Positions 1 through 64,000 of a DNA stretch of 64,000 nt are shown one piece after another (position 1 is the first letter of the stretch; each line of letters begins with the position of its first letter). Below the pieces are notes generated by a model. It did not search any database. It was given only the letters and a program-made list of their open reading frames with translations, and was not told where the DNA came from. The stretch lies in IMG/VR virus record IMGVR_UViG_3300025849_000009. One strand, given 5' to 3'. Both the position numbers and the translations under genes were made by a program. Source of the stretch: a virus.

Positions 1-144
1 AATAGATGCTATCATAAACATCCAAAACCTGGTAGATTCTTGGCCCATACACAATGATACAATAGCAAATACTAAGAATAATGTTCCTTGTACGCCAATT
101 GCTCTGTTAGACAATTTGCTCAATACATTTTTAATTTTTTTCAT
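1..144 (-). CDS. Partial hypothetical membrane protein (runs off left edge)
   Basis: ATG at 144 downstream of uvsE; open to the window edge with hydrophobic stretch (MKKIKNVLSKLSNRAIGVQGTLFLVFAIVSL...). Confidence 0.5.
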   Translation of the reverse strand, partial: MKKIKNVLSKLSNRAIGVQGTLFLVFAIVSLCMGQESTRFWMFMIASI

Positions 145-163
145 ATACTAATTTTTATAATGG

Positions 164-1096
164 TTATACTAACTCTAATTGATATTGTTTCAAATATTTT
201 TGTAGAGCCAATTCTTTTGCCTTTACTTCTAGCTCGATATCTAGATATAAGCCATATGTTTCTATATACTCATAGATATAATCTGCATGTGCACGCTTAT
301 TTGTTTGAGTCTCATCTTCATGTAATTGTTGACACGAAGAATAGTGTACTAATTGTTTGATACCCTTTGGCCAAGATTTAGCTGCAAGTTTAAGGGCTTC
401 TTCTTGTGATAATGTACCTGGATGACACCAATGATGGTGATAATCGAATGTGATAGGAACACCAACTTTACTAAATACACCTTCATATAGATCTTCGGTC
501 GTGTACTGACTTTCTTTGTCATCGTTTTCTACAACTAATCGAGTACGTACAGAATCGTCAAGTAATTTAAAATTATCTACAAATCTTTGCATTGCTTCGT
601 CTTTACCGCCTTGTGTAGTATTGACATGTATATTGATTGGTGCAGAGTGATCTCTTGGTAAGCCAAGTAAATCCATAATTTCACCGTGTTTGTTGAGATC
701 AATAATACATTTGTCAACTACTCGTTGTGTAAGCGATGCTAATACATCGAATGGGCCAGGATGAAATGTTAAACGTTGACCATTATCCATCGCAATTTTA
801 CCAGCACCTTTAAGAACATTTACGATTTTATTATAATCTGGTAAATCAGACAATTCATACTCACTCATCCATGGAAACATATCAGAACTAATACGAAAGA
901 GTTTGATGCCATTGCGATTATTCCAATTAATTACTTTAACTAAATCTTTTACATTTAATAATGCAAGCTCTGATGCATACTCAATACCTTTAGCTGCAAA
1001 CGTACGCTTAATCATGCTACGATTAGTAGTAACTTTTTCAGATTTCTGTAAAGTAGTATTGATACAGCAATATCCGTAATTATTTATTTTTTCCAT
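164..1096 (-). CDS. uvsE: UV-damage endonuclease (UvsE/UVDE family)
   Basis: GYCCIN, LFRISSDMFP, RLTFHPG, INIH, LVVENDD, FDYHHH, HYS, RAHADY and EVKAKE motifs. Confidence 0.95.
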   Translation of the reverse strand: MEKINNYGYCCINTTLQKSEKVTTNRSMIKRTFAAKGIEYASELALLNVKDLVKVINWNNRNGIKLFRISSDMFPWMSEYELSDLPDYNKIVNVLKGAGKIAMDNGQRLTFHPGPFDVLASLTQRVVDKCIIDLNKHGEIMDLLGLPRDHSAPINIHVNTTQGGKDEAMQRFVDNFKLLDDSVRTRLVVENDDKESQYTTEDLYEGVFSKVGVPITFDYHHHWCHPGTLSQEEALKLAAKSWPKGIKQLVHYSSCQQLHEDETQTNKRAHADYIYEYIETYGLYLDIELEVKAKELALQKYLKQYQLELV

Positions 1097-1283
1097 TTAT
1101 GTATTTTATTATAAAGTTAATAGCAAGTAATACCAAATACGCTGGCCAAAAAAGACCTATTAAAATTCTTTCGAGCATACTAAATCTTAGATCTTCTCTA
1201 TCTATTGTAGAAATTAAGAAATCGTATAGTGCATTTACAATGACACCAAATAAAATATAATATGAAAGAGTACCAATAGTCAC
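1080..1283 (-). CDS. Small hypothetical membrane protein
   Basis: 67 aa, two hydrophobic segments, overlaps uvsE start. Confidence 0.65.
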   Translation of the reverse strand: MTIGTLSYYILFGVIVNALYDFLISTIDREDLRFSMLERILIGLFWPAYLVLLAINFIIKYINGKNK

Positions 1284-1301
1284 TTAAGTTATATATGGTT
1301 T

Positions 1302-1895
1302 TTATGAATTGTTTAATTGTTCCCAGTTTAAATACTTTTTCCAATTATGTTCTTTGATTAGCTTTGTCCAAAGTATAATGTATTTTCTTTCTTTGGGTTT
1401 TAGAATATGTCGCGGTTGTTCGTTAACAAATCTTTGCATTTTTTCTGGATCAAACTTTTTACCTAACGCAATACTTTTACATTTAAAATACAAATCTCTA
1501 GTGCTACCATCAAATATTTCCATTATATCTGAAACTCTTTCCTTTGTCATGTCAAATTCCTTGGCTAAATCTTCAGCCAATTTCCAAAGAAGTTTTTGTT
1601 CTATTTCTAAATGATTTTTCATCATAATAGCTTTACGCTTATTATATTGTTTTCTATCATAATCAATGGCTTCGATTAGAGTTTCACCATTTAACCAAGG
1701 ACTTTCTTTTTTAATAGCCTCTACTTTAGCTTCATAAATCTTTTCTTCTAAGTATACTTCTCTACCTAAATGATTGAATTCATATTCACCAAATTCTATT
1801 CTTTGTTGAAGCTCACTTGCGCCTTTAAATAAATATTTCTTGGGCAATTTAACAACTCCATGAAATCTGCGCCACCATGTAAATTGTCTACTCAT
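1302..1895 (-). CDS. Hypothetical protein
   Basis: 197-aa ORF in tightly packed operon. Confidence 0.8.
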   Translation of the reverse strand: MSRQFTWWRRFHGVVKLPKKYLFKGASELQQRIEFGEYEFNHLGREVYLEEKIYEAKVEAIKKESPWLNGETLIEAIDYDRKQYNKRKAIMMKNHLEIEQKLLWKLAEDLAKEFDMTKERVSDIMEIFDGSTRDLYFKCKSIALGKKFDPEKMQRFVNEQPRHILKPKERKYIILWTKLIKEHNWKKYLNWEQLNNS

Positions 1896-2250
1896 TTATT
1901 TTGTATAATGTGTATATTGAATTGTTAGTTCTAAATTTAACAAAAGTTTCATCAGATTCTAAAATCTCCGTTAACACTGTTGTCATCCACGTATAATATT
2001 CATTGAACGGTGACATAATCAAACTTCGTCCTATTGCAATTTCCTTAAACTGCTCCTTAAATGTACCATCTTCTTGCCACTCTACCCACAATACATCTCT
2101 TGAATATTTAGTCATACCGTCTCGCTCTCTTACCAATTTCCAATTTCTTTCGGTTTCTTTGTAAAAAAGATCAACAAATTCATTGTCAATTTGTAGATTA
2201 CCTTTCTCGTCTTTAGTTAAGGGAATTTGAGGTTGTATATCCTTAATCAT
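1888..2250 (-). CDS. Hypothetical phage protein
   Basis: Likely start MIKDIQ at 2250, immediately after upstream stop; avoids overlap. Confidence 0.75.
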   Translation of the reverse strand: MIKDIQPQIPLTKDEKGNLQIDNEFVDLFYKETERNWKLVRERDGMTKYSRDVLWVEWQEDGTFKEQFKEIAIGRSLIMSPFNEYYTWMTTVLTEILESDETFVKFRTNNSIYTLYKINE

Positions 2251-2251
2251 A

Positions 2252-2482
2252 TTATTTGTTTTTTCTTTTTCTTTTCTTTTTTTCGTGTTTAGCCCAATAT
2301 CTAGCGGCTTCCTTCTCTTCTTCGTATTTTTCAAGAACATCTAAAAATCCACTATACGTATAATCTTCTGATCTAAAAGCATCTCTAATTCTTGATTGCT
2401 CGTCTTCACAACCTTTCATCCATCCGATTACGAATGCAAATACTCCTAAGAAAATTGTTAAAAATAATCCTTCTGCTCCCAT
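2252..2482 (-). CDS. Hypothetical protein with N-terminal transmembrane segment
   Basis: 76 aa; start overlaps upstream stop (TAATG). Confidence 0.75.
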   Translation of the reverse strand: MGAEGLFLTIFLGVFAFVIGWMKGCEDEQSRIRDAFRSEDYTYSGFLDVLEKYEEEKEAARYWAKHEKKKRKRKNK

Positions 2483-2769
2483 TATTTTAATTTTTGTAAA
2501 AGGTTTTCAACGTCTTTCTTAGAAGTCCATCCAGCAACTTCATCACCATCAGTATTTAAAAATTTATCTGTGACAAAACCGCCACCCTCAGAATTTTTAA
2601 ATATAGCAACTTCAAATGAAGCGTATTGTGTAGAGTCTAACCCATCTTCACGTGGAGTACTATAAACAAACTTACCTGCTTGAATACTCACTGTAACTTC
2701 TTTAAACTTTGCAATAGCTCCTACGCCACCATGATGTTGTTTCTTAAATTTTAAGTCTTTAAATTTCAT
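2482..2769 (-). CDS. Hypothetical phage protein
   Basis: 95-aa ORF, A-rich leader. Confidence 0.8.
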   Translation of the reverse strand: MKFKDLKFKKQHHGGVGAIAKFKEVTVSIQAGKFVYSTPREDGLDSTQYASFEVAIFKNSEGGGFVTDKFLNTDGDEVAGWTSKKDVENLLQKLK

Positions 2770-2784
2770 ATCTTTTATTTTATT

Positions 2785-3252
2785 TTAAAAATTACCTGGT
2801 GCAACTTGCATACAAGTTAAACCCATATCTCTCCACATATCAACTACTTTTTGTCTATCGTCAAATACACAAACTACATCGTCAACGTGATCCTGTGTTG
2901 GAAATAAGTCGTTAAACCATTTCTTCTTAAGATCATCATCTGGCATAAATTGAAAGTCTTTGCTAGTTGGTCTCATCTTCAATACATTAAATGGTACATC
3001 AAACTTTTTTAACCAAGCTTTAGTAGCATCTTTAGTAGCTTTAGATCTTCCACTAAAAATAACAATCATGTGCCCAGCGGCATCTAACATTTGAGCCATC
3101 TTAATTACAGCATCATGTGGTTGGTCAAGGTCAATGTTCTTAGGATCAAAGAAAGTGTCCCAATCCATTTTGCCATTGTCCTTCGTAGAAATAGCTCTTC
3201 GCTTATCGATAAGAGCCAAAGTTCCGTCTAAATCAAATATTACTTTTTTCAT
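2785..3252 (-). CDS. HAD phosphatase, T4 polynucleotide kinase 3'-phosphatase-domain-like
   Basis: DLDGTL, SGR, LKMR, FDDR..VV.MWR..GL.C.QVA.G.F motifs. Confidence 0.88.
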   Translation of the reverse strand: MKKVIFDLDGTLALIDKRRAISTKDNGKMDWDTFFDPKNIDLDQPHDAVIKMAQMLDAAGHMIVIFSGRSKATKDATKAWLKKFDVPFNVLKMRPTSKDFQFMPDDDLKKKWFNDLFPTQDHVDDVVCVFDDRQKVVDMWRDMGLTCMQVAPGNF

Positions 3253-3267
3253 TTCTCTTGCTTTTTA

Positions 3268-3306
3268 TTACTCTACTAATATACCACAAATATTTGACAT
3301 AAAAAA
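3268..3306 (-). promoter_or_regulatory. Class I (probably early) phage promoter
   Basis: TTTTTTATGTCAAATATTTGTGGTATATTAGTAG on minus strand; one of 10 copies. Confidence 0.8.
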
Positions 3307-3318
3307 GTATTTGTGCGT

Positions 3319-3531
3319 TTATTTTAATAAATCTTTTATTTTTTCTTCAATATCCACCATTTCTTCTAAGGTAAATAAATCCATATCATTGAATAGCCAA
3401 CCTGTATTTGTTTCTACAATGACCATATCTTCAAATATTTCTATACTTTCAACAGTATGAACTGTTTTGTCATCTTGAAATATAACATATGGCGCAGAGT
3501 CTATACGATTGTATCTTTCTTCAATAGTCAT
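3319..3531 (-). CDS. Hypothetical protein
   Basis: Likely start MTIEER at 3531, adjacent to upstream stop. Confidence 0.7.
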   Translation of the reverse strand: MTIEERYNRIDSAPYVIFQDDKTVHTVESIEIFEDMVIVETNTGWLFNDMDLFTLEEMVDIEEKIKDLLK

Positions 3532-3532
3532 C

Positions 3533-3931
3533 TTATCCCCAATCTTTTTCAAATGTGTACCAATGATCTGCGCTTGCGCAGTCTCTACATGCATCGGCAA
3601 CAAGTGTTACTTTATCTTCCATCGTTAACATCAATAGAACAGCTCCTACGTGCATCTCGATCAACTCACTTGTTGGAAGATATTCCGAGACGTGACTGGC
3701 AATTCCAGTAACAAGTCTATATGTGTTGTCTTCTACAGAATTAAATCTTGTTCCCTGATGATAATCGACATTAGGTTCTACGGTTGCTAGTTCCCATAGT
3801 TTTTCAATACCTATAAGATCTCTAACTTCTTGACAAATTTCTTGGATTGCAGCTTTGTGTTTAAGAACTGCTTGATAACCTGAGCCACCGACTCCGTTAC
3901 ATCTTACTTCATTTACATTAAATTTACTCAT
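3533..3931 (-). CDS. Hypothetical protein
   Basis: Start MSKFNV at 3931; the longer ORF-track start runs into the promoter. Confidence 0.8.
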   Translation of the reverse strand: MSKFNVNEVRCNGVGGSGYQAVLKHKAAIQEICQEVRDLIGIEKLWELATVEPNVDYHQGTRFNSVEDNTYRLVTGIASHVSEYLPTSELIEMHVGAVLLMLTMEDKVTLVADACRDCASADHWYTFEKDWG

Positions 3932-3945
3932 ATTTTTAACTTTTA

Positions 3946-3985
3946 TTATACTACTAATATACCACAAATAATTGATATAAAAAAA
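3946..3985 (-). promoter_or_regulatory. Class I (probably early) phage promoter
   Basis: TATTTGTGGTATATTAGTAGTATA copy. Confidence 0.8.
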
Positions 3986-4002
3986 TCTGACGTGTTTTAT
4001 TT

Positions 4003-4245
4003 TTAAAAGTTACGAACAATTTCCTGATGCTTCTTTCTAAAAGTTATTTCAACATCGTCTATTATTTCTTTTAATAGATTTGTTTGTATCTCGTCTTCGC
4101 ATTCAAAATACGACAACCAACTCCTAAAGTTTTCTATAAAATTTCTAGCACCTTCAATTTGTATTTCATTAGTACAAGATAATGTAACCTTATTTGTTTT
4201 TTTGTGTGTATCAAAAAGTGCGTCAGTATTTTCTTTAAATATCAT
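4003..4245 (-). CDS. Hypothetical protein
   Basis: 80-aa ORF overlapping upstream gene end. Confidence 0.7.
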   Translation of the reverse strand: MIFKENTDALFDTHKKTNKVTLSCTNEIQIEGARNFIENFRSWLSYFECEDEIQTNLLKEIIDDVEITFRKKHQEIVRNF

Positions 4246-4702
4246 CTTGTTTAATTTTTAAATAGTTAAGTACTGTATCCCAATCTGGAAAAGTTTCTGT
4301 ACCAAATTGAATTAGTTCGCCTTTAAATTCACCAGCACCATTGACTGTTCTATCATCGATTAAGTAATCGCCGATCATTAGATTTTTATGATGACTAGTA
4401 ATTATTCTTTTATATGCAGGCTTTCCTAAGTATTTTCTAACCCACATTCTTTTAGCCTTAACAGAACCTAAACTTTCCCATGGCGCTGTCGTTAATAAAT
4501 AAACGTCGAACACTTCTACTAATTTATTAAAAGCTTCAATAGCTCCAGGAATTGGCTCAGCTTCATAGAATAATTCAGGATCTGCATCTAGAATTTCACC
4601 TATATTTGGAACTAAATCTTTACCATATTTTGTTTCGCACGCTTTAAATATATCAACTAATACTCCGTCCATATCTAAGTACATTATTTTCTTTGCTGTC
4701 AT
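4235..4702 (-). CDS. 5'(3')-deoxyribonucleotidase (NT5C-type HAD)
   Basis: DMDGVLVD, PIPGA.EA, K..WV..YLG, K.L..GDYLIDD motifs. Confidence 0.9.
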   Translation of the reverse strand: MTAKKIMYLDMDGVLVDIFKACETKYGKDLVPNIGEILDADPELFYEAEPIPGAIEAFNKLVEVFDVYLLTTAPWESLGSVKAKRMWVRKYLGKPAYKRIITSHHKNLMIGDYLIDDRTVNGAGEFKGELIQFGTETFPDWDTVLNYLKIKQDDI

Positions 4703-4703
4703 A

Positions 4704-4964
4704 TTATGTATTTTTTATTGTTGGTTTTGTTAAAAGTAAATACATCTCAATAGCTTTGATCAAGCCTTTAATTTTATTTTCTATATCTTTACTCACACCT
4801 AATTTTATAGCCTTAGGTAAAAGATCATCATATAAATATCCGTCAAAAAGCCCATAGGCCATGTTTGTAAACTCGTCGTTTTCAGTGGCATTGATAATGT
4901 CCATTGTCATAGTTCTCATTTCTGAAGTAAAACAACCATGTCTGTCAAATCTTGTGTAACTCAT
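4704..4964 (-). CDS. Hypothetical protein
   Basis: 86-aa ORF directly after a class I promoter. Confidence 0.8.
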   Translation of the reverse strand: MSYTRFDRHGCFTSEMRTMTMDIINATENDEFTNMAYGLFDGYLYDDLLPKAIKLGVSKDIENKIKGLIKAIEMYLLLTKPTIKNT

Positions 4965-4980
4965 ATCTTTCGCTTTTTAA

Positions 4981-5020
4981 TTATAGTACTAATATACCAC
5001 AAATAAACGACATAAAAAAA
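4981..5020 (-). promoter_or_regulatory. Class I (probably early) phage promoter
   Basis: TTTTTTTATGTCGTTTATTTGTGGTATATTAGTACTATAA. Confidence 0.8.
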
Positions 5021-5041
5021 TCTGAGAGCACTTTTTTTAAT

Positions 5042-5269
5042 TTATTTTTCAGGATTAGTTTTAGGAGTACCGGAACCCTTAAATAAAATAGTAGATAACA
5101 CATTAAGTCCCAGTGCTTGCCAAAATCCTATAGCATTTATGCCGTCTATTGCCGGAACTAAACATGTGTTCCATAAATATTGTGTTGGTATTGTCAATAC
5201 AGTTGCTATTATAACTAATCCTAACAATACGCCTATCCAAGTGCTAATAATATTAATTGATCTTTTCAT
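5042..5269 (-). CDS. Small membrane protein
   Basis: Two hydrophobic segments; LWN..P and I.FWQALGL patterns. Confidence 0.75.
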   Translation of the reverse strand: MKRSINIISTWIGVLLGLVIIATVLTIPTQYLWNTCLVPAIDGINAIGFWQALGLNVLSTILFKGSGTPKTNPEK

Positions 5270-5274
5270 AAAAT

Positions 5275-5529
5275 TTATTTAACCAAAACCTTTGGTGTTT
5301 TTATACTATATTTTGTAGCCCATTCTTCTATAAAATTAAAACCAATTCCTAATTCTACGATTTCATATTTATGATCTACTATTGGCTTTGTTGCTCTTCC
5401 ATTATTAATAACATCAACGTGAATGTTAGTGACTATCATATAATATGTGTTACTATTCTTTTGTTTTCTGTAAACCACAACATTGGTTGGTTTATCATTT
5501 TCTAACCAAGGTAATTTTAATTTTTTCAT
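5275..5529 (-). CDS. Hypothetical protein
   Basis: Start MKKLKL overlapping upstream stop (ATGA). Confidence 0.7.
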   Translation of the reverse strand: MKKLKLPWLENDKPTNVVVYRKQKNSNTYYMIVTNIHVDVINNGRATKPIVDHKYEIVELGIGFNFIEEWATKYSIKTPKVLVK

Positions 5530-5870
5530 TTCCAAAATAATTGAACCGCAATAAGTGCGAATGCTAAACAAAGTGAAACTGCAGTCTTAATATTAATACC
5601 TTCGTTTAAGAAGTACCAAGTTAAGAATGCAAAAGAAGTAATTCCCATAGAAAATCCTATAAATCTTCCAGGCCATAGTGCACCATCATAATATCCTGCA
5701 ATTAATGCAGTTGCTTTAATAAACATATAACTAATAACAGTGCCACCTAAAACACTTATTATCAACGGATTCTTTTTTGCCCATGGACTTATAAATTGAC
5801 CGTTAGTTTGAAACCAAATTAATGTTTGCCCTGCCAAGAACAATAACATTCCTACTAATAACCCTCTCAA
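5526..5870 (-). CDS. Four-TM small membrane protein (DMT/SMR-like)
   Basis: 114 aa, about 4 hydrophobic helices, W.FLNE near C-terminus. Confidence 0.65.
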   Translation of the reverse strand: MRGLLVGMLLFLAGQTLIWFQTNGQFISPWAKKNPLIISVLGGTVISYMFIKATALIAGYYDGALWPGRFIGFSMGITSFAFLTWYFLNEGINIKTAVSLCLAFALIAVQLFWK

Positions 5871-6502
5871 AACAATGTATTAGTTTTGGTTAGCATATGA
5901 CTTATAAATGAATTTCTGTGATGAGGTGTTGCACCTTCGCTTAATATAGCATCTCTATGTTGTTTAGTACCATATCCTTTATTTGAACCCCAACCATATG
6001 CTGGAAAATCCGTACTTAATTCTTTCATAAGTAAATCTCTTTCTGTTTTGGCCAAAATAGAAGCTGCAGCAATTGATACATATGTATTATCTCCACCTAC
6101 TACTGTTTCAAATGGAATTCCATCAAATCCATGGAATTGATCTCCATCTACAAGAATAAAATCAAAATCAATTAAATTATCTTTTACATCTTCTAAACAT
6201 CTGCGCATGCCTTCTAATGTTGCTTTTAAAATATTGGTACTTTCAATGTCTTCAACACTGACGTGTTTAATAGAATATGCAATACAGTTATCTAAAACCA
6301 TCTGCCTTGCAGCTACTCTTTGAGGTTCACTTAATAATTTTGAATCTTTAATAAGTTCATGTTGAAATCCGTATGGCATGATGCACGCAGCTACGGTCAC
6401 TGGTCCTGATAAAGCACCTCTCCCCGCTTCGTCTAATCCGATTTCGGTTATGTCTGGATTTCCAGAATGGCTATGCTTTAATAAGATTTGATATGATTCC
6501 AT
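5867..6502 (-). CDS. rnhB: Ribonuclease HII
   Basis: GLDEAGRG..GPV, DSK.L, VDG, SIAAASILAK, NKGYGT, HR.SF. Confidence 0.96.
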   Translation of the reverse strand: MESYQILLKHSHSGNPDITEIGLDEAGRGALSGPVTVAACIMPYGFQHELIKDSKLLSEPQRVAARQMVLDNCIAYSIKHVSVEDIESTNILKATLEGMRRCLEDVKDNLIDFDFILVDGDQFHGFDGIPFETVVGGDNTYVSIAAASILAKTERDLLMKELSTDFPAYGWGSNKGYGTKQHRDAILSEGATPHHRNSFISHMLTKTNTLF

Positions 6503-6546
6503 ATATAGTATGTTTAGTACTTATATACGGAATCATTAAAATGTTT

Positions 6547-7254
6547 CTAAAATTTGTTTTCGTTTTTTGATTTCCACTCATCATATCTCTGTACGACTTC
6601 CTGTAAGATCTTAGCTCTTACAATATCTTTATTACTAAACACATGTACACCGATTCCTTTTACACCCTGCATAATCTCTATGAACCCTGGTAAACCTACA
6701 TGCTGCTTAGCAATATCATGTTGACTGACATCACCTGTAACTACAACTCTACTTGATTTACCCATTCTAGTTACAAATAACATTAATTGTTTAAATGTTG
6801 CATTTTGTGCTTCATCTAAAACCATAAGCGCATCATCAAAAGTATCACCTCTCATATACGCAAGTGGCTCAAATCTAATTGTCTTGCTATCAAATAAATA
6901 TTTTGCTTGTTGACCTCCTACTATTTTAGTGATATTCGAAATATACGAATTCATATAAGGGTCGATCTTTTCTTCTTTTGTTCCTGGTAAAAATCCTAAC
7001 TTTTCACCTGCTTCTTGTATGGGTTTACAAAGGATAATTTCTTTTATTTTCTTTTCTTGTAGTAATTTAAGTGCTACGAAACATGCAGTAAATGTTTTTG
7101 ATGTTCCTGCTGGACCGTAACAAAATGTTATTTCGTTTTCTTCTATTTGTTTTACGTATTTATGTTGGGACTGTCTAAGTGTAACTCGTTTTAAACCGGA
7201 ATCTATTGTTCCGTTTTTAGATTGTCTTGTTTGCTTTTCTGTTCCTCTACTCAT
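6547..7254 (-). CDS. phoH: PhoH-like ATPase
   Basis: GPAGTSKT, GEKLGFLPG, PLAYMRG.TF, LDEAQN, TGD..Q.D. Confidence 0.95.
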   Translation of the reverse strand: MSRGTEKQTRQSKNGTIDSGLKRVTLRQSQHKYVKQIEENEITFCYGPAGTSKTFTACFVALKLLQEKKIKEIILCKPIQEAGEKLGFLPGTKEEKIDPYMNSYISNITKIVGGQQAKYLFDSKTIRFEPLAYMRGDTFDDALMVLDEAQNATFKQLMLFVTRMGKSSRVVVTGDVSQHDIAKQHVGLPGFIEIMQGVKGIGVHVFSNKDIVRAKILQEVVQRYDEWKSKNENKF

Positions 7255-7273
7255 TTAATAGTTGTTTTTATAA

Positions 7274-7534
7274 TTAATCCCCTGCCATTATGACAAGTTC
7301 TTTTAGTTTTACCAGCTTAGTACATTTCTCGTACTCTTCTAATGATTCGAAGTATTTAATCATTAGGTCGATAAATTTAGAACGCTGTTTTATTCCATGA
7401 GGAATTTCAACGATACGATCTGTATCCTTGAATGCGATGAATCTATTTACTGTTTTAGTAAAATTTCTAGTTATCTGGTAGTAACTAGCTCTCATCAAAC
7501 TATCTTTATCTGAACTTGAAATAAAGCCTGCCAT
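7274..7534 (-). CDS. Small protein with C-terminal UVR-like motif
   Basis: YFESLEEYEKCTKLVKL. Confidence 0.75.
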   Translation of the reverse strand: MAGFISSSDKDSLMRASYYQITRNFTKTVNRFIAFKDTDRIVEIPHGIKQRSKFIDLMIKYFESLEEYEKCTKLVKLKELVIMAGD

Positions 7535-7647
7535 CTTAAATTACCTTTTGTTTTTAGTTACAACTTAGTTGCTCCTTTGTATATATTAATATACGGTTTC
7601 CCCTAATATAGAAATCAATTAAAATATTAGGATAATTTATTAATATA

Positions 7648-7833
7648 TTATTCCGGTTGATTTTTTGATTGCAAGTACTTGGCTTTTTGCATCTTAAGAC
7701 GTTTCTTTGCTGATGGCTTGGTGAAATCTTGTTGATCTCTTAAGTGATTTATTTGTTTAGTATTTCTAACCTTTCTTTTATACTGTTTCAGTGCCTTTTC
7801 TATATTTCCCTTATCTACTTCTATTATTAGCAT
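7648..7833 (-). CDS. rpsU: Ribosomal protein bS21 (phage-encoded)
   Basis: MLIIEV...IEKALK.YKRK...F.KPS..R....KAKY. Confidence 0.93.
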   Translation of the reverse strand: MLIIEVDKGNIEKALKQYKRKVRNTKQINHLRDQQDFTKPSAKKRLKMQKAKYLQSKNQPE

Positions 7834-8090
7834 ATTGTTTTAATCTGTTTTTTAATGTTATAAATACTGGCGCATTTTTCGAATTCTTCTTTTTTTTCAA
7901 AGTGCTTTAACATTGCACCTAAAATAGTGATCTTGCGCTCGTCTTCTAAATCTGAAGCAATGACATACGTTGGATGATGTGTAATGGCCATATATAATGC
8001 ATTGAAAAACATATCCTCATTGTTAACTATGAGTCCATCGAATATTCTAAACCATTTTTTACTATCGTCGCTAAACGTATAATCATTCAT
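7827..8090 (-). CDS. Small protein with C-terminal UVR-like motif
   Basis: HFEKKEEFEKCASIYNI. Confidence 0.75.
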   Translation of the reverse strand: MNDYTFSDDSKKWFRIFDGLIVNNEDMFFNALYMAITHHPTYVIASDLEDERKITILGAMLKHFEKKEEFEKCASIYNIKKQIKTIC

Positions 8091-8889
8091 CTTTTATGCT
8101 CTTTACTTTCTTTATATATTCCAATTGTTCGGAATTAAGTTCAAAATAAGAAGCATTTAATTTACATAAAAGTGCACCTTTTTTTTCGGTGCCATATATG
8201 GGATATCCTCGATCTCTGATTCTAAGAACTTTTCCAGGATAACTATTCTCAGGCACATTAATATAGAGTGGACCTTCAGGTGTATTTACATTTACTTTAG
8301 TTCCTAAGAATATATCTTCCCACGATAGATTCAAATCTAACCAAATATCATTGTCTTGTAAAATCCAATCACTGTTGTGCATTACATGTATGTGAATAAT
8401 AAGATCACCGCTTGGTAGTGTAGAATTATATTGATGAGGTTGTCCCTTTCCCGCGACTCTTAGTTTCATTCCTGTTTTAAGTCCAGCTTTAAAATCAACT
8501 TTAATATCTTGACCATTAACTGCAAACTTTTTAGAAGTTCCAGCATAAGCTTCGTCAAAACTTAAATGTAAATCTAATCTTAAATCTTGACCCTTAGACG
8601 ATTGTCTAGATCCAAATGCATTGCCAAATACTTGATCAAAAAGATCTGACATATTAATATTTCCATCACTAAATCCGTTAAAATTTTGAAAGTTAGAGGC
8701 TGAGTCATATTTTTGCCTCGAAGAATCATCACCTATTTTTTCATAAGCGTCTGCAATCTCTTTGAATCTTTCGTCATTGCCATCGTTTTTATCAGGATGA
8801 TATTCTTTGGCTAATTTCCTATATGCTTTTTTAATGTCATCTTGTGAAGATGTTTTGTCGACACCTAATACACTATAAGGATCCATCAT
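8083..8889 (-). CDS. DnaJ/CbpA-class co-chaperone (no Zn finger)
   Basis: J domain with HPD, G/F region, DnaJ C-terminal domain. Confidence 0.93.
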   Translation of the reverse strand: MMDPYSVLGVDKTSSQDDIKKAYRKLAKEYHPDKNDGNDERFKEIADAYEKIGDDSSRQKYDSASNFQNFNGFSDGNINMSDLFDQVFGNAFGSRQSSKGQDLRLDLHLSFDEAYAGTSKKFAVNGQDIKVDFKAGLKTGMKLRVAGKGQPHQYNSTLPSGDLIIHIHVMHNSDWILQDNDIWLDLNLSWEDIFLGTKVNVNTPEGPLYINVPENSYPGKVLRIRDRGYPIYGTEKKGALLCKLNASYFELNSEQLEYIKKVKSIKDE

Positions 8890-9103
8890 CTGTTTTAAAT
8901 CTAGGAGAATTAGGATGTGGTGTGTAATCTGCTTGATCTAAATTAAGTTTCTCTCTTAGATCTGCTTTTAGATTTTTTTCTTGAAGTTTGCCAATAACAG
9001 CATTTCTTTTTTCAGATGTTTCCGAATTTTTATTAGATTTTTCTAACGCGTCTGCTATTCTTTTTAATTGAAATGCTATTTCTTTTGCTATTTTATCTTC
9101 CAT
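8873..9103 (-). CDS. Hypothetical protein
   Basis: 76 aa, LKRIADALE helix. Confidence 0.75.
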   Translation of the reverse strand: MEDKIAKEIAFQLKRIADALEKSNKNSETSEKRNAVIGKLQEKNLKADLREKLNLDQADYTPHPNSPRFKTDDGSL

Positions 9104-9350
9104 AATTATTATTTACTAAATCCGATTCTCCATTTTGGAAATCTTGATATGGCAAAGATTTATCTTTCTTTCCCATATGTGGACCGTTTACCATTATAGT
9201 GTCTTTATATGGATTTGTTTCACCTATCTTTGATCTTAACCAATCATCAAGACTTTTAACACTTCCACCAAAATGTCTTATTTTAATCAAAAGAGGATTT
9301 TCGTTTTTAAGATCTACTCTATCCTCTTCAAATAATTTTATATACTTCAT
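9093..9350 (-). CDS. Hypothetical protein, possible internal head protein
   Basis: N-terminus MKYIKLFEE; GATATATA motif just upstream. Confidence 0.65.
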   Translation of the reverse strand: MKYIKLFEEDRVDLKNENPLLIKIRHFGGSVKSLDDWLRSKIGETNPYKDTIMVNGPHMGKKDKSLPYQDFQNGESDLVNNNYGR

Positions 9351-9353
9351 ACT

Positions 9354-9665
9354 TTATATATCTCGCTTTGGAGACATAATAGAATCTATAGTATTTAGCT
9401 GCTTCATAATCTTAGCACACTTTTCGTATTCTTCGTTTTCTTCAAAATAATCGAGCATCATTTTAAAAGTTCCGTTTAATGAAATTAATTCTGTAGAATC
9501 CATGTGCCTAAGATGCCAATCATTAATACCGTTCTTTTCTATTTGTGCGTAATTAGTTTCAACAGCTAATCGAATCATACGATCTTTGTATTCTTCAAGT
9601 TTCATTTCAAAATCGCGATTGCTATTTTCCATAAATTCATCAAAATTAAAATCGTCTTCTTTCAT
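9354..9665 (-). CDS. Small protein with C-terminal UVR-like motif
   Basis: YFEENEEYEKCAKIMKQL. Confidence 0.78.
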   Translation of the reverse strand: MKEDDFNFDEFMENSNRDFEMKLEEYKDRMIRLAVETNYAQIEKNGINDWHLRHMDSTELISLNGTFKMMLDYFEENEEYEKCAKIMKQLNTIDSIMSPKRDI

Positions 9666-9675
9666 ATATTATATA

Positions 9676-9870
9676 TTAAAATAAAAAATTTTGTACAGCT
9701 TCATAAACAAAATCAGAATCTTCGTTTAATAAATCTAATTGTTCGTCTGTCATTTCTTTACCATCATATTCTGCGTATGCAATAAAAGCATCACAAAAAT
9801 CTGGGTAATCCGATGTGTCTATACCATCTACTTCTACGTCGCTAATCTTAGCGTAATCTAAATTTGTCAT
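9676..9870 (-). CDS. Small acidic hypothetical phage protein
   Basis: DGID..DYPDFCDAFI; follows a class I promoter. Confidence 0.8.
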   Translation of the reverse strand: MTNLDYAKISDVEVDGIDTSDYPDFCDAFIAYAEYDGKEMTDEQLDLLNEDSDFVYEAVQNFLF

Positions 9871-9885
9871 ATCTTATGTGTTTAA

Positions 9886-9925
9886 TTATACTGCTAATAT
9901 ACCACAAATAAATGACATAAAAAAA
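9886..9925 (-). promoter_or_regulatory. Class I (probably early) phage promoter
   Basis: TTTTTTTATGTCATTTATTTGTGGTATATTAGCAGTATAA. Confidence 0.8.
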
Positions 9926-9943
9926 TCTGGTGGCATTTTTTTT

Positions 9944-9969
9944 AAAAAAAAAGCGGCATAAGCCGCTTT
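9944..9969 (-). terminator. Intrinsic terminator after hsp20
   Basis: AAAGCGGC-TTAT-GCCGCTTT followed by T run. Confidence 0.85.
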
Positions 9970-9971
9970 AA

Positions 9972-10331
9972 TTATATTACTTTAATTTTTTTAGGATTTA
10001 CTTTCTTGTCTAACATGATAGTTAATATTCCATCAGACATTGTAGCAGTTACACTTTCTACATCTATATTAGATGCTCTAAATTTCTTTTCGAATGATTT
10101 TTTATATAGTGTTTCATCCTTTTCTTTAATATCTGCAGAGATTTTTAAAGTAGATCCTTCCATTTCAATTTCTAAATCTTTTTTAGAAAATCCAGGAAGT
10201 GCCATAGTAAATACTCCGTCTTCGTAATGAAAATCAGTAAGATGATCACTTATTAATTTTCCAGTTTTCCATAGAGGTTCTTGTATTCCTCTAAAAATGT
10301 TGTCAATGTGGTCGTTTGTTGTGTAAAACAT
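9972..10331 (-). CDS. Small heat-shock protein (Hsp20)
   Basis: ALPGFSK.DL.I, SF.K.F, A.M.DGIL.I alpha-crystallin motifs. Confidence 0.9.
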   Translation of the reverse strand: MFYTTNDHIDNIFRGIQEPLWKTGKLISDHLTDFHYEDGVFTMALPGFSKKDLEIEMEGSTLKISADIKEKDETLYKKSFEKKFRASNIDVESVTATMSDGILTIMLDKKVNPKKIKVI

Positions 10332-10453
10332 AGTTTGATTTTTTTATAATTATTTGAGCAACGTGCTCGTATAGTATACTGAAAATATTATACCAAACTG
10401 AGTATTAAGACTTAGTGACATATATTTTATGAACTAAGTGACATATTGTCATT

Positions 10454-11197
10454 TTAAAAGGGAACACCTTCTATAATTGGCATACCGCTCATTTTTAACA
10501 TAATGTTAGCAGTCGCTTGAATATCCTTTTCACAATATGTTTTTATTTCTTCTAACCTATCATTCCAATAATATTCGTTTACTTCTGGTCCTGACATTGC
10601 GTCTTTAGGAGATGGAATACCTAGCAGTTCTGAAATTAAACCTAATTTAGCAGAGTTCCATCCACCAAATTTCCAAACATCTTGTGTGTCTAGTAAACAG
10701 TTTTCCCATGGTTTTTGTTTATGTAAATGAAATGCAGATGGAACTTGTACCTCATTAATCAATGATCTCTTAATAATATAAGGTAAATCAAATCCTTTAA
10801 TATTATGGCCAACCCATTTCATTTTAGGATATTTCTGCATAATTTTGGCAGCAGTTTGTGAAAAGTCTTTAAGAACCTGAGCCTCATCTGTTCCACTAAA
10901 TGACATTGCTTTAAAGTCATTAGGAAATCCAGTCTCATCAAACTTTAATTGTCCTACAGAAATACAGACTATTTTACCCCATTCTGGATAAAGTCCTGCC
11001 ATACGAGACCACATTTTATGTGGATCAGCAAAGTCTTTAAGAGTTTCTGGCTGACTTTCAATAAGTTGCGTAGATTTTATATTCCAATACTCTTCGAGAG
11101 CAGGGTTCTCATCTATGATCTCCTGGAATGTTTCTTTTTGTGTACTAGTTTCGATGTCAATGAAGATCATCTGTTGAAGTTCGCTTAGTGTATACAT
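10454..11197 (-). CDS. PolB-like 3'-5' exonuclease (DEDD)
   Basis: FIDIET, GHNIKGFDLPYI, KPWE...DT...WKFG, YCEKD. Confidence 0.9.
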   Translation of the reverse strand: MYTLSELQQMIFIDIETSTQKETFQEIIDENPALEEYWNIKSTQLIESQPETLKDFADPHKMWSRMAGLYPEWGKIVCISVGQLKFDETGFPNDFKAMSFSGTDEAQVLKDFSQTAAKIMQKYPKMKWVGHNIKGFDLPYIIKRSLINEVQVPSAFHLHKQKPWENCLLDTQDVWKFGGWNSAKLGLISELLGIPSPKDAMSGPEVNEYYWNDRLEEIKTYCEKDIQATANIMLKMSGMPIIEGVPF

Positions 11198-11214
11198 ATA
11201 TTTGTTTTAATCCT

Positions 11215-11242
11215 AAAAAACGCCTAGATTAATCTAGACGTT
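11215..11242 (-). terminator. Probable intrinsic terminator
   Basis: CGTCTAGAT-TA-ATCTAGGCG followed by T run. Confidence 0.6.
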
Positions 11243-11380
11243 CTTTATACTCTCTTTTTAGGATTTGTTTATTTCTTCTTAATAATAAACTTCCAAATAA
11301 CACCAATAAGTGTGTTAGCTTTGTACTTCGCTCCTTTGTAATTTAAAAGAAACGCTTTCATGTTTGTTTGTTTTTTCATA

Positions 11381-11623
11381 TTATTGTTTTATCCAACCAG
11401 GAGCTTCGTCCCAGTTTCTGTTAGAAGATAAATGAGAATAAGAATCATATGTTAATGAAATCATAACATAACCACCAGTAATTGACGTAGGCACCGATGC
11501 TTCGTTTAACCAATAAAATGGTGCACGATCTATTCTCATATTTAAGAAATCGAATAATTCGTCTATTTGCATGTGATGTATCCACACATTAATAATCATA
11601 CAGTTCATATTAGGTTCTGCCAT
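11381..11623 (-). CDS. Hypothetical protein
   Basis: 80-aa ORF; GATAAATA upstream. Confidence 0.7.
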   Translation of the reverse strand: MAEPNMNCMIINVWIHHMQIDELFDFLNMRIDRAPFYWLNEASVPTSITGGYVMISLTYDSYSHLSSNRNWDEAPGWIKQ

Positions 11624-11668
11624 AATTCTATTTTTAATTCTTTCTATTTATCTTTTTATTTATTCGAT

Positions 11669-12601
11669 TTATCTTCTTTTGAATCTAGATTCATCTGAAG
11701 CAATCGTTGTATTAATATCCTCTTCTATATAAGCGTCAATTATTTTTTTAGTTTTATCTGAAATATCTTCTCCGTAATAGTCTTTATACATTTCTTTATA
11801 TACATGTCCCATAACACCAAATACTGGTCCAGGTTCTGATGACATTTCAATAACATAAGGATGATCTTTATCATCTATAACAATATCTACTGAATAAAAA
11901 TCTAAATCATTGTGTTCTTTTGAAAATTCTTCAACAACACCAACTAAATTTTCTGTTATAGGTGATTTTGATAATTCGTAATTAAATACTAGTTTATCAT
12001 CCGCTTTTTTAGATAGGTTTTTTGTTTCTTCGTTTGCAGGCACTCTATATACTAACATCAAAGGTTTTCCTTTCCAACAATAAATTCTAAGTTCATTTAC
12101 GATATTTATCTTTTCTGAGAAAACTGAAAACTGATCTAAATCAACGCCTTCTAAATCTTTTTCTTCTTTAAAAACCATAATACCTTGGCCACTATATCTG
12201 TTATCTGGTTTAGCTATAATAGGATATTTAAGTTCTTTTAAATTTGATTTATCAAAAACTACTTTAGGCGTATGTTTAGATTTTTCATGAGTCTTGCACC
12301 ATTTTACTTTAGAAGAAACTCTTTGTTTAGCTTCAATTGAATTATAAATAAATTTAGAATCCCATCCATCATTTATCATTTTCTCAATTTTCCAATTAGC
12401 ATAATTAAGAACTGGAATTTCAGAAGGTTCTGCTTTTTTATTTTTATCTAATAATTCAAATACCTTTGAGACATTATATTTAGAATCATACACATATTTA
12501 TTATCTGGCATTTCTACAGAAACCGCGATGCAGATTTTTTTAAGTTGATCAGTTTCATCAGCTTCTAAAAGAAAATCTTTAAATGTGTATATACTTCTCA
12601 T
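11669..12601 (-). CDS. ATP-grasp fold protein (RimK-like)
   Basis: YPIIAKP...SGQGI, EKI....ELR, LDFYSVDIV, PYVIEMSSEPG. Confidence 0.8.
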   Translation of the reverse strand: MRSIYTFKDFLLEADETDQLKKICIAVSVEMPDNKYVYDSKYNVSKVFELLDKNKKAEPSEIPVLNYANWKIEKMINDGWDSKFIYNSIEAKQRVSSKVKWCKTHEKSKHTPKVVFDKSNLKELKYPIIAKPDNRYSGQGIMVFKEEKDLEGVDLDQFSVFSEKINIVNELRIYCWKGKPLMLVYRVPANEETKNLSKKADDKLVFNYELSKSPITENLVGVVEEFSKEHNDLDFYSVDIVIDDKDHPYVIEMSSEPGPVFGVMGHVYKEMYKDYYGEDISDKTKKIIDAYIEEDINTTIASDESRFKRR

Positions 12602-12612
12602 CTAATATATAT

Positions 12613-13041
12613 CTACGAAGGAAATACTTCTATCGTTCTTTCTTCTCTAACTAGGTCTGCCCATTTACCTTCATATCTTGTACCCTTAACAATATGGTTG
12701 TCAACCCAATGATAATTACCACCTCTTGGTTTTCCCATTAATAGTCCATGATATTTAAAACCATGTTTATTTAGCCAATTTTCTGTAATCTCTCTTACGT
12801 CTTCAGTTCTTGAAGTAAAGAAAGTTACAACATGTCCTTCGTCATACCATCTATTAAGTGTTTCTACAGATCCTTCATATGGTAAAACTATTGACATTCT
12901 TTCTGGCTCTTCGTTTGGTACATCATCTGTAATTGTACCGTCAATATCAATTAAATAATTCTTAGCACCATTCTTTAAAACGGGTGATACTAAATGCCCA
13001 TCATCTCCAACGATCTCGTTAAATGTAATCTCTTTTTTCAT
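12613..13041 (-). CDS. Small HAD-family phosphatase
   Basis: IDIDGT, FTSR, GKPRGG..HWVD. Confidence 0.85.
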   Translation of the reverse strand: MKKEITFNEIVGDDGHLVSPVLKNGAKNYLIDIDGTITDDVPNEEPERMSIVLPYEGSVETLNRWYDEGHVVTFFTSRTEDVREITENWLNKHGFKYHGLLMGKPRGGNYHWVDNHIVKGTRYEGKWADLVREERTIEVFPS

Positions 13042-13056
13042 ATTGTTTTTTATTAA

Positions 13057-14388
13057 TTATTTCTTTCTCATAAATGATACATTAATGTATCTTTTCCCAC
13101 TGTGTATTGGTCTGGCACCATGTTTATGTGTAATCATTCCTGGGTGAATGGTTGCAGTGCCCACTAATTTTGGATTTGATAATATTTTATATTTTGGAAA
13201 CCATGTACCGCCTCCATCAAACTCATCGTTTAATTTTACTACCATTGTAATATGACTAAAGTCGTGATGTAAACTTAAATGAGATTGTCTATCAGTAGTG
13301 TATCTTACCATAAAGTTTTCAGTATCCATATTGTCCCAACCTGCACCTTCTAATTCCCATAAATGTATACAAAGAGGAGAAACTATTTCTCTTACAACTC
13401 TATTATAAATATGATCTAATCCTATTTCTGGTAATAAGACATCGTTTGTTGGATAAAATTCGTGTCTGTCTTTTGTCCATTTATCCATAACTTCTGCCAA
13501 ACCTACGGCTTCTTTACAGAATTTTTCTGTAAATAATGGAAACTCATAAATATTATTTCCTATATCATCTACCATTAAATCATATTCACCCTTAGATACC
13601 GTTTCGTTTACATATTTTGATTTCCATGAATCCCAATCACTATCATCTAATATTTCGAAATATGGTTGTGTTTTCAATAAATTAATATTCGCATCATATG
13701 GTTCTGTCATAGATTGTTCATGCGGTCTATTTTGTTCTATCCAATTATCAACTGGAGCTATCGCTTTAAGTTTTGGTGGAAACAGTATATTAATATCTTG
13801 TCTTCTATGCTCTGTATATGTTGCTGTTAAGAATTCGTCGGGTGCAATTAGATTTTGTTTAAAGTTATAATCATTGACTAGTATTTTTGCAGTGTCTCTT
13901 TTAATTACATACGCGTGTGTATTATAACTACTAAGAGCTGTTACCCATTTATTACTTGCATCAATTCTTTTTTCATCCTTAGAACATATAGCATTTCTAC
14001 CTAAAAATGCAATATCCCATTCTGTATTTGGAATAACTGGATTTGTAAGCGGAGCTACTGAAACAAAATCATCTTCTAATATTAATGCACAATTGACATT
14101 GTTTTCTATTATATTGTTCCATATACTTAAGTGGCTAATTGCACAACCTGCTTCTCCACCAGTAACATCTCTTTTCCACCAATCATTCCATGAATCAGAT
14201 CCTAAATTCCATAAATCATATACACTATGTCCATCTAATAAATTACCTGAAGTTCCATCAAAACCTTGAACTATTTCCCATTCTACAGAATATGGCATAC
14301 CAAGTTGATCTACCCTGGTGGCAATGTTTCTCTGAATACTTGGATCTCCGGCATTCAAACTTATAATATAAATTTTATCTATTTTCAT
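13057..14388 (-). CDS. GT25 glycosyltransferase fused to PLOD-like lysyl hydroxylase (2OG-Fe(II) oxygenase)
   Basis: N-terminal IYIISL, GE.GCAISH..IW, LILEDD, THAY; C-terminal FPLF..FC, NFMVRY...Q..L..HHD.S, GGGT.F, HPG..TH.H, RYI.VSF; start MKIDK overlaps upstream stop. Confidence 0.88.
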   Translation of the reverse strand: MKIDKIYIISLNAGDPSIQRNIATRVDQLGMPYSVEWEIVQGFDGTSGNLLDGHSVYDLWNLGSDSWNDWWKRDVTGGEAGCAISHLSIWNNIIENNVNCALILEDDFVSVAPLTNPVIPNTEWDIAFLGRNAICSKDEKRIDASNKWVTALSSYNTHAYVIKRDTAKILVNDYNFKQNLIAPDEFLTATYTEHRRQDINILFPPKLKAIAPVDNWIEQNRPHEQSMTEPYDANINLLKTQPYFEILDDSDWDSWKSKYVNETVSKGEYDLMVDDIGNNIYEFPLFTEKFCKEAVGLAEVMDKWTKDRHEFYPTNDVLLPEIGLDHIYNRVVREIVSPLCIHLWELEGAGWDNMDTENFMVRYTTDRQSHLSLHHDFSHITMVVKLNDEFDGGGTWFPKYKILSNPKLVGTATIHPGMITHKHGARPIHSGKRYINVSFMRKK

Positions 14389-15404
14389 ATAGATTCTAAT
14401 ATGTTTTTCCAATCATATGATCTGGCATTCCATGTTTGTTGTTTAGACCATTTATAAGCATCATTAATTGATTTATCTTTAAGTCCACTACTTAGTGTAC
14501 CTAGTATTTGTATAACCTGATTCCAATTTGTTTCATTTCTTTCTAAGATAACTCCACTATTTACAGTCTCTTTTAATGCTGCTACCGTGGTAACAATAGG
14601 TAATACTTTGGCATATTGCATTTCAAGCGCAGTAATACAATATGTTTCTTCATAATCAGTTACATAGCACCAATATTCTGCACGTAACATTGCAGCGTGT
14701 AATGTTTCTTGATCTACTGTACCATGACACGTAACTTCTTCAAACTTATTAAATGAATAGTCAGTATGATTTGCTATAGAATAGCCTGGAGAATATATGT
14801 CTAATGTTGCATGTGGCATTATATCTTTTATCTTTGGCCAGTTTTTTAATAATTCTAATAAGCCACGTTCAGGTGCAGAACTATATATGAATTTACCTTT
14901 TATTTTTTCAGGAGTACCATTAAATGTCGAAGGATCAATGGCATTACCAATCACTGAGATTTTATTTAAAGGTATATTATATGTGTGTGCCCAATGATTC
15001 TTATGCCAGTTAGTCAAACAAATTGTATGATCAACTTGTTGTGTTAAAATGTTTGCGTCTCCTAACACTTTATGATTCCACCATGGGTGATGATGTGTAT
15101 TATGTGCCCAAAATACTTTCTTTGCTGAATACCCTTCAAACTCTTTTAGAAAATGGATATAACTTGCAGATATAATATAATCAAACTGATCAAAATATTT
15201 TTCATGAACAGTATGTGTTGATATCCATTCTACACCATCAATTAAACCAGAATCTTTTACTTCACCAGAAACCACAACCTTATAACCAAATTTAACTATC
15301 TCTTTAGCTATATTAATTATAGCAATTTCAGTTCCTGCTAATCCAATACTGGTATTGCTATCAAATTTGTTTTTTTGATAACCCGCATAAAATAATATTC
15401 TCAT
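14385..15404 (-). CDS. GT-B (GT4-like) glycosyltransferase
   Basis: GTE, YSS.P.RGL..LL..WP, ETYCITALE. Confidence 0.88.
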   Translation of the reverse strand: MRILFYAGYQKNKFDSNTSIGLAGTEIAIINIAKEIVKFGYKVVVSGEVKDSGLIDGVEWISTHTVHEKYFDQFDYIISASYIHFLKEFEGYSAKKVFWAHNTHHHPWWNHKVLGDANILTQQVDHTICLTNWHKNHWAHTYNIPLNKISVIGNAIDPSTFNGTPEKIKGKFIYSSAPERGLLELLKNWPKIKDIMPHATLDIYSPGYSIANHTDYSFNKFEEVTCHGTVDQETLHAAMLRAEYWCYVTDYEETYCITALEMQYAKVLPIVTTVAALKETVNSGVILERNETNWNQVIQILGTLSSGLKDKSINDAYKWSKQQTWNARSYDWKNILESI

Positions 15405-15415
15405 TATAATCTAGC

Positions 15416-15442
15416 AAAAAAAACCCACACGAATGTAGGTTT
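15416..15442 (-). terminator. Intrinsic terminator
   Basis: AAACCTACA-TTCG-TGTGGGTTT followed by T run. Confidence 0.75.
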
Positions 15443-15452
15443 AATTTATAAT

Positions 15453-16364
15453 TTAGTTCTTATTTCTTTTAACTTTAGGTGGAGCGTCTATAAACCAACC
15501 CTTATAATATTCTCTTTTTTCATAGATATAATTCATGTAATCATCCACTTTGCCCTTCCAATCTTCATCAATTGCTGGATTTATAATTCCAGATTTGTAA
15601 CTAGAAAAAACCTGATTAATCCATTCTGCACCGCTTTCTTTATTATCATAAAGACTAGAGTTTATAGTATAAAAAGATCCTCTGCTTATATTATTCCACA
15701 CATCCATTGGATAAACTTCTTTTTCAAGAACAACAGAATATAATGCACTTTCACTAATGTGTGTACTATATACTGTTTTAGCTTTTTGTAAAAAGTAATA
15801 AAGATCTATGTCTCTTGGTAAAATAGATTCTTCACCAAATAAATCTTTAATTTCACCTATAACTGCATGTGTAGTAATAGGATGTGGTTTAAAATAAACA
15901 TCACCTTTATGTTTCTCAGCAACTTCAATTAATTTATTTAAACAACAATTTTCTTTAAGCTTATTTGAACCTGGTAAAATAACCAAAGTGCTTTTATCTT
16001 CATATCTGTCGAAATCTTTCTTGCGATTTTGATATTTATTAGCTTGATCTTTTTCGATATTTTCTTTAAAGTAAGATACCCAATCATAGACGTGTTCGAC
16101 ATCATGTACTAAAGCATCAGCAATTTGTTCTCTTCTCATTTTGAGATTTAGTGGTTGCATTAAAAAACAAGTAGCATATTCTGTATATCCCATTGTTTTA
16201 AAGTACGGCATTTCTTCTGCTATAACATCATAACTGTGTTCTAATCCAAGTTCTCTACATTTTCTTAAAACATATCGTTCCACTTGTTCGAGTGGTTCTA
16301 GTTTTGTATTTTTCTTTAGAGGCCCAATTCTTTCATTTAGCACCTTTTTGTTAAACATTTCCAT
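15453..16364 (-). CDS. Putative CMP-sugar (Kdo/sialyl-type, KpsS/KpsC-like) glycosyltransferase
   Basis: YFKPHP motif followed by a ...V.S..ISES.L.S.VL.K.V segment typical of HP-motif GT-B enzymes; assignment tentative. Confidence 0.55.
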   Translation of the reverse strand: MEMFNKKVLNERIGPLKKNTKLEPLEQVERYVLRKCRELGLEHSYDVIAEEMPYFKTMGYTEYATCFLMQPLNLKMRREQIADALVHDVEHVYDWVSYFKENIEKDQANKYQNRKKDFDRYEDKSTLVILPGSNKLKENCCLNKLIEVAEKHKGDVYFKPHPITTHAVIGEIKDLFGEESILPRDIDLYYFLQKAKTVYSTHISESALYSVVLEKEVYPMDVWNNISRGSFYTINSSLYDNKESGAEWINQVFSSYKSGIINPAIDEDWKGKVDDYMNYIYEKREYYKGWFIDAPPKVKRNKN

Positions 16365-16438
16365 ATATAAAAAGTAATTTAATAGTTATACACAATAACA
16401 TGTGTTTGTTTAATTATTTATCTCATTTATTTTTAGAG

Positions 16439-16468
16439 CAAAAAAAAAGCATACCTAAGTATGCTTTT
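16439..16468 (-). terminator. Intrinsic terminator after the Thr-rich gene pair
   Basis: AAAGCATAC-TTAG-GTATGCTTT followed by long T run. Confidence 0.8.
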
Positions 16469-16487
16469 TAAATTAATTGAGTTATTT

Positions 16488-19310
16488 CTAGTTACCATTA
16501 TAACTGTTTACTCTCCATTGTCTATTTGTATTATAAACATCTAGTGGTTCGTTAGTTGAATACCAAGTTTCTTGTACTTCGTAATCTGTACTCCACGTTG
16601 TAGTAATAGCACTTGTTGTAGATCTCGTTGTGTTCCACGTTGTTGTTGTGTTCCATGTGGTATTCCACGAAGTAGTAACACTATAGATAGTTGACCATAT
16701 AGTCGTTGTCGATTTAGATGTCGCTGCATTTGTATTAAATGTAGTCGTAGTTGATCTAGTCGTATTAAATGTGGTCGTAGTCGAGTGGCTTGTATTAAAT
16801 GTAGTCGTAGTCGTTTTAGACGTTGTTTGAGACGTATTAAATGTTGTCACCCATGATGTAGTCCATGAAGTTGTCGTTGACTGATTAGTATTAAACGTTG
16901 TCAACCAAGTTGTATTAAATGTAGTTATAGTTGACTTACTAGTTTGATATTGTGTAGTCCACGATGTTGTACGTGTATAGTTTGTAATTCTACTAGTTTC
17001 CCAAGTTGTTGTCCATGCAGTTGTCGTCGCATGTTCTGTTCCCCTATTAGTTCCTCTGGATGTACTCCATATAGTTACTGTCGAATGAGACGTTCCATGA
17101 TTCGTAGACTGGGACGTATTAAACGTAGTCGTAGTTGAATGCTCTGTTGACCTAGTTGTATTCCATGAAGTAGTCCATGAAGTATTGAACGTAGTTACTG
17201 TAGATTTACTTGTTGACCATGTTGTTGTAAACGTAGTCGTTGTTGAATGTTCTGTTCCTCTAGTCGTGTTCCATGAAGTTGTCCATGATGTATTGTAAAC
17301 TGTAGTCGTTGCTCTAGTCGTATTCCATGATGTGTTAAAAACTGTAGTAGTCACATGCTCTGTTCCTCTAGTCGTGTTCCATGAAGTTGTCCATGAGGTA
17401 GTATAACTCGTCGTCGTAGCTCTACTAGTTGACCATGTTGTATTAAATGTAGTTGTTGTAGATTTAGTCGTTGACTGATTAGTATTAAACGTCGTTGTCC
17501 ATGAGGTAGTATAACTCGTCGTCGTAGCTCTACTAGTTGACCACGTTGTATTAAATGTAGTTGTTGTAGATTTAGTCGTTGACTGATTAGTATTAAACGT
17601 TGTCACCCACGAAGTAGTCCACGAAGTTAACGTTGTTTTAGTTGTGTTCCATGTTGTGTTATAAACCGTAGTAGTTGACCTAGAAGTTGACTGATTTGTA
17701 TTAAAAGTAGTAGTCGTTGTTCTAGAAGTAGATCTCTTTGTATTTCGCGATGTTATCCAAGTAGTATTAAATGTTGTCGTAGTCGATTTGCTAGTTGACC
17801 ACGCTGTATTGTAAACTGTTGTTGTGGTTTTATTCGTGCCTCTGGTTGTGTTCCATGAGGTAGTCCACGAAGTAGTCCACGAAGTTAGCGTTGATTTAGT
17901 TGTGTTCCATGATGTGTTATAAACCGTAGTAGTTGACCTAGAAGTTGACTGACTTGTATTAAATGTTGTCGTAGTCGATTTACTAGTTGATCTAGTTGTA
18001 TTTCTTGATGTTGACCAGGTTGTCGTAAATGTTGTCGTAGTCGATTTACTTGTTGACTGGCTTGTATTAAAAGTTGTAGTTGTAGATTTATTAGTTCCTC
18101 TACTAGTTCCTCTTACGGTGTTCCATGAAGTTGTCCATGTAGTTACAGTGGATTTGCTAGTTGACTGACTTGTATTAAAAGTTGTCGTTGTTGCTCTAGT
18201 TGTGTTCCATGTCGTTGTAGTAGATTTACTAGTTGACCATGTTGTAGTCCAATTAGTTGTAGTAGATTTACTAGTTATAAACGTCGTTGTAGTAGATTTA
18301 CTAGTTGCAAATGTAGTAGTAGTTGAATGTTCCGTTGATCTACTAGTTATAAATGTTGTTGTAGTAGATTTAGACGTATTAAACGTAGTCGTTGTCGATT
18401 TACTAGTTGCCCATGTAGTCGTGGTTGCACGCGTTGTATTCCTATGAGTTGCAAATGTAGTTGTAGTAGATTTAGACGTATTAAACGTAGTCGTTGTTGA
18501 TTTACTAGTTGCCCACGTAGTCGTGGTTGCACGCTCCGTTGACTGACTTGTACTAAATGTAGTCGTTGTTGATTTACTAGTTGCCCATGTAGTCGTGGTT
18601 GCACGCGTTGTATTCCAAGATGTATTATATACAGTCGTTGTTGTTTTAGTTGTGTTCCACGTCGTTGTAGTTGCGCGTGATGTATTCCATGTAGTCGTGG
18701 TTGCACGCTCCGTTGACTGACTTGTACTAAATGTGGTCGTGGTTGCACGTGTTGTATTAAATGTTGTTGTGGTTGCACGTGTTGTATTCCACGAAGTAGT
18801 CCACGAAGTTAGCGTTGATTTAGTTGTATTGAACGTCGTCGTCGTAGCTCTAGTTGTATTCCAAGATGTATTGTATACGGTCGTGGTTGCACGCGTTGTG
18901 TTATACGTAGTCGTGGTTGCACGTGTTGTATTAAATGTTGTTGTTGTCGCCCTAGATGTAGATTGACTTGTATTCCACGACGTCGTAGTCGCCTTAGACG
19001 TATTCCACGTCGTCGTAGTCGCCCTAGACGTATTCCACGTCGTCGTAGTCGTCTTAGATGTACTCTTACTTGTATTATATGTCGTCGTCGTATTTTTATC
19101 TGTGAACCATGACGTCGTAACTTTAGTTGACCACCCCGTTGAAGTAGATTTATCTGTAAGTACATTCCAATAGGTAGTTTTTGCCGTATTCCTAGAAGTT
19201 GCCCTATTATATGACGTGTATAATGAAGTTGTTCGAGAATAACTAGTCGTCTTCAACGTGCTCCTAGATCCGGCGGTTAACCAAGTAGTATTAAAAAAAG
19301 TAGTAGGCAT
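16488..19310 (-). CDS. Thr-rich repeat protein, zipper strand P1 (940 aa)
   Basis: About 55 units of a 2-aa linker plus 4-aa blocks, aromatic T-x-(W/F/Y)-x or basic T-x-(R/K/Q/H)-x; antiparallel complement of P2. Confidence 0.9.
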   Translation of the reverse strand: MPTTFFNTTWLTAGSRSTLKTTSYSRTTSLYTSYNRATSRNTAKTTYWNVLTDKSTSTGWSTKVTTSWFTDKNTTTTYNTSKSTSKTTTTTWNTSRATTTTWNTSKATTTSWNTSQSTSRATTTTFNTTRATTTTYNTTRATTTVYNTSWNTTRATTTTFNTTKSTLTSWTTSWNTTRATTTTFNTTRATTTTFSTSQSTERATTTTWNTSRATTTTWNTTKTTTTVYNTSWNTTRATTTTWATSKSTTTTFSTSQSTERATTTTWATSKSTTTTFNTSKSTTTTFATHRNTTRATTTTWATSKSTTTTFNTSKSTTTTFITSRSTEHSTTTTFATSKSTTTTFITSKSTTTNWTTTWSTSKSTTTTWNTTRATTTTFNTSQSTSKSTVTTWTTSWNTVRGTSRGTNKSTTTTFNTSQSTSKSTTTTFTTTWSTSRNTTRSTSKSTTTTFNTSQSTSRSTTTVYNTSWNTTKSTLTSWTTSWTTSWNTTRGTNKTTTTVYNTAWSTSKSTTTTFNTTWITSRNTKRSTSRTTTTTFNTNQSTSRSTTTVYNTTWNTTKTTLTSWTTSWVTTFNTNQSTTKSTTTTFNTTWSTSRATTTSYTTSWTTTFNTNQSTTKSTTTTFNTTWSTSRATTTSYTTSWTTSWNTTRGTEHVTTTVFNTSWNTTRATTTVYNTSWTTSWNTTRGTEHSTTTTFTTTWSTSKSTVTTFNTSWTTSWNTTRSTEHSTTTTFNTSQSTNHGTSHSTVTIWSTSRGTNRGTEHATTTAWTTTWETSRITNYTRTTSWTTQYQTSKSTITTFNTTWLTTFNTNQSTTTSWTTSWVTTFNTSQTTSKTTTTTFNTSHSTTTTFNTTRSTTTTFNTNAATSKSTTTIWSTIYSVTTSWNTTWNTTTTWNTTRSTTSAITTTWSTDYEVQETWYSTNEPLDVYNTNRQWRVNSYNGN

Positions 19311-19385
19311 TCTCTATCTCTGTTGTTTTTTTATATATTTAAATTCTTTAATCATTTTATTTCTTAAAAAGTCTCTTAGTACTAC

Positions 19386-22300
19386 TTACCAAGCACAATC
19401 ACGCTCAGAATAACATATAGAACGAAAATCGCAATAATCTTCTGGACTACACAGTTGTTCTTTGTTATTATGTGTTAAAATTCCATTTGCAAAGAATGTA
19501 TCATTAGGTTCTACATCTAATTTATAAACAGTATATTGATTAACTTCATCTATTTCTAAAGATTCTATCAGAAATTCTCCATAATCCATTTTAAACATAA
19601 CATCACCAATCTCTAGGTGCTCCGCTAGTTTTGCTTGCCACATACCATCTCTTTTTATAATATGTATATGTGCCATGGTAGTTCTTAATTGGTCATTATT
19701 TATGCTAACTGTTCCTATAACGTCTGCTCTCCAAATACCGGAAACATTATGTTCATTAGATAATGTATTTGTGTATACTTCTTCTTCCCTAATTGTTGGT
19801 AATACAGTCATGTCATCTGTATTAAATGCTCCATCCATAGTTAAAATACTCTGGCCATGCACTAACGTTTCAACTGGTCTTTGTATTCCTTCAGCAATAT
19901 GTACTAGTGTTCCTTCAACTATACATTCCTCTATTGTGCTTCTAGATGTTCCACGAGATGTGTTGACATACAATGCTGTATTGTAACTTGTGATATATGA
20001 AACTGATGTATTCCAGGAAGTTATTTGCCCTGCACCACCACCTGAACTATTATCTGCAGGAACTAAAGTAATCCATGTTGTTGTTTTAGTTGTTGATCTA
20101 GAATATCCTGTAGAAACCTTTGTAATAGTTGACTTACTTGTATTTCTGTCAGTTACCCTAGAAGTTGCAAACCTAGTATTAGTAGATTTACTAGTTGCAA
20201 AAGTGGTCGTGTACGTCGTTGTCGTCGATCTACTAGTTGCAAATGTCGTTGTCGTCGATCTACTAGTTGCAAATGTTGTTGTTGTATTTCTACTAGTGAT
20301 CCAGTAAGTTGTCCATGCAGTTGTCGTCGATTTACTAGTTGACCAAGTTGTTGTTGTCGATCTACTAGTTGCAAATGTCGTTGTCGTCGTATGCTCTGTG
20401 CTTCTACTAGTACTAAATGTAGTCGTTGTAGATCTACTAGTTGCAAATGTTGTTGTTGTATTTCTACTAGTTCCTCGAGTCGTACCAAAAGTGGTCGTTG
20501 TTGATTTAGTTGTGTTGAACGTCGTCGTTGTTGACCTAGTTGTATTCCAAGATGTATTGTATACAGTCGTGGTTGCACGCGTTGTGTTCCAATTAGTTGT
20601 AGTAGATTTACTAGTAGCAAATGTTGTTGTGGTAGAATGCTCTGTGCCTCTACTAGTACTAAATGTAGTCGTTGTTGATTTAGTTGTGTTCCACGTCGTC
20701 GTCGTAGCTCTAGTTGTATTCCAAGATGTATTGAACACTGTAGTTGTAGACTGACTTGTATTCCATGTAGTCGTTGTTGATCTAGTTGTATTGTATACGG
20801 TCGTTGTTGATCTAGTTGTATTCCATGTTGTTTTAAATGTAGTCGTTGTAGACTGACTTGTATTCCATGTAGTCGTTGTTGATCTAGTTGTATTATATAC
20901 GGTCGTTGTTGATTTAGTTGTATTCCAAGATGTATTGTATACAGTCGTTGTTGCTCTAGTTGTGTTCCACGTCGTCGTTGTTGATCTAGTTGTGTTCCAT
21001 CGTGTTGTTGTTGACTTACTAGTAGACTGATTTGTGTTAAATGTTGTTGTCGTCGATTTACTAGTAGCAAATGTTGTTGTGGTAGATTTACTAGTTGACC
21101 ATGTTGTATTAAACGTAGTCGTTGTGTTTTTGGACGTTGATTTGGAAGTCAACACAGTTGTGTTCCATGAAGTTGTCCATGAAGTTGTAGTAGCTCTACT
21201 AGTTGACCACGTTGTATTAAATGTAGTTGTTGTAGATTTAGTCGTTGACTGACTTGTATTAAAGGTTGTACCAAATGTGGTTGTCCATGTAGTTGTCGTC
21301 GATTTACTAGTTGACCATGTTGTATTAAACGTAGTTGTTGTCGCATGCTCTGTGCTTCTACTAGTTACAAATGTTGTTGTTGTATTTCTACTAGTTGCTC
21401 TATTAGTTCCTCGACTTGTTACCCAAGTAGTTGTCCATGCAGTTGTTGTGGTGTGCGAAGTTGATTGACTAGTATTAAACGTAGTTGTTGTAGAACGATT
21501 CGTTGATCTAGTTGTATTCCATGAAGTAGTCCAAGCTGTGTCAAAAGTAGTAGTTGTAGATTTACTTGTTGACCATGTTGTTGTAAACGTAGTCGTTGTC
21601 GAATGTTCTGTTCCTCTACTTGTTACCCATGTTGTTGTGGTATTTTTACTAGTCGCCTTAGACGTTGATTTACTAGTAGACCAAGTTGTTGTCCATGTAG
21701 TTACTGTAGATTTACTTGTTGACTGACTTGTATTAAAAGTCGTTGTCGTAGATTTAGTAGTTGACCTAGAAGTTGACTTACTAGTTGACCAAGTTGTCGT
21801 AAATGTTGTTGTTGTTGATTTACTTGTTGACTGACTTGTATTAAAAGTTGTAGTTGTCGATTTACTAGTTACTTTACTTGTTGTTTGACTAGTGATCCAA
21901 GTTGTATTATATGTCGTTGTTGTCGAACGAGATGTTGATTGACTAGTACTAAACCTGGTCGTTGTTGAATGTTCAGTGCTTCTAGAAGTTATCTGAGATG
22001 TAATCCAAGTTGTATTATATGTAGTCGTTGTTGATCTAGATGTCGACTGATTTGTGTTAAATGTTGTTGTAGTACTACGATTAGTAGATCTTGTTGTCGT
22101 TTGACTAGTGATCCACGTTGTATTATACACTGTTGTTGTAGATCTATTAGTTGACCATGACGTTGTATATGTCGTAATATAAGAAGTTGTCGTTGATTTA
22201 CTTGTATTCCAAGAAGTTGTCCAATATGTAGTGTATGATGTAGTTGTACTTCTAGATGTGGATTGACTTGTGTTCCAGGTTGTTTCAACAGGATACAATG

Positions 22301-22736
22301 TGGATTGACTAGTTGTCCAACTAGTTGTCCATGTAGTAGTTGTAGCCCTCTCAGTTGATTGTGACGTGTTTTTAGAAGTCGACCATGTTGTTGTTGTAGT
22401 TCTATCAGTTTCTAAAGATGTTTCTCTAGAAGTGCTCCATGATGTAGTCCACGATGTTGTCGTTGATCTAGAAGTTGCATATACAGTATTAGTACTACGA
22501 GATGTATTGAAAGTTGTTGTTGTCGATTTACTAGTTGCCCATGTAGTGATCCATGTTGTCACCGTGGATTGACTAGTATTTCGTACTTTGTTAGTAGTTC
22601 TCGAAGTATTTCTATTTTCAGATGTAGTTTTGGAAGTAGCCCAAGTAGTATTCTTAGCTACGAGTGTACCCTTAGATGTATTCTGTGCACTTCCGGTACT
22701 CCAAAAGTCGATTCTTGAAAATCCTATATTCTTCAT
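19386..22736 (-). CDS. Thr-rich repeat protein, zipper strand P2 (937-aa repeat region + Hint domain + 26-aa Cys-rich tail)
   Basis: Same block grammar as P1; Hint domain CIVEGT...TTMAH...LDVE...GILTHN at aa 938-1090. Confidence 0.9.
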   Translation of the reverse strand: MKNIGFSRIDFWSTGSAQNTSKGTLVAKNTTWATSKTTSENRNTSRTTNKVRNTSQSTVTTWITTWATSKSTTTTFNTSRSTNTVYATSRSTTTSWTTSWSTSRETSLETDRTTTTTWSTSKNTSQSTERATTTTWTTSWTTSQSTLYPVETTWNTSQSTSRSTTTSYTTYWTTSWNTSKSTTTSYITTYTTSWSTNRSTTTVYNTTWITSQTTTRSTNRSTTTTFNTNQSTSRSTTTTYNTTWITSQITSRSTEHSTTTRFSTSQSTSRSTTTTYNTTWITSQTTSKVTSKSTTTTFNTSQSTSKSTTTTFTTTWSTSKSTSRSTTKSTTTTFNTSQSTSKSTVTTWTTTWSTSKSTSKATSKNTTTTWVTSRGTEHSTTTTFTTTWSTSKSTTTTFDTAWTTSWNTTRSTNRSTTTTFNTSQSTSHTTTTAWTTTWVTSRGTNRATSRNTTTTFVTSRSTEHATTTTFNTTWSTSKSTTTTWTTTFGTTFNTSQSTTKSTTTTFNTTWSTSRATTTSWTTSWNTTVLTSKSTSKNTTTTFNTTWSTSKSTTTTFATSKSTTTTFNTNQSTSKSTTTRWNTTRSTTTTWNTTRATTTVYNTSWNTTKSTTTVYNTTRSTTTTWNTSQSTTTTFKTTWNTTRSTTTVYNTTRSTTTTWNTSQSTTTVFNTSWNTTRATTTTWNTTKSTTTTFSTSRGTEHSTTTTFATSKSTTTNWNTTRATTTVYNTSWNTTRSTTTTFNTTKSTTTTFGTTRGTSRNTTTTFATSRSTTTTFSTSRSTEHTTTTTFATSRSTTTTWSTSKSTTTAWTTYWITSRNTTTTFATSRSTTTTFATSRSTTTTYTTTFATSKSTNTRFATSRVTDRNTSKSTITKVSTGYSRSTTKTTTWITLVPADNSSGGGAGQITSWNTSVSYITSYNTALYVNTSRGTSRSTIEECIVEGTLVHIAEGIQRPVETLVHGQSILTMDGAFNTDDMTVLPTIREEEVYTNTLSNEHNVSGIWRADVIGTVSINNDQLRTTMAHIHIIKRDGMWQAKLAEHLEIGDVMFKMDYGEFLIESLEIDEVNQYTVYKLDVEPNDTFFANGILTHNNKEQLCSPEDYCDFRSICYSERDCAW
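19467..19925 (-). other. Hint (intein-like/BIL) autoprocessing domain within P2
   Basis: Cys1, block-B TxxH, block-F Asp, terminal His-Asn; +1 residue Asn; no endonuclease. Confidence 0.88.
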
Positions 22737-22761
22737 ATTGTTCCTCTAATTTATTCTATTA

Positions 22762-25485
22762 TTACGCAAAATTTCCAATGTAGTTAACTAATACTGCGTC
22801 AACATCTATTATAATATATGATATAATAGATACTGCACCAGGAGTAGTTACCCATTGAATGTCAGCACCTGAGGGTGTTTTCATATAGGATGGTAATGCA
22901 TTGTATCCTGCACCTACACCATTATAGATTACTATAGTTCCAGATTGACCTACGTTGTCGTTACCTATGTTAGACATTGTAATATCAATTGATCCCGTTG
23001 CTGTAAATGCAAATGCGTCACCTTGATCAGGCTTAATGTCATAAACACCTCCAACACCGTTAACCGATATAATATCTCTTTTTAAAGCACCTGTTAAATA
23101 TAAATCATGATGCTCAACATTTGAATCTGTTTTTGTATGTTGATCCATTGCAGTTGCATAGGTATTAGAAGTACCAGTATTACCTTTTAAACCTGAAGAA
23201 CCTGAAGAACCACTTGATCCAGAAGATCCGTTAGTTCCATCAGTTCCTGAAGAACCTGAAGTTCCGTTTGTTCCTGAAGTTCCATTCGTTCCTGAAGTTC
23301 CATTCGTTCCTGAAGTTCCATTCGTTCCTGAAGAACCACTAGATCCACTTGAACCTGAAGTTCCGTTTGTTCCACTAGTTCCATCAGTTCCTGAAGAACC
23401 TGAAGTTCCGTTAGTTCCACTTGTACCGTCAGTTCCTGAACTTCCACTTGAACCTGAAGATCCGCTTGTACCATTCGTTCCACTTGTACCATTTGTACCA
23501 GACGTTCCATCAGTTCCTGAACTTCCACTTGATCCACTTGATCCTGAAGTTCCATCGGTTCCTGAAGTTCCGTTAGTTCCTGAAGTTCCATCAGTTCCTG
23601 AACTTCCACTTGAACCTGAACTTCCATCAGTTCCTGAAGAACCTGAACTTCCATTTGTTCCATTAGTCCCTGAAGAACCAGCTGGTCCTTGAATAGAACC
23701 GCCTCCAATCCAACCATCTGCTTGTGTAAATACCCAAAGAGAATCGTCTGATTGTACTATATATGCATCACCGTCAGAATTACCGCTTGTTGGTAAATTT
23801 GATGATGTAGCTACTTGTCCTTGCATTGAAACACCCCAACCTGGATTACCTTGTGCACCTGAAGATCCACTTGATCCAGAAGATCCACTAGAACCATCCG
23901 TTCCTGAAGAACCCGAACTTCCGTTTGTTCCATTCGTTCCACTTGTACCATTGATACCACTAGTTCCATCAGTTCCTGAACTTCCGTTTGTTCCACTTGT
24001 ACCGTCAGTTCCTGAAGAACCTGAACTTCCATTAGTTCCTGAAGTTCCATTCGTTCCTGAAGTTCCATTTGTTCCTGAAGTTCCATCAGTTCCTGAACTT
24101 CCACTTGAACCTGAAGATCCACTTGATCCGTTAGTTCCTGATGTTCCATTCGTTCCTGAAGTTCCATCAGTTCCTGAACTTCCATCAGTTCCTGAGCTTC
24201 CACTTGATCCGTCAGTTCCTGAAGTTCCATTCGTTCCTGAAGTTCCATCAGTTCCTGAAGTTCCATCAGTTCCTGAAGAACCGCTTGAACCCGAACTTCC
24301 ATTTGTTCCATCAGTTCCTGAACTTCCATTTGTTCCTGAAGTTCCATCAGTACCGCTTGTACCTGGAGCTCCTTTTTGTCCTTTAACACCGCTCGATCCA
24401 GAAGATCCGTTAGTTCCATTAATTGCTGGAGTTCCAGGAGCACCTTTAGCTCCGGTTGCACCAACGGGAATAGTAAAATCAAATTCAGCTGCAGTTGAGG
24501 TTCCAGTATTAGTAACACTTACTGGTGTATTTTCTAATCCAGTAGATACTGTTCCTACTGCAATTGTACCTGTAATTCCTGAAGATCCGCTTGAACCTGA
24601 ACTTCCGCTTGATCCATCAGTTCCTGATGTTCCAACATATACTACTCTACCTACAATTTCATTGCCATTTTGAGAATGAGTTAATATTAAATTATTTCCA
24701 GATAAAGTTGCTCCACTATAATTGTCACCTTTAACACCATCAACTCCACTTGTTCCATCCGTTCCTGAAGATCCACTAGAACCATCCGTTCCTGAAGTTC
24801 CGTTAGTTCCACTAGTACCATCAGTTCCTGAACTTCCACTTGATCCACTTGATCCTGAAGTTCCATCGGTTCCTGAAGTTCCGTTAGTTCCTGAACTTCC
24901 ACTTGAACCGTTTGTTCCCGAAGAACCTGAAGTCCCACTTACACCACTCGTTCCATCAGTTCCTGAACTTCCACTTGATCCATTTGATCCCGAGGTTCCT
25001 GATGTTCCAACATCACCAATAGGTTGAATAAACATAAATAAAGAATCATTATCACTAACATTATTCCAATTAGAACTTGAAATAGGTTGTAAGTTAAATG
25101 TTCTTTGTCCAGAAGCAGTTGTGTTTCCTGTTACATAGAATGATTTATTTGCATTACCATCAGTTGATTTTGCTAATACAATAATAGACTTATAACTATT
25201 AGATGAAGCGACTGCAGCATTTAATGTTACGGTTGCTGAACCACCTCTAGCATTAGTTTCACTTACAATTATTTTACTAGGATTACTAGGATTATCAAAC
25301 GCTAAATCACCAGAAGAAACTGTCGTGGGATTTGTTGCGTTATTATAAACATAAGGAAGTCCAAACGTATTTGGTAATTGTTGGTTTTCATACTTTCCGG
25401 TACTTGCATTATATGACAATACTTCACCAGTAGATGGAGAAGAAGATAAAAAGTCAAGTATTTGTTTTAATTTCAATTGAGACAT
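22762..25485 (-). CDS. Gly-X-Y (collagen-like, GTS/GTD/GSS) fibre protein
   Basis: Long G-X-Y runs between globular ends; GDAYIV knob. Confidence 0.85.
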   Translation of the reverse strand: MSQLKLKQILDFLSSSPSTGEVLSYNASTGKYENQQLPNTFGLPYVYNNATNPTTVSSGDLAFDNPSNPSKIIVSETNARGGSATVTLNAAVASSNSYKSIIVLAKSTDGNANKSFYVTGNTTASGQRTFNLQPISSSNWNNVSDNDSLFMFIQPIGDVGTSGTSGSNGSSGSSGTDGTSGVSGTSGSSGTNGSSGSSGTNGTSGTDGTSGSSGSSGSSGTDGTSGTNGTSGTDGSSGSSGTDGTSGVDGVKGDNYSGATLSGNNLILTHSQNGNEIVGRVVYVGTSGTDGSSGSSGSSGSSGITGTIAVGTVSTGLENTPVSVTNTGTSTAAEFDFTIPVGATGAKGAPGTPAINGTNGSSGSSGVKGQKGAPGTSGTDGTSGTNGSSGTDGTNGSSGSSGSSGTDGTSGTDGTSGTNGTSGTDGSSGSSGTDGSSGTDGTSGTNGTSGTNGSSGSSGSSGSSGTDGTSGTNGTSGTNGTSGTNGSSGSSGTDGTSGTNGSSGTDGTSGINGTSGTNGTNGSSGSSGTDGSSGSSGSSGSSGAQGNPGWGVSMQGQVATSSNLPTSGNSDGDAYIVQSDDSLWVFTQADGWIGGGSIQGPAGSSGTNGTNGSSGSSGTDGSSGSSGSSGTDGTSGTNGTSGTDGTSGSSGSSGSSGTDGTSGTNGTSGTNGTSGSSGSSGSSGTDGTSGTNGTSGSSGTDGTSGTNGTSGSSGSSGSSGTNGTSGTNGTSGTNGTSGTNGTSGSSGTDGTNGSSGSSGSSGSSGLKGNTGTSNTYATAMDQHTKTDSNVEHHDLYLTGALKRDIISVNGVGGVYDIKPDQGDAFAFTATGSIDITMSNIGNDNVGQSGTIVIYNGVGAGYNALPSYMKTPSGADIQWVTTPGAVSIISYIIIDVDAVLVNYIGNFA

Positions 25486-25571
25486 GAATGATTTATTCTT
25501 TTTTACGTTATATTATATATCTTGTTAATGTACCAACTTTTTAGTCCCTGGAAGAAACTAACAAAAAAACA

Positions 25572-26177
25572 TTATTTTTTATTAGTTAATAATGACATAA
25601 AATTAAGATGTTGTTTTAATATATCTAATTTTGAGTCATTGTTTGTTGTTTTATACCAGTTCCACGGTGTTGAATTTAATATATTTTCTTGTTTATTTTT
25701 TAGTTTTAATATACTTTCTTCTATAGATCTAATTTGATCATATGCCGAAGAAGGTAATTCTATTTCTAATTTAATTGCACATGTTATTAAACTTGCCCAA
25801 TCTTCAGTTTCATTGGCATCTACCAAATCCTCATATATCTTTTTATATTTATCTTTTTTATCATGTGAAATGTCATGTGTTAATTTATCAGGGTGACACT
25901 TTATGACCGATTTTCTAAATAATTTTTTAAAATCTGGGTGTTTATTAGTTTCTTTTTCTAAATCTTCCTCTTCTTTCTTACTATTTGCCCATGAATCAGC
26001 AGCATTTTCCATTTCTTCAGATTCTAATATACCATCATTATCAATTTCTGAAAGTTCTTGCATAAATTTATTTTTTATTTCAGAATTAGCAGTTTTTATA
26101 TCTTCTAAATCTTCTAATAAAAATTCATACTCTCTAATTAATCTTTTAAAAATTATTTTGTTAGGATCAATAGACAT
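25572..26177 (-). CDS. Protein with internal J-domain-like HPD motif
   Basis: KKLFRK..IKCHPDKL. Confidence 0.7.
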   Translation of the reverse strand: MSIDPNKIIFKRLIREYEFLLEDLEDIKTANSEIKNKFMQELSEIDNDGILESEEMENAADSWANSKKEEEDLEKETNKHPDFKKLFRKSVIKCHPDKLTHDISHDKKDKYKKIYEDLVDANETEDWASLITCAIKLEIELPSSAYDQIRSIEESILKLKNKQENILNSTPWNWYKTTNNDSKLDILKQHLNFMSLLTNKK

Positions 26178-26180
26178 ATA

Positions 26181-27392
26181 TTACTTATATAGATTTGTTT
26201 TCCAATCATATGTAGATCTTAGTTTATGATCCTTAATTCCCATTGTGGTTTCAATTAATTGTTTATATGTTTCTATTAAACCCTCGTTAAATACAGTATA
26301 TCTAGTTAAAACCCTTTCGCTATTTTCATTATATGCTTCTATGTTATTGTCATGATTTTCGATAGCCTGTTTAAGTTGTCGAGAACCCTGTCCAATTAAG
26401 TTACCATCATAATAATATCCGGCGTCCTTAATCATGTGTGCGTTATGTACTAGTGGAAACTGTAAATAGAGTGCGTCTAAGTATGAATAATTTAATGGAT
26501 TAGTATGTTGGTGTGCAATAACTACATCTGTTAATTGGGCCATAGCATCAATAGCTCTTAGTCTAGGGAGGTATGATAATTTATGATCTGTTGTTCCAGA
26601 TAATTTACATAATGAAAGGTGTGTTAATAAAGATTGATAATATTTGTTTTTTATAATGTCTTCACCACACATGATATTTAGTTTTTTAAATTTACCTCCT
26701 TTATTATAATAATCTTCTGCTATCAATAAATTTATAAAGTGCCATTTTTGTGTGCCAATATTGGGTTCAAAACATGCAATTTGTTTGTCTTTATTTTCTT
26801 TTCCAGGAACATACACTGGAACTGGTCTGTTTTCAATTATTGTCTTTGGATTATTATACACTTCACATGTTTTGTCTAAAAATACAGGATCCCATACAAA
26901 AGGAACGGGTCTTACTTTATTTACTGGTAAATTATGCATTACTCTATAATATTCAATATTATTTTCGCCCTGTTGTGGAACATACCACGCTTCGTCCAAT
27001 AATTGATTATATCCGGTAGCATCAGGTCCAATATTAAACATAGCACCCTCTAAATCATTCAGATAATTATTACCACAAATATATTTGACTACTTTTTTAC
27101 CATAACCTGTTTTCTTAAACTCCTCTATAGTTTTATCGCCGTAAGTTGCACCCAACCAAATCATAAGATCTGTATCTGCATACTTGTCATAGTAATCGTA
27201 TATTGGGAATTGTTCAATATCCCATGTTACTTTGTTCTCATAAGGAGCTTTGACTTCACTTGCATTTAATATGTATACATTATATCCTATTTCTTTCAAA
27301 GCTTTTAATAAATAAAGCGCATTTAGTTTTATACCATTTATCCAAAGACTTTCATTCTCTGATCCTAAACTTATAGTAATTCCTATATTCAT
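26181..27392 (-). CDS. DUF2827-like putative glycosyltransferase
   Basis: IGITI...SLWINGI, PFVWDP.F, FEPNI...K, HQ..NPLNY.YLD.LY..PLVHN....D.GYYY. Confidence 0.7.
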   Translation of the reverse strand: MNIGITISLGSENESLWINGIKLNALYLLKALKEIGYNVYILNASEVKAPYENKVTWDIEQFPIYDYYDKYADTDLMIWLGATYGDKTIEEFKKTGYGKKVVKYICGNNYLNDLEGAMFNIGPDATGYNQLLDEAWYVPQQGENNIEYYRVMHNLPVNKVRPVPFVWDPVFLDKTCEVYNNPKTIIENRPVPVYVPGKENKDKQIACFEPNIGTQKWHFINLLIAEDYYNKGGKFKKLNIMCGEDIIKNKYYQSLLTHLSLCKLSGTTDHKLSYLPRLRAIDAMAQLTDVVIAHQHTNPLNYSYLDALYLQFPLVHNAHMIKDAGYYYDGNLIGQGSRQLKQAIENHDNNIEAYNENSERVLTRYTVFNEGLIETYKQLIETTMGIKDHKLRSTYDWKTNLYK

Positions 27393-27429
27393 GTTGATAT
27401 TTGGTTTTTATTATATATTAGATTTAATT

Positions 27430-27459
27430 AAAAAGGCCCGCCCGATTGGGCGAGCCTTT
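27430..27459 (-). terminator. Intrinsic terminator
   Basis: AAAGGCTCGCCC-AATC-GGGCGGGCCTTT hairpin with T run. Confidence 0.85.
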
Positions 27460-27499
27460 AAAAAATTAATACTTAAATTAAGTATTGTAGATTGAGTTA

Positions 27500-28738
27500 T
27501 TACTCAGCAACACCTCTAACGATAATGTCATCAGTGTTTTCTAAGTCATAACCTAAACCAGAAACTGTGAAGTTTTCGCCATCAGTAGTCGTGTAATCTG
27601 TAATCTGTAAACCGTTAACGAATACTAAGATATCGTCATTGTCTAAGTCGATTTCAGTTGCAACGCTAAACGTAGTTGAAGTACCAAATGTTGCAGTTTG
27701 CTCAAGCTTATCAGTTCCAGCAAGACTAGAAATTTCACCTCTTAATACAGATAAGATGCTAGTTTCTCTTCCGTCTGTGTAAGTGTTAGCATTTGTTTGA
27801 GCAGCAGATTGTGCAGCGTTAGCTTTTGATGTTGCATCAGCGGCAGCAGTAGCTACAGCGTCAGATTCAGCAACGTCAGCGTAAGACTTTGCAGAAGAAA
27901 GAACGATTCCATCTAATCTTCCTGCTTCAGACTCAGCATCTAACTCAGCTTGATCAGCATAAACCTTAGCAGAGCTTAATGCAGTTGCAGCAGAACCAAC
28001 AGCATCGTAGTTACTAGCTAAACCATCAGCATAGCTTTCAGCAGCAGCTTCTGCAGCGTTAGCTTTTGATGTTGCGTCAGCGGCAGCAGTAGCTACAGCG
28101 TCAGATTCAGCAACGTCAGCGTAAGACTTAGCAGAGCTTAATACTACAGCATCTGCAGAAACTGCAGTTGAAATTGCAGTAGAATCACCTGTTGAAATTG
28201 CAGCAGATAATCCGTCTACATCACTAGTGTCTAATCCATCTACGAAAGTCTTAATCTCAGCAAATGTATCCAACGTAGAGTCAGAATCCAATAATAATGC
28301 ATCAATTCTATCTTTTTGTAAGTCAGAGTGAGACTGTGCAGAAGAAAGAACGATTGCATCCAATCTTCCTGCTTCAGATTCAGCATCTAACTCAGCTTGA
28401 TCAGCATAAGACTTAGCAGAGCTTAATGCAGTTGCAGCAGCGCCAGCAGCATCATAGTTACCAGCTAAACCATCAGCATACCCTTCAGCAGCAGATTGTG
28501 CAGCGTTAGCTTTTGATGTTGCATCAGCGGCAGCAGTAGCTACAGCGTCAGATTCAGCAACGTCAGCATAAGACTTAGCAGAGCTTAACAATACAACATC
28601 TGCAGAAACTGCAGTTGAAATTGCTTCAGACTTTGCGACTGAAATACCCGTTACGGTACCTGTTCCGATTGCTCCGTCATGTACAGCCGCAACTGCAGAT
28701 ACGAAATCAGAAATTTGTTTTACTTTTAATTGTGCCAT
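27500..28738 (-). CDS. Ala-rich repetitive coiled-coil fibre protein
   Basis: Three copies of SSAKSYADVAESDAVATAAADATSKANAA; DTFAEI motif; VFVNG C-terminal domain. Confidence 0.8.
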   Translation of the reverse strand: MAQLKVKQISDFVSAVAAVHDGAIGTGTVTGISVAKSEAISTAVSADVVLLSSAKSYADVAESDAVATAAADATSKANAAQSAAEGYADGLAGNYDAAGAAATALSSAKSYADQAELDAESEAGRLDAIVLSSAQSHSDLQKDRIDALLLDSDSTLDTFAEIKTFVDGLDTSDVDGLSAAISTGDSTAISTAVSADAVVLSSAKSYADVAESDAVATAAADATSKANAAEAAAESYADGLASNYDAVGSAATALSSAKVYADQAELDAESEAGRLDGIVLSSAKSYADVAESDAVATAAADATSKANAAQSAAQTNANTYTDGRETSILSVLRGEISSLAGTDKLEQTATFGTSTTFSVATEIDLDNDDILVFVNGLQITDYTTTDGENFTVSGLGYDLENTDDIIVRGVAE

Positions 28739-28796
28739 GTTTTATATATGTTATTTTTAGGCCTAAGGACATTATTGTCCTCTTGATATTATATAT

Positions 28797-28832
28797 AAAA
28801 AATGCCGAACATTTTACGTCATGCTCGGCATC
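28797..28832 (-). terminator. Probable intrinsic terminator
   Basis: TGCCGAGCA...TGTTCGGCA followed by T run. Confidence 0.65.
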
Positions 28833-28866
28833 TTTTTAAGTTTTTTTTATATTAATTTATATTATA

Positions 28867-30741
28867 TTAATCTAAACTTGATTTTTCGTATCCAACATCG
28901 ATATCATCTGTTGCATCTAATTCATAACCTGCAATTGAGCCGTTCCAATAAAGAGTATCTCCGGCTGCAATGTCTTTAATTAATCTTGCAGATGTTCCAC
29001 CGTCATTTGAAAAATAAGATGCTTCTGATTTAACTCCGTCACCTAGATTAATTTCCATGCCATTTACTTTAATAGTTACTACTGAATCATCAAATGGTGT
29101 ATATGTTATATTAATTCCTGTTGAATCACCATCATTAGCTGTAACATTAGATATTTTATTTAAATCTGTAGATGTGCTAACACCACGTGCAGTTGTTCCA
29201 CCGCCACTTGATTCAATTAATAATAAATAAGGAACTCTACCTGAATTTGAAGAAACCGCTCCATTAGAATTAATCCATCCACCAGTAATTGGTGAACCTG
29301 TAATTTCAATTGGACCACCAGCTGCTCTATTCAAAGTTAAAACTGGAGCACCAACTGTAGCTGACATTCCAATTCCTGTCCACGATGCAGTTCCTACAAC
29401 ATTATTACCAAACGCTGCTGGATTTACATTAGTTAAAACAACTTGAGTAGCTGATCCCTTTGTTGAGATTTTTACAGTTTGCCCATCGTATGCAGACATA
29501 GTTACTAGTCCAGCTTCAAGATCTAAACCACCTGCATTAATAGCCGCTTGAAATTTAGCTAATATTGCCGTTGGAGAAATAACATCATAAACATCTCCTA
29601 AATTTAATGTATCGTCCGGATTATCAAATAAAATAGTTTGTGGTGGATTTACACCATCGCCTATTGTAATTTCACCAATTGCAGGTGTATCACCTTGTTT
29701 ACCCGTTACAATATAAGAATCACTTACACTATAATAATCGTTAGATGCATAGTTAGGTTCTATATCACCTCCTTGAATACTTACTGGAGTTGCTGATGCA
29801 GTCGCAGTAACATCTAATCCAAGATTATTAATATTTGTTTTAAAGTCATTAATAGAAGTTACGCTATCTCCATTAGGACCGTCATGTACAGTAGTACCAT
29901 TAATAATAACAACATCGCTAGATCCTGGTAATGCAGTTCCTACTATTTTAGAAGAAGCTATTTTATTATTCAATTGTAAATAACTTGCTTTGCCACCCGC
30001 AACTGTTGTGATTTCACCTGGATTATTTAAGTCTGTATAATAAATAGAACCCGGTGAACCTGTTAATGCTTCTGGATTTTTATAATTTCTAATAATATCA
30101 TTAAATGGTTTTACGAATACATCTTTACCACTTCTAATACTGTCTAATACTGTACCTATTTTTTGATTTATAGCACCAACTGCTCCGAATTTTACTAAAT
30201 CTCCACTTGTATTAATTGTTATTACATCACCTTTGTCAACAGAAGGTGCAGAAGTATGTGAAAATTTAACTCTATCATCGGCCTCGTTTACAACAAATCT
30301 ACTTTGTACTTTATCTAAACCACCTGCAGCAAATGCACTAGTATCAGTAATGATTGCTTCTCCTTCAGAATTATTACTAAATACAATAATACCTCCACCT
30401 TGTGCGAAAGAATTAATATTATTTAATCTAAAAGATAACATATCTACATCTTCTGCAATTAATTCTACAATACCTTCGGTTTTGGCTGAGATTGATTTAA
30501 TTCTTAAGATCGTTTGACCTTGAGCATCTGATATCCACATTCCTTCAGAAACGTCGATGCCGTTATATTCGTTTGCTTTTCTAGAGGAACCATCTCCAGT
30601 TGATTGTGCATTTACAGAAATCGTTATGTTATAAGTTTGATTCTGTAAAGACATTCCTGTTCCATCGTTTTCTCCGTAAGCCAATTGGCCACTAATCGTG
30701 GATACAGTTCCATTTAAGGTTATTGGTGTAAATGTTGACAT
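28867..30741 (-). CDS. Putative virion structural protein
   Basis: 624 aa, G/S/T/N-rich beta composition; C-terminal domain resembles that of the next gene (VNG, GY.L...DDI.V). Confidence 0.7.
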   Translation of the reverse strand: MSTFTPITLNGTVSTISGQLAYGENDGTGMSLQNQTYNITISVNAQSTGDGSSRKANEYNGIDVSEGMWISDAQGQTILRIKSISAKTEGIVELIAEDVDMLSFRLNNINSFAQGGGIIVFSNNSEGEAIITDTSAFAAGGLDKVQSRFVVNEADDRVKFSHTSAPSVDKGDVITINTSGDLVKFGAVGAINQKIGTVLDSIRSGKDVFVKPFNDIIRNYKNPEALTGSPGSIYYTDLNNPGEITTVAGGKASYLQLNNKIASSKIVGTALPGSSDVVIINGTTVHDGPNGDSVTSINDFKTNINNLGLDVTATASATPVSIQGGDIEPNYASNDYYSVSDSYIVTGKQGDTPAIGEITIGDGVNPPQTILFDNPDDTLNLGDVYDVISPTAILAKFQAAINAGGLDLEAGLVTMSAYDGQTVKISTKGSATQVVLTNVNPAAFGNNVVGTASWTGIGMSATVGAPVLTLNRAAGGPIEITGSPITGGWINSNGAVSSNSGRVPYLLLIESSGGGTTARGVSTSTDLNKISNVTANDGDSTGINITYTPFDDSVVTIKVNGMEINLGDGVKSEASYFSNDGGTSARLIKDIAAGDTLYWNGSIAGYELDATDDIDVGYEKSSLD

Positions 30742-30765
30742 AGTTTGCTTTCTATATTATTATTT

Positions 30766-30783
30766 GGGCGACCGAAGTCGCCC
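30766..30783 (-). terminator. Hairpin (terminator or processing site)
   Basis: GGGCGAC-TTCG-GTCGCCC with UUCG loop but poor T tract. Confidence 0.5.
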
Positions 30784-30796
30784 TTAGTTTGGTTTA

Positions 30797-33700
30797 TTAA
30801 AATTTAAATATTATAAATGCGTGAGCTTCTTTAGTTGTTTGACCGAATCCACCAGCATTTCTTACTGCATCGATATTACCCATACCTAAATCTAATTTAA
30901 TTTTAGCTGCACTAAAGTTAGTGAATAAATCAGTTGTAACTTGATTACCAATACTAAAACTAGATGAGTGCGCAGATTCTGTAATACCCTGTGCATAGAA
31001 TGATGCGTTGTTACCACCACCGTCTAAATGTGTTATAACATATCTTGAATTGTTGGCTTGATATGCATATACAAGGATTGCTTTCGGTGGTTGATTTTGA
31101 CCACTGAATGAAAATTCTTGATTATCACCAGCACGTGTTCCTATAGATGCGTTAGATGTTTCAAATACACCTGATCCACTTGGATCGATAAATTCACACC
31201 CACCTAAAGCTTGCGATGCAGTGTATTCTGCTCTTACACAATAATAAGTTCCACCTGATCCAGTTGCAACGTCTGACCATTCAACTGCGTAATCAACATT
31301 TGAAGATTTAACAAGTGCTTGACCCGTTGTTCCTCCTCCTGCAATTCCAGATCCATTTGCTCCAGCTGCTCCTTCCGGCCCCTGTGGTCCTTCCGGTCCT
31401 TGCGGTCCGGTGGCTCCATTAGCTCCGTCAACTCCATCAATACCTGAAGTTCCGGCGTCACCTTGATCACCTTTAACTCCATTGATTCCAGATGTTCCAT
31501 TAACTCCTGAAGTTCCATTTGTTCCTGAAGTTCCGGCGTCACCTTGATCACCTTTAGCTCCATCAACTCCTGAAGTTCCATCAACTCCTGATGTTCCATC
31601 GTTTCCATCAACTCCTGAAGTTCCATTTGTTCCTGAAGAACCATCTGTTCCTGAAGTTCCAGCGTCACCTTGATCACCTTTAGCTCCGTCAACTCCTGAA
31701 GTTCCATCGTTTCCATCAACTCCTGAAGTTCCATTAACTCCTGAAGTTCCATTTGTTCCTGAAGTTCCAGCGTCACCTTGATCACCTTTAGCTCCATCAA
31801 TTCCAGATGTTCCGTCAACTCCTGAAGTTCCAGCATCACCTTGATCACCTTTAGCTCCATTAATTCCTGAAGTTCCAGCGTCACCTTGATCACCTTTAGC
31901 TCCATCAACTCCTGAAGTTCCATTTGTTCCTGAAGTTCCAGAAAGTCCTGAAGTTCCGTCGCTTCCGTCAACTCCATCAATACCTGAAGTTCCATCAACT
32001 CCTGAAGTTCCACTAATTCCTGAAGTTCCATTGTTTCCGTCAACTCCATTATTACCAGCATCACCTTTATCACCTTGAGGACCTTGATCTCCTTGATCTC
32101 CTTTAAGACCATTAATTCCTGAAGAACCATTAGTTCCTGAAGTTCCATCGTTTCCATCAACTCCATTAATACCTGAAGTTCCATCAACTCCAGATGTTCC
32201 ACTAATTCCAGAAGTTCCATCTACACCATTGTTACCAATATTACCTTGATCACCTTTGGCTCCATCAACTCCTGAAGTTCCATTTATTCCTGAAGTTCCA
32301 TTAACTCCTGAAGTTCCATCGTTTCCGTTATTTCCTGGAAGACCTTGATCACCTTGATCACCTTTGGCTCCATTGTTTCCGTCAACTCCATCAATACCTG
32401 AAGTTCCATCAACTCCTGAAGAACCTGAAACACCTGAAGTTCCATCATTACCATTGATGCCGTTAGCTCCATCTTTACCAGATGTTCCATCGACACCGCT
32501 TGCACCTTGATCACCTTTAAGACCTTGTGCACCGTCTGCTCCATTAACTCCGCTTGTTCCGTCAACTCCATCGTTTCCGTCAATACCAGATGTTCCACTA
32601 ATACCTGACGTTCCAGCGTCACCTTGATCACCTTTAAGACCTTGAATACCTTGATCACCTTGATCACCTTTAAGACCTTGAAGACCTTGATCACCTTGAT
32701 CACCTTTAGCTCCATCAACTCCATTGACTCCATTGACTCCATCAACTCCATCAATACCTGAAGTTCCATCATCACCTTTAGCACCGTCAATACCTGAAGT
32801 TCCAGATTGGCCGTTAATTCCAGATGTTCCATCAACTCCATTAATACCTGAAGTTCCATCTAATCCTCTTAAACCTTGTGCTCCGTCAACTCCACTTGTT
32901 CCATCAGTACCTGAAGTTCCAGCTTGACCAATATCACCTTGTGCTCCTGTTTCACCATCTTTACCAGATGTTCCATCGACACCCCTTAGACCTTGTTCAC
33001 CTTGAAGACCTTGATCACCTTGATCACCTTTAGCACCATCAATTCCTGAAGTTCCATCAATTCCTGAAGAACCAGATGTTCCAGAAGTTGTAACAGTTAC
33101 TGAAGGGAAAACAACTTCAACTTTTCCGTCATTTAAATTATTAATAACTGCACCTCCTGAAAACGTAAGACTATTAACCTCGTCAATAGCTACATCGCCT
33201 TGTGGTATAATTGAAATACCAGCTGATGGTGAAGAATAAGATTCGCTAAAAATACCAAGTTCATCACCTACTCCGATCTTATAATCAGATCCAGAAATAA
33301 ATGAATTTCCTTCTGATTGTACGTGTAATTCAATAGCATCACTTGAGTCGTTGTTTATTGGATTATCAGGATTAACATTTAATACATCTACATATGACCA
33401 TGTTTTAATTTCAAATGCAGAGTATTCACTATTGTTATTTACATTGGTTAAGAATAAAGAAACTTTAACTCCGTCAACATTAATTCTATTTAATAGTATA
33501 GACTCTAAATAATTATTTCTATATCCTTTATCGTCTGTTAAAGCAATTCTAATTTTAGTAACACCATTAGGATCTTCGTCATTTATAACTAATTCTCCAC
33601 TAGCAGGTTTATCTGTAGAACTTAAAGACTTAACTTTATATACAGCACCAGGTAATGTGAATCTACTTGCAACTATATCACCTATTTTATCACCAGCATC

Positions 33701-34090
33701 ATAGATATTGGCAAGTTTTAATGTTGGTAGTTGCGTTTGAGTAATTCCTCTAACTACTGTGATTTTACATTTAATAGCACCGTGAAAATTTAAATCTCCA
33801 AATGGTAATGCAGCAGTTTGTTCTGCACTAAATTCAAGTGATATAGCACCTCGTAAATCAGTGTTTGCAGCACCGTATAATAAAGTACCATTAGATTTAC
33901 TTACTGAATATATTAATTGATTTTCAGCATTATAAACATCTACGATTACGTTATCGGTTACCCCGATGTTTAGTTGATTACCTACGTGGTCTTGGTGTAG
34001 CGTGATTCCAATACTCGATGATTGTCCTCTAACTATCCTAGCTAATTCTGGTAATACTACGATTAAGTTTTGATTTGAAACAGTTGGCAT
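30797..34090 (-). CDS. Collagen-like fibre protein with Y-position lysines
   Basis: About 590-aa G-X-Y region with about 16 G-X-K-G (GAKGDQ/GLKGDQ). Confidence 0.88.
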   Translation of the reverse strand: MPTVSNQNLIVVLPELARIVRGQSSSIGITLHQDHVGNQLNIGVTDNVIVDVYNAENQLIYSVSKSNGTLLYGAANTDLRGAISLEFSAEQTAALPFGDLNFHGAIKCKITVVRGITQTQLPTLKLANIYDAGDKIGDIVASRFTLPGAVYKVKSLSSTDKPASGELVINDEDPNGVTKIRIALTDDKGYRNNYLESILLNRINVDGVKVSLFLTNVNNNSEYSAFEIKTWSYVDVLNVNPDNPINNDSSDAIELHVQSEGNSFISGSDYKIGVGDELGIFSESYSSPSAGISIIPQGDVAIDEVNSLTFSGGAVINNLNDGKVEVVFPSVTVTTSGTSGSSGIDGTSGIDGAKGDQGDQGLQGEQGLRGVDGTSGKDGETGAQGDIGQAGTSGTDGTSGVDGAQGLRGLDGTSGINGVDGTSGINGQSGTSGIDGAKGDDGTSGIDGVDGVNGVNGVDGAKGDQGDQGLQGLKGDQGDQGIQGLKGDQGDAGTSGISGTSGIDGNDGVDGTSGVNGADGAQGLKGDQGASGVDGTSGKDGANGINGNDGTSGVSGSSGVDGTSGIDGVDGNNGAKGDQGDQGLPGNNGNDGTSGVNGTSGINGTSGVDGAKGDQGNIGNNGVDGTSGISGTSGVDGTSGINGVDGNDGTSGTNGSSGINGLKGDQGDQGPQGDKGDAGNNGVDGNNGTSGISGTSGVDGTSGIDGVDGSDGTSGLSGTSGTNGTSGVDGAKGDQGDAGTSGINGAKGDQGDAGTSGVDGTSGIDGAKGDQGDAGTSGTNGTSGVNGTSGVDGNDGTSGVDGAKGDQGDAGTSGTDGSSGTNGTSGVDGNDGTSGVDGTSGVDGAKGDQGDAGTSGTNGTSGVNGTSGINGVKGDQGDAGTSGIDGVDGANGATGPQGPEGPQGPEGAAGANGSGIAGGGTTGQALVKSSNVDYAVEWSDVATGSGGTYYCVRAEYTASQALGGCEFIDPSGSGVFETSNASIGTRAGDNQEFSFSGQNQPPKAILVYAYQANNSRYVITHLDGGGNNASFYAQGITESAHSSSFSIGNQVTTDLFTNFSAAKIKLDLGMGNIDAVRNAGGFGQTTKEAHAFIIFKF

Positions 34091-34129
34091 GTTGATATTA
34101 TGTTTTTTTCTTTGGTTTATATATCAGTG

Positions 34130-34840
34130 TTAAAATGAGTAGTCTCTATGTAGCATAGAAAATATCATTTGATTAATTACACCTATTGCGTTATTTTCTA
34201 ATATTGTTTCTGTTTTGCAATCGGTTCTGATTATTATTTTATCTGGATCTTTAGATATTAATTCTTCTATTCTGCTAAAATAAGTATCTTCTGACCATTC
34301 TTCAGATTGTATGTACGTCATATTAAACTTTTTCCAATCTTTAGTAAAATATTTATTTGGTTTTACAAAATGATATACATGCAACATGTTGTCGGCTGTC
34401 TTAATAAACACAAAACCATCATTTAAGAAATACTTTTTACTTGGTACATATACACATGAAGTTCCTTCTTCGATCGCTCTCCATCTTTCTCTGCACATCG
34501 AGTGAAGTTCTTCGAACTCATCAATAGCTTCACCTAATATAGAATCTAATACATCATCTGTTTCTAAATCATCTTCTTCCGGAAAAAATATCTCTAATCC
34601 TGGAATTTCAAACCCACTTACTATTTGATCTATTGGATTTGGATTTTGTGTCATTTTAACAGCATCATATCTATATAAGTAATCCAACGTATCGTCTATT
34701 TCAAACAATGCTGGAATTAATTGACCCGATTCTAATATAGCCTTAATATTGGAAACAGCACTTTTTAGTTTATATGTGCGATATTCAATATCGTTTGGTC
34801 CTTCATTAAACCATTTTGGTATTTTAGTTTTAATACTCAT
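34130..34840 (-). CDS. Hypothetical protein
   Basis: 236-aa ORF. Confidence 0.8.
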   Translation of the reverse strand: MSIKTKIPKWFNEGPNDIEYRTYKLKSAVSNIKAILESGQLIPALFEIDDTLDYLYRYDAVKMTQNPNPIDQIVSGFEIPGLEIFFPEEDDLETDDVLDSILGEAIDEFEELHSMCRERWRAIEEGTSCVYVPSKKYFLNDGFVFIKTADNMLHVYHFVKPNKYFTKDWKKFNMTYIQSEEWSEDTYFSRIEELISKDPDKIIIRTDCKTETILENNAIGVINQMIFSMLHRDYSF

Positions 34841-34875
34841 ACTGTATTTATCATATCGGATATTGTATAAAAACT

Positions 34876-34914
34876 AAAAAAGGACATTATCTTAATTAAT
34901 AATGTCCTTTTTTT
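34876..34914 (-). terminator. Intrinsic terminator
   Basis: AAAGGACATTAT...ATAATGTCCTTT flanked by A/T runs. Confidence 0.75.
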
Positions 34915-34937
34915 ATATTATAATATTCTTATATTAT

Positions 34938-35258
34938 TTACTCTTCTTTATACTTTTTTTTAGATTTTGATTTTATTAATGTGGTTTCTTCGGAATAGTT
35001 TTCGGAATTCGTAGTTAACCCCCATTGTAAAATAAACCAACTAATTTCTTTTTCAGCAACTGCTTTACTCATTTTTAATTTTGTTTTAAGTATTTTAGTT
35101 GCTTCTTTAATAAACACAGCTTCCTTTTCTCTAGTAGTATTATACCTCATATACCAGTCGTTTTCTTTAACAACATCTTTATATGTTTTGCCATGTGGTT
35201 TTAGTTGTAAATTAATCAACTCAATAAACACCTCTCTAGTTTTTTGTCTACTTGCCAT
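34938..35258 (-). CDS. Hypothetical basic protein
   Basis: 106-aa ORF. Confidence 0.8.
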   Translation of the reverse strand: MASRQKTREVFIELINLQLKPHGKTYKDVVKENDWYMRYNTTREKEAVFIKEATKILKTKLKMSKAVAEKEISWFILQWGLTTNSENYSEETTLIKSKSKKKYKEE

Positions 35259-35268
35259 AATCTATATA

Positions 35269-35958
35269 TTAACTTTGTTTTGGTTTTATGATCTCGTCTA
35301 TAATTCCATACTTAACAGCTTCCTCTGCATTTAACCAAAAATCACGTGTTGCATCCTTCATTACTCTTTCTGGTTTCTTTCCACAATACGTTCCAAGTAA
35401 ATTAAATAATTCTACATTTACTTTTTTCCACTCTGCCCAATCAACTTCAGCATCTTGAATATTTCCACTGAATCCACCTGAAGATTGGTGTAACATTGTA
35501 GTCGAATGTCTAAGTGACGCTCTTTTACCTTTTGTTCCAGCTCCTAATAATACTGATCCCATTGAAGCTGCCATTCCTGTGTTAACTGTACGTATGTCAC
35601 ATGGTATATATTCCATTACGTCCACCATAGATAATCCTGATTTAACTGAACCTCCCGGAGAATCAATATGCATTGTAATATCATCTGCTGCATTATTAGA
35701 TAGAAACATCAACTGTGCTTGAACAACTGTGCTCATAGCATCATTAACTGGACCTGCAACCCACAATAATCTATCGGCCATTAACCTAGAAAAGATATCC
35801 ATTTGTGTAACTCTCATTTCTCTTTCTTCAAGAATATAAGGAGTCATTGAGCTTTGTTTTTCAATATGTTTAGTAAACTGATCTACATGAGATCCACTTA
35901 CGTTAAACTCAGATTTTGCAAATCTTTGGAACTCTTTATCGTTCGGGTAATAATTCAT
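35269..35958 (-). CDS. clpP: ATP-dependent Clp protease proteolytic subunit
   Basis: TPYILEER, MDIFSRL, SPGGSV, AASMG, HQ, RDFWL.AEEAV.YG. Confidence 0.97.
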   Translation of the reverse strand: MNYYPNDKEFQRFAKSEFNVSGSHVDQFTKHIEKQSSMTPYILEEREMRVTQMDIFSRLMADRLLWVAGPVNDAMSTVVQAQLMFLSNNAADDITMHIDSPGGSVKSGLSMVDVMEYIPCDIRTVNTGMAASMGSVLLGAGTKGKRASLRHSTTMLHQSSGGFSGNIQDAEVDWAEWKKVNVELFNLLGTYCGKKPERVMKDATRDFWLNAEEAVKYGIIDEIIKPKQS

Positions 35959-36263
35959 TAGGCTATTTGTTTTTGTATTTGTTTAATTAGATCACACGTC
36001 TCATATTCTTCTATCATTGTAAAGTATTCTTTAGCTTTGAATAATGACTTCTCGTAGCCTTCTCTCGGCAATGTCATATCATATTCTCTACCTTCATCAT
36101 CTACAAGAATTGCTAGTATTTTAGATTCTTCTTTGTTTTCTATTATATTTAGTATATATTCGACAATACGTCTATAAAATATATCATATTTAGAAATCAA
36201 AACCTTTTCAAAATCTTCTGCCAAAATTCTCTGAGGATCTATGTATATTTTAGGTGGTTCCAT
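35958..36263 (-). CDS. Small protein with C-terminal UVR-like motif
   Basis: YFTMIEEYETCDLIKQI; translationally coupled to clpP. Confidence 0.75.
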   Translation of the reverse strand: MEPPKIYIDPQRILAEDFEKVLISKYDIFYRRIVEYILNIIENKEESKILAILVDDEGREYDMTLPREGYEKSLFKAKEYFTMIEEYETCDLIKQIQKQIA

Positions 36264-36264
36264 A

Positions 36265-37119
36265 TTATATTGTAAAATAATCTTTTAAAATGTTTTTGTA
36301 ATTTACTTCTTTAGATCCTTGTGTGTTATCTAATCTTTGCGTAAACTCAAGACCTTCGTCTGTTAAGAACACATCTTTGCCATTATAGTCTACTAATAGT
36401 TTTTCTAAAATCAATGTATTAATATTAGATTCTAATGCATCATCTTCGGATTTAATTTTCTTTGCTAATTCAAAATGTCTTTCATAAAAATGAATGTTAT
36501 CTGCAAAATGATGATATGTACCTAATTCTAAATCTTGATATTTGTCATGTTTTTTAAGAATCAGATAAACTGACTGCATTAAAAATGAAAAGAATGGTGC
36601 ATCAAAAGTAAGACCATAAAATATATCGTTAGATCTCATTTGTATTTTCATGTTTAATTTATTATTTCTAATAAAAAAGTTTGCATACATTGTACATACG
36701 AAATCTTTATTGCCTTTAAATTGAAATTTAGGTTGATTAAAAAACATAATAGCTTGTCGACTATTGTCATCTGCTAAAAGTGAATCTACAACCCATCCTA
36801 TTTGTTCTGTGTTAAGAACTAATGCACCATAATTTGAATTGATTTCATTAGTACCTGGATTTGTTAGTGTTGACCACATTCCAGAATATTGACCTATGTA
36901 ATCTACGTCAGTATCTCTGTGTAAATACCATGCCATTTCACCAGCAAAGTATTTCCAATTAAAAGATCTTGCTTCAAAATGAGCAATAGGTTTTGTTGGA
37001 TTTATATCGATTCTATTTAGAAGAAGTTCTTTAACTTCTAAATCTCTTGGTTTTGATACATCACCATGTGTATCAATTTGTGTTATTAGTTCTTTGAATG
37101 TTTTTGAAAAGTCTGTCAT
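36265..37119 (-). CDS. Thymidylate-synthase-fold enzyme, dCMP hydroxymethylase type
   Basis: NSNYG, SRQA, DFVCT, MRSND..G...D (Asp at the specificity position), H.YERHF. Confidence 0.8.
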   Translation of the reverse strand: MTDFSKTFKELITQIDTHGDVSKPRDLEVKELLLNRIDINPTKPIAHFEARSFNWKYFAGEMAWYLHRDTDVDYIGQYSGMWSTLTNPGTNEINSNYGALVLNTEQIGWVVDSLLADDNSRQAIMFFNQPKFQFKGNKDFVCTMYANFFIRNNKLNMKIQMRSNDIFYGLTFDAPFFSFLMQSVYLILKKHDKYQDLELGTYHHFADNIHFYERHFELAKKIKSEDDALESNINTLILEKLLVDYNGKDVFLTDEGLEFTQRLDNTQGSKEVNYKNILKDYFTI

Positions 37120-37144
37120 TTACTTTATGTTTATAGTAGTTATA

Positions 37145-39160
37145 CTATAATTTAATAAAAAGTTTATCTTCGTCTTTGTTTTTTGTAATTGCGTATTCTT
37201 TACCTTTTACCAAAGCTTGATCTAAGATTGCATCGGCAACTATATCTTCAACATATCTTTGAATAGCTCGCTTGATAGGTCTCGCACCATATGCTTGATC
37301 ATATCCTTCTTTTACTAAAAAGTCTTTTGCTGGTTTTAGAAATTTAAACGAGTATCCTTCTATTGACATTCTTTCTGTAAAATTACCAAGTTCAATTTGT
37401 ACAATTTTTAAAATGTCAGCAGATTGCAATTGATCGAATAAAATAATATCATCTAATCTATTTAAAAATTCAGGGCTAAATTTATTCTTTAACTCTTTCT
37501 TAATAATAGAATCCATTTTTTTGCTTTCTTCTGCAATAGTAGATTTACTTGAGAACCCAATACCTGATCCAAAATCTGATATCTTTCTTGCACCTACATT
37601 CGATGTCATTATAATAATGGTGTTTGTAAAATCTACAACTCTACCACTAGAATCTGTCAATCTACCTTCATCTAAAACTTGAAGCAATGTATTAAAAACA
37701 TCTGGATGGGCTTTTTCGATTTCATCGAATAAAACTACGGAATATGGTTTACGTCTTACTGCTTCTGTTAATTGACCACCATCTTCATGACCAACATATC
37801 CAGGAGGAGAACCTATTAAACGAGATACGTTAAACTTTTCTTGATATTCGCTCATGTCAATTCTAATCATTGCATCAATATCTCCGAACATATACTCGGC
37901 TAACGCTTTGACTGTTTCAGTTTTACCAACACCAGTTGGACCTAAAAACATAAAAGAACCACTTGGTTTTTTGTGACTTGCTACACCAGTTCTAGATCTT
38001 TTAATTACATTACATAATGCGTCTACTGCTTTGTCTTGGCCGATAATCATATTCTTAATTTCTGAAGACATTGCCTTAATCATCTTAAGGTCATCAGTTC
38101 CTAATTTATTAACAGGGATTCCTGTTTGTGTTGAAATAGTTTCAGCTATATCTGAAATATTAATTTGTCTTTTTGATTTCTTAAGAGACTCTTCCCAATT
38201 TTTAGTCTCGCTCAGTATTCTAGCTTCTATAGAAATTTGATCATCTCTAAGTCTTGCTGCAACTTCATAATCTTGTTTTTCAACTGCAGCTTTCTTTTCT
38301 GATTTTATTTCTTCAGCTTGCTTCTCAAGTGTTTTGATTCTTGAAGGAACTTTAACTTCTAATAAGTGTGTTCTTGCGCCTGCTTCATCTAATAAATCAA
38401 TAGCTTTATCAGGTAATTCACGTTGTTTAATATAACGATCACTCATTCTAACACATGCATCAATCGCTTCATCTGTATATTCTACGGAGTGATATTCTTC
38501 GTAGTTATGTTTGATGCGCATTAATATATTAATAGTATCATCTACTGATGGTGCATCTACAAATACTTCTTGGAATCTACGAGTAAGTGCTCCATCATCT
38601 TCAACATTTTCTCTATATTCATCTAACGTTGTTGCACCAATACATTGAACTTGCCCTCTAGCTAAAGCGGGTTTAAGAATGTTTGATGCATCTAACGCAC
38701 CGCTCACTCCACCTGCACCAACAATAGTGTGTAATTCATCAATGAATACAATAATGTTATTATTATTTTTGAGTTCTTCGACAATGTTCTTCATTCTCTC
38801 TTCAAACTCTCCACGATATTTAGTTCCAGCAACAATAGTTGTCATGTTAATAGAGATAAGTCTTTTGTTTATCAAAACTCTTGCAACTTTCTTATCAACA
38901 ATGCGTTGAGCAATAGCTTCAACAATTGCAGTTTTACCAACACCTGGGTCACCTAATATAATAGGATTATTTTTCTTTCTACGAGCTAATATTTGGCAAA
39001 TTCTATAAATCTCTTTATCTCTACCAATAATTGGGTCTAATTTACCCTCAGATGCCGCCAAAGTTAAATCTTCCCCAAATTCATCTAAGAATGGAGTAGT
39101 TTTTTTCTTTGAACTTCCTTTTCTATTTTTCTCGTTTTCGTATCCGTCTGCTAATGACAT
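37145..39160 (-). CDS. clpC: ClpC-type AAA+ unfoldase lacking the N-terminal domain
   Basis: Two Walker A motifs (GDPGVGKT, GPTGVGKT), UVR M-domain QDYEVAARLRD, IGF ClpP-docking loop. Confidence 0.93.
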   Translation of the reverse strand: MSLADGYENEKNRKGSSKKKTTPFLDEFGEDLTLAASEGKLDPIIGRDKEIYRICQILARRKKNNPIILGDPGVGKTAIVEAIAQRIVDKKVARVLINKRLISINMTTIVAGTKYRGEFEERMKNIVEELKNNNNIIVFIDELHTIVGAGGVSGALDASNILKPALARGQVQCIGATTLDEYRENVEDDGALTRRFQEVFVDAPSVDDTINILMRIKHNYEEYHSVEYTDEAIDACVRMSDRYIKQRELPDKAIDLLDEAGARTHLLEVKVPSRIKTLEKQAEEIKSEKKAAVEKQDYEVAARLRDDQISIEARILSETKNWEESLKKSKRQINISDIAETISTQTGIPVNKLGTDDLKMIKAMSSEIKNMIIGQDKAVDALCNVIKRSRTGVASHKKPSGSFMFLGPTGVGKTETVKALAEYMFGDIDAMIRIDMSEYQEKFNVSRLIGSPPGYVGHEDGGQLTEAVRRKPYSVVLFDEIEKAHPDVFNTLLQVLDEGRLTDSSGRVVDFTNTIIIMTSNVGARKISDFGSGIGFSSKSTIAEESKKMDSIIKKELKNKFSPEFLNRLDDIILFDQLQSADILKIVQIELGNFTERMSIEGYSFKFLKPAKDFLVKEGYDQAYGARPIKRAIQRYVEDIVADAILDQALVKGKEYAITKNKDEDKLFIKL

Positions 39161-39204
39161 ATGTTGTATATTTGTTTTACTATTCTTATATGTATTTATT
39201 GTAA

Positions 39205-39660
39205 TTAGTTTACGATATTATCTGCAGCATAAACTCCAGGTAAAAGATCGGGCTTACATCTGGCTTTGAATCCCATCGACTCAACATATCCAACCGCAGC
39301 TTTAACTAATTTATTTGATTTTTTCTGTGGGTCCGTATTATAATCTAAATCTATAGTAGAAACTTCTACACCATGTTCTCTTAAGTAAAGAGCTACTTCA
39401 CATGATTTTTCAGTTTCTTTCCATAACCTAGTCCACATGTCTTTTATAATTGGAACCTCTTCTTTTTTATATATCACATGGCAACCTGATGATGCAACAT
39501 GAAAAACTAGTGTAGTTGCATATACTGTTTTAATAGCCTTACTTTGACTATCACACCCTAAATATATTTCTATATCAAGTCCTTTATTGTTTTCGATAAA
39601 TTCTTTAACGTAAGGTGCAAGTTCAAATGTAGGTGGTCCCGTTAATTTTTTGAACTTCAT
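39205..39660 (-). CDS. YkuK/DUF458 RNase H-like protein
   Basis: YLGCDSQ, RLW.E, D.N....KSN, KP......AAD. Confidence 0.8.
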   Translation of the reverse strand: MKFKKLTGPPTFELAPYVKEFIENNKGLDIEIYLGCDSQSKAIKTVYATTLVFHVASSGCHVIYKKEEVPIIKDMWTRLWKETEKSCEVALYLREHGVEVSTIDLDYNTDPQKKSNKLVKAAVGYVESMGFKARCKPDLLPGVYAADNIVN

Positions 39661-39666
39661 AAAATG

Positions 39667-40233
39667 TTAGTCTCTGTGGTGATAACCTGCCCAACCAGTA
39701 GCGATATACTTGATTTCGTTGGGTGCTGGAAGCCCATGGTGAGGATGTGTCCAGCCTGCTGGCCAAATAATTGTAAGTCCTTTTTTAGGTTTTACTTTTA
39801 TTCCTTGTAATACAAATTCTGTTTCTCCACCTTCTTCAATGTCATTAAGATATGTTGTGAATGCTAGTTTTCTTTGAATCTTACCCTTTCTTGGGCCACC
39901 ACATTCAATATGTGTAGGATTATATGCTTCACCTGGCTCATATTTCTGTATATTAAATGGTGGAAAGAAACTCCAATCAGTTGTCATAATATTAGACCAT
40001 TCATATTCTTTTATATATGCCATAAATGCTTCCTTAACCAATCCCATATAATCTTCCAAAATATCTGGATCTAAATTATTATTTGATAACCTATGATAAC
40101 CTCTTAATTCGTCATAATTCGTGAGCTTAGGAAGATCATCAAAATTATCGATTATCTTATCGCAGATTTTTTCATCCATTTGATATGCCATAATAAAAGA
40201 TGGCGAAGTGTGTTTAATTGTTGGTAATATCAT
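39667..40233 (-). CDS. 2OG-Fe(II) oxygenase
   Basis: NIQKY.PG, HIE, YLND..EGGETEF, WPAGWTHPH.G, KYIATGW. Confidence 0.9.
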   Translation of the reverse strand: MILPTIKHTSPSFIMAYQMDEKICDKIIDNFDDLPKLTNYDELRGYHRLSNNNLDPDILEDYMGLVKEAFMAYIKEYEWSNIMTTDWSFFPPFNIQKYEPGEAYNPTHIECGGPRKGKIQRKLAFTTYLNDIEEGGETEFVLQGIKVKPKKGLTIIWPAGWTHPHHGLPAPNEIKYIATGWAGYHHRD

Positions 40234-40934
40234 TTATTTGATTTTAAAAAATTATTTGCTCGTTCTAGATCTGATGGTGTGTCAATACCAAATGATTTGT
40301 ATGTTGTATATCCTGCAACCATTTCGATTCCATTGTCCATCCATGTCAATTGCTCTAGTGATTTATTTATCGCGTTTTCTGTGGGGTATAATATTGCAAT
40401 TTTATCTAATACACTAGAAGAATATCCATAAATTCCTATATGCTTAAACCATGATTTTCCATTTACATTGTTTCTTGTAAACTCTATCACTGAACCTGAA
40501 TTGTGGTTTGACATAATCTTAACTGTGTTTTTATCGTTTGCTTCGTTTTCTATTAGATCTGATTTTAATGTGGCTACAGTATTTGTAGGATTTGATTTTA
40601 TCAAACTAATAACATGATCAATATCTTTAGGATTTATAAATGGCTCATCACCTTGTACGTTTACTACTATATCACTACCTAGTGTTTGATGAACTTCAAT
40701 AACTCTGTCAGTTCCAGTATCACAATTAGTAGTCATCATAACTTCAGCTCCAAATGATTTAGCGCAATCAAATATTCTTTGATCATCTGTTGCAATCCAC
40801 ACCTCATCGGCGTTTGATCTTGATACTTTTTCCCAAACATGTTGAATCATAGGTTTTTCACCTATCAATTCTAATGGTTTTCCTGGAAATCTAGTCGAGT
40901 TCCATCTTGCTGGGATTATTACGAGTGATTTCAT
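40230..40934 (-). CDS. kdsB: CMP-Kdo synthetase (3-deoxy-manno-octulosonate cytidylyltransferase)
   Basis: IIPAR..STRFPGKPL, GTDR, VNVQGDEP, HIGIY, LEQL, IDTP.DL. Confidence 0.93.
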   Translation of the reverse strand: MKSLVIIPARWNSTRFPGKPLELIGEKPMIQHVWEKVSRSNADEVWIATDDQRIFDCAKSFGAEVMMTTNCDTGTDRVIEVHQTLGSDIVVNVQGDEPFINPKDIDHVISLIKSNPTNTVATLKSDLIENEANDKNTVKIMSNHNSGSVIEFTRNNVNGKSWFKHIGIYGYSSSVLDKIAILYPTENAINKSLEQLTWMDNGIEMVAGYTTYKSFGIDTPSDLERANNFLKSNK

Positions 40935-40944
40935 TTATATTCTT

Positions 40945-41238
40945 TTATAACCATATTGTATTTCTTAAAATATAAAGTCCATATCCAAAAACTAAATTAG
41001 AGTGAATGATGACCACGTTCCATTGTTTTGCAATCCATACTTGTGGAATTGATAATATTCCACCTAAAATATATGTGTATGCTCCAATATCGTCATACTT
41101 TAATAAATATGGAGAAACTATAATAAGCGTGGTGCCGGCGTATGCTAATCTATTAGCAAGTCTTTCTAGTGGAGATAGTTTTTTATCTACCGTAAATATT
41201 TTTAATAATTTATTTAATTTAGGATATTGTTGTTTCAT
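40945..41238 (-). CDS. Small membrane protein
   Basis: 97 aa, three hydrophobic segments. Confidence 0.7.
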   Translation of the reverse strand: MKQQYPKLNKLLKIFTVDKKLSPLERLANRLAYAGTTLIIVSPYLLKYDDIGAYTYILGGILSIPQVWIAKQWNVVIIHSNLVFGYGLYILRNTIWL

Positions 41239-41837
41239 TGCTCTTTGCTTTTCTGACCTAAGTATCCACTGTGATGTCTTTTAGAATATTCTTTTTTGGT
41301 GAAGCCAATTTTTTTCATAAGCTCAACCACGATCATATCGCCGATTACAGTCATTAGTGTTGTTGAAATTGTAGGCGTTAATCCAAGTGGGCAAATTTCT
41401 TCAGAATCCCCAGTGTGTAATACAACATCTGAATTTTCTGCAAGTGGACTATTTGTTTTCCCCGTGATAGAAATAACTTTAACATCAGGGTGTAAAATTC
41501 TAGATAACATTATTAATTCTAATATTTCTCTAGTTTTTCCAGAGTTTGACAATAATATTAAGACATCATCTTTACATAAAACACCTAAATCACCATGTTG
41601 TGCTTCACTTGGGTGTAAATAGACAGATGGAGTTCCAGTAGAACTAAGTGTTGTCGAGATATTCAATGCGATCTGACCAGCTTTACCCATCCCTGATAAT
41701 ACTACTTTCCCATTTTTTTCAGATGAATGGACATGATTCTTAATTATATCCACTGCATCCTCAAACGAGTCATTTACTGGAATATTTTGTATTGCTTCAA
41801 CCTCTAACTTAAGAAGTTCTTTTATACTATTTTTCAT
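41235..41837 (-). CDS. kdsD: Arabinose-5-phosphate isomerase (KpsF/GutQ SIS domain, no CBS)
   Basis: GMGK.G, STGTP..LHP.EA.HGDLG, SNSG.T.E, E.CPLGL.PT.ST, H.GYLG. Confidence 0.9.
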   Translation of the reverse strand: MKNSIKELLKLEVEAIQNIPVNDSFEDAVDIIKNHVHSSEKNGKVVLSGMGKAGQIALNISTTLSSTGTPSVYLHPSEAQHGDLGVLCKDDVLILLSNSGKTREILELIMLSRILHPDVKVISITGKTNSPLAENSDVVLHTGDSEEICPLGLTPTISTTLMTVIGDMIVVELMKKIGFTKKEYSKRHHSGYLGQKSKEQ

Positions 41838-42214
41838 GGGCGATTTGATTTTAAGTATTTAATTAAGTAACTTGCTGTTTTGTAATTTGTTGCCAATGGT
41901 ATATTATGTACGTCACATAATCTCATTAACATAGAAATATCAACGTCGTGTGGGTGTTTGTCTAACGGATCTCTCATAAAAATAACTAGGTCTATTTTGC
42001 CTTCAACTGCCATCGCGGCAATTTGCGCATCACCACCTAATGGTCCACTCTGTACAGTTTCTAAATTCTTAATACCAGCATGTTTACAGTGTTTGCCAGT
42101 AGTTCCTGTTGTGATAATCGTTACATCTTCTCTATTAAAAAATGGTAGACGTTTTGAAACGAAAGCTACCATATCTGCTTTTTTATTGTCGTGTGCTATT
42201 AATGCTATATTCAT
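41834..42214 (-). CDS. mgsA: Methylglyoxal synthase
   Basis: IALIAHD.KK, TGTTG, SGPLGGDAQI, HPHDVDI..L.RLCDV..PLATN. Confidence 0.96.
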   Translation of the reverse strand: MNIALIAHDNKKADMVAFVSKRLPFFNREDVTIITTGTTGKHCKHAGIKNLETVQSGPLGGDAQIAAMAVEGKIDLVIFMRDPLDKHPHDVDISMLMRLCDVHNIPLATNYKTASYLIKYLKSNRP

Positions 42215-42407
42215 AATTATTTATTTCCTCCATTGGGTTTGTATCCGCTTAACAATAAGTCCCAATATTTAATTAATACTTGTTTTACTTTTTTCATATT
42301 TAAATTACATCAATGGACCTGCACTACCTGTTTTTATTGCAGCTTTCATTCGCTGTTCTTCTAACCATAATAAATGATTCCATATTTTTTTAATTGTTTT
42401 CATATAT

Positions 42408-43427
42408 TTAATTTGATAAAGGTGCTTTAATGCTTGGATGATATTTATAATTTATAACTTCATAATCAAATTCTCCGTCTAATATATTTACATTCTTAAA
42501 TGAAACTATAGGCAAGTTATAAATCTCTCTAGAGATCTGTTCCGTTGCTTGATCCACGTGGTTAGAATATAAATGTACATCACCTAAGTTTCCAATCAAT
42601 TGATCTGGAATCATATCGACTTCTTCTGCGATCAAACAAAGTAATGCCGCATAACTCGCGATATTAAATGGAAGACCTAAGAATGTATCTACTGATCTTT
42701 GATTCCACATTAGTGAGATTGATCTTTTAGGTGTTATGGTATAATAATCATCTTCGAAATTAGGAATTTGATTAGGATTATGTTCCAGTCCAGTTTCATA
42801 ATTATTTCTAAACCATATATCATATCTTTCCTTGTATGATAATTCACGGGTGTAACACTGAAATCCATAATGACAAGGCGGTAAAGTCATATTTGGTAAA
42901 TCTCCAACATTCCATGCACTAACCATAAGTCTACGAGAATCAGGATTTGTTTTTAGTTCTTCGATGAGGTTTGCGATTTGATCTACAAAAACAGGCTCTA
43001 CTTTTTTATCATAACCAAACCAACCTCTCCATTGTTTACCATAGATAGGACCTAATTCTCCCCATCTTTCTGCAAACTCATCATCTGTTTTGATTCGCTG
43101 AATAAACTCTTCCATCGTTTCTTGGTGATCGTGTGGTACTGAATGTTTTAAGAAGTTTTTATATGCATCACCATTCCAGATGTTACAACCATTATCAACC
43201 AAATATTTTATATTAGTATCTCCTTTTAAGAACCACTTCAATTCAGTCATCATCGTCTCAACTGCCATTCTCTTGGTAGTCAATAAAGGAAATCCATCCT
43301 TCATACTGTGTCTAATCTGTCTTCCAAAAATAGAATAGGTTCCAGTTCCTGTACGATCTGATTTTTTTATTGAATTATGTAAGAGCGAACCCAATAGTCC
43401 ACGATATTGTTCTTCTATATTACTCAT
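42408..43427 (-). CDS. thyA: Thymidylate synthase
   Basis: DRTGTGT, FPLLTTK, LGPIYG.QWR, SRR, LPPCH, QRSVDTFLGLPFN. Confidence 0.97.
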   Translation of the reverse strand: MSNIEEQYRGLLGSLLHNSIKKSDRTGTGTYSIFGRQIRHSMKDGFPLLTTKRMAVETMMTELKWFLKGDTNIKYLVDNGCNIWNGDAYKNFLKHSVPHDHQETMEEFIQRIKTDDEFAERWGELGPIYGKQWRGWFGYDKKVEPVFVDQIANLIEELKTNPDSRRLMVSAWNVGDLPNMTLPPCHYGFQCYTRELSYKERYDIWFRNNYETGLEHNPNQIPNFEDDYYTITPKRSISLMWNQRSVDTFLGLPFNIASYAALLCLIAEEVDMIPDQLIGNLGDVHLYSNHVDQATEQISREIYNLPIVSFKNVNILDGEFDYEVINYKYHPSIKAPLSN

Positions 43428-43653
43428 TGGTTTCTATACTAATCAATACCTTTTTTAGTATTGCACAGTGATCATATAATTCCTCTTTTTCAAATGCGAT
43501 GAGGGCTGATCTAATATCGCTTGGTGTTCCCAATCTTGCCCAGTCTTCGAATTCCTCGGGAGTAGACAAATACTCAATTAATTTTCTAGGATTAACTAGT
43601 TCACTATATCTCTGTTCTAACGCACGCATGTGCTCTTCATTAAACTTGTCCAT
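43420..43653 (-). CDS. Small protein with C-terminal UVR-like motif
   Basis: AFEKEELYDHCAILKKVL. Confidence 0.7.
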   Translation of the reverse strand: MDKFNEEHMRALEQRYSELVNPRKLIEYLSTPEEFEDWARLGTPSDIRSALIAFEKEELYDHCAILKKVLISIETNE

Positions 43654-43678
43654 TTGTATCTTATTTGAACGTTAATAA

Positions 43679-43879
43679 TTATTCTTGATTTCTGAGGCCT
43701 CCGATATTAGACACGCTTTGTGAGGTGCAACGCCAACATAAAACTTTATCAGTTTTTGGATCAACGCTAACTACTTCATCACAACCGCCTAAAGGGGCAA
43801 ACTCGCCCCATTTTGATGTTTCTGGGTCATGATTCATGCACTTTAATAATTTATTGCCAGGTCTGTCTTGTTTATTCAT
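43679..43879 (-). CDS. Small Cys-containing (Zn-ribbon-like) protein
   Basis: C.....C...CWRC pattern. Confidence 0.65.
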   Translation of the reverse strand: MNKQDRPGNKLLKCMNHDPETSKWGEFAPLGGCDEVVSVDPKTDKVLCWRCTSQSVSNIGGLRNQE

Positions 43880-43944
43880 TTCTTAATCGTCTTTTATAAT
43901 CCTTATATAATCCACTCGTTGATTTGTTTCATCGCTCATAGTAA

Positions 43945-45275
43945 TTAAAGGTCCCTGGGAAAATTCTATTTTGGGAAAATTTCAGCGACTAAAGGAAAAC
44001 CCCCACACTCTATATACTCTTAATACCGCTAAGGTCCCAACCGCAGACCCGGTCTGGACCCGGGCTCATCTCCCCCGGGGGCGCGCGATTCTATTATAGA
44101 CTGCAGATACCAGAGTTCGCGCGTGAGATAGTGTTCCACACTAAGTCTCTGGACTCTGATCACTCTGTCGACTCTGAGTTACTCTAAGACTCAAATTAAT
44201 ACCATTCACGTGATCCGTGGCCAGACTTGGCCCTCTGAGTAATTAGATTTAATTTGTTAGTGTCGACTCTGAGGGCTCTAAACGTCTACATGCGCGTGCG
44301 AGTGATAGTGTGCGCGAAACGGGCCCTTTGAGCTCTGTCCCCGGGGGACCCAATTATTTGGGAACCGACGACATTAAAAATGGTCGCGATTCTTTGGGGC
44401 CTCTCTCCACATCTGAATACTTTTTGGTTATGTGTGTATCTGATTGATAATGAGTGGGTTACTCTGAGTGGTCAAAGGCCTAAACTGAAGTGTCCCCGGG
44501 CTGAGATAGTGTGTTCACAAAAGCGACACAAAAATTAAGCTATAGCTAATATACTTACTTAAGGTATACCTATATAATTCGGCGCTTCATCCGGGCGTGC
44601 GTACCCTAAATCGTTTTAACTTCTGGTGGAACATTAAGCTCTGGGGTACTCTGAGCACTCTGAGCTCGGACTCATTGAAGCCATGGATTGGTGGAGGCTC
44701 CAGTGTCATATTGGTCTCTGTGAGTCATTTTGGTTCCCATGTCCCTCTGGTCCCTGTATAGGTTTATTAGTATTTGGTTGCCTGTGCTTCTCTGCGCGCG
44801 CCTGTAAGCTCTGCGGCTTCTGTGGATTGGCTCATCTGTGTACTCTGTTTGGTGTCTATGGTGTAATATGATGAATATGTGTTGGTTGCGTACTCAGCTC
44901 ATTGGTACGTTGGTGCTCTTGGTGTGCGCCGGCGAGTCCATGTTATTGGTACTTATGCAGAGCTCGCTGGTAGTGATCCGCCGGAAGTAGCTCCCTGTAA
45001 GCTCCTGGGAAGCTATTTTAGCTCCTGGAGCTCGCCTGCAAGCTTCTGGGGGCTTACTCTGGAGAAGCTTCTGGGGGAGCTTACTGGGGGACTTCTCTGG
45101 GAAGCTTCCTGGGAACGCTCTGGGACTATTATATGCTCTGGGGTGACTTGGTGCTCTGGAGTATTCTGGGGACCCTATCTTACTTCTGACTTAAAGACAT
45201 GTTTTATATGCTTCTGGTCCCCTTTTGTTTCAAGTCTCTGGTATAAGTTTAGTAAGTGAGGGGCCTTTGCGCGAA
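43945..45275. other. GC-rich, palindrome- and repeat-rich non-coding region at a divergent strand switch
   Basis: About 50% GC by eye versus about 30% elsewhere; many CTCTGAG and CT(T/C)CTGGG repeats; CCCCCGGGGG and other palindromes. Confidence 0.7.
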
Positions 45276-45302
45276 AATAAATTGAAAATAAACGCTCAAA
45301 TA

Positions 45303-45361
45303 TTTTTTTATGTCGATTATTTGTGGTATATTAGTAGTATACTAATCGAGGTTAATACCTC
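45303..45361 (+). promoter_or_regulatory. Class I promoter plus 5' leader hairpin
   Basis: TATTTGTGGTATATTAGTAGTATA then GAGGT-TAAT-ACCTC. Confidence 0.8.
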
Positions 45362-45377
45362 ACTAAAACAATTTTAA

Positions 45378-45782
45378 ATGAGTAAAATTAAATCTTTCAA
45401 CCGCCCAGCCCTTAAGGCTCTTCGTGTATCTCTTGACTCTGCCTTGGCAAAAGTAGCTGCTGAGCATGGTATCTCTTTATCTGCAGGTAACATTTCGTTT
45501 ACCTCTGAGACTGCTACTATTAAACTTAATGCAGGTGTCATCGGTTCTGGTGGTATAGCTGTTACTAAAGAAGCTCAAGCTTTTGATCGGTATAAGAGTC
45601 TGGTAGGTCTTGGTGCGCTTAATGTAGGTGATACTATTGATCTTCAGGGTGATGAGTATACTATTAGTGGTTATAAGCCGCGATCTAAGCGATCTCCTGT
45701 GCTAGTGACTAAGGTGTCTAATGGCTCTTCTTATAAAGTGTCAGTGGATATGGTTAAGCGTTTTAACGCGCTGACTGCCTAA
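45378..45782 (+). CDS. Hypothetical early phage protein
   Basis: 134 aa; Y.I.GY.PR..R.PV motif. Confidence 0.85.
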   Translation: MSKIKSFNRPALKALRVSLDSALAKVAAEHGISLSAGNISFTSETATIKLNAGVIGSGGIAVTKEAQAFDRYKSLVGLGALNVGDTIDLQGDEYTISGYKPRSKRSPVLVTKVSNGSSYKVSVDMVKRFNALTA

Positions 45783-45797
45783 TTGACAAAGTGTCAT

Positions 45798-45844
45798 TGT
45801 TCGCAAACCTGTTCGCAACGTAGTGTTAATAACTTTGTTCGCAA
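45798..45844 (+). repeat. Four direct 9-mers TGTT(CG/AA)(C/T)AA
   Basis: Copies at 45798, 45810, 45824, 45836. Confidence 0.7.
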
Positions 45845-45877
45845 CTAACTCGTAAGTATGGCAGCCCAGATTTTGGG

Positions 45878-45909
45878 TTGTCATTCTTTTCGTGTATATT
45901 AGTAGTATA
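45878..45909 (+). promoter_or_regulatory. Class I promoter variant
   Basis: TTGTCA...GTATATTAGTAGTATA preceded by CAGCCCAGATTTTGGGTTG; no ORF downstream. Confidence 0.7.
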
Positions 45910-46043
45910 AGTTGAAGGCAGAGACCTTCCTTAGGGGCGTAGCTTTTTTTTCGGAGCTGGAAGAGTAGACTCCGCCCTGTGTGTTACCCACCCCGCGTTT
46001 AGTGTATTGTTCGTAACTTTTTTTAAAATAAACGCTGAAAAGC

Positions 46044-46101
46044 TTTTTATTGTCGTTTATTTGTGGTATATTAGTAGTATACTAATCGAGGTTATTACCT
46101 C
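46044..46101 (+). promoter_or_regulatory. Class I promoter plus 5' leader hairpin
   Basis: Same motif then GAGGT-TATT-ACCTC. Confidence 0.8.
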
Positions 46102-46117
46102 ACTAATTAAAAGAAAC

Positions 46118-46576
46118 ATGATTAAAGAATTTAAAAACAAATCGATCCAGATGACCTACGGTCTTCAATCTGAACTTATGACCACTGATATACTTTCTGA
46201 GTATGAATCAGGTGAATTTAGAATGGTTGTTAAAACCAAATTAGGTATGACTGTCTGTGATGCCAGAGACTTTGATAATCCAAGAATAATGGCCAATCCA
46301 GAATGTGCCATTAGTGGTTATAAGAGAGGTGCCCTACAGACTGTTCAGTTTAAACCTGAAGGTTCAAACTTTTGGTTGACTATCTTCTCAAGAACTGGTA
46401 AGAAAGTTAAGCTGATCGATGAATCTATCTTGGCTAACTTAACTGTTGGTACTATTAACGGTATGTTTGATAATACTAACCTTATGGATATGTCTCAATA
46501 TAAATTGGTTGGTGCATCCTCTTGGGCTTCTAAAGCCTTTACTCAAAATTCACCTAAGGAAGCAATTGCTGCCTAA
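46118..46576 (+). CDS. Hypothetical early phage protein
   Basis: Start MIKEFK at 46118, downstream of the promoter. Confidence 0.8.
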   Translation: MIKEFKNKSIQMTYGLQSELMTTDILSEYESGEFRMVVKTKLGMTVCDARDFDNPRIMANPECAISGYKRGALQTVQFKPEGSNFWLTIFSRTGKKVKLIDESILANLTVGTINGMFDNTNLMDMSQYKLVGASSWASKAFTQNSPKEAIAA

Positions 46577-46600
46577 TTATTAATCTTAAAAAATAAAATT

Positions 46601-47038
46601 ATGCCTTATATTACAAAAGAACAAGTTAAAGCCAAAAGGAAAGCTCTTAAAGAAGCTCTTCCTGAGTACAAATTATCTATTACTACTGAACACTATAGTG
46701 GTATTAAAGTAGCGATCATGCGAGGTCCGAGTATGCTCCATGGCTCTACTTATGAGCAACTGAATCCTTATATAGATTATAGAGAAGAGAGATGGGATAG
46801 AGATCTTGAAGATCATGTTTCTTATCCTGAGATTGCTGATCTGATGGAGGTTATTATGCCTATATTGAATGATGGTATTGGTGAAGGCTTCGAAGACTCT
46901 GATTATGGTCATGTACCTGATTATTATACTTGGGTCCATATTGGTAAATGGGACAAACCTTATGTTTGTACTAAAATTGCAGGTGTAGACTTTAGTGAAT
47001 CCCTTGATCAATTAGATAATTTAACTATATTTGCGTAA
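46601..47038 (+). CDS. LPD29-like protein
   Basis: RKALK..LP.YKLSI.....S.I.V....GP pattern. Confidence 0.6.
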   Translation: MPYITKEQVKAKRKALKEALPEYKLSITTEHYSGIKVAIMRGPSMLHGSTYEQLNPYIDYREERWDRDLEDHVSYPEIADLMEVIMPILNDGIGEGFEDSDYGHVPDYYTWVHIGKWDKPYVCTKIAGVDFSESLDQLDNLTIFA

Positions 47039-47063
47039 TTGTTCGTAACTTTTACGCCCACAA

Positions 47064-47122
47064 TTTTTTATTGTCAACTATTTGTGGTATATTAGTAGTA
47101 TACTAATGGAGGTTACTCCTCC
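47064..47122 (+). promoter_or_regulatory. Class I promoter plus 5' leader hairpin
   Basis: Motif then GGAGG-TTACT-CCTCC. Confidence 0.8.
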
Positions 47123-47139
47123 TCTTAAAAACGATAATT

Positions 47140-47436
47140 ATGAGCATCAACAAAATTTTAGTCCATACACAGTATTATGAGAATTACGCACACTATGAAG
47201 GTGGTGAACACTGGAAACCTAAAGGTGGTCATAGCTTTATGATTGAGATGGATGCGGATCTTCTTTTGTATACTGATCCTGCTGAGGTTTTTGGTAAAAT
47301 GGTAGAGTCTCATAGTAATGATGTTGCACGTTACAAATACATCGAGTATGAGATAGTATGGCAAGAGCCTATGGTCCTTGGAACGCAAGCTGACTATATC
47401 AAAATTAATTCGGAATTAAATCCAGAATTAGCGTAA
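47140..47436 (+). CDS. Hypothetical early phage protein
   Basis: TQY.ENY...HWKPKGG motif. Confidence 0.85.
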   Translation: MSINKILVHTQYYENYAHYEGGEHWKPKGGHSFMIEMDADLLLYTDPAEVFGKMVESHSNDVARYKYIEYEIVWQEPMVLGTQADYIKINSELNPELA

Positions 47437-47489
47437 TTTGCGTGAAACTTTTTTAAATTTAAATATATAATAATAAACACAGAACTTCT

Positions 47490-48638
47490 ATGTCAATAAC
47501 AACACTTTCCTCAACAGCAATTCAAAACCGTAAAGCCGAAACGCTTAACTCACAGTCTATTCGTAAGACTATTGCGGTTCGTGAAATCAATCTAATTGAT
47601 GACACCACTATTGAATATAATGGTAAACGCCTTGAAATTACTAAAGATGCTTTTAAGTCTCTTATGAAATTGATTGGTATGTCTGCCACTTTTGCTAAAA
47701 AATTCGAATCTCTATTTAATGCAGAGACCAAAGCTAAATTTGTCAATCAGATGAAAAATGCTATGGCAGCTCAATTGAATGAGATTACTATTATCCTATC
47801 ACCTACTACTAAGAAAGTGGTTGGATTTAGTAAACAAGCAACAGACCTCATCTCTCATGAAAGGTTTATCGGTCTTGCTGATCAGGTAATTGATCAACAT
47901 GGCTTTGAAGTTACCAATTGGGGTATAGATGCCAACACTGGATCTGTTACTATGAATGTATTTAATCCTAAGGCTCAATTTGATCTTGGTGGTCTTGGTC
48001 TCTCTGATGAGGTCTTTACTGCAGGTCTTACTATGAAGAACTCACCATTTGGTGGTATTCAAGTTATGCCTTATGTAAATCGTATGTGGTGTACTAATGG
48101 TCTTACTACTGGTTTGGCTCAAGAAACTTATTCTCTTAAGAACCTCAACCCTGAGTCTATGGAGAACTTTCACCAACATATGAGTCAATTGCGTAAGAAT
48201 GGATTTGTACCTACTGATTTTGCTAATACAGTTAAGTTGGCTGCAGAAACTCCAGCTTCTCTATGGGAAATGGAACGAGCACACAACATTGTTAAGCGTG
48301 CAGCAGGTGATGCAGCTGACTCTTGGATCCCATTGAATGACAATCGTGCAGCATACACTAAGATGAATATGAATCCTACGGATTTCTCTTCAGCTCAGAA
48401 AAAGAATGCACGTACTGACCAATCAATTTGGTCACTTGTAAATGGTGTAACACACTGCGCTACCCACGCTCCTGAAAACTTAGTCTTCAATATGACAGAT
48501 AGAGAATCTACAGAGATGATGGTCCAAGCCGGTAACATTTTAGGTAAGCAGTTTGATCTTGGTAATCAAATGGCTTCACCCTTTGCAGAAAATGCACACT
48601 TAGATGCTAACGCTCAAGTAGGTGCACTATTAAACTAA
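47490..48638 (+). CDS. DUF932-like protein
   Basis: GL...NS..G.......R.WC.NG signature; SIW.LVN.VT. Confidence 0.65.
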   Translation: MSITTLSSTAIQNRKAETLNSQSIRKTIAVREINLIDDTTIEYNGKRLEITKDAFKSLMKLIGMSATFAKKFESLFNAETKAKFVNQMKNAMAAQLNEITIILSPTTKKVVGFSKQATDLISHERFIGLADQVIDQHGFEVTNWGIDANTGSVTMNVFNPKAQFDLGGLGLSDEVFTAGLTMKNSPFGGIQVMPYVNRMWCTNGLTTGLAQETYSLKNLNPESMENFHQHMSQLRKNGFVPTDFANTVKLAAETPASLWEMERAHNIVKRAAGDAADSWIPLNDNRAAYTKMNMNPTDFSSAQKKNARTDQSIWSLVNGVTHCATHAPENLVFNMTDRESTEMMVQAGNILGKQFDLGNQMASPFAENAHLDANAQVGALLN

Positions 48639-48803
48639 TTGGAAACTAGGAACCAAGATCACGGACAATCGAAACCGTATCAGGAGCCGTTGAGGTTCCT
48701 AGCCAATTGCTTATGAAAAAGCTAATTTACAGGGAGTATGATCAGAGCATCAAGTTAACTGCAGTATACCACTGAGTCAGACTCAAGATCTAAGTCCCTT
48801 CCC

Positions 48804-48833
48804 AGCCAGTCTCTCTTAGAGGCTGGCTTTTTT
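48804..48833 (+). terminator. Intrinsic terminator
   Basis: AGCCAGTCTCT-CTT-AGAGGCTGGCT followed by T run. Confidence 0.85.
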
Positions 48834-48885
48834 ATGTCCAACGGCTGCCTTTGGTGAAAATAAATTGAAAATAAACGCTAAATAA

Positions 48886-48944
48886 TTTTTTATTGTCAAT
48901 TATTTGTGGTATATTAGTAGTATACTAATGGAGGTTACTCCTCC
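48886..48944 (+). promoter_or_regulatory. Class I promoter plus 5' leader hairpin
   Basis: Motif then GGAGG-TTACT-CCTCC. Confidence 0.8.
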
Positions 48945-48959
48945 TCTTAAATTAAAATT

Positions 48960-49154
48960 ATGAAAGTTATATTAGATCTTAAATTCTTTATTCCTGCTAT
49001 CTTAGCCTTCGTAGTGGCTTATATGACCATTACATCAACTATCGATTCCTATATCCATTTTGCGGGTGAGGCCAATGCTGCAGGTTTCTTTTTCATGAGC
49101 TTGTTCTTAGGTGTTATCTGTAGCGTGTGTTCATTTGAAAAAGTAAAGAAATAA
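48960..49154 (+). CDS. Small two-TM membrane protein
   Basis: 64 aa, after a class I promoter. Confidence 0.8.
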   Translation: MKVILDLKFFIPAILAFVVAYMTITSTIDSYIHFAGEANAAGFFFMSLFLGVICSVCSFEKVKK

Positions 49155-49186
49155 TTGTTCGTAACTTTGTCAGCCCAGATTTTGGG

Positions 49187-49218
49187 TTGTCAATTATTTC
49201 ACGTATATTAGTAGTATA
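49187..49218 (+). promoter_or_regulatory. Class I promoter variant
   Basis: TTGTCA...GTATATTAGTAGTATA with the same upstream CAGCCCAGATTTTGGGTTG as 45862. Confidence 0.75.
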
Positions 49219-49240
49219 ATTAAAAGTCAAAAGTCAAAAT

Positions 49241-50329
49241 ATGTCAAAAACACAATTTACATTTAAAAAGCAAAAGGGTGGAGCATTCGAGCTCTATGCA
49301 CCTTCAACTAAAGAAACTATAATTGCCCGTGCTGATCACCCTAAATACGGTTGGTTAACCGGTCAAGAAGCTGGTCGAGTTATCAATGTCTATACAGATG
49401 GTAAGATGACCTCATCTAAGGATTATACCGGTCTATACAAATCAGTGCCCTCTAAAAAGTCGGCTAAACTTAAGATCAATCTAACTAAGTTGGATAATCT
49501 TAAATTCTCTGATGATCTGTTCGTCCCTCTAAAGACTGATACTGCAATTGACACATTCCTAAGTAATGATGGTGGCTACATGCCTGGTTCTAATATCATG
49601 GCAGCAGGTGCACCAGGTGTTGGTAAAACTACTGTTCTTCTAGAGACACTATACTCAGTTCAAAAATCTGATCCTACTAAAAAGGTTCTCTTTATCTCGG
49701 CTGAAATGAATCAGCTAGATATGGCGCGTTACCTAAAACGTTTTCCACACTGGGGTCAGCTACCAATTCTCTTCTTGAGTGACTATGTAGATGAGAATCC
49801 TCAAGCAGTAATCGAGCAGACCCTAGCACAAGGTTGGGACTTAGTCTTGACTGACTCCTACACTGAGGTCAATGACACTATTAAAGAGGCTTGTAACATG
49901 ACTAGAGGTAAGACCGAAAAGTGGTTCCTAGACATGATGATCGCCAACAACCAAGGTAAAAACAAACGTAAAGTTTACACTACCTTTATCACTATCCTGC
50001 AGTTATCTAAGGGTGGTACATTCGTCGGCTCTAACAAACTGAAACACATGACCACTGCCATGCTAGAACTACAATGGAAAGGATCTGAGAACTCAGCTGA
50101 AAGGTATATGGAATTCTCTAAGAACCGTCTAGGAGGAGTAGGCAACAAGTTATTCTTTGACTTTACTAACGGAGTCCAATTTGATACCACTAGGTATAAG
50201 AGAGATCTCTTGAACCAGGAGCTGATAGCTGAAGAAAAAGAAAAGTTAAAGCATGAAGAGGATGCGTTTGACCGCCTATTTGCAGCAGTTCCTAATGAAA
50301 GTGAGCTCGACCCGGCGGATGAAGCGTAA
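49241..50329 (+). CDS. RadA/Sms-like RecA-family ATPase
   Basis: GAPGVGKTT, FISAEM, LTDS, Q.SK.G..VG...LKHM, KNR.G. Confidence 0.8.
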   Translation: MSKTQFTFKKQKGGAFELYAPSTKETIIARADHPKYGWLTGQEAGRVINVYTDGKMTSSKDYTGLYKSVPSKKSAKLKINLTKLDNLKFSDDLFVPLKTDTAIDTFLSNDGGYMPGSNIMAAGAPGVGKTTVLLETLYSVQKSDPTKKVLFISAEMNQLDMARYLKRFPHWGQLPILFLSDYVDENPQAVIEQTLAQGWDLVLTDSYTEVNDTIKEACNMTRGKTEKWFLDMMIANNQGKNKRKVYTTFITILQLSKGGTFVGSNKLKHMTTAMLELQWKGSENSAERYMEFSKNRLGGVGNKLFFDFTNGVQFDTTRYKRDLLNQELIAEEKEKLKHEEDAFDRLFAAVPNESELDPADEA

Positions 50330-50630
50330 CTGGGCAGCCCAAACAGTATAACGAGTAACCCTGCCCGGCGGGTATCTGAAGTCCGGGTCTTTTAATTATA
50401 CATGGGAGACTTAGTATACCTCCACCCAACACCGGACCTGACTAGTCTGGTGTTCTGGGATGCTGTTAGGGGTATTCGGAGCTCTGGCGTGTGTGTATAT
50501 TCGCGCCCACGTTTAACTCATCTCTGGGAGCTCCTCATACTTAGTGAACGATCAATTTGCCTCTATATATCTGATCCCCTGGGGACTGACTAGAGCTTAG
50601 ATTAGCTTTAGGTGATGGGTTTGATAAAAT

Positions 50631-50668
50631 TTACCACTTTCTACCACTTTTTACCACTTTCTACCACC
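50631..50668 (+). repeat. 10-bp tandem repeat x4, (T/C)TACCACTTT
   Basis: TTACCACTTT CTACCACTTT TTACCACTTT CTACCACC. Confidence 0.85.
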
Positions 50669-50853
50669 CTTGAGGGTCGGATGCCCTTGGAGCGCTGCTG
50701 TGGTGGTTTACCACCGGTGTCTAGATCTGTTCCTTGCCCTTATAGAGACAAAGAGGTATATTATTGTAGGGATGGTTAGGTATACTGGTTCCATGGTATA
50801 GGTTTGATTGGTTTGGTTTCTAGTCTTTGTATAGATCGATTACTATTAATTGA

Positions 50854-51306
50854 TTAATCATGAAGCGTGCGAGTTTCAATTTGATCTGCTTGACGAAATG
50901 CTTCCAGTTCCCATGGTCTTTTGGCATATGGTGTTTGGAATCCATATTTCTGATCATGCCATTGCCAGTAGGTTGCGTGCATTTGCAGCTCCTGATTGGT
51001 CAACTGTTTTACATGTACCAATTCATGATGGATCACCTTCCACCAGTCTGTTATATGGAAACGATTTAGATGAATTATAAACCGGTTCTTGTCTATCTGA
51101 TATGTAAATCCTTTTAGATTTGGGTGTGAGTATCCAAAATGAAATAAGATCTTAACCTGTTCTCTTGGAATTGGTCTTTGAATACTGTCCTGTATATATT
51201 GAATATGTGTTTGGTGGAGCGTGAAAATTGGAGGTGTAAGAGGTGGTTTTGGCTGACTAAACCAGATGCCAATGATGACTACTATTACTCTAATTAGGTG
51301 CTCCAT
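50854..51306 (-). CDS. Membrane-anchored HExxH metallopeptidase-like protein
   Basis: N-terminal TM; HHELVH.KQ and PWE.EA. Confidence 0.7.
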   Translation of the reverse strand: MEHLIRVIVVIIGIWFSQPKPPLTPPIFTLHQTHIQYIQDSIQRPIPREQVKILFHFGYSHPNLKGFTYQIDKNRFIIHLNRFHITDWWKVIHHELVHVKQLTNQELQMHATYWQWHDQKYGFQTPYAKRPWELEAFRQADQIETRTLHD

Positions 51307-51466
51307 ATTTTATATATAGAAGTGATTTTATTTAGGCTTTCTCTTGTTCTTTTTCCAGAACTCGGAGCGCCAATCCCACCAGACCCCATCATCCATTCGT
51401 TTTAGGATTCTATTCATAATTAGATAGCCTAAAACCATGATTGACATCATCTTAATAAGTAACATG

Positions 51467-52351
51467 TTATTGGATATTGTAATCTTCTGGTGTTGTGGGT
51501 TTTGTCCATCTTCTAAGATCTCCGACCCAATCTTCTAATCTGTATGGATGTTCCCAATGTGGAGGTTGAGGTATTCTAATTCTTGGTACTCTTAATCTAT
51601 CACCTTCTCTGGCTTCTATCCACTTTGTTTTCTTTTTTAGTTTTTGAACCACTTTTAGTAGTGTTGTTTTATCCTCTGAATATAATGCCCATTCTAAATT
51701 AACTGGTAGTAATTCGTGGCGAGCGCATGCTAATGCAATGGCTTCTACTCTTGTAAATATTCTTGCTTGAGTTCCTGGTTCTACGACTGTAATTGCTTCT
51801 TCATTCTTGATTTGTCTTTCCCATATACCTAAAACTGTTGCGTATGGTCCATCAGTTATTTGTCCTGGTCCATATGCATTAAAGAAATAAAATATGTGAG
51901 TTTTCAGATCATTCCAAGTTTGGTGTTTTTTGATTAGTTCTACATTTTGTTTCTTAAGCCAACTGTATGGTGAGAGATTATGATCTTTTTGTCCTAAATG
52001 AGATGAAGATGCCGAGTATATTAATACCGCCTTATTTTTAATAGCTAATCTTATTATCTGACTTGTACCTTCCATACATGATGACTGTACTTTGTCGAAA
52101 TCTTCATAAGATTGATACACTCGAGAATACTCTCCAAAATGGTAGATAACATCAAATTTAAATCTTGATAATATACGCAGAGCATGTTGAGTTTGTCCCT
52201 CTACATATTGTACTCCTTCTACATGATTTGATTTTTGACCTGTAGAATAATCGTCTAATGAAACGATCTTTGCATGTGGTGTATTATTTAAAATACTTCT
52301 AATTAAATGTGTTCCTACAAACCCTGCACCTCCAGTTACTAATGTATACAT
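51467..52351 (-). CDS. NAD-dependent epimerase/dehydratase
   Basis: VTGGAGFVG, YSASSS, YxxxK, FNAYGP. Confidence 0.9.
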   Translation of the reverse strand: MYTLVTGGAGFVGTHLIRSILNNTPHAKIVSLDDYSTGQKSNHVEGVQYVEGQTQHALRILSRFKFDVIYHFGEYSRVYQSYEDFDKVQSSCMEGTSQIIRLAIKNKAVLIYSASSSHLGQKDHNLSPYSWLKKQNVELIKKHQTWNDLKTHIFYFFNAYGPGQITDGPYATVLGIWERQIKNEEAITVVEPGTQARIFTRVEAIALACARHELLPVNLEWALYSEDKTTLLKVVQKLKKKTKWIEAREGDRLRVPRIRIPQPPHWEHPYRLEDWVGDLRRWTKPTTPEDYNIQ

Positions 52352-52352
52352 A

Positions 52353-53129
52353 CTATGACAACCACTCGTAATATTCCCTCCATCCTTGTTTAATCAAGGT
52401 GAATTTGTTTGGATTTTTTATGTAGGTTAGATCAAATATTTTTTCATCACTACCCATAAATCCGCCTTCTAAACATGAGGCTACTGTTTTTTCAATCTCA
52501 CTTATATACCAATCTATTGTTTTAGATGGGCACACAAATGCAGTACCTTGTATGTTTCTAACTTGTGAAAAACTATGCCACTGAGGATCAGTAACTTCAA
52601 AAGGTACGTTATGACTAAACTTAATTATTTTATCTTCTAATCTTTTAATATTTGGCCAATTATCATTGACATCTACATTTTCTCTTATACCACCTGCATC
52701 TAACCATAATAAATGTGTAGCATCTGGACATAAATTCAAAGCTTCCTTCAAAAAGAATACTTTATTGAACATTATGATATTGTATAATGGATAATTCATT
52801 TCAGGTACATGATCAAAGTGTCTTTTCTCTTTAAATGATTCACTGTTCATTAATTCTGTTAATGGGTCATTCCATTTTTTATATGCTTCTAAATCTTCTG
52901 TTTCATTTATAACATATTTAGTTATTTTATTATCAGGATCTACAGAAGATCTCATTTCTCTAACTCTATCTTCAAATTCAGGTTGTGTAAAAATTACCAT
53001 CTCACATTTTAACTTTAATGTATTTGCCATCCAAGCTAAATATGTATGATATGACATTGAATAATCTTTCCATTCGGAACGACCAATGTCATATAGTGCT
53101 GTAATTATTAGTGGTTTTTTCATATCCAA
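52353..53129 (-). CDS. HtrL/YibB (WlaTC)-like glycosyltransferase
   Basis: ITALYDIGR..W, K..FL..A, WLDAG, GSDE. Confidence 0.75.
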   Translation of the reverse strand: MDMKKPLIITALYDIGRSEWKDYSMSYHTYLAWMANTLKLKCEMVIFTQPEFEDRVREMRSSVDPDNKITKYVINETEDLEAYKKWNDPLTELMNSESFKEKRHFDHVPEMNYPLYNIIMFNKVFFLKEALNLCPDATHLLWLDAGGIRENVDVNDNWPNIKRLEDKIIKFSHNVPFEVTDPQWHSFSQVRNIQGTAFVCPSKTIDWYISEIEKTVASCLEGGFMGSDEKIFDLTYIKNPNKFTLIKQGWREYYEWLS

Positions 53130-53668
53130 TCAAACATTTGTGTGTTTGTCTCGTTTTTAATTCTAGTTTTTAATTCAGATGCTTCTTGAACATATTTATC
53201 GGAATGTTGACCGTGCCACTCTACCCACATCTTTTTAATATTATTATTCCATCCTTCATCTAACATTTTAGTGATTATTGCATATTCTGCCCACTCAATA
53301 TCCATTTTAATATAAACCTCAACGTTTTCGAATTGTTTTAAAAATTCTATAAAGTTTATACATTCTACTAACATCTTAGAATGATAATCAATGTATTTTT
53401 TATCGCCAACAGGAGTAATATATGCACCTTGACTTAATCCATTATCACCAAACATTAAGAATTCGAAAGTACCTGTTTCGGTCCACACTCCTTTTTTGTG
53501 TAAAGTTACATCTAATCCTAGTGTATCCCAACACACGTTGTCTAAATTAGTATTAGGTTCAAATGCATGTACTTTCCATGAAGAATCAATATTTAATTCT
53601 TCTTTAAAATGTCTTAAACCTTCGCAATTATGAGTTCCTAAATCTAAAAACACTTTTTTTATATCCAT
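53120..53668 (-). CDS. FkbM-family SAM methyltransferase
   Basis: FLDLG, AFEPN, KMDIE.AEY, EWH. Confidence 0.85.
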   Translation of the reverse strand: MDIKKVFLDLGTHNCEGLRHFKEELNIDSSWKVHAFEPNTNLDNVCWDTLGLDVTLHKKGVWTETGTFEFLMFGDNGLSQGAYITPVGDKKYIDYHSKMLVECINFIEFLKQFENVEVYIKMDIEWAEYAIITKMLDEGWNNNIKKMWVEWHGQHSDKYVQEASELKTRIKNETNTQMFDWI

Positions 53669-54384
53669 GACCAATCTACTTTAATTTTTTTGTGTAGTAT
53701 ATGTATCTTATTTACATCAAAGTGATCTGACTTACTCTGATTATTAAAAATTGTATCTAATTTAAATCCATCCCTGTTCAATATAGTAGGTACAAATCCT
53801 TCTGAGTATCCATGTTGCTTGTTTATTAATAAATTAGACAAGTGTTTTAAGCTTTTATTTGAAAATCTAACTATTGGAAAGAATGATCCAAATAATTCAT
53901 CGCTTTTATCAATATTATCACCATCACCTGGAAATCTACTAAACCACGCAGTACTACTATGTGTATTTTTATCAATTTCAGGTATATTTGGTTGATTTTT
54001 CACATCCTTATTCTTAAAAAGATAATAAGAAATAAAATCCGCATCATTATTTTCAAATGCTTTAAAGAATTCTGACCAATTATCACAAATTACGTCATCA
54101 TCCATAAACCAATACCACTCTTCATTTGGATTTAGTATAAAATAATATGCCATTCTAAGATGTGCATAAAACCAAATGATATTTCTATTTCCTTGTGAGT
54201 TCCAAAAGTGTTTTTTACTAACATCACCTTTAAAATTAAAAACATCTCTTACTTTTTGCTCATCATACTCAATTCCAACAGGATATCTGTCAGATAAGAA
54301 TTCAAAATCAAAATCTACTGTCTTCCAATAAGAATCATATGATTTAAAAGTGTTAGCACATGTACAAACTATCTTTTTAGACAT
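53659..54384 (-). CDS. Putative GT-A glycosyltransferase
   Basis: YWFMDDDV, PIVRFS, E.FVPT; lies in a GT cluster. Confidence 0.6.
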   Translation of the reverse strand: MSKKIVCTCANTFKSYDSYWKTVDFDFEFLSDRYPVGIEYDEQKVRDVFNFKGDVSKKHFWNSQGNRNIIWFYAHLRMAYYFILNPNEEWYWFMDDDVICDNWSEFFKAFENNDADFISYYLFKNKDVKNQPNIPEIDKNTHSSTAWFSRFPGDGDNIDKSDELFGSFFPIVRFSNKSLKHLSNLLINKQHGYSEGFVPTILNRDGFKLDTIFNNQSKSDHFDVNKIHILHKKIKVDWSWI

Positions 54385-55195
54385 ATTTTTCTATTATTTT
54401 AACATCCCATTCAGGAATTCTATTATATTGATGTGCTATTTTATATAATTTATCATTAGAATCTACTAAATGATTACCTTTAAGAACAGGTAATCCATAT
54501 CTACTATTGATTAAATCACCTAAACCCCAATTTATATGTTGAAATGTTGGACCAGACAATGAACAATGTATTACCCACCCATCATTTGGTTTAAAAATCT
54601 TACAATTATCTATTTGGTTTTTATAAATTAGAATATTAAATGCTGCTTGATCTCTAATATCATGTCCATGTAATGCTCCATCAACTAATTTTTGTTGCAT
54701 TCTTAGTGTTTTTACTAGAGAATCTTTTTTACCTCCCATTACTCCACTACAAACAACTTCAAATGGTTTAATAAATTCATGATATTCCGGAAATGCTTTA
54801 TTCATAACATCCATATTCCATGGCTCTTCTCTATGGAATATACCTTCAGATGCTGCAAAAAAATCATAAGATTCAAAATCCATTAATTCAAATGGATCAC
54901 CTTGAAAACAAACATCAAAAACATCAGTAACCATAAAAACATCATAATCACTATTTTCTATCCAATTCGCTGTATGATTTAGTCTACTATCGTTAATTGT
55001 TAAGTTTTGATCAGTTTTTACCTCAAAATACTTAATATTATTAGTTTCTAATGACATTTTGTCATCTTCAGACATATCTGCTGCTATAAGAACTGCATCT
55101 CCGTTAGTTTGTTCTTCGAAACTATGAGCCCAAACTTTTATTTTATCAATATTTTTAGCAACATTGTTACTAACTCCAGTAAGTGCCTTTCTCAT
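54377..55195 (-). CDS. Putative GT-A glycosyltransferase
   Basis: TDVFDV.FQ.DPF, CSG..GG, DQAAFN, HQY.R. Confidence 0.7.
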   Translation of the reverse strand: MRKALTGVSNNVAKNIDKIKVWAHSFEEQTNGDAVLIAADMSEDDKMSLETNNIKYFEVKTDQNLTINDSRLNHTANWIENSDYDVFMVTDVFDVCFQGDPFELMDFESYDFFAASEGIFHREEPWNMDVMNKAFPEYHEFIKPFEVVCSGVMGGKKDSLVKTLRMQQKLVDGALHGHDIRDQAAFNILIYKNQIDNCKIFKPNDGWVIHCSLSGPTFQHINWGLGDLINSRYGLPVLKGNHLVDSNDKLYKIAHQYNRIPEWDVKIIEKYV

Positions 55196-56442
55196 TATAT
55201 GACTCTTTCTATTTTTTCACACCAACCTTTAGTTGTACTATATGGCCAAAATATCCATTTGTATGGTTTTTCACCTTGATAATCTACAACAACATTAATC
55301 CACTCATTATCAGAATTAAGTTTACTTTTAATTTCATTAGCATTTAAATCATTTCTATATACAGATGTTCCATCTTCTTTTTCACATATAACTGCAACGA
55401 ATTCATAATCGTTTTCTGTTAGCTTAGACTTTGGTATATCTATGAATGTTTTAAATTTTGATAGAAAACTATTGTCATAATCTAACGGTATTGGATTAGG
55501 TGACAATAAATTATCTAATGTGTGTTGTTGTACTCTTCTGTCTTTTAATCTAATTCCAGAATGTTTTTCCCAATCTGCAATAGTTCTAACTCTTCCTAAA
55601 CCATATTTACCAAATGTTTCATCTTCTGAATCAAAAGATTCTCCGTCAATACCTAATAGTTTACGAGTTTTTTCGTGAGTTCTATGATTTCTTTTGTGCC
55701 ATTCTGGGTCATCGTCCCATTGTTTAGTTCTACCTTTACGAGTATATTCATGCCAAGCAATTATTTTATGTGGGTGAAATAAGTCATATCCGTGTGTAAA
55801 TGCTCTAATAGCAATAGTTATCTCTTCACCATGAAAGTAGAATTCAGGATCATGTTGAACCTCAACTGCAAACTTACCTAAAGTAAATGCAAAATGAGCA
55901 GAGTAAAATCTAGAGGATACTGGTCCTTTTAGATTTTTCCAATTAGGTATACTCGCAGGCAAAAAGAATATTACACCCTCTGGTGTAAATCTATCAAAGT
56001 TCATTAACCACGGTTGATTTTGTCTGCCTTCAGGATCGTTATCGGGTTGATATGAGGAAATATAACTTGTAAGTAAAGGTTTTTCATAACCTTTAGCTTG
56101 TAAGCCTTTCAGCATAGTAATTAATTCTGTATCCCAGTTTTTAATAAATCGATGATGAGAATCTAATTGAAAGGTATATGTTTCTCCTTTATATAATTGT
56201 TGTATACTATTTCTAGCCCAACATGCTCCAGTAGAGTCTTTGTAATTTACATCTAAAATTCTAAATCTATCATCATCTTTATATAGATCCATTGTATCCC
56301 ATTCATCTTCTGGTGAATGTTGCCAACATATACCAAATCTAAGTCGATCTGGGTGTTCAGCGTTTTCTATACAATCTTTTAGAGTATTTAATAATTCAGG
56401 ATCTCTATAGCTAGCTATCTGAATAAAAATGGTTTCTTCCAT
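55195..56442 (-). CDS. GT60-like polypeptide/hydroxyproline alpha-GlcNAc transferase
   Basis: TIFIQIASYRDPEL, GACWAR, QLDSHHRF..WD, F.F.GEE, AFTHGYD, H.Y.R. Confidence 0.8.
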   Translation of the reverse strand: MEETIFIQIASYRDPELLNTLKDCIENAEHPDRLRFGICWQHSPEDEWDTMDLYKDDDRFRILDVNYKDSTGACWARNSIQQLYKGETYTFQLDSHHRFIKNWDTELITMLKGLQAKGYEKPLLTSYISSYQPDNDPEGRQNQPWLMNFDRFTPEGVIFFLPASIPNWKNLKGPVSSRFYSAHFAFTLGKFAVEVQHDPEFYFHGEEITIAIRAFTHGYDLFHPHKIIAWHEYTRKGRTKQWDDDPEWHKRNHRTHEKTRKLLGIDGESFDSEDETFGKYGLGRVRTIADWEKHSGIRLKDRRVQQHTLDNLLSPNPIPLDYDNSFLSKFKTFIDIPKSKLTENDYEFVAVICEKEDGTSVYRNDLNANEIKSKLNSDNEWINVVVDYQGEKPYKWIFWPYSTTKGWCEKIERVI

Positions 56443-56512
56443 GTAATTATAACGTTAATTAGTAGTTATATTATATATCAACGTTTTGTTTACATGTAAA
56501 GATACGAATTAG

Positions 56513-59137
56513 TTATTCTATACCTTCTAGTTTTCTATTGTGTGTAATAATCTCATTGGCAATATATGTATCATTCTCTTCAACATCTATCTTATAAGTG
56601 TTAAAAGTTCCAGACATATCTTCAATTGAACTGATAATATGTTCTGTGCCATTATCATTTATAAAGATATCACCCTCTTTAATGTTTATTGCTTGAGTAA
56701 CCATCCATAAATTATCTCTTTTAATAATATGTAAATGTGCTACGGTCGATGTTAATAATCCCTGATTAAAGTTTAAAACTCTATTGACTGTATTCAATTC
56801 TATACCTACAATAGTTGTAGTTGTACTTGAAACTAGTGGATCGGTTTCTTCCCATGTTAATAATTCAAGCACGTTATCGGTGTTTGGCATATTACCTATA
56901 TTATTAGAAGCTAAAGTATCACCTACTTTTAATGTTTCTATTTGTGTAGATGTTCCATTAGGTAATTTAATTTGTGTACCTTCTAATAAACACTCACCGC
57001 TATCATCACATGCGTCTCTCGAAACATTACCTATCCATGTAGGAGCAAAACCACTTGACACTCTAATAATAGTCCACGGTGCTCCACTTTGGTAAGAAGA
57101 ACCTGTAAGTTCATATTTACCTCCTATTATTTTTTGAGTATTACTTTTAGCTTTGACATTCGGTTGCTCTGAATTACACGAACTCAATTCATATATCCAC
57201 ACCTCTGTTGGTGTTGCAGTTGGAACCGGTGTTGCAGTCGGTGTTGGTGTTGGCAAAACAATCTTCGTTACTGTTGGTGTTGCAGTCGGATACGGTGTTG
57301 CAGTTGGCGGAACTGCTGTTGGAACTGGTGTTGCAGTTGGAACCGGTGTTGCAGTCGGTGTTGGTGTTGGAACTGGTGTTGCAGTTGGAACCGGTGTTGC
57401 AGTTGGGTTAGGAGCTTCATAAACACATATAGTCTCACTAGTACATGAACTACCGGAAGCTAATCTTTCAAAACCACTAATACTAGTAACTGTTCCATTA
57501 TTATCAAAATCATATATGTTTACCACTTCTTGTGAACATACAGAAACAACATAACCTTCTTTTCCATTACGCCATACATTTGCAGTACTTAACATTTGAT
57601 TAAGGCGTGTATTTATATATGTTCCAGATCCTATTGATTTATATCTTAATCCATATCTATTTGAATCTACATTCGTGGCGAACCAAGAGTGTTGACAATT
57701 ACCCGTTGGAATATCTGTTGGAGATGGTGTTGCAGTTGGACTTAAAGAAGTATCATTAATATATAACCAATCCGTAGATGCAACTATAGTACCTGTGTAA
57801 CTACCTGTTCTAAGATGTAATTTAAATCTTTCTTGACCTTCGGTTAAATTATCTTGCGTTACTGTAAATCCAAATTGCCTTTTACCACTTTGTGGCGTAG
57901 ATACCCCGGTATTTTCTTGTATTGTAACTTGTCCTTGATTTGCAGCGGATGTATCACTAGACATGTTAGCAGTACTTCCAGAATCAACAGTCCAATATAA
58001 ATTAGTACCATAAGTAACATATTTTGTCAATGCATTAAATGTAAAACTTCCACCTTCATTAGCACTAGAAGTTGGTGATTCCAATGCATATTCTGGTGGA
58101 TAATAATAAATATTTGTTACTGTTGAACCATCAAAATAAAACGCAAAAGTAGAGCCATATTCATGATACCACCCTACAGGAGCATCATCACATGTTGGTA
58201 TATAACTTTCATCACATAATGATTCTATTCCCGTAATTAATCCAGAATTTACCCAATTCCCAGAAGCATCAAACGTAACTGTGTCATATCTACCAGCGGG
58301 TGTTGTTCCAATTGCTAAGTCATAATAAAAATTACCTCCTCCTGATGAATATGCACCTGTTGGATTTCTAGTACTTTGTACCATAACTTGAACGTCTAGT
58401 GAATCAACTATCCCAATAAGCGTATTATTAAAATATGCATTATCGATTAAATTATTTGTATCATCATCTCCACCTGGTACATTATCAGTAATTAATATGA
58501 TTATTTTAATTGCGTCAGATCTAAATCCTCCGGCAATTCCATTATTAACTATTTCGTTTACTGCTAACCCACCCGGTTCTGGACCTGCAGAACCAGCGCC
58601 CAAAGGAAAGTTAGAAGTATCTATCACATTTAACTTTGATTGAAAATCAGCTGTTTGACCTACGCCAAAAAATGGTGACATACATGTAATAAATTGAGTA
58701 TCGTTAGTTCCACTAGTTATCTTTACTTTTTGTGAAGCAGGTAAATTTTGATATATTGTGTTATTATAATTTGATGGTGCTGCCAGATTATTAGTACCAT
58801 ATTCATCAAATAATGTAAGACTTACTCTATAATTTCCATTTGATACAGTATTAATTGTATTTAGTATATTAGTAATACCTGCTTTTACACCACTTATAGA
58901 ACCACTCATTGAAGCGGTATAATCTACTAAAAATGCAACATCAAATCCAGCCGAACATGTAGTTGGTACTGTTAATTGATCCCCAACACCAGGTGTTCCA
59001 TTAATATGATATGGATTTACCGCGTTTGATGTAGGTGTGGCATTTAAACCATTATACGACGATGCGCTATAAACTAAGTTAATTAGATTCGAAGGTGGAA
59101 TACATTCTTCTCCATGTGTAAATACCGATATTGCCAT
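56513..59137 (-). CDS. Adhesin-like protein: vWA + Calx-beta-like + Pro/Thr repeat + C-terminal Hint domain
   Basis: FLVDYTASM (MIDAS-like), ILITD, D.LTEG.E.F.L, (PTATPV)n, CLLEGT...THN. Confidence 0.85.
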   Translation of the reverse strand: MAISVFTHGEECIPPSNLINLVYSASSYNGLNATPTSNAVNPYHINGTPGVGDQLTVPTTCSAGFDVAFLVDYTASMSGSISGVKAGITNILNTINTVSNGNYRVSLTLFDEYGTNNLAAPSNYNNTIYQNLPASQKVKITSGTNDTQFITCMSPFFGVGQTADFQSKLNVIDTSNFPLGAGSAGPEPGGLAVNEIVNNGIAGGFRSDAIKIIILITDNVPGGDDDTNNLIDNAYFNNTLIGIVDSLDVQVMVQSTRNPTGAYSSGGGNFYYDLAIGTTPAGRYDTVTFDASGNWVNSGLITGIESLCDESYIPTCDDAPVGWYHEYGSTFAFYFDGSTVTNIYYYPPEYALESPTSSANEGGSFTFNALTKYVTYGTNLYWTVDSGSTANMSSDTSAANQGQVTIQENTGVSTPQSGKRQFGFTVTQDNLTEGQERFKLHLRTGSYTGTIVASTDWLYINDTSLSPTATPSPTDIPTGNCQHSWFATNVDSNRYGLRYKSIGSGTYINTRLNQMLSTANVWRNGKEGYVVSVCSQEVVNIYDFDNNGTVTSISGFERLASGSSCTSETICVYEAPNPTATPVPTATPVPTPTPTATPVPTATPVPTAVPPTATPYPTATPTVTKIVLPTPTPTATPVPTATPTEVWIYELSSCNSEQPNVKAKSNTQKIIGGKYELTGSSYQSGAPWTIIRVSSGFAPTWIGNVSRDACDDSGECLLEGTQIKLPNGTSTQIETLKVGDTLASNNIGNMPNTDNVLELLTWEETDPLVSSTTTTIVGIELNTVNRVLNFNQGLLTSTVAHLHIIKRDNLWMVTQAINIKEGDIFINDNGTEHIISSIEDMSGTFNTYKIDVEENDTYIANEIITHNRKLEGIE
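56537..56992 (-). other. Hint autoprocessing domain
   Basis: Cys1, STVAH, IDVE, THN; +1 residue Arg. Confidence 0.88.
57205..57410 (-). repeat. Coding Pro/Thr repeat (PTATPV, 18-bp unit)
   Basis: Repeated GGTGTTGCAGT(T/C)GG. Confidence 0.85.
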
Positions 59138-59140
59138 GTT

Positions 59141-59458
59141 TTACTTATTTAATCTTTTTATTAAGTCATCCATATTAAAATAGAAAGAATACCCAGCTCC
59201 TTGATAGCCATGATCTTGTTCTACTGTAAAACCTGCTCTGAATTTTTTAAGTGCACTATTAATAGTATCTTCAATATCTTTGCCTATTAAAATAGGATCG
59301 TCAATTGCTAATTCTTTATCATTATCTTTACCAGTAGCAGCCAATGCTAAAAGACCACCCTTACCGAATTGGTATGATAGTCTATAGTTGATAGCTTTCA
59401 TACTAGAAACCACTTGGAAATTCTTCTCTTCTAAAAACTCTTCAAATAATTTAGCCAT
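59141..59458 (-). CDS. Hypothetical protein, possible internal head protein
   Basis: N-terminus [11 protein letters not shown]. Confidence 0.7.
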
Positions 59459-59481
59459 GTTAATTATATATTATATTTTTA

Positions 59482-62400
59482 TTACACTTCCTGGTTACAT
59501 TCACTGCTGCTATTTAAGAATTCTAACGTTGCAGTAAATCCTGATCCTGTATATGAGTCTCTATTAGCTGAAATATACAAATATTTAGAGTCTGTGTCTA
59601 TTTCTGTATTTATAGTAGCAGCACTAAATTTAGTATTAGCATTATGTGTCCATTGTGTAATGTTAGTAACACCACCACTACTGTCTACGCCATGTAAAGT
59701 AAATGTTACGGCATCAGAGTTATTAGTAACACCATATGATGATTCTATGTATCTCAACGCAAATCCTTCATATTTAAATGTCCATGGCACCATTACAAAT
59801 GCTTTTTGTAATCCTATATTCGTAATTGTCACATCTCTTGGAACTGGATTAAGAGCTATATGTTCAAAACACGTTCCTGTTCCACGTGGTCCAGTAATAC
59901 TTCTACCTGAAGTTCCACTTGTACCATTAACTCCTGAAGTTCCATTAACTCCTGAAGTTCCATCATTTCCTGAAGTTCCATCATTTCCTGAAGTCCCATC
60001 TTTACCAGATGTACCGTCTGTATAATCTTCATCTTTTATTGGAGTTGTACCTGAAGTACCATCGGTTCCTGAAGTTCCATCGGTTCCTGAAGTTCCATCG
60101 GTTCCTGAAGTTCCATCTGTTCCACTTGATCCATTAGTTCCTGAAGTTCCATCTTTACCAGATGTACCGTCTGTATAATCTTCATCTTTTATTGGTGTTA
60201 CACCTGAAGTTCCATCTGTTCCACTCGTTCCATCTGTTCCTGAAGTACCATCTTTACCAGATGTACCATCAAAATAATCTTCATCTTTTATTGGTGTTAC
60301 ACCTGAAGTTCCATCTGTACCTGAAGTACCATCAGTTCCTGAAGTACCATCTGTACCTGAAGTACCATCATTTCCTGAAGTCCCATCTTTACCAGATGTA
60401 CCATCAAAATAATCTTCATCTTTTATTGGTGTTGCACCTGAAGTTCCATCTGTACCACTTGTACCATTAGTTCCAGAAGTTCCATCAGTTCCTGAGCTTC
60501 CGTTAGTTCCACTTGTACCATCAGTTCCTGAAGTCCCATCTGTACCTGAAGTACCATCAGTTCCTGAAGTTCCATCTGTACCTGAAGTTCCATCTTTACC
60601 AGATGTACCATTTAAGCCAGAAGTTCCATCTGTGCCTGAAGTTCCATCAGTTCCTGAAGTTCCATCTGTACCTGAAGTTCCATCAGTTCCTGAAGTACCA
60701 TCTTTACCTGAAGTTCCAGAAGTTCCATTTACACCAGAAGTACCATCTACATAATCTTCACCTTTTATTGGCGTTATACCTGAAGTTCCGTCTGTTCCTG
60801 AAGTACCATCTTTACCAGATGTACCATCAAAATAATCTTCGTCTTTTATTGGAGTTGTACCTGAAGTACCATCTACACCTGAAGTTCCACTTACACCAGA
60901 ACTACCATCAGTTCCTGAAGTACCATCAGTACCTGAACTTCCGTTAGTTCCACTCGTTCCATCTGTTCCTGAAGTTCCATCTTTACCAGATGTACCATTT
61001 TCACCATCTACATAATCTTCACCTTTTATTGGCGTTATACCTGAAGTTCCGTTTGTACCAGAAGTTCCGTTTGTACCAGAAGTTCCATCAGTTCCTGAAG
61101 TACCATCTGTTCCAGAGATTCCGTTAGTTCCACTTGATCCATCAGCTCCTGAAGTTCCATCTTTACCAGATGTACCGTCAAAATAATCTTCATCTTTTAT
61201 TGGTGTTGCGCCTGAAGTTCCATCTGTTCCAGACGTTCCATCTTTACCAGATGTACCGTTTTCACCATCTACATAATCTTCACCTTTTATTGGTGTTACA
61301 CCTGAAGTACCGTCTGTTCCTGAAGTACCGTCTGTTCCTGAAGTTCCACTTACACCAGAAGTTCCACTTACACCAGAAGTTCCAGATATACCAGAAGTTC
61401 CTGGATTACCAGTTACTCCTGAAGATCCACTTGATCCATCAGCTCCTGAAGTTCCATCTTTACCAGATGTACCATTTTCACCATCTACATAATCTTCACC
61501 TTTTATTGGTGTTACACCTGAAGTTCCAGATATACCTGAAGTTCCATTAATTCCAGATGTACCGTTAATTCCAGATGTACCATTAACTCCATCAATACCT
61601 GATGTGCCGTCAATACCAGAGGTTCCATTAATTCCAGATGTACCATTAACTCCATCAATACCTGAAGTTCCATCTTTACCAGATGTACCATTTTCACCAT
61701 CTACATAATCTTCACCTTTTATTGGTGTTACACCTGAAGTTCCATTAACTCCATCAATACCTGAAGTCCCATCATTTCCCGAAGTCCCATCTCTACCAGA
61801 TGTACCGTTTTCACCATCTACACCTGAAGTTCCATCAACGCCTGATGTTCCACTAATACCTGATGTTCCATTAACTCCATCAACTCCCGAAGTCCCATCT
61901 TTACCAGATGTACCATTTTCACCATCTACATAATCTTCACCTTTTATTGGTGTTGTACCTGAAGTTCCATCAGCTCCCGAAGTTCCATCATTTCCTGAAG
62001 TCCCATCATTTCCATCAACACCAGACGTTCCATCATTTCCTGAAGTTCCATCATTTCCATCAACTCCCGAAGTCCCATCTTTACCAGAAGTTCCTGATGC
62101 ACCTTGTATTGATCCACCATTAATCCACTCTGTTCCATTCCACATCCAGAAACTATCATCTAATTGTACAATATATGCATCTCCTTGTTCATTTCCTTCT
62201 TGTGGTAACTGTTCTTGAACTTCAACCTCTCCTTTAAAATTAACACCTGGGCCTACTCCACCTTGTGGACCATCAACTCCCGAAGTCCCATCTCTACCAG
62301 ATGTACCGTTTTCACCATCTACACCTGAAGTTCCATCAACACCTGATGTTCCAGCAAGTCCATCAACACCAGACGTTCCATCTTTACCAGATGTACCGTT

Positions 62401-63894
62401 TTCACCATCTACATAATCTTCACCTTTTATTGGTGTTGTACCTGAAGTACCATTAATTCCTGAAGTTCCATTATCTCCATCAACACCAGATGTTCCATCA
62501 ACACCAGATGTTCCATTATCTCCATCAACACCAGAAGTTCCATCATCTCCAGCAACATTCGGTATAGTAACACCATCGCCGTTCGTGTAAACAATTGTCA
62601 TGTTACCATCTTCGTCTATTTGAATAGAAGAAATTCCTCTACCATCAGCACCATCAGCACCTACATCTCCATCGTCACCTTTAATACCAGGTATACCTGT
62701 TAAATTAATGTTCCATATAGAATTAAATGAATCTACTGTACTTTGATAAACATTATTCCACGTCATTACACCAGTAGAGCTATCATATGAAGTTACTTGT
62801 ACTATATCGAAATTACTAGGACCAGCATCTAAAGATACTATAATGTATTCACCACCAATATATGATAGACCTGTATCTACTGTTACTGAACCTAAATCAG
62901 CGCCAGAATTTCTGTCATCACCGAGAGAGTGTGGACCATCAAATGAAGTTTTAAATTCTATTGATTCTCCATCTGTTCCAGAAGTTCCGTCAACTCCTGA
63001 AGTTCCAGCTTGGCCATCTACACCTGAAGTTCCGTCAATTCCGGATGTTCCGTCAATTCCGGATGTTCCGTCAATTCCGGATGTTCCACTAACTCCATTA
63101 ATACCAGAAGTTCCGTCAATACCGGATGTTCCATTAATACCGGATGTTCCATTAACGCCGTCATTACCGTCTTCTCCATTATTACCATCTTTTCCTGATG
63201 TTCCATCAACTCCTGATGTTCCGTCAACACCGTCATTTCCTGAAGTTCCAGCGAGTCCATTAATACCTGAAGTACCATTACTACCTGATGTTCCATCAAC
63301 ACCGGATGTTCCAGCGTCGCCTTGATCACCTGATGTTCCATCAACTCCTGATGTTCCATCTGCACCTTGTGCTCCATCTGCACCTTGTGCTCCATCAACA
63401 CCTGATGTTCCGTCTTCTCCAGATAATGATACTTCTACCCAACATCCATTAGGATCATTAGATATTCCTATATCTGTAGCTGTTTTTTGTTCGGCAGTAA
63501 AACCGTTTGCTGGAGTTGCACCCGCAGCACAGTAAGTTCCTGCAGGATCAATTCTTAATGCTCTTTCCCATTCTGGTAAAGCTATCCATTCAGCTTCTCC
63601 TAAATCACCACCGTTTCCAAAGAAACCAACAGGAATTAAATTAAATATTTTTTTATCTTCTACAACATGAACCATCATACCAACTCTTCTTCTACCTGAT
63701 GACCAAATGTCATCTGATAAAGTAAAACCTGTATATGTTGAAACGCCATTTTCAAAAAGAGGTATTCCATTTCTTTCTCCAATTGTTATCATTTCTTGAT
63801 AACCACCTTTTTGTGCGATAGAATGTATTATTCCGTCCGATGGTGCAGATGCTGAAAGAAAGTTTAGTCTTTGTATTCCTTGTGGTAAAGCCAT
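59482..63894 (-). CDS. Giant Gly-X-Y (GTS/GxD) collagen-like fibre protein
   Basis: 1470 aa; G-X-Y runs interrupted by 13 TPIK(G/D)EDY motifs and a GDAYIV knob; RRRVGM N-terminal domain. Confidence 0.88.
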
Positions 63895-63948
63895 TATAAA
63901 TTAAATTATTTTTCTTTTTTTATATATCTAAATTAAAATCATGGAAAC

Positions 63949-63979
63949 AAAAAAAAGAGAGGCAAAAAGCCTCTCTTTT
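63949..63979 (-). terminator. Intrinsic terminator
   Basis: AAAGAGAGGC-TTTTT-GCCTCTCTTT followed by T run. Confidence 0.85.
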
Positions 63980-64000
63980 AATAAAATTAATTTATTTGAT

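What the first reader, a model, noticed from the sequence alone, without database searches (positions are those of the whole stretch)
16488..22736. Two adjacent genes encode reverse-complementary proteins: an 800-residue aromatic:basic zipper code
Seen: both proteins parse into units made of a 2-aa linker (mostly TT) plus 4-aa blocks. Blocks are A = T-x-(W/F/Y)-x or B = T-x-(R/K/Q/H)-x. P1 (16488-19310, aa 74-867) reads ABB,AB,AB,ABB,AB,AB,AAB,AB,AAB,AB,ABB,...,ABB,AABBB,ABB,AABBB,ABB,AAB,AAABB,AAB,AABBB,...,ABBB,ABBB,...,AAAB,AAABB,AB,AB,ABB. P2 (19386-22736, aa 58-851), with units taken from the C-terminal end, gives the swap: AAB,AB,AB,AAB,AB,AB,ABB,AB,ABB,AB,AAB,...,AAB,AAABB,AAB,AAABB,AAB,ABB,AABBB,ABB,AAABB,...,AAAB,AAAB,...,ABBB,AABBB,AB,AB,AAB. 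By hand, all ~55 units match in length (794 aa in each protein) in one register, i+j=928. About 170 key positions set an aromatic opposite a basic/amide residue, with about 5 exceptions (R:V, W:L, A:W, Y:W, Y:V). The irregular inserts (TNYTRT and TLYPVE) face each other. The register also extends into the non-repetitive ends: W872:Q56, Y876:R52, W882:R46, W886:R42, W892:K36, R896:W32, W906:K22, Y910:Q18. Removing the Hint domain leaves P2 at 937 aa versus 940 aa for P1. Both genes are on the same strand, so this is not a DNA inverted repeat. Known: Trp/Arg cation-pi ladders between antiparallel strands occur in thrombospondin type-1 repeats and cytokine-receptor WSxWS domains, but only over a few residues. 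Inference: P1 and P2 form an antiparallel beta-ribbon heterodimer (about 260-270 nm if fully extended), with the aperiodic order fixing a single register, like base pairing. It could be a virion fibre or a molecular ruler. I know of no described system like this.
Basis: partly seen in the sequence, partly recalled or inferred. Interest (0 to 1): 0.97.

Follow-up and report, generated by a model that had tools for sequence, protein, structure and literature searches.

The report
Two-gene mirror-coded phage fibre zipper
Two neighbouring genes of an uncultured large phage encode threonine-rich proteins that match each other residue by residue in reverse order (aromatic opposite basic) over about 850 positions. 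Related phages keep this match through mirrored insertions, so the two chains almost certainly zip together into one very long fibre held in register by a pairing code not described in any paper I found.

Summary
P1 (16488-19310, minus strand, 940 aa) and P2 (19386-22736, minus strand, 1116 aa) show one gapless antiparallel register, i+j=928. It holds 183 aromatic:basic pairs and 303 Thr:Thr pairs. The peak scores 177, the next register 71, and unit-shuffled controls average 32 (z=26).

It is not a DNA inverted repeat. Three other lineages (L001/L002, L004, L009) have the same gene pair, and each is complementary only to its own partner. About a dozen indels between lineages are mirrored in the partner gene at the mirrored position and with the same length. 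There is also a sub-code: His faces only Tyr, Gln almost only Trp, and Phe only Arg or Lys.

The same code occurs within single chains elsewhere. Examples are a roughly 260-residue-per-arm hairpin on baseplate-wedge proteins of Stenotrophomonas phage DLP6 relatives, and small "lollipop" proteins whose two arms covary in length (r=0.88). Earlier notes of this scan report similar single-chain cases on other DNA.

P2 ends in a conserved Hint domain with Cys1, TxxH and terminal His-Asn. It lies at the point where P2's C-terminus meets P1's N-terminus.

Best reading: a split fold-back beta-ribbon fibre, about 270 nm long if extended, with a self-processing Hint cap at its tip. Structure predictors gave no usable model. 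I found no paper describing this.

The parts
19386..22736 (-). P2 gene (1116 aa): first arm of the zipper, followed by the Hint domain and a Cys tail
   Evidence: ORF and translation. Complementary to P1 at i+j=928.
22566..22736 (-). P2 aa 1-57: conserved N-terminal cap (MKNIGFSRIDFWSTGS...) at the open, probably proximal, end. It faces P1 aa 871-927.
   Evidence: The register continues into this stretch. The motif is conserved in L004 and in P0058.
20184..22565 (-). P2 aa 58-851: coded repeat arm (a 2-aa TT linker plus 4-aa A or B blocks)
   Evidence: Unit parse and reverse-swap match to P1. On the key face 225 of 225 Thr face Thr and the other 172 positions are key-residue pairs.
19926..20183 (-). 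P2 aa 852-937: irregular tip-side segment with a Gly-rich bulge (PADNSSGGGAG), ending at Glu937 just before the Hint Cys
   Evidence: The register is ambiguous here in the window but flush in L004.
19467..19925 (-). Hint (intein-like) domain, P2 aa 938-1090: Cys1, a TTMAHIH block and terminal FFANGILTHN. The +1 residue is Asn.
   Evidence: Conserved in 7 sequences. The profile hits solved Hint/intein chains at E 5e-7 to 1e-4. Pfam Hint_2 and Intein_splicing hits are below threshold.
19389..19466 (-). 26-aa tail with four Cys (C-x5-C-x5-C-x5-C) after the Hint domain
   Evidence: The Cys positions are conserved in L001, L002, L004 and P0032. Its role is unknown.
19311..19385 (-). 75-nt spacer between P2 and P1 with a purine-rich stretch (AGAGATAGAGA) directly before the P1 ATG. 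No terminator-like site lies here.
16488..19310 (-). P1 gene (940 aa): second arm of the zipper
19092..19310 (-). P1 aa 1-73: irregular tip-side segment that faces P2 aa 855-937
16710..19091 (-). P1 aa 74-867: coded repeat arm
16491..16709 (-). P1 aa 868-940: C-terminal end at the open end of the ribbon. The last 13 aa overhang P2 Met1.
   Evidence: The 29-aa C-terminal fragment P0042 is 93% identical.
16444..16469 (-). Terminator-like stem-loop (11 pairs, then a T run) just after the P1 stop. No such site lies between P2 and P1, which suggests co-transcription.
   Evidence: This is a consensus scan only.

Best explanation
P2 (after removal or folding-away of its C-terminal Hint domain, 937 aa) and P1 (940 aa) pair along their whole length as antiparallel beta strands. 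P2 residue j lies opposite P1 residue 928-j. Every second residue points to one 'key' face, where Thr faces Thr and each aromatic residue faces a basic or amide residue: Tyr with His, Trp with Gln, Arg or Lys, and Phe with Arg or Lys. The other face is small and polar (Thr, Ser, Asn, Ala).

The order of unit types (AB, ABB, AAB, AABBB, AAABB...) is aperiodic, so only one register satisfies all pairs and slipped pairing is disfavoured. The product is a split fold-back beta ribbon, at least two-stranded and about 270 nm long if fully extended. P2's N-terminus and P1's C-terminus sit together at one end, probably the end attached to the virion. P2's C-terminus and P1's N-terminus sit together at the other end, the tip.

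The Hint domain sits at that tip. It most likely acts as a self-cleaving C-terminal cap, forming a thioester at Cys938 and cyclising Asn1090, and is removed during or after assembly.

Shown: the sequence complementarity, its co-evolution, the sub-code, the conserved Hint catalytic residues, and the phage context. Inferred: the beta-ribbon structure, the fibre role, which end attaches, and Hint cleavage.
For: There is a single gapless register with 183 aromatic:basic pairs and 303 Thr:Thr pairs, z=26 against unit shuffles.

Cognate pairs in other contigs show the same pattern: L001 at i+j=962 scores 180, L004 at i+j=1026 has 209 pairs, and the L009 fragment has 38 pairs. Window x L004 cross-combinations score only 75-84, which is background.

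Indels are mirrored in the partner gene at the mirrored position and with the same length. The few aromatic/basic flips are compensated on both sides.

Pair specificity is strong. His:Tyr is 14/14 in the window and 42/42 in L004, Gln:Trp is 28/30 and 23/24, and Phe never faces Gln or His (chi-square p 1e-22 to 1e-33). In L004 an extra Tyr on the other face lies opposite Gly 10 times, against 0.8 expected.

The same code occurs within single chains. DLP6-like baseplate-wedge proteins have a single self-antiparallel peak (76 against 28). In the 'lollipop' proteins two arms flank a globular middle, the arm lengths correlate (r=0.88), and indels are mirrored. The AF2 model of one lollipop has a confident middle domain and long strands 9-26/190-207 and 42-74/137-174, whose end positions sum to about 216 against 218 from the code.

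In L004 the last residue before the Hint Cys (1026) equals the register constant, so the two chains end flush at the tip. Mature lengths stay nearly equal in three lineages: 937/940, 971/974 and 1026/1042.

The Hint residues are conserved and the profile hits solved inteins and Hint domains. The same Hint subtype caps the C-terminus of other large Ig/FN3-rich proteins with only 3-9 residues after it.

The context is phage: PhoH, thymidylate synthase, collagen-like tail-fibre families, and Atlas neighbours that are 100% viral.
Against: No confident three-dimensional model of the Thr-rich arms exists. AF2 on the cis hairpin of the DLP6-like family gave a mean pLDDT of 36, and the distal arms of the lollipop model are below 50.

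As far as I know, no isolated two-stranded ribbon of about 850 residues has a solved precedent. It may need higher-order packing that the sequence does not reveal.

Both chains are strongly cationic (net +61 and +68, almost no Asp or Glu), which should oppose their association unless cation-pi pairing, counter-ions or glycans compensate.

The tip segments (P1 1-73, P2 852-937) leave the code.

The phage is uncultured, so there is no expression, virion or cleavage data.
Confidence: 0.72

Rival explanations
1. The pairing is the same, but the functional unit is a bundle. Three (or n) P1:P2 ribbons would pack into a six-stranded (2n-stranded) needle or tube, as the fold-back chains of the T4 gp37 needle do. 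The small Thr/Ser/Asn face would line the core or the interfaces between ribbons.
For: Trimeric fold-back needles are the known phage solution (T4 gp37: a trimer with an iron-lined needle, PMC6957217; the fold-back topology is from my own knowledge of PDB 2XGF). One whole face of each strand is small and polar and would suit tight packing. A lone 270-nm two-stranded ribbon seems mechanically weak.
Against: There is no second complementary register at small offsets: scores at +/-2 and +/-4 are near 0 in the window. The arms have no HxH metal motifs and no Cys. No sequence relative was found among solved structures.
Confidence: 0.3
2. The Hint domain does not simply cleave. Its thioester at P2 Glu937/Cys938 would be resolved by the N-terminal amine of P1, held next to it by the zipper. 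This would ligate the two chains into one covalent hairpin of about 1877 residues, equivalent to the single-chain relatives.
For: In L004 P1 Met1 faces P2 residue 1025 and the thioester residue 1026 is the next one, so the reacting groups would be adjacent. Gene order P2 then P1 equals the order of the arms in a single-chain hairpin. Single-chain forms of the same code exist. Hint domains are known to pass the upstream chain to a nucleophile (Hedgehog and cholesterol; own knowledge).
Against: P1 begins MPTT, MASY or MGGF with no N-terminal Cys, Ser or Thr, which efficient ligation chemistry needs. In the window a 10-residue bulge offsets the ends. The same Hint subtype caps unrelated proteins, although I did not examine their gene neighbourhoods for a partner gene. 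This points to a general cleavage role.
Confidence: 0.1
3. Each protein folds on its own, for example as a beta-solenoid or as a homo-oligomeric sheet. The mirror relation would then reflect side-by-side docking on a common third partner, or a shared constraint other than direct strand pairing.
For: The predictors did not return a paired model. Simple AB repeats are self-complementary and could also pair with themselves.
Against: Unit lengths vary aperiodically (10, 14, 18, 22 aa), which does not fit a regular solenoid. P1:P1 and P2:P2 complementarity is at background. Residue-specific pairing and mirrored indels of equal length at mirrored positions need residue-by-residue correspondence between the two chains. 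The Tyr:Gly compensation on the second face argues for direct contact.
Confidence: 0.06
4. The pattern is an artefact: a chance property of low-complexity repeats, or a consequence of a DNA or RNA inverted repeat.
For: Both genes are highly repetitive and Thr-rich (44% and 43%).
Against: The peak is z=26 above unit shuffles. No inverted DNA repeat was found. ACN codons cannot reverse-complement to ACN. The pattern recurs with different unit orders in independent contigs.
Confidence: 0.01

Closest known systems
Needle domain of the phage T4 long-tail-fibre tip, gp37 (PDB 2XGF; trimer with seven iron atoms, PMC6957217; fold-back topology from my own knowledge)
   Same: It is a phage fibre in which a chain runs out to a distal tip and back, so that antiparallel beta strands from the outgoing and returning segments form a long thin rod. 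The tip carries the functional head.
   Different: gp37 is one chain per hairpin and the needle is about 100 residues per arm. It is held by HxH-iron sites in a trimer core. Here the two arms are separate gene products of about 850 paired residues each, with no HxH, no Cys and no sequence similarity. The register is set by an aromatic:basic pairing code.
Single-chain 'mirror-coded' Thr-rich fibres. These include DLP6-like baseplate-wedge proteins (P0004 and relatives), small lollipop proteins (the P0037 family), and the cases in earlier notes of this scan (e1-5378795, e1-5729476). I found none of them described in the literature.
   Same: They share the same T-x-aromatic-x / T-x-basic-x blocks, the same antiparallel complementarity with mirrored indels, and phage origin.
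   Different: In those proteins both arms lie in one polypeptide, joined by a turn or a globular tip domain. Here the hairpin is split at the tip into two genes, and the tip carries a Hint domain.
Hint / intein superfamily: bacterial intein-like domains and the Hedgehog C-terminal autoprocessing domain
   Same: Cys1, the TxxH block and the terminal His-Asn are present. The profile matches solved inteins and Hint domains. The position at the extreme C-terminus, with a tiny or absent C-extein, resembles self-cleaving caps.
   Different: The +1 residue is Asn, Lys or Arg, so canonical splicing is excluded. Pfam scores are below the gathering thresholds. A conserved 4-Cys tail follows. I found no report of a Hint domain at the tip of a fibre.
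Cation-pi Trp/Arg ladders of thrombospondin type-1 repeats and cytokine-receptor WSxWS motifs; designed tryptophan-zipper hairpins (own knowledge)
   Same: Aromatic and basic side chains from neighbouring antiparallel strands pair across the sheet on one face.
   Different: Those ladders span a few residues, use WxxW spacing and disulfides, and lie within one domain. Here there is no WxxW and no Cys, pairs are spaced 4 or 6 residues apart with Thr between, and there are about 180 of them between two proteins.
C-terminal intramolecular chaperone domains of phage tailspikes and fibres, such as the endosialidase and T5 pb1 type (own knowledge)
   Same: A C-terminal domain of a fibre protein that is thought to assist assembly and then cut itself off.
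   Different: The fold and chemistry differ (a Ser-Lys dyad peptidase S74 against a Cys thioester Hint). This was not tested here.

Membership tests
Hint / intein superfamily (P2 aa 938-1090) | Nucleophilic Cys or Ser as the first residue of the domain | tested here: met
   Cys is invariant in 7 of 7 aligned sequences. It is P2 Cys938.
Hint / intein superfamily (P2 aa 938-1090) | Block B Thr-x-x-His | tested here: met
   TTMAHIH is present. The His is invariant and the Thr is present in most sequences.
Hint / intein superfamily (P2 aa 938-1090) | Significant sequence match to curated or solved Hint/intein domains | tested here: met
   The profile of A5 hits solved Hint-type and intein chains at E 4.8e-7 to 5.7e-4, and a bacterial intein-like domain at 0.02. 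The single-sequence Pfam hits Hint_2 and Intein_splicing score only 18 bits, below their cut-offs.
Splicing intein | Terminal His-Asn followed by a +1 Cys, Ser or Thr that accepts the N-extein | tested here: not met
   His-Asn is present, but the +1 residue is Asn (window), Lys (L001, L002), Arg (L004) or Ala (P0032). Only 26 residues follow. This is a cleaving or transferring Hint, not a splicing intein.
T4 gp37-type fibre needle | HxH iron-binding motifs along the arms | tested here: not met
   No HxH occurs in P1 or in P2 before the Hint domain, in any lineage.
T4 gp37-type fibre needle | Sequence similarity to gp37 or another solved fibre | tested here: not met
   phmmer of P1 against all PDB chains gave no hit at E<=1. 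Pfam gave no family.
T4 gp37-type fibre needle | Fold-back antiparallel topology with a tip at the turn | tested here: inconclusive
   The sequence complementarity implies this topology, but no confident 3D model was obtained.
Mirror-coded Thr-rich fold-back fibres (undescribed class; cis members P0004 family and P0037 family) | T-x-aromatic-x / T-x-basic-x blocks with a single antiparallel complementary register | tested here: met
   Window pair: peak of 177 at i+j=928. Cis relatives: single self-peaks.
Mirror-coded Thr-rich fold-back fibres (undescribed class; cis members P0004 family and P0037 family) | Indels in one arm mirrored in the other | tested here: met
   for the trans pairs; for the cis family (r=0.88).
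Thrombospondin type-1 / WSxWS cation-pi ladder domains | WxxW (or WSxWS) motif with stabilising disulfides in a small domain | tested here: not met
   There are zero WxxW motifs and zero Cys in the arms. No Pfam TSP_1 hit.
Collagen-like phage fibres (the neighbouring genes) | G-x-y triplet repeats (PF01391) | tested here: not met
   P1 and P2 have no Pfam hit, while the neighbour P0003 hits Collagen at 4.9e-70.

The most novel reading that the evidence does not exclude
Phages encode a protein-protein pairing code that works like base pairing between two separately translated chains. About 180 aromatic:basic cross-strand pairs, with at least three pair types (Tyr:His, Trp:Gln, Trp/Phe:Arg/Lys), are set in an aperiodic order that fixes one register over about 850 residues. 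This builds a heterodimeric beta-ribbon fibre about 270 nm long. A Hint domain placed exactly at the meeting point of the two chain ends nucleates, caps or even ligates the ribbon. If so, the code would be a natural, programmable, sequence-addressable beta-strand zipper.
Probability: 0.55. Interest if true: 0.95.

Novelty: categorically new. Interest (0 to 1): 0.93.

Why it matters
If the reading holds, this would be the first natural case I know of in which two long polypeptides recognise each other through a position-by-position, aperiodic complementarity code.

It would open a new structural class of phage fibre. Relatives sit on baseplate-wedge proteins of T4-like phages, and earlier unchecked notes of this scan report cis forms in phiKZ-like and T4-like phages.

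It would also explain how register is kept in very long repetitive beta structures, and it would offer a design rule for programmable beta-sheet heterodimers and nanofibres, with orthogonal pair types Tyr:His, Trp:Gln and Phe:Arg/Lys.

The co-evolution signal is as clear as RNA-helix covariation: indels and class flips in one gene are mirrored in a second gene. That makes the code directly testable with fragments.

The Hint domain at the junction of the two chains adds an unreported use of Hint chemistry in virion assembly.

Tried and rejected
Complex prediction of cognate fragments (P1 380-600 with P2 328-548, ESMFold2) returned 'no answer', with ipSAE 0.00 and the partner fold uncertain. It is neither support nor evidence against binding.

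AF2 of the cis hairpin of the DLP6-like family (18-sequence alignment A3) gave a mean pLDDT of 36.5 and only very long strands, so it is not usable.

Foldseek against PDB and VIA-align wide with the lollipop model gave nothing above noise: best E 0.25 and best Z 3.9. The only rows spanning the whole model were long pore-forming hairpins at Z about 3.

Pfam and PHROGs gave no family for P1 or P2.

The phage DNA database holds no nucleotide relative of the neighbouring region. No whole genome is held for this window.

IMG/VR holds only four contigs with this gene pair, whether searched with P1 or with the Hint profile.

Six literature searches found no description of such a fibre or code. One further search served only to locate a gp37 reference. 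The phiCbK paper that mentions a Hint domain was irrelevant.

A DNA or RNA inverted repeat was rejected (and codon logic). A second pairing register at small offsets, as expected for a closed barrel, was not seen.

The called genes of L009 flanking P0032 were wrong-frame readings of the Thr-rich genes. I re-read them in the correct frames.

Full report
**What is there.** Two adjacent ORFs lie on the minus strand: P2 (19386-22736, 1116 aa) and, 75 nt downstream, P1 (16488-19310, 940 aa). Both are about 44% Thr and have no Pfam or PHROG family. A terminator-like hairpin follows P1, and none lies between the genes. The window is a large uncultured phage. It carries PhoH, two thymidylate-synthase-like genes, an FtsH-like protease, several collagen-like tail-fibre-type proteins and glycosyltransferases. 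The nearest Atlas clusters of P1 are all viral and unnamed. No whole genome is held.

**Checking the observation.** I coded W/F/Y as +1 and R/K/Q/H as -1. The antiparallel cross-correlation of P1 and P2 has one peak, at i+j=928, scoring 177. The next register scores 71. P1:P1, P2:P2 and all parallel registers score 70 or less.
- The gapless alignment shows 183 aromatic:basic pairs and 303 Thr:Thr pairs.
- In the repeat core, all 225 key-face Thr of P1 face Thr of P2.
- Shuffling the units of P2 2000 times gave a maximum peak averaging 32 (highest 65), so z=26.
- No inverted DNA repeat links the genes, and ACN codons cannot reverse-complement to ACN. The relation therefore exists only at the protein level and must be maintained by selection.

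**Co-evolution.** IMG/VR holds four related contigs, and an ENA contig gives a further lineage.
- Each cognate pair has its own single register: L001 and L002 at i+j=962 (scores 180 and 176), L004 at i+j=1026 (score 204, 209 pairs over about 1000 residues), and the L009 fragment at i+j=240 (38 pairs).
- Combining P1 of the window with P2 of L004, or the reverse, gives only background (75-84).
- Between the window and L001, P1 gained 10 and 24 aa while P2 gained 24 and 10 aa, in mirrored order.
- Between the window and L004, about a dozen indel events in P1 each have a counterpart of the same length at the mirrored coordinate of P2. Examples are 44 aa at about 198-216, 36 aa, 14 aa, and several of 2, 4 and 6 aa.
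- The few aromatic/basic class flips are flipped on both sides.
- Mature lengths stay nearly equal: 937/940, 971/974 and 1026/1042.

**A finer code.** His faces only Tyr (14/14 in the window, 42/42 in L004). Gln faces almost only Trp (28/30 and 23/24). Phe faces only Arg or Lys (chi-square p 1e-22 to 1e-33). On the other face, Asn tends to face Ser and Glu tends to face Asn. In L004 an extra Tyr faces Gly 10 times, against 0.8 expected. Specificity on both faces argues for direct strand-to-strand contact.

**Relatives that carry the code within one chain.** P1 has only 41 relatives among 1.8 billion representative proteins.
- The longest are proteins of about 1250-1400 aa annotated as baseplate wedge subunit in Stenotrophomonas phage DLP6. 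Their N-terminal half is homologous to wedge proteins of T4-like rhizobial phages and cyanophages. Their C-terminal 550 residues show a single self-antiparallel peak (P0004: i+j=1949, 76 against 28). That corresponds to a hairpin of about 260 residues per arm.
- A second group is small proteins of 170-260 aa built as arm, globular middle, arm. Across 35 members the arm lengths correlate (r=0.88) and indels are mirrored. The AF2 model of one member has a confident middle domain (pLDDT 82-94) and long paired strands whose ends sum to about 216, against 218 from the code. The distal arms are low-confidence.
- Earlier notes of this scan report similar single-chain cases in other phage genomes.

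The window pair is therefore the split form of a wider, undescribed fibre type.

**The tip and the Hint domain.** In transcription order P2 comes first, and its C-terminal units pair with P1's N-terminal units. The two genes thus read as one hairpin cut at the turn.
- At that cut, P2 carries a domain with invariant Cys1, a TxxH block and a terminal FFANGILTHN, followed by a four-Cys tail.
- Its profile matches solved Hint and intein chains at E 5e-7 to 1e-4. Single-sequence Pfam hits are sub-threshold.
- The +1 residue is never Cys, Ser or Thr, so it is not a splicing intein.
- The same Hint subtype ends other large Ig/FN3-rich proteins with only 3-9 residues after it. This fits a general self-cleaving cap.
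- In L004 the residue before the Hint Cys is number 1026, equal to the register constant, so P1 Met1 sits next to the thioester residue. The window has a 10-residue Gly-rich bulge at this point.
- Ligation of the two chains is conceivable but lacks the usual N-terminal nucleophile. I rate it at 0.1.

**Mechanism proposed.** All key residues share one parity, so they lie on one face of an antiparallel ladder. Each aromatic:basic pair is boxed by Thr. The 2-aa linker only shifts the 4-residue phase. Because unit types follow an aperiodic order, any slipped register loses most pairs: 71 or fewer against 177, and like faces like at +/-6. This fixes the register of a ribbon that would otherwise slide. 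At 0.33-0.34 nm per residue, 800-850 paired residues give about 270 nm (inference). I did not establish whether single ribbons or bundles form, which end binds the virion, whether the Thr/Ser face is glycosylated by the neighbouring transferases, or how a net charge of about +129 is balanced.

**Comparison with known systems.** The nearest solved analogue in principle is the fold-back needle of T4 gp37 (PMC6957217; topology from my own knowledge). The arms here have no HxH, no Cys and no detectable similarity to any solved chain. Thrombospondin and WSxWS cation-pi ladders and designed Trp zippers share only the idea of cross-strand aromatic pairing. Literature searches found no description of this fibre or code.

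**Verdict.** Physical proof is missing because the structure predictors returned nothing usable.

Noticed in passing
window 22762-25485 (-), 30797-34090 (-), 59482-63894 (-): Three large collagen-like proteins (907, 1097 and 1470 aa; Pfam Collagen E 5e-70 and 4e-113; PHROG tail-fibre families). The first lies directly upstream of P2 on the same strand.
   Followed up: partly
window 13057-14412 (-), 14385-15404 (-), 26181-27392 (-), 55195-56442 (-): A cluster of sugar- and hydroxylation-related genes lies around the fibre genes. It includes a glucosyltransferase fused to a 2OG-Fe(II) oxygenase, another glycosyltransferase, DUF2827 and a GlcNAc-transferase family protein. They may modify the collagen-like or Thr-rich fibres.
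   Followed up: partly
window 15453-16364 (-); L001 8613-9524; L002 11005-11916; L004 16534-17445: A 303-aa protein of unknown function (phrog_26179) always follows P1. It has distant relatives in Caulobacter phages Cr30 and Lullwater and in Vibrio jumbo phages (24-26% identity). It could be an assembly factor or attachment partner.
   Followed up: partly
window 19389-19466 (-): The conserved C-x5-C-x5-C-x5-C tail after the Hint domain is absent from the related C-terminal Hint caps on other proteins (P0116-P0120).
   Followed up: partly
window 37145-39160 (-): A phage-encoded FtsH-like ATP-dependent protease (phrog_4871, E 1e-243).
   Followed up: no
window 36265-37119 (-) and 42408-43427 (-): Two thymidylate-synthase-type genes lie in one window (a PHROG thymidylate synthase hit and Pfam Thymidylat_synt). 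One may be a dCMP/dUMP hydroxymethylase-type enzyme for base modification.
   Followed up: no
window 43880-45377: A GC-rich stretch (0.46 against about 0.31) with no convincing ORF, tRNA or Rfam match, at the point where gene orientation switches.
   Followed up: partly
L009 1-2556: The public gene calls on this contig read the Thr-rich genes in the wrong frame (products such as 'HGQPAMRPQLHGQ...'). The true frames are 2-1237 and 1276-2556. Thr-rich repeat genes of this type may be miscalled on other contigs too, which could leave the family under-counted in protein databases; I did not check this beyond L009.
   Followed up: yes
P0055 (921 aa), P0013 (874 aa), P0028 (498 aa): Other metagenomic phage-like proteins combine shorter Trp-type coded arms with inserted Gly-rich or globular domains, or with N- or C-terminal globular domains. 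This suggests the coded ribbon is a modular stalk used in several architectures.
   Followed up: partly

Follow-up and report, generated by a model that had tools for sequence, protein, structure and literature searches.

Why does a Hint domain sit at the very C-terminus of a threonine-rich viral protein, just before the gene of a second threonine-rich protein? The question is raised by two adjacent genes, P2 and P1, in a 64,000-nucleotide stretch of viral DNA (IMG/VR record IMGVR_UViG_3300025849_000009; hereafter, the window). A sequence-only reading had taken them for one giant protein palindrome split at its centre, where the Hint domain would either trim P2 to the length of P1 or ligate the end of the pair to a partner. 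Here the zipper formed by the two chains, its register, the matching of their lengths, the Hint fold, the conservation of its catalytic residues and the exchange of modules at its position were all computed.

P2 and P1 are adjacent threonine-rich genes

The transcription order had been read as P2 followed by P1, and this is borne out by the gene layout, with 75 nt between the two:

22762-25485, minus strand: collagen-like gene, before P2
19386-22736, minus strand: P2 gene, 1116 aa, encoding a Thr-rich zipper chain followed by the Hint and the Cys tail
19926-22736, minus strand: P2 N-fragment, aa 1-937, putative zipper strand (W/F/Y/K/R/H/Q/E at even positions, 199/218)
19311-19385, minus strand: P2-P1 intergenic spacer, 75 nt, without a terminator-like site
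16488-19310, minus strand: P1 gene, 940 aa, putative partner zipper strand (Met1 opposite P2 Ser927)
16444-16469, minus strand: terminator-like hairpin, directly 3′ of P1

Downstream of P1 lie genes for a KpsS-like protein of 303 aa, a GT4 glycosyltransferase and a GT25/2OG-oxygenase fusion. Threonine accounts for 37–44% of P2 and P1, which are made up of x-T-[ST]-[KRQW] tetrads and S-T-T-T-T-[FWY] hexads, and neither protein contains any Cys besides Cys938 and those of the P2 tail. Because every unit length is even (4, 10, 14 or 18 aa), W/F/Y/K/R/H/Q/E are kept at even positions (~90%), with zero phase slip across 900 residues in all lineages. In the window, the P1 ATG lies 78 nt from the P2 stop and shares the reading frame of P2. 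A read-through fusion of P2 into P1 was rejected, as the corresponding spacing is 62 nt in relative L003 and 52 nt in L001, and the frame is not conserved; the gap between the genes spans 3–75 nt among relatives.

The two chains show antiparallel complementarity

Pairing was scored as the number of aromatic residues of one chain facing K/R/H of the other, counted over all shifts. In antiparallel orientation, P2(1-937) and P1 formed 153 pairs in one sharp peak (p+q=928), against 92 at the next best shift, at most 49 in parallel orientation, and 78 and 82 for P2 and P1 each paired with itself. Shuffling the order of the P1 units 1000 times yielded a mean of 38.6 pairs (sd 4.6, maximum 55; z=25 for the observed peak), so that the proposed pairing of P2 C-terminal with P1 N-terminal units lies far beyond chance. 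Within the register, Q faces only W (Q:W 28 vs Q:F 0) and H faces only Y (H:Y 14 vs 0 for H:W or H:F). An antiparallel peak was also found in five other lineages, and cognate P2/P1 pairs reach 130–185 complementary pairs vs 77–100 for non-cognate combinations. P1 Met1 faces P2 Ser927, ten residues short of the Hint residue Cys938, in a register that is extrapolated from the zipper body over the last ~50 residues by the turn, where pairing is thin.

The relation between P2 and P1 is a mirrored complementarity at the protein level. Local blocks of the two proteins are collinear copies within each zone (best local matches), and the 6.4 kb P2-P1 region contains only two trivial DNA inverted repeats, which together rule out a palindrome of sequence or DNA. 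The antiparallel mirroring behind the idea of a giant palindrome is therefore real, but the sequence palindrome is not. On this pattern, P2(1-937) and P1(1-940) are best read as the two strands of a long (~930-residue) antiparallel hetero-zipper. The zipper is probably a glycosylated virion fibre, for which the neighbouring genes are the sole pointer to a location in the virion, and its closed end, formed by the C-terminus of P2 and the N-terminus of P1, is probably the distal end.

The P2 C-terminus carries a Hint domain resembling A-type BILs

The position and residues read earlier for the Hint domain proved exact, namely Cys938, T1020xxH1023, H1089-N1090, Asn1091 at +1 and a tail with four Cys:

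19467-19925, minus strand: Hint domain, 153 aa, P2 aa 938-1090, A-type-BIL-like by AF2 model, Foldseek and profile
19923-19928, minus strand: predicted scissile junction Glu937-Cys938 (Hint Cys1, invariant in 29 sequences)
19923-19925, minus strand: Cys938 codon
19668-19679, minus strand: block B, T1020-M-A-H1023, with invariant T (19677-19679) and H (19668-19670)
19467-19475, minus strand: block G, T1088-H1089-N1090, with the invariant terminal His-Asn
19389-19466, minus strand: 26-aa tail, aa 1091-1116, with +1 Asn1091 and +2 Lys1092, then C-x5-C-x5-C-x5-C

A block-F Asp had also been proposed; Asp is present (D1079 is invariant and D1074 nearly so), but its assignment is ambiguous, and Lys1072 occupies what we take to be the canonical intein F:4 position.

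An AF2 model of the domain built from a 12-sequence alignment reached a pLDDT of 83.5. When searched against the PDB with Foldseek, it matched Tetrahymena BUBL BIL2 first (6y75/6tmm; E 4e-9) and the C. thermocellum BIL (2lwy) next, with inteins (E 1e-6 to 1e-4) and hedgehog (1AT0; E 1.8e-5) ranking lower. There were 51 PDB matches at E<=1e-3, and those among the matches listed are all Hint domains (BILs, inteins, hedgehog). A profile of the Hint alignment ranked PDB sequences similarly (BIL2, 8.6e-16; C. thermocellum BIL, 3e-9; best intein, at least 2e-8), and Pfam models gave only sub-threshold matches. The modelled horseshoe beta fold, the N-terminal Cys and the block B TxxH place the domain in the HINT superfamily. 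Its terminal His-Asn, the lack of a nucleophilic +1 residue and a sequence that resembles BILs more closely than it does inteins or Hog domains suggest an A-type BIL.

Two better-known identities were rejected. A canonical (class 1) intein does not agree with Asn at +1 or with a C-extein that consists of a 26-aa tail absent or different in relatives, and a Hedgehog-type Hog domain does not agree with the terminal HN or with the mere 26-aa Cys tail that follows the Hint. No homing endonuclease was found in the P2 Hint.

P2 matches P1 in length once the Hint is left out

Scanning IMG/VR and metagenomes with the Hint domain and the conserved 303-aa neighbour as queries recovered the P2/P1 gene module from a large number of marine contigs, which reach 174 kb in length. 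In the 18 complete Hint-bearing pairs, which are not phylogenetically independent, the length of P2 before Cys1 follows that of P1 with r=0.9996. The difference (P2 before Cys1 minus P1) stays between -19 and +3 while this part of P2 ranges from 413 to 1026 aa. Examples in aa, P2 before Cys1 first, are 937/940, 971/974, 1026/1042, 890/909, 683/689, 480/478 and 413/410. The suggestion that the Hint trims P2 to the length of P1 thus gains strong comparative support. In every Hint lineage, P2 extends -1 to 10 aa beyond P1 Met1 before Cys1 is reached, and the expectation that Hint position is tied to pairing geometry holds throughout.

Insertions and deletions behave in the same manner. The comparison of the window with L003 gives +24 and +10 in P2 but +10 and +24 in P1, so that the order is mirrored, and the indels of the two genes lie about equally far from the turn. 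Indels of 86 and 86 in the two partner genes distinguish L165 from L170, and indels of 68 and 68 distinguish L154 from L008. Such same-size changes, the protein equivalent of compensatory change, support 1:1 antiparallel pairing of P2 and P1, with the Hint apparently at the closed end. No open reading frame in which a Hint is followed by in-frame P1 occurs among the 18 complete pairs, nor, in what is a weak test, among proteins of at least 1954 aa. Alleles with an empty site, in which the Cys tail would directly follow the zipper, were absent from the fetched loci.

Catalytic residues are kept at the junction and lost elsewhere

Conservation was assessed in 29 non-redundant zipper-associated Hints, down to ~41% identity with that of the window. 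Cys1, T..H, HN and ~20 other positions are invariant in all 29. The residue at +1 is N, K, R, A or F and never C, S or T, in keeping with the earlier view that canonical splicing is not to be expected from these sequences. Lys occupies +2 in 27/29 and Asp or Glu occupies -1 in 21/29. The tails span 3–50 aa and always hold an even number of Cys (0, 2, 4 or 6). Cys-bearing tails share a motif of the type C..PE[VI]CDPGS.CYDPC, and several lineages have Cys-free tails of 5–6 aa (FKISP, AKIDP, KDDKKG).

The zipper-associated P2 Hints form one clade (support 91/89) that tracks the zipper genes and is nested within a clade of phage C-terminal Hints (98/86). Members of this wider clade cap fn3-, BACON-, collagen- and VWA-containing proteins and have tails of 2–7 aa. 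One such VWA protein, without a zipper partner, is encoded in the window itself (ORF 56513-59137, Hint at aa 716-867). The Hint is thus a generic module that the zipper family has fixed at a single, precise position. Sister phages carry a further Hint copy between P2 and P1, fused behind a methyltransferase (hhalign probability 98.9%), in which Cys1 has become Gly and HN is lost, whereas all junction copies retain both. Judged by these sequences, the methyltransferase-fused copy can serve as an internal control for relaxed selection.

Other lineages close the zipper differently

Self-cleaving modules of another kind take the place of the Hint in sister lineages. Their P2 ends in a knob of ~100 aa followed by a Peptidase_S74 self-cleaving chaperone domain (PF13884, matched by 10/10 sister-lineage C-termini in Pfam, best E 1.3e-7); a profile of these S74-like ends gave nothing significant against PDB sequences. 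Intramolecular chaperone domains of the Peptidase_S74 type are removed from tail fibres and spikes after assembly. This domain (~60 aa, C-terminal, starting with SD(R/K)xxKxxI) is absent from P2 of the window. Hint and Peptidase_S74 thus swap as modules at the closed end of P2, and S74 may be the functional equivalent of the Hint. Trimming to equal length is not universal in the wider family, since the ~100-aa knob of the sister lineages stays after S74 cleavage. In yet other lineages P2 ends in a knob alone or in a short GGCxRGC[IM].

One relative, L070, joins both strands in a single chain of 1297 aa that starts like P2, ends like P1 and has neither Hint nor Cys. Its self-antiparallel peak of 116 at p+q=1293 (next best, 80) obeys the same code (Q:W 38 vs 1; H:Y 8 vs 0), and its turn is a loop of ~10 aa, GGDAKAKAAE. 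AF2 run on the single sequence of 400 aa around this turn returned an uninformative pLDDT of 36. A fused, self-complementary homologue, as the sequence-only reading had envisaged, hence exists. Descent of the pair from a single hairpin protein does not follow, because a FastTree phylogeny of one neighbouring gene groups L070 as sister with the L008 lineage, which bears a Hint; on this slender basis the fusion looks secondary.

Discussion

Three results point to self-removal as the core function of the Hint: it is exchanged for Peptidase_S74, its copy away from the junction is dead, and P2 and P1 agree in length only with the Hint taken off. We therefore favour, with a probability of about 0.62, the reading of the Hint as a removable, self-excising cap at the closed zipper end. 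As an active A-type-BIL-like module, it would undergo an N-S acyl shift of Cys938 at the Glu937-Cys938 junction after translation. The Glu937 thioester would then most likely be resolved by water, presumably in preference to acyl transfer, because the acidic -1 residue would favour hydrolysis; Asp or Glu at -1 is known from intein work to do so. P2(1-937), equal in length to P1, would be released, and cyclisation of Asn1090 would separately detach the Cys-rich tail. The Hint could then act as a C-terminal maturation cap, or perhaps an assembly cap, of the fibre tip. From the sequences we infer that Hint cleavage occurs in P2, and the earlier interpretation of the role of the Hint is, as a whole, partly supported.

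Hydrolysis by itself does not account for three conserved features: HN, Lys at +2 and a tail with an even number of Cys. As none of these is needed for N-terminal cleavage, more than hydrolysis may occur, which keeps alive a ligation in cis that we regard as a possible but rather unlikely outcome. In such a BIL-type reaction, the Hint would excise itself and join P2(1-937) to the Cys-rich tail either by aminolysis following Asn cyclisation, which gives a peptide bond, or through an isopeptide linkage with Lys1092, leaving the mature tip with a small Cys-rich cap stabilised by metal or disulfides. The invariant His-Asn, the +2 Lys (27/29) and the conserved tails with even Cys and a common motif would all find a use, and in Hint-less relatives P2 itself terminates in a Cys-containing end or knob. 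Precedents are available: type A BILs, with thioester formation and terminal Asn cyclisation, can splice by aminolysis when a freed amino group attacks (PMC4031507), and BIL2, the nearest solved structure, hands its N-extein acyl group to an amine to make an isopeptide bond to the epsilon-amino group of Lys (PMC8616854). Against this, characterised type A BILs, which have His-Asn and no +1 nucleophile, yield mainly cleavage products (PMC4031507), the tails of several lineages are 5–6 aa long and without Cys, and the fetched loci contain no empty-site allele.

Ligation in trans, in which the N-terminal amine of P1 attacks the Glu937 thioester, seems improbable to us. It would employ a complete (non-split) Hint with the zipper as template and produce from two genes a single chain of ~1880 aa, similar to the single-gene beta-hairpin of L070. 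BIL domains do pass acyl groups to amines (PMC4031507, PMC8616854). The idea gains plausibility from the proximity of P1 Met1 to the thioester (10 residues; -1 to 10 in relatives) and from L070, a natural hairpin whose ~10-aa loop shows that a covalent turn is tolerated, and the 3–75 nt gap without a terminator fits coupled synthesis. Counting against it, P1 has Pro or Ala as residue 2 and lacks a conserved nucleophile (Lys, Cys, Ser or Thr) close to its N-terminus, and members of this Hint clade also cap proteins without a zipper partner. Moreover, sister clades have a pure protease (S74) or nothing at the place of the Hint, HN and +2 Lys would be superfluous for such chemistry, and the -1 Asp/Glu again speaks for hydrolysis.

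We consider it very unlikely that the Hint escapes processing and stays as a folded distal tip domain, for example a binding knob: globular domains are usual at fibre tips and a dead Hint serves as a non-catalytic module in sister phages, but the catalytic residues are all invariant in the P2 copies and lost in the non-junction copy, and the lengths of P2 and P1 would no longer agree. Less credible still is a selfish intein-like element in decay that does nothing for the fibre, since the mobility of Hint elements and the tolerance of a gene end to insertion are set against a missing homing endonuclease, one clade of P2 Hints tracking the zipper genes (91/89), invariant catalytic residues and a position that in all lineages lies -1 to 10 residues from where the zipper ends.

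A collection of cultured phages contained no relative of the flanking DNA or of the module, and only weak intein matches to the Hint; likewise, nothing relevant was found in the literature on Thr-rich phage zippers or Hint-capped fibres. A two-gene, length-matched zipper with a Hint at its closing point thus appears not to have been described previously, as far as these searches reached. The self-excising cap would give known BIL/Hint autoprocessing a new structural job: completing the closed end of a zipper whose two strands come from separate genes, match in length and pair by a code. Equal lengths, matched indels, the Hint/S74 swap and the natural fused hairpin make both the zipper and the cap testable, and some P2/P1 pairs are short enough for expression (413/410 aa and 188/196 aa). 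Should the code (K/R:aromatic, Q:W, H:Y) and the self-removing cap prove to work in this way, they would constitute a new fibre architecture of marine phages and, possibly, a principle for designing programmable beta-zippers whose caps leave no trace.

Comparison with known systems

With canonical inteins the P2 Hint shares the fold and blocks A, B, F and G, but it lacks a +1 Cys/Ser/Thr, a conserved extein to re-join and a homing endonuclease. Like the Hedgehog C-terminal autoprocessing domain (1AT0), it is a C-terminal Hint predicted to release the N-terminal part of its protein via a thioester that an external nucleophile resolves; Hedgehog differs in having no terminal His-Asn, a sterol-recognition region and cholesterol as the acceptor. 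Peptidase_S74 domains (PF13884), such as those of the K1F endosialidase and the T5 L-shaped fibre, are likewise self-cleaving C-terminal modules at the distal end of phage fibres, as the P2 Hint is predicted to be, although the fold and chemistry of this Ser-Lys dyad protease are unrelated. The best match by both structure and profile is BIL2 of Tetrahymena thermophila BUBL (6TMM/6Y75), which shares ~17% identity with the P2 Hint and, unlike it, is flanked by ubiquitin-like domains and takes part in protein conjugation in a ciliate. Closest in kind are the A-type BIL domains (Amitai 2003; Dassa 2004; PDB 2LWY), which share the Hint fold, Cys1, TxxH, a terminal His-Asn without a +1 nucleophile, and a seat in variable, non-housekeeping proteins of surface type. 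The P2 Hint departs from them in three ways: it ends a phage fibre-like protein, with just a tail of 2–50 aa after it; its +2 Lys is nearly invariant; and it occupies a fixed place where a two-gene zipper closes.

Single-chain and miniature zippers

Among the loci related to the window, L070 encodes a natural single-chain zipper, which turns at GGDAKAKAAE near residue 646 and contains neither a Hint domain nor cysteines. L176 encodes a miniature P2/P1 pair.

L070:3550-7443, natural single-chain zipper, 1297 aa
L176:947-2592, miniature P2/P1 pair

The miniature pair runs from a P2 zipper part of 188 aa through the Hint and the tail RKDFPEPL to a P1 of 196 aa, a size handy for experiments. Basic residues are scarce in this pair, and its pairing code may therefore differ.

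P2 ends in relatives

In sister lineages, the P2 C-terminus consists of a ~100-aa, cysteine-containing knob followed by a Peptidase_S74 self-cleaving domain, and a spermidine-synthase-like methyltransferase gene (185-194 aa) lies between P2 and P1.

L074:6452-7051, L083:6944-7543 and eight further loci (alignment A4), P2 end with knob and Peptidase_S74

At three loci from Hint-less sister phages, the gene between P2 and P1 codes for a class-I methyltransferase with a catalytically dead Hint behind it, in which Gly stands in place of Cys1 and LMK in place of THN.

L075:4233-5279, L071:6512-7561 and L103:7399-8436, class-I methyltransferase with dead Hint, 345-351 aa

P2 ends in GGCxRGC[IM] in these phages, and the dead Hint behind the methyltransferase is possibly a module that recognises the fibre tip.

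Genes flanking the zipper

Three further genes of the window lie on either side of the P2/P1 pair.

22762-25485, minus strand, gene upstream of P2, also present in relatives
15453-16364, minus strand, highly conserved 303-aa protein, KPHP motif, glycosyltransferase-like
13057-14412, minus strand, GT25 and 2OG-oxygenase fusion of the collagen-modifying type

At its longest, the upstream product is a Pro-poor, collagen-like protein of 907 aa, and at its shortest it has 159 aa. Its C-terminal motif (..SIISY..VLxNYxGxF) is constant in the window and relatives, and it may be the docking partner of the zipper's open end. The KPHP protein, always encoded directly after P1, shares 64-96% identity across lineages whose zippers are far more diverged.

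A second Hint-terminated protein

The window encodes another protein ending in a Hint, which has 35% identity to that of P2.

56513-59137, minus strand, 874-aa protein, VWA-like N-terminal domain with DxSxS
56537-56992, minus strand, its Hint (aa 716-867), with Cys1, STVAH and THN
55195-56442, glycosyltransferase, 415 aa, 70 nt after the VWA-Hint gene

A 7-aa tail, RKLEGIE, follows the Hint, and the VWA-Hint and glycosyltransferase gene pair recurs in L179-L192. In its domain combination, the 874-aa protein is reminiscent of the eukaryotic Vint proteins.
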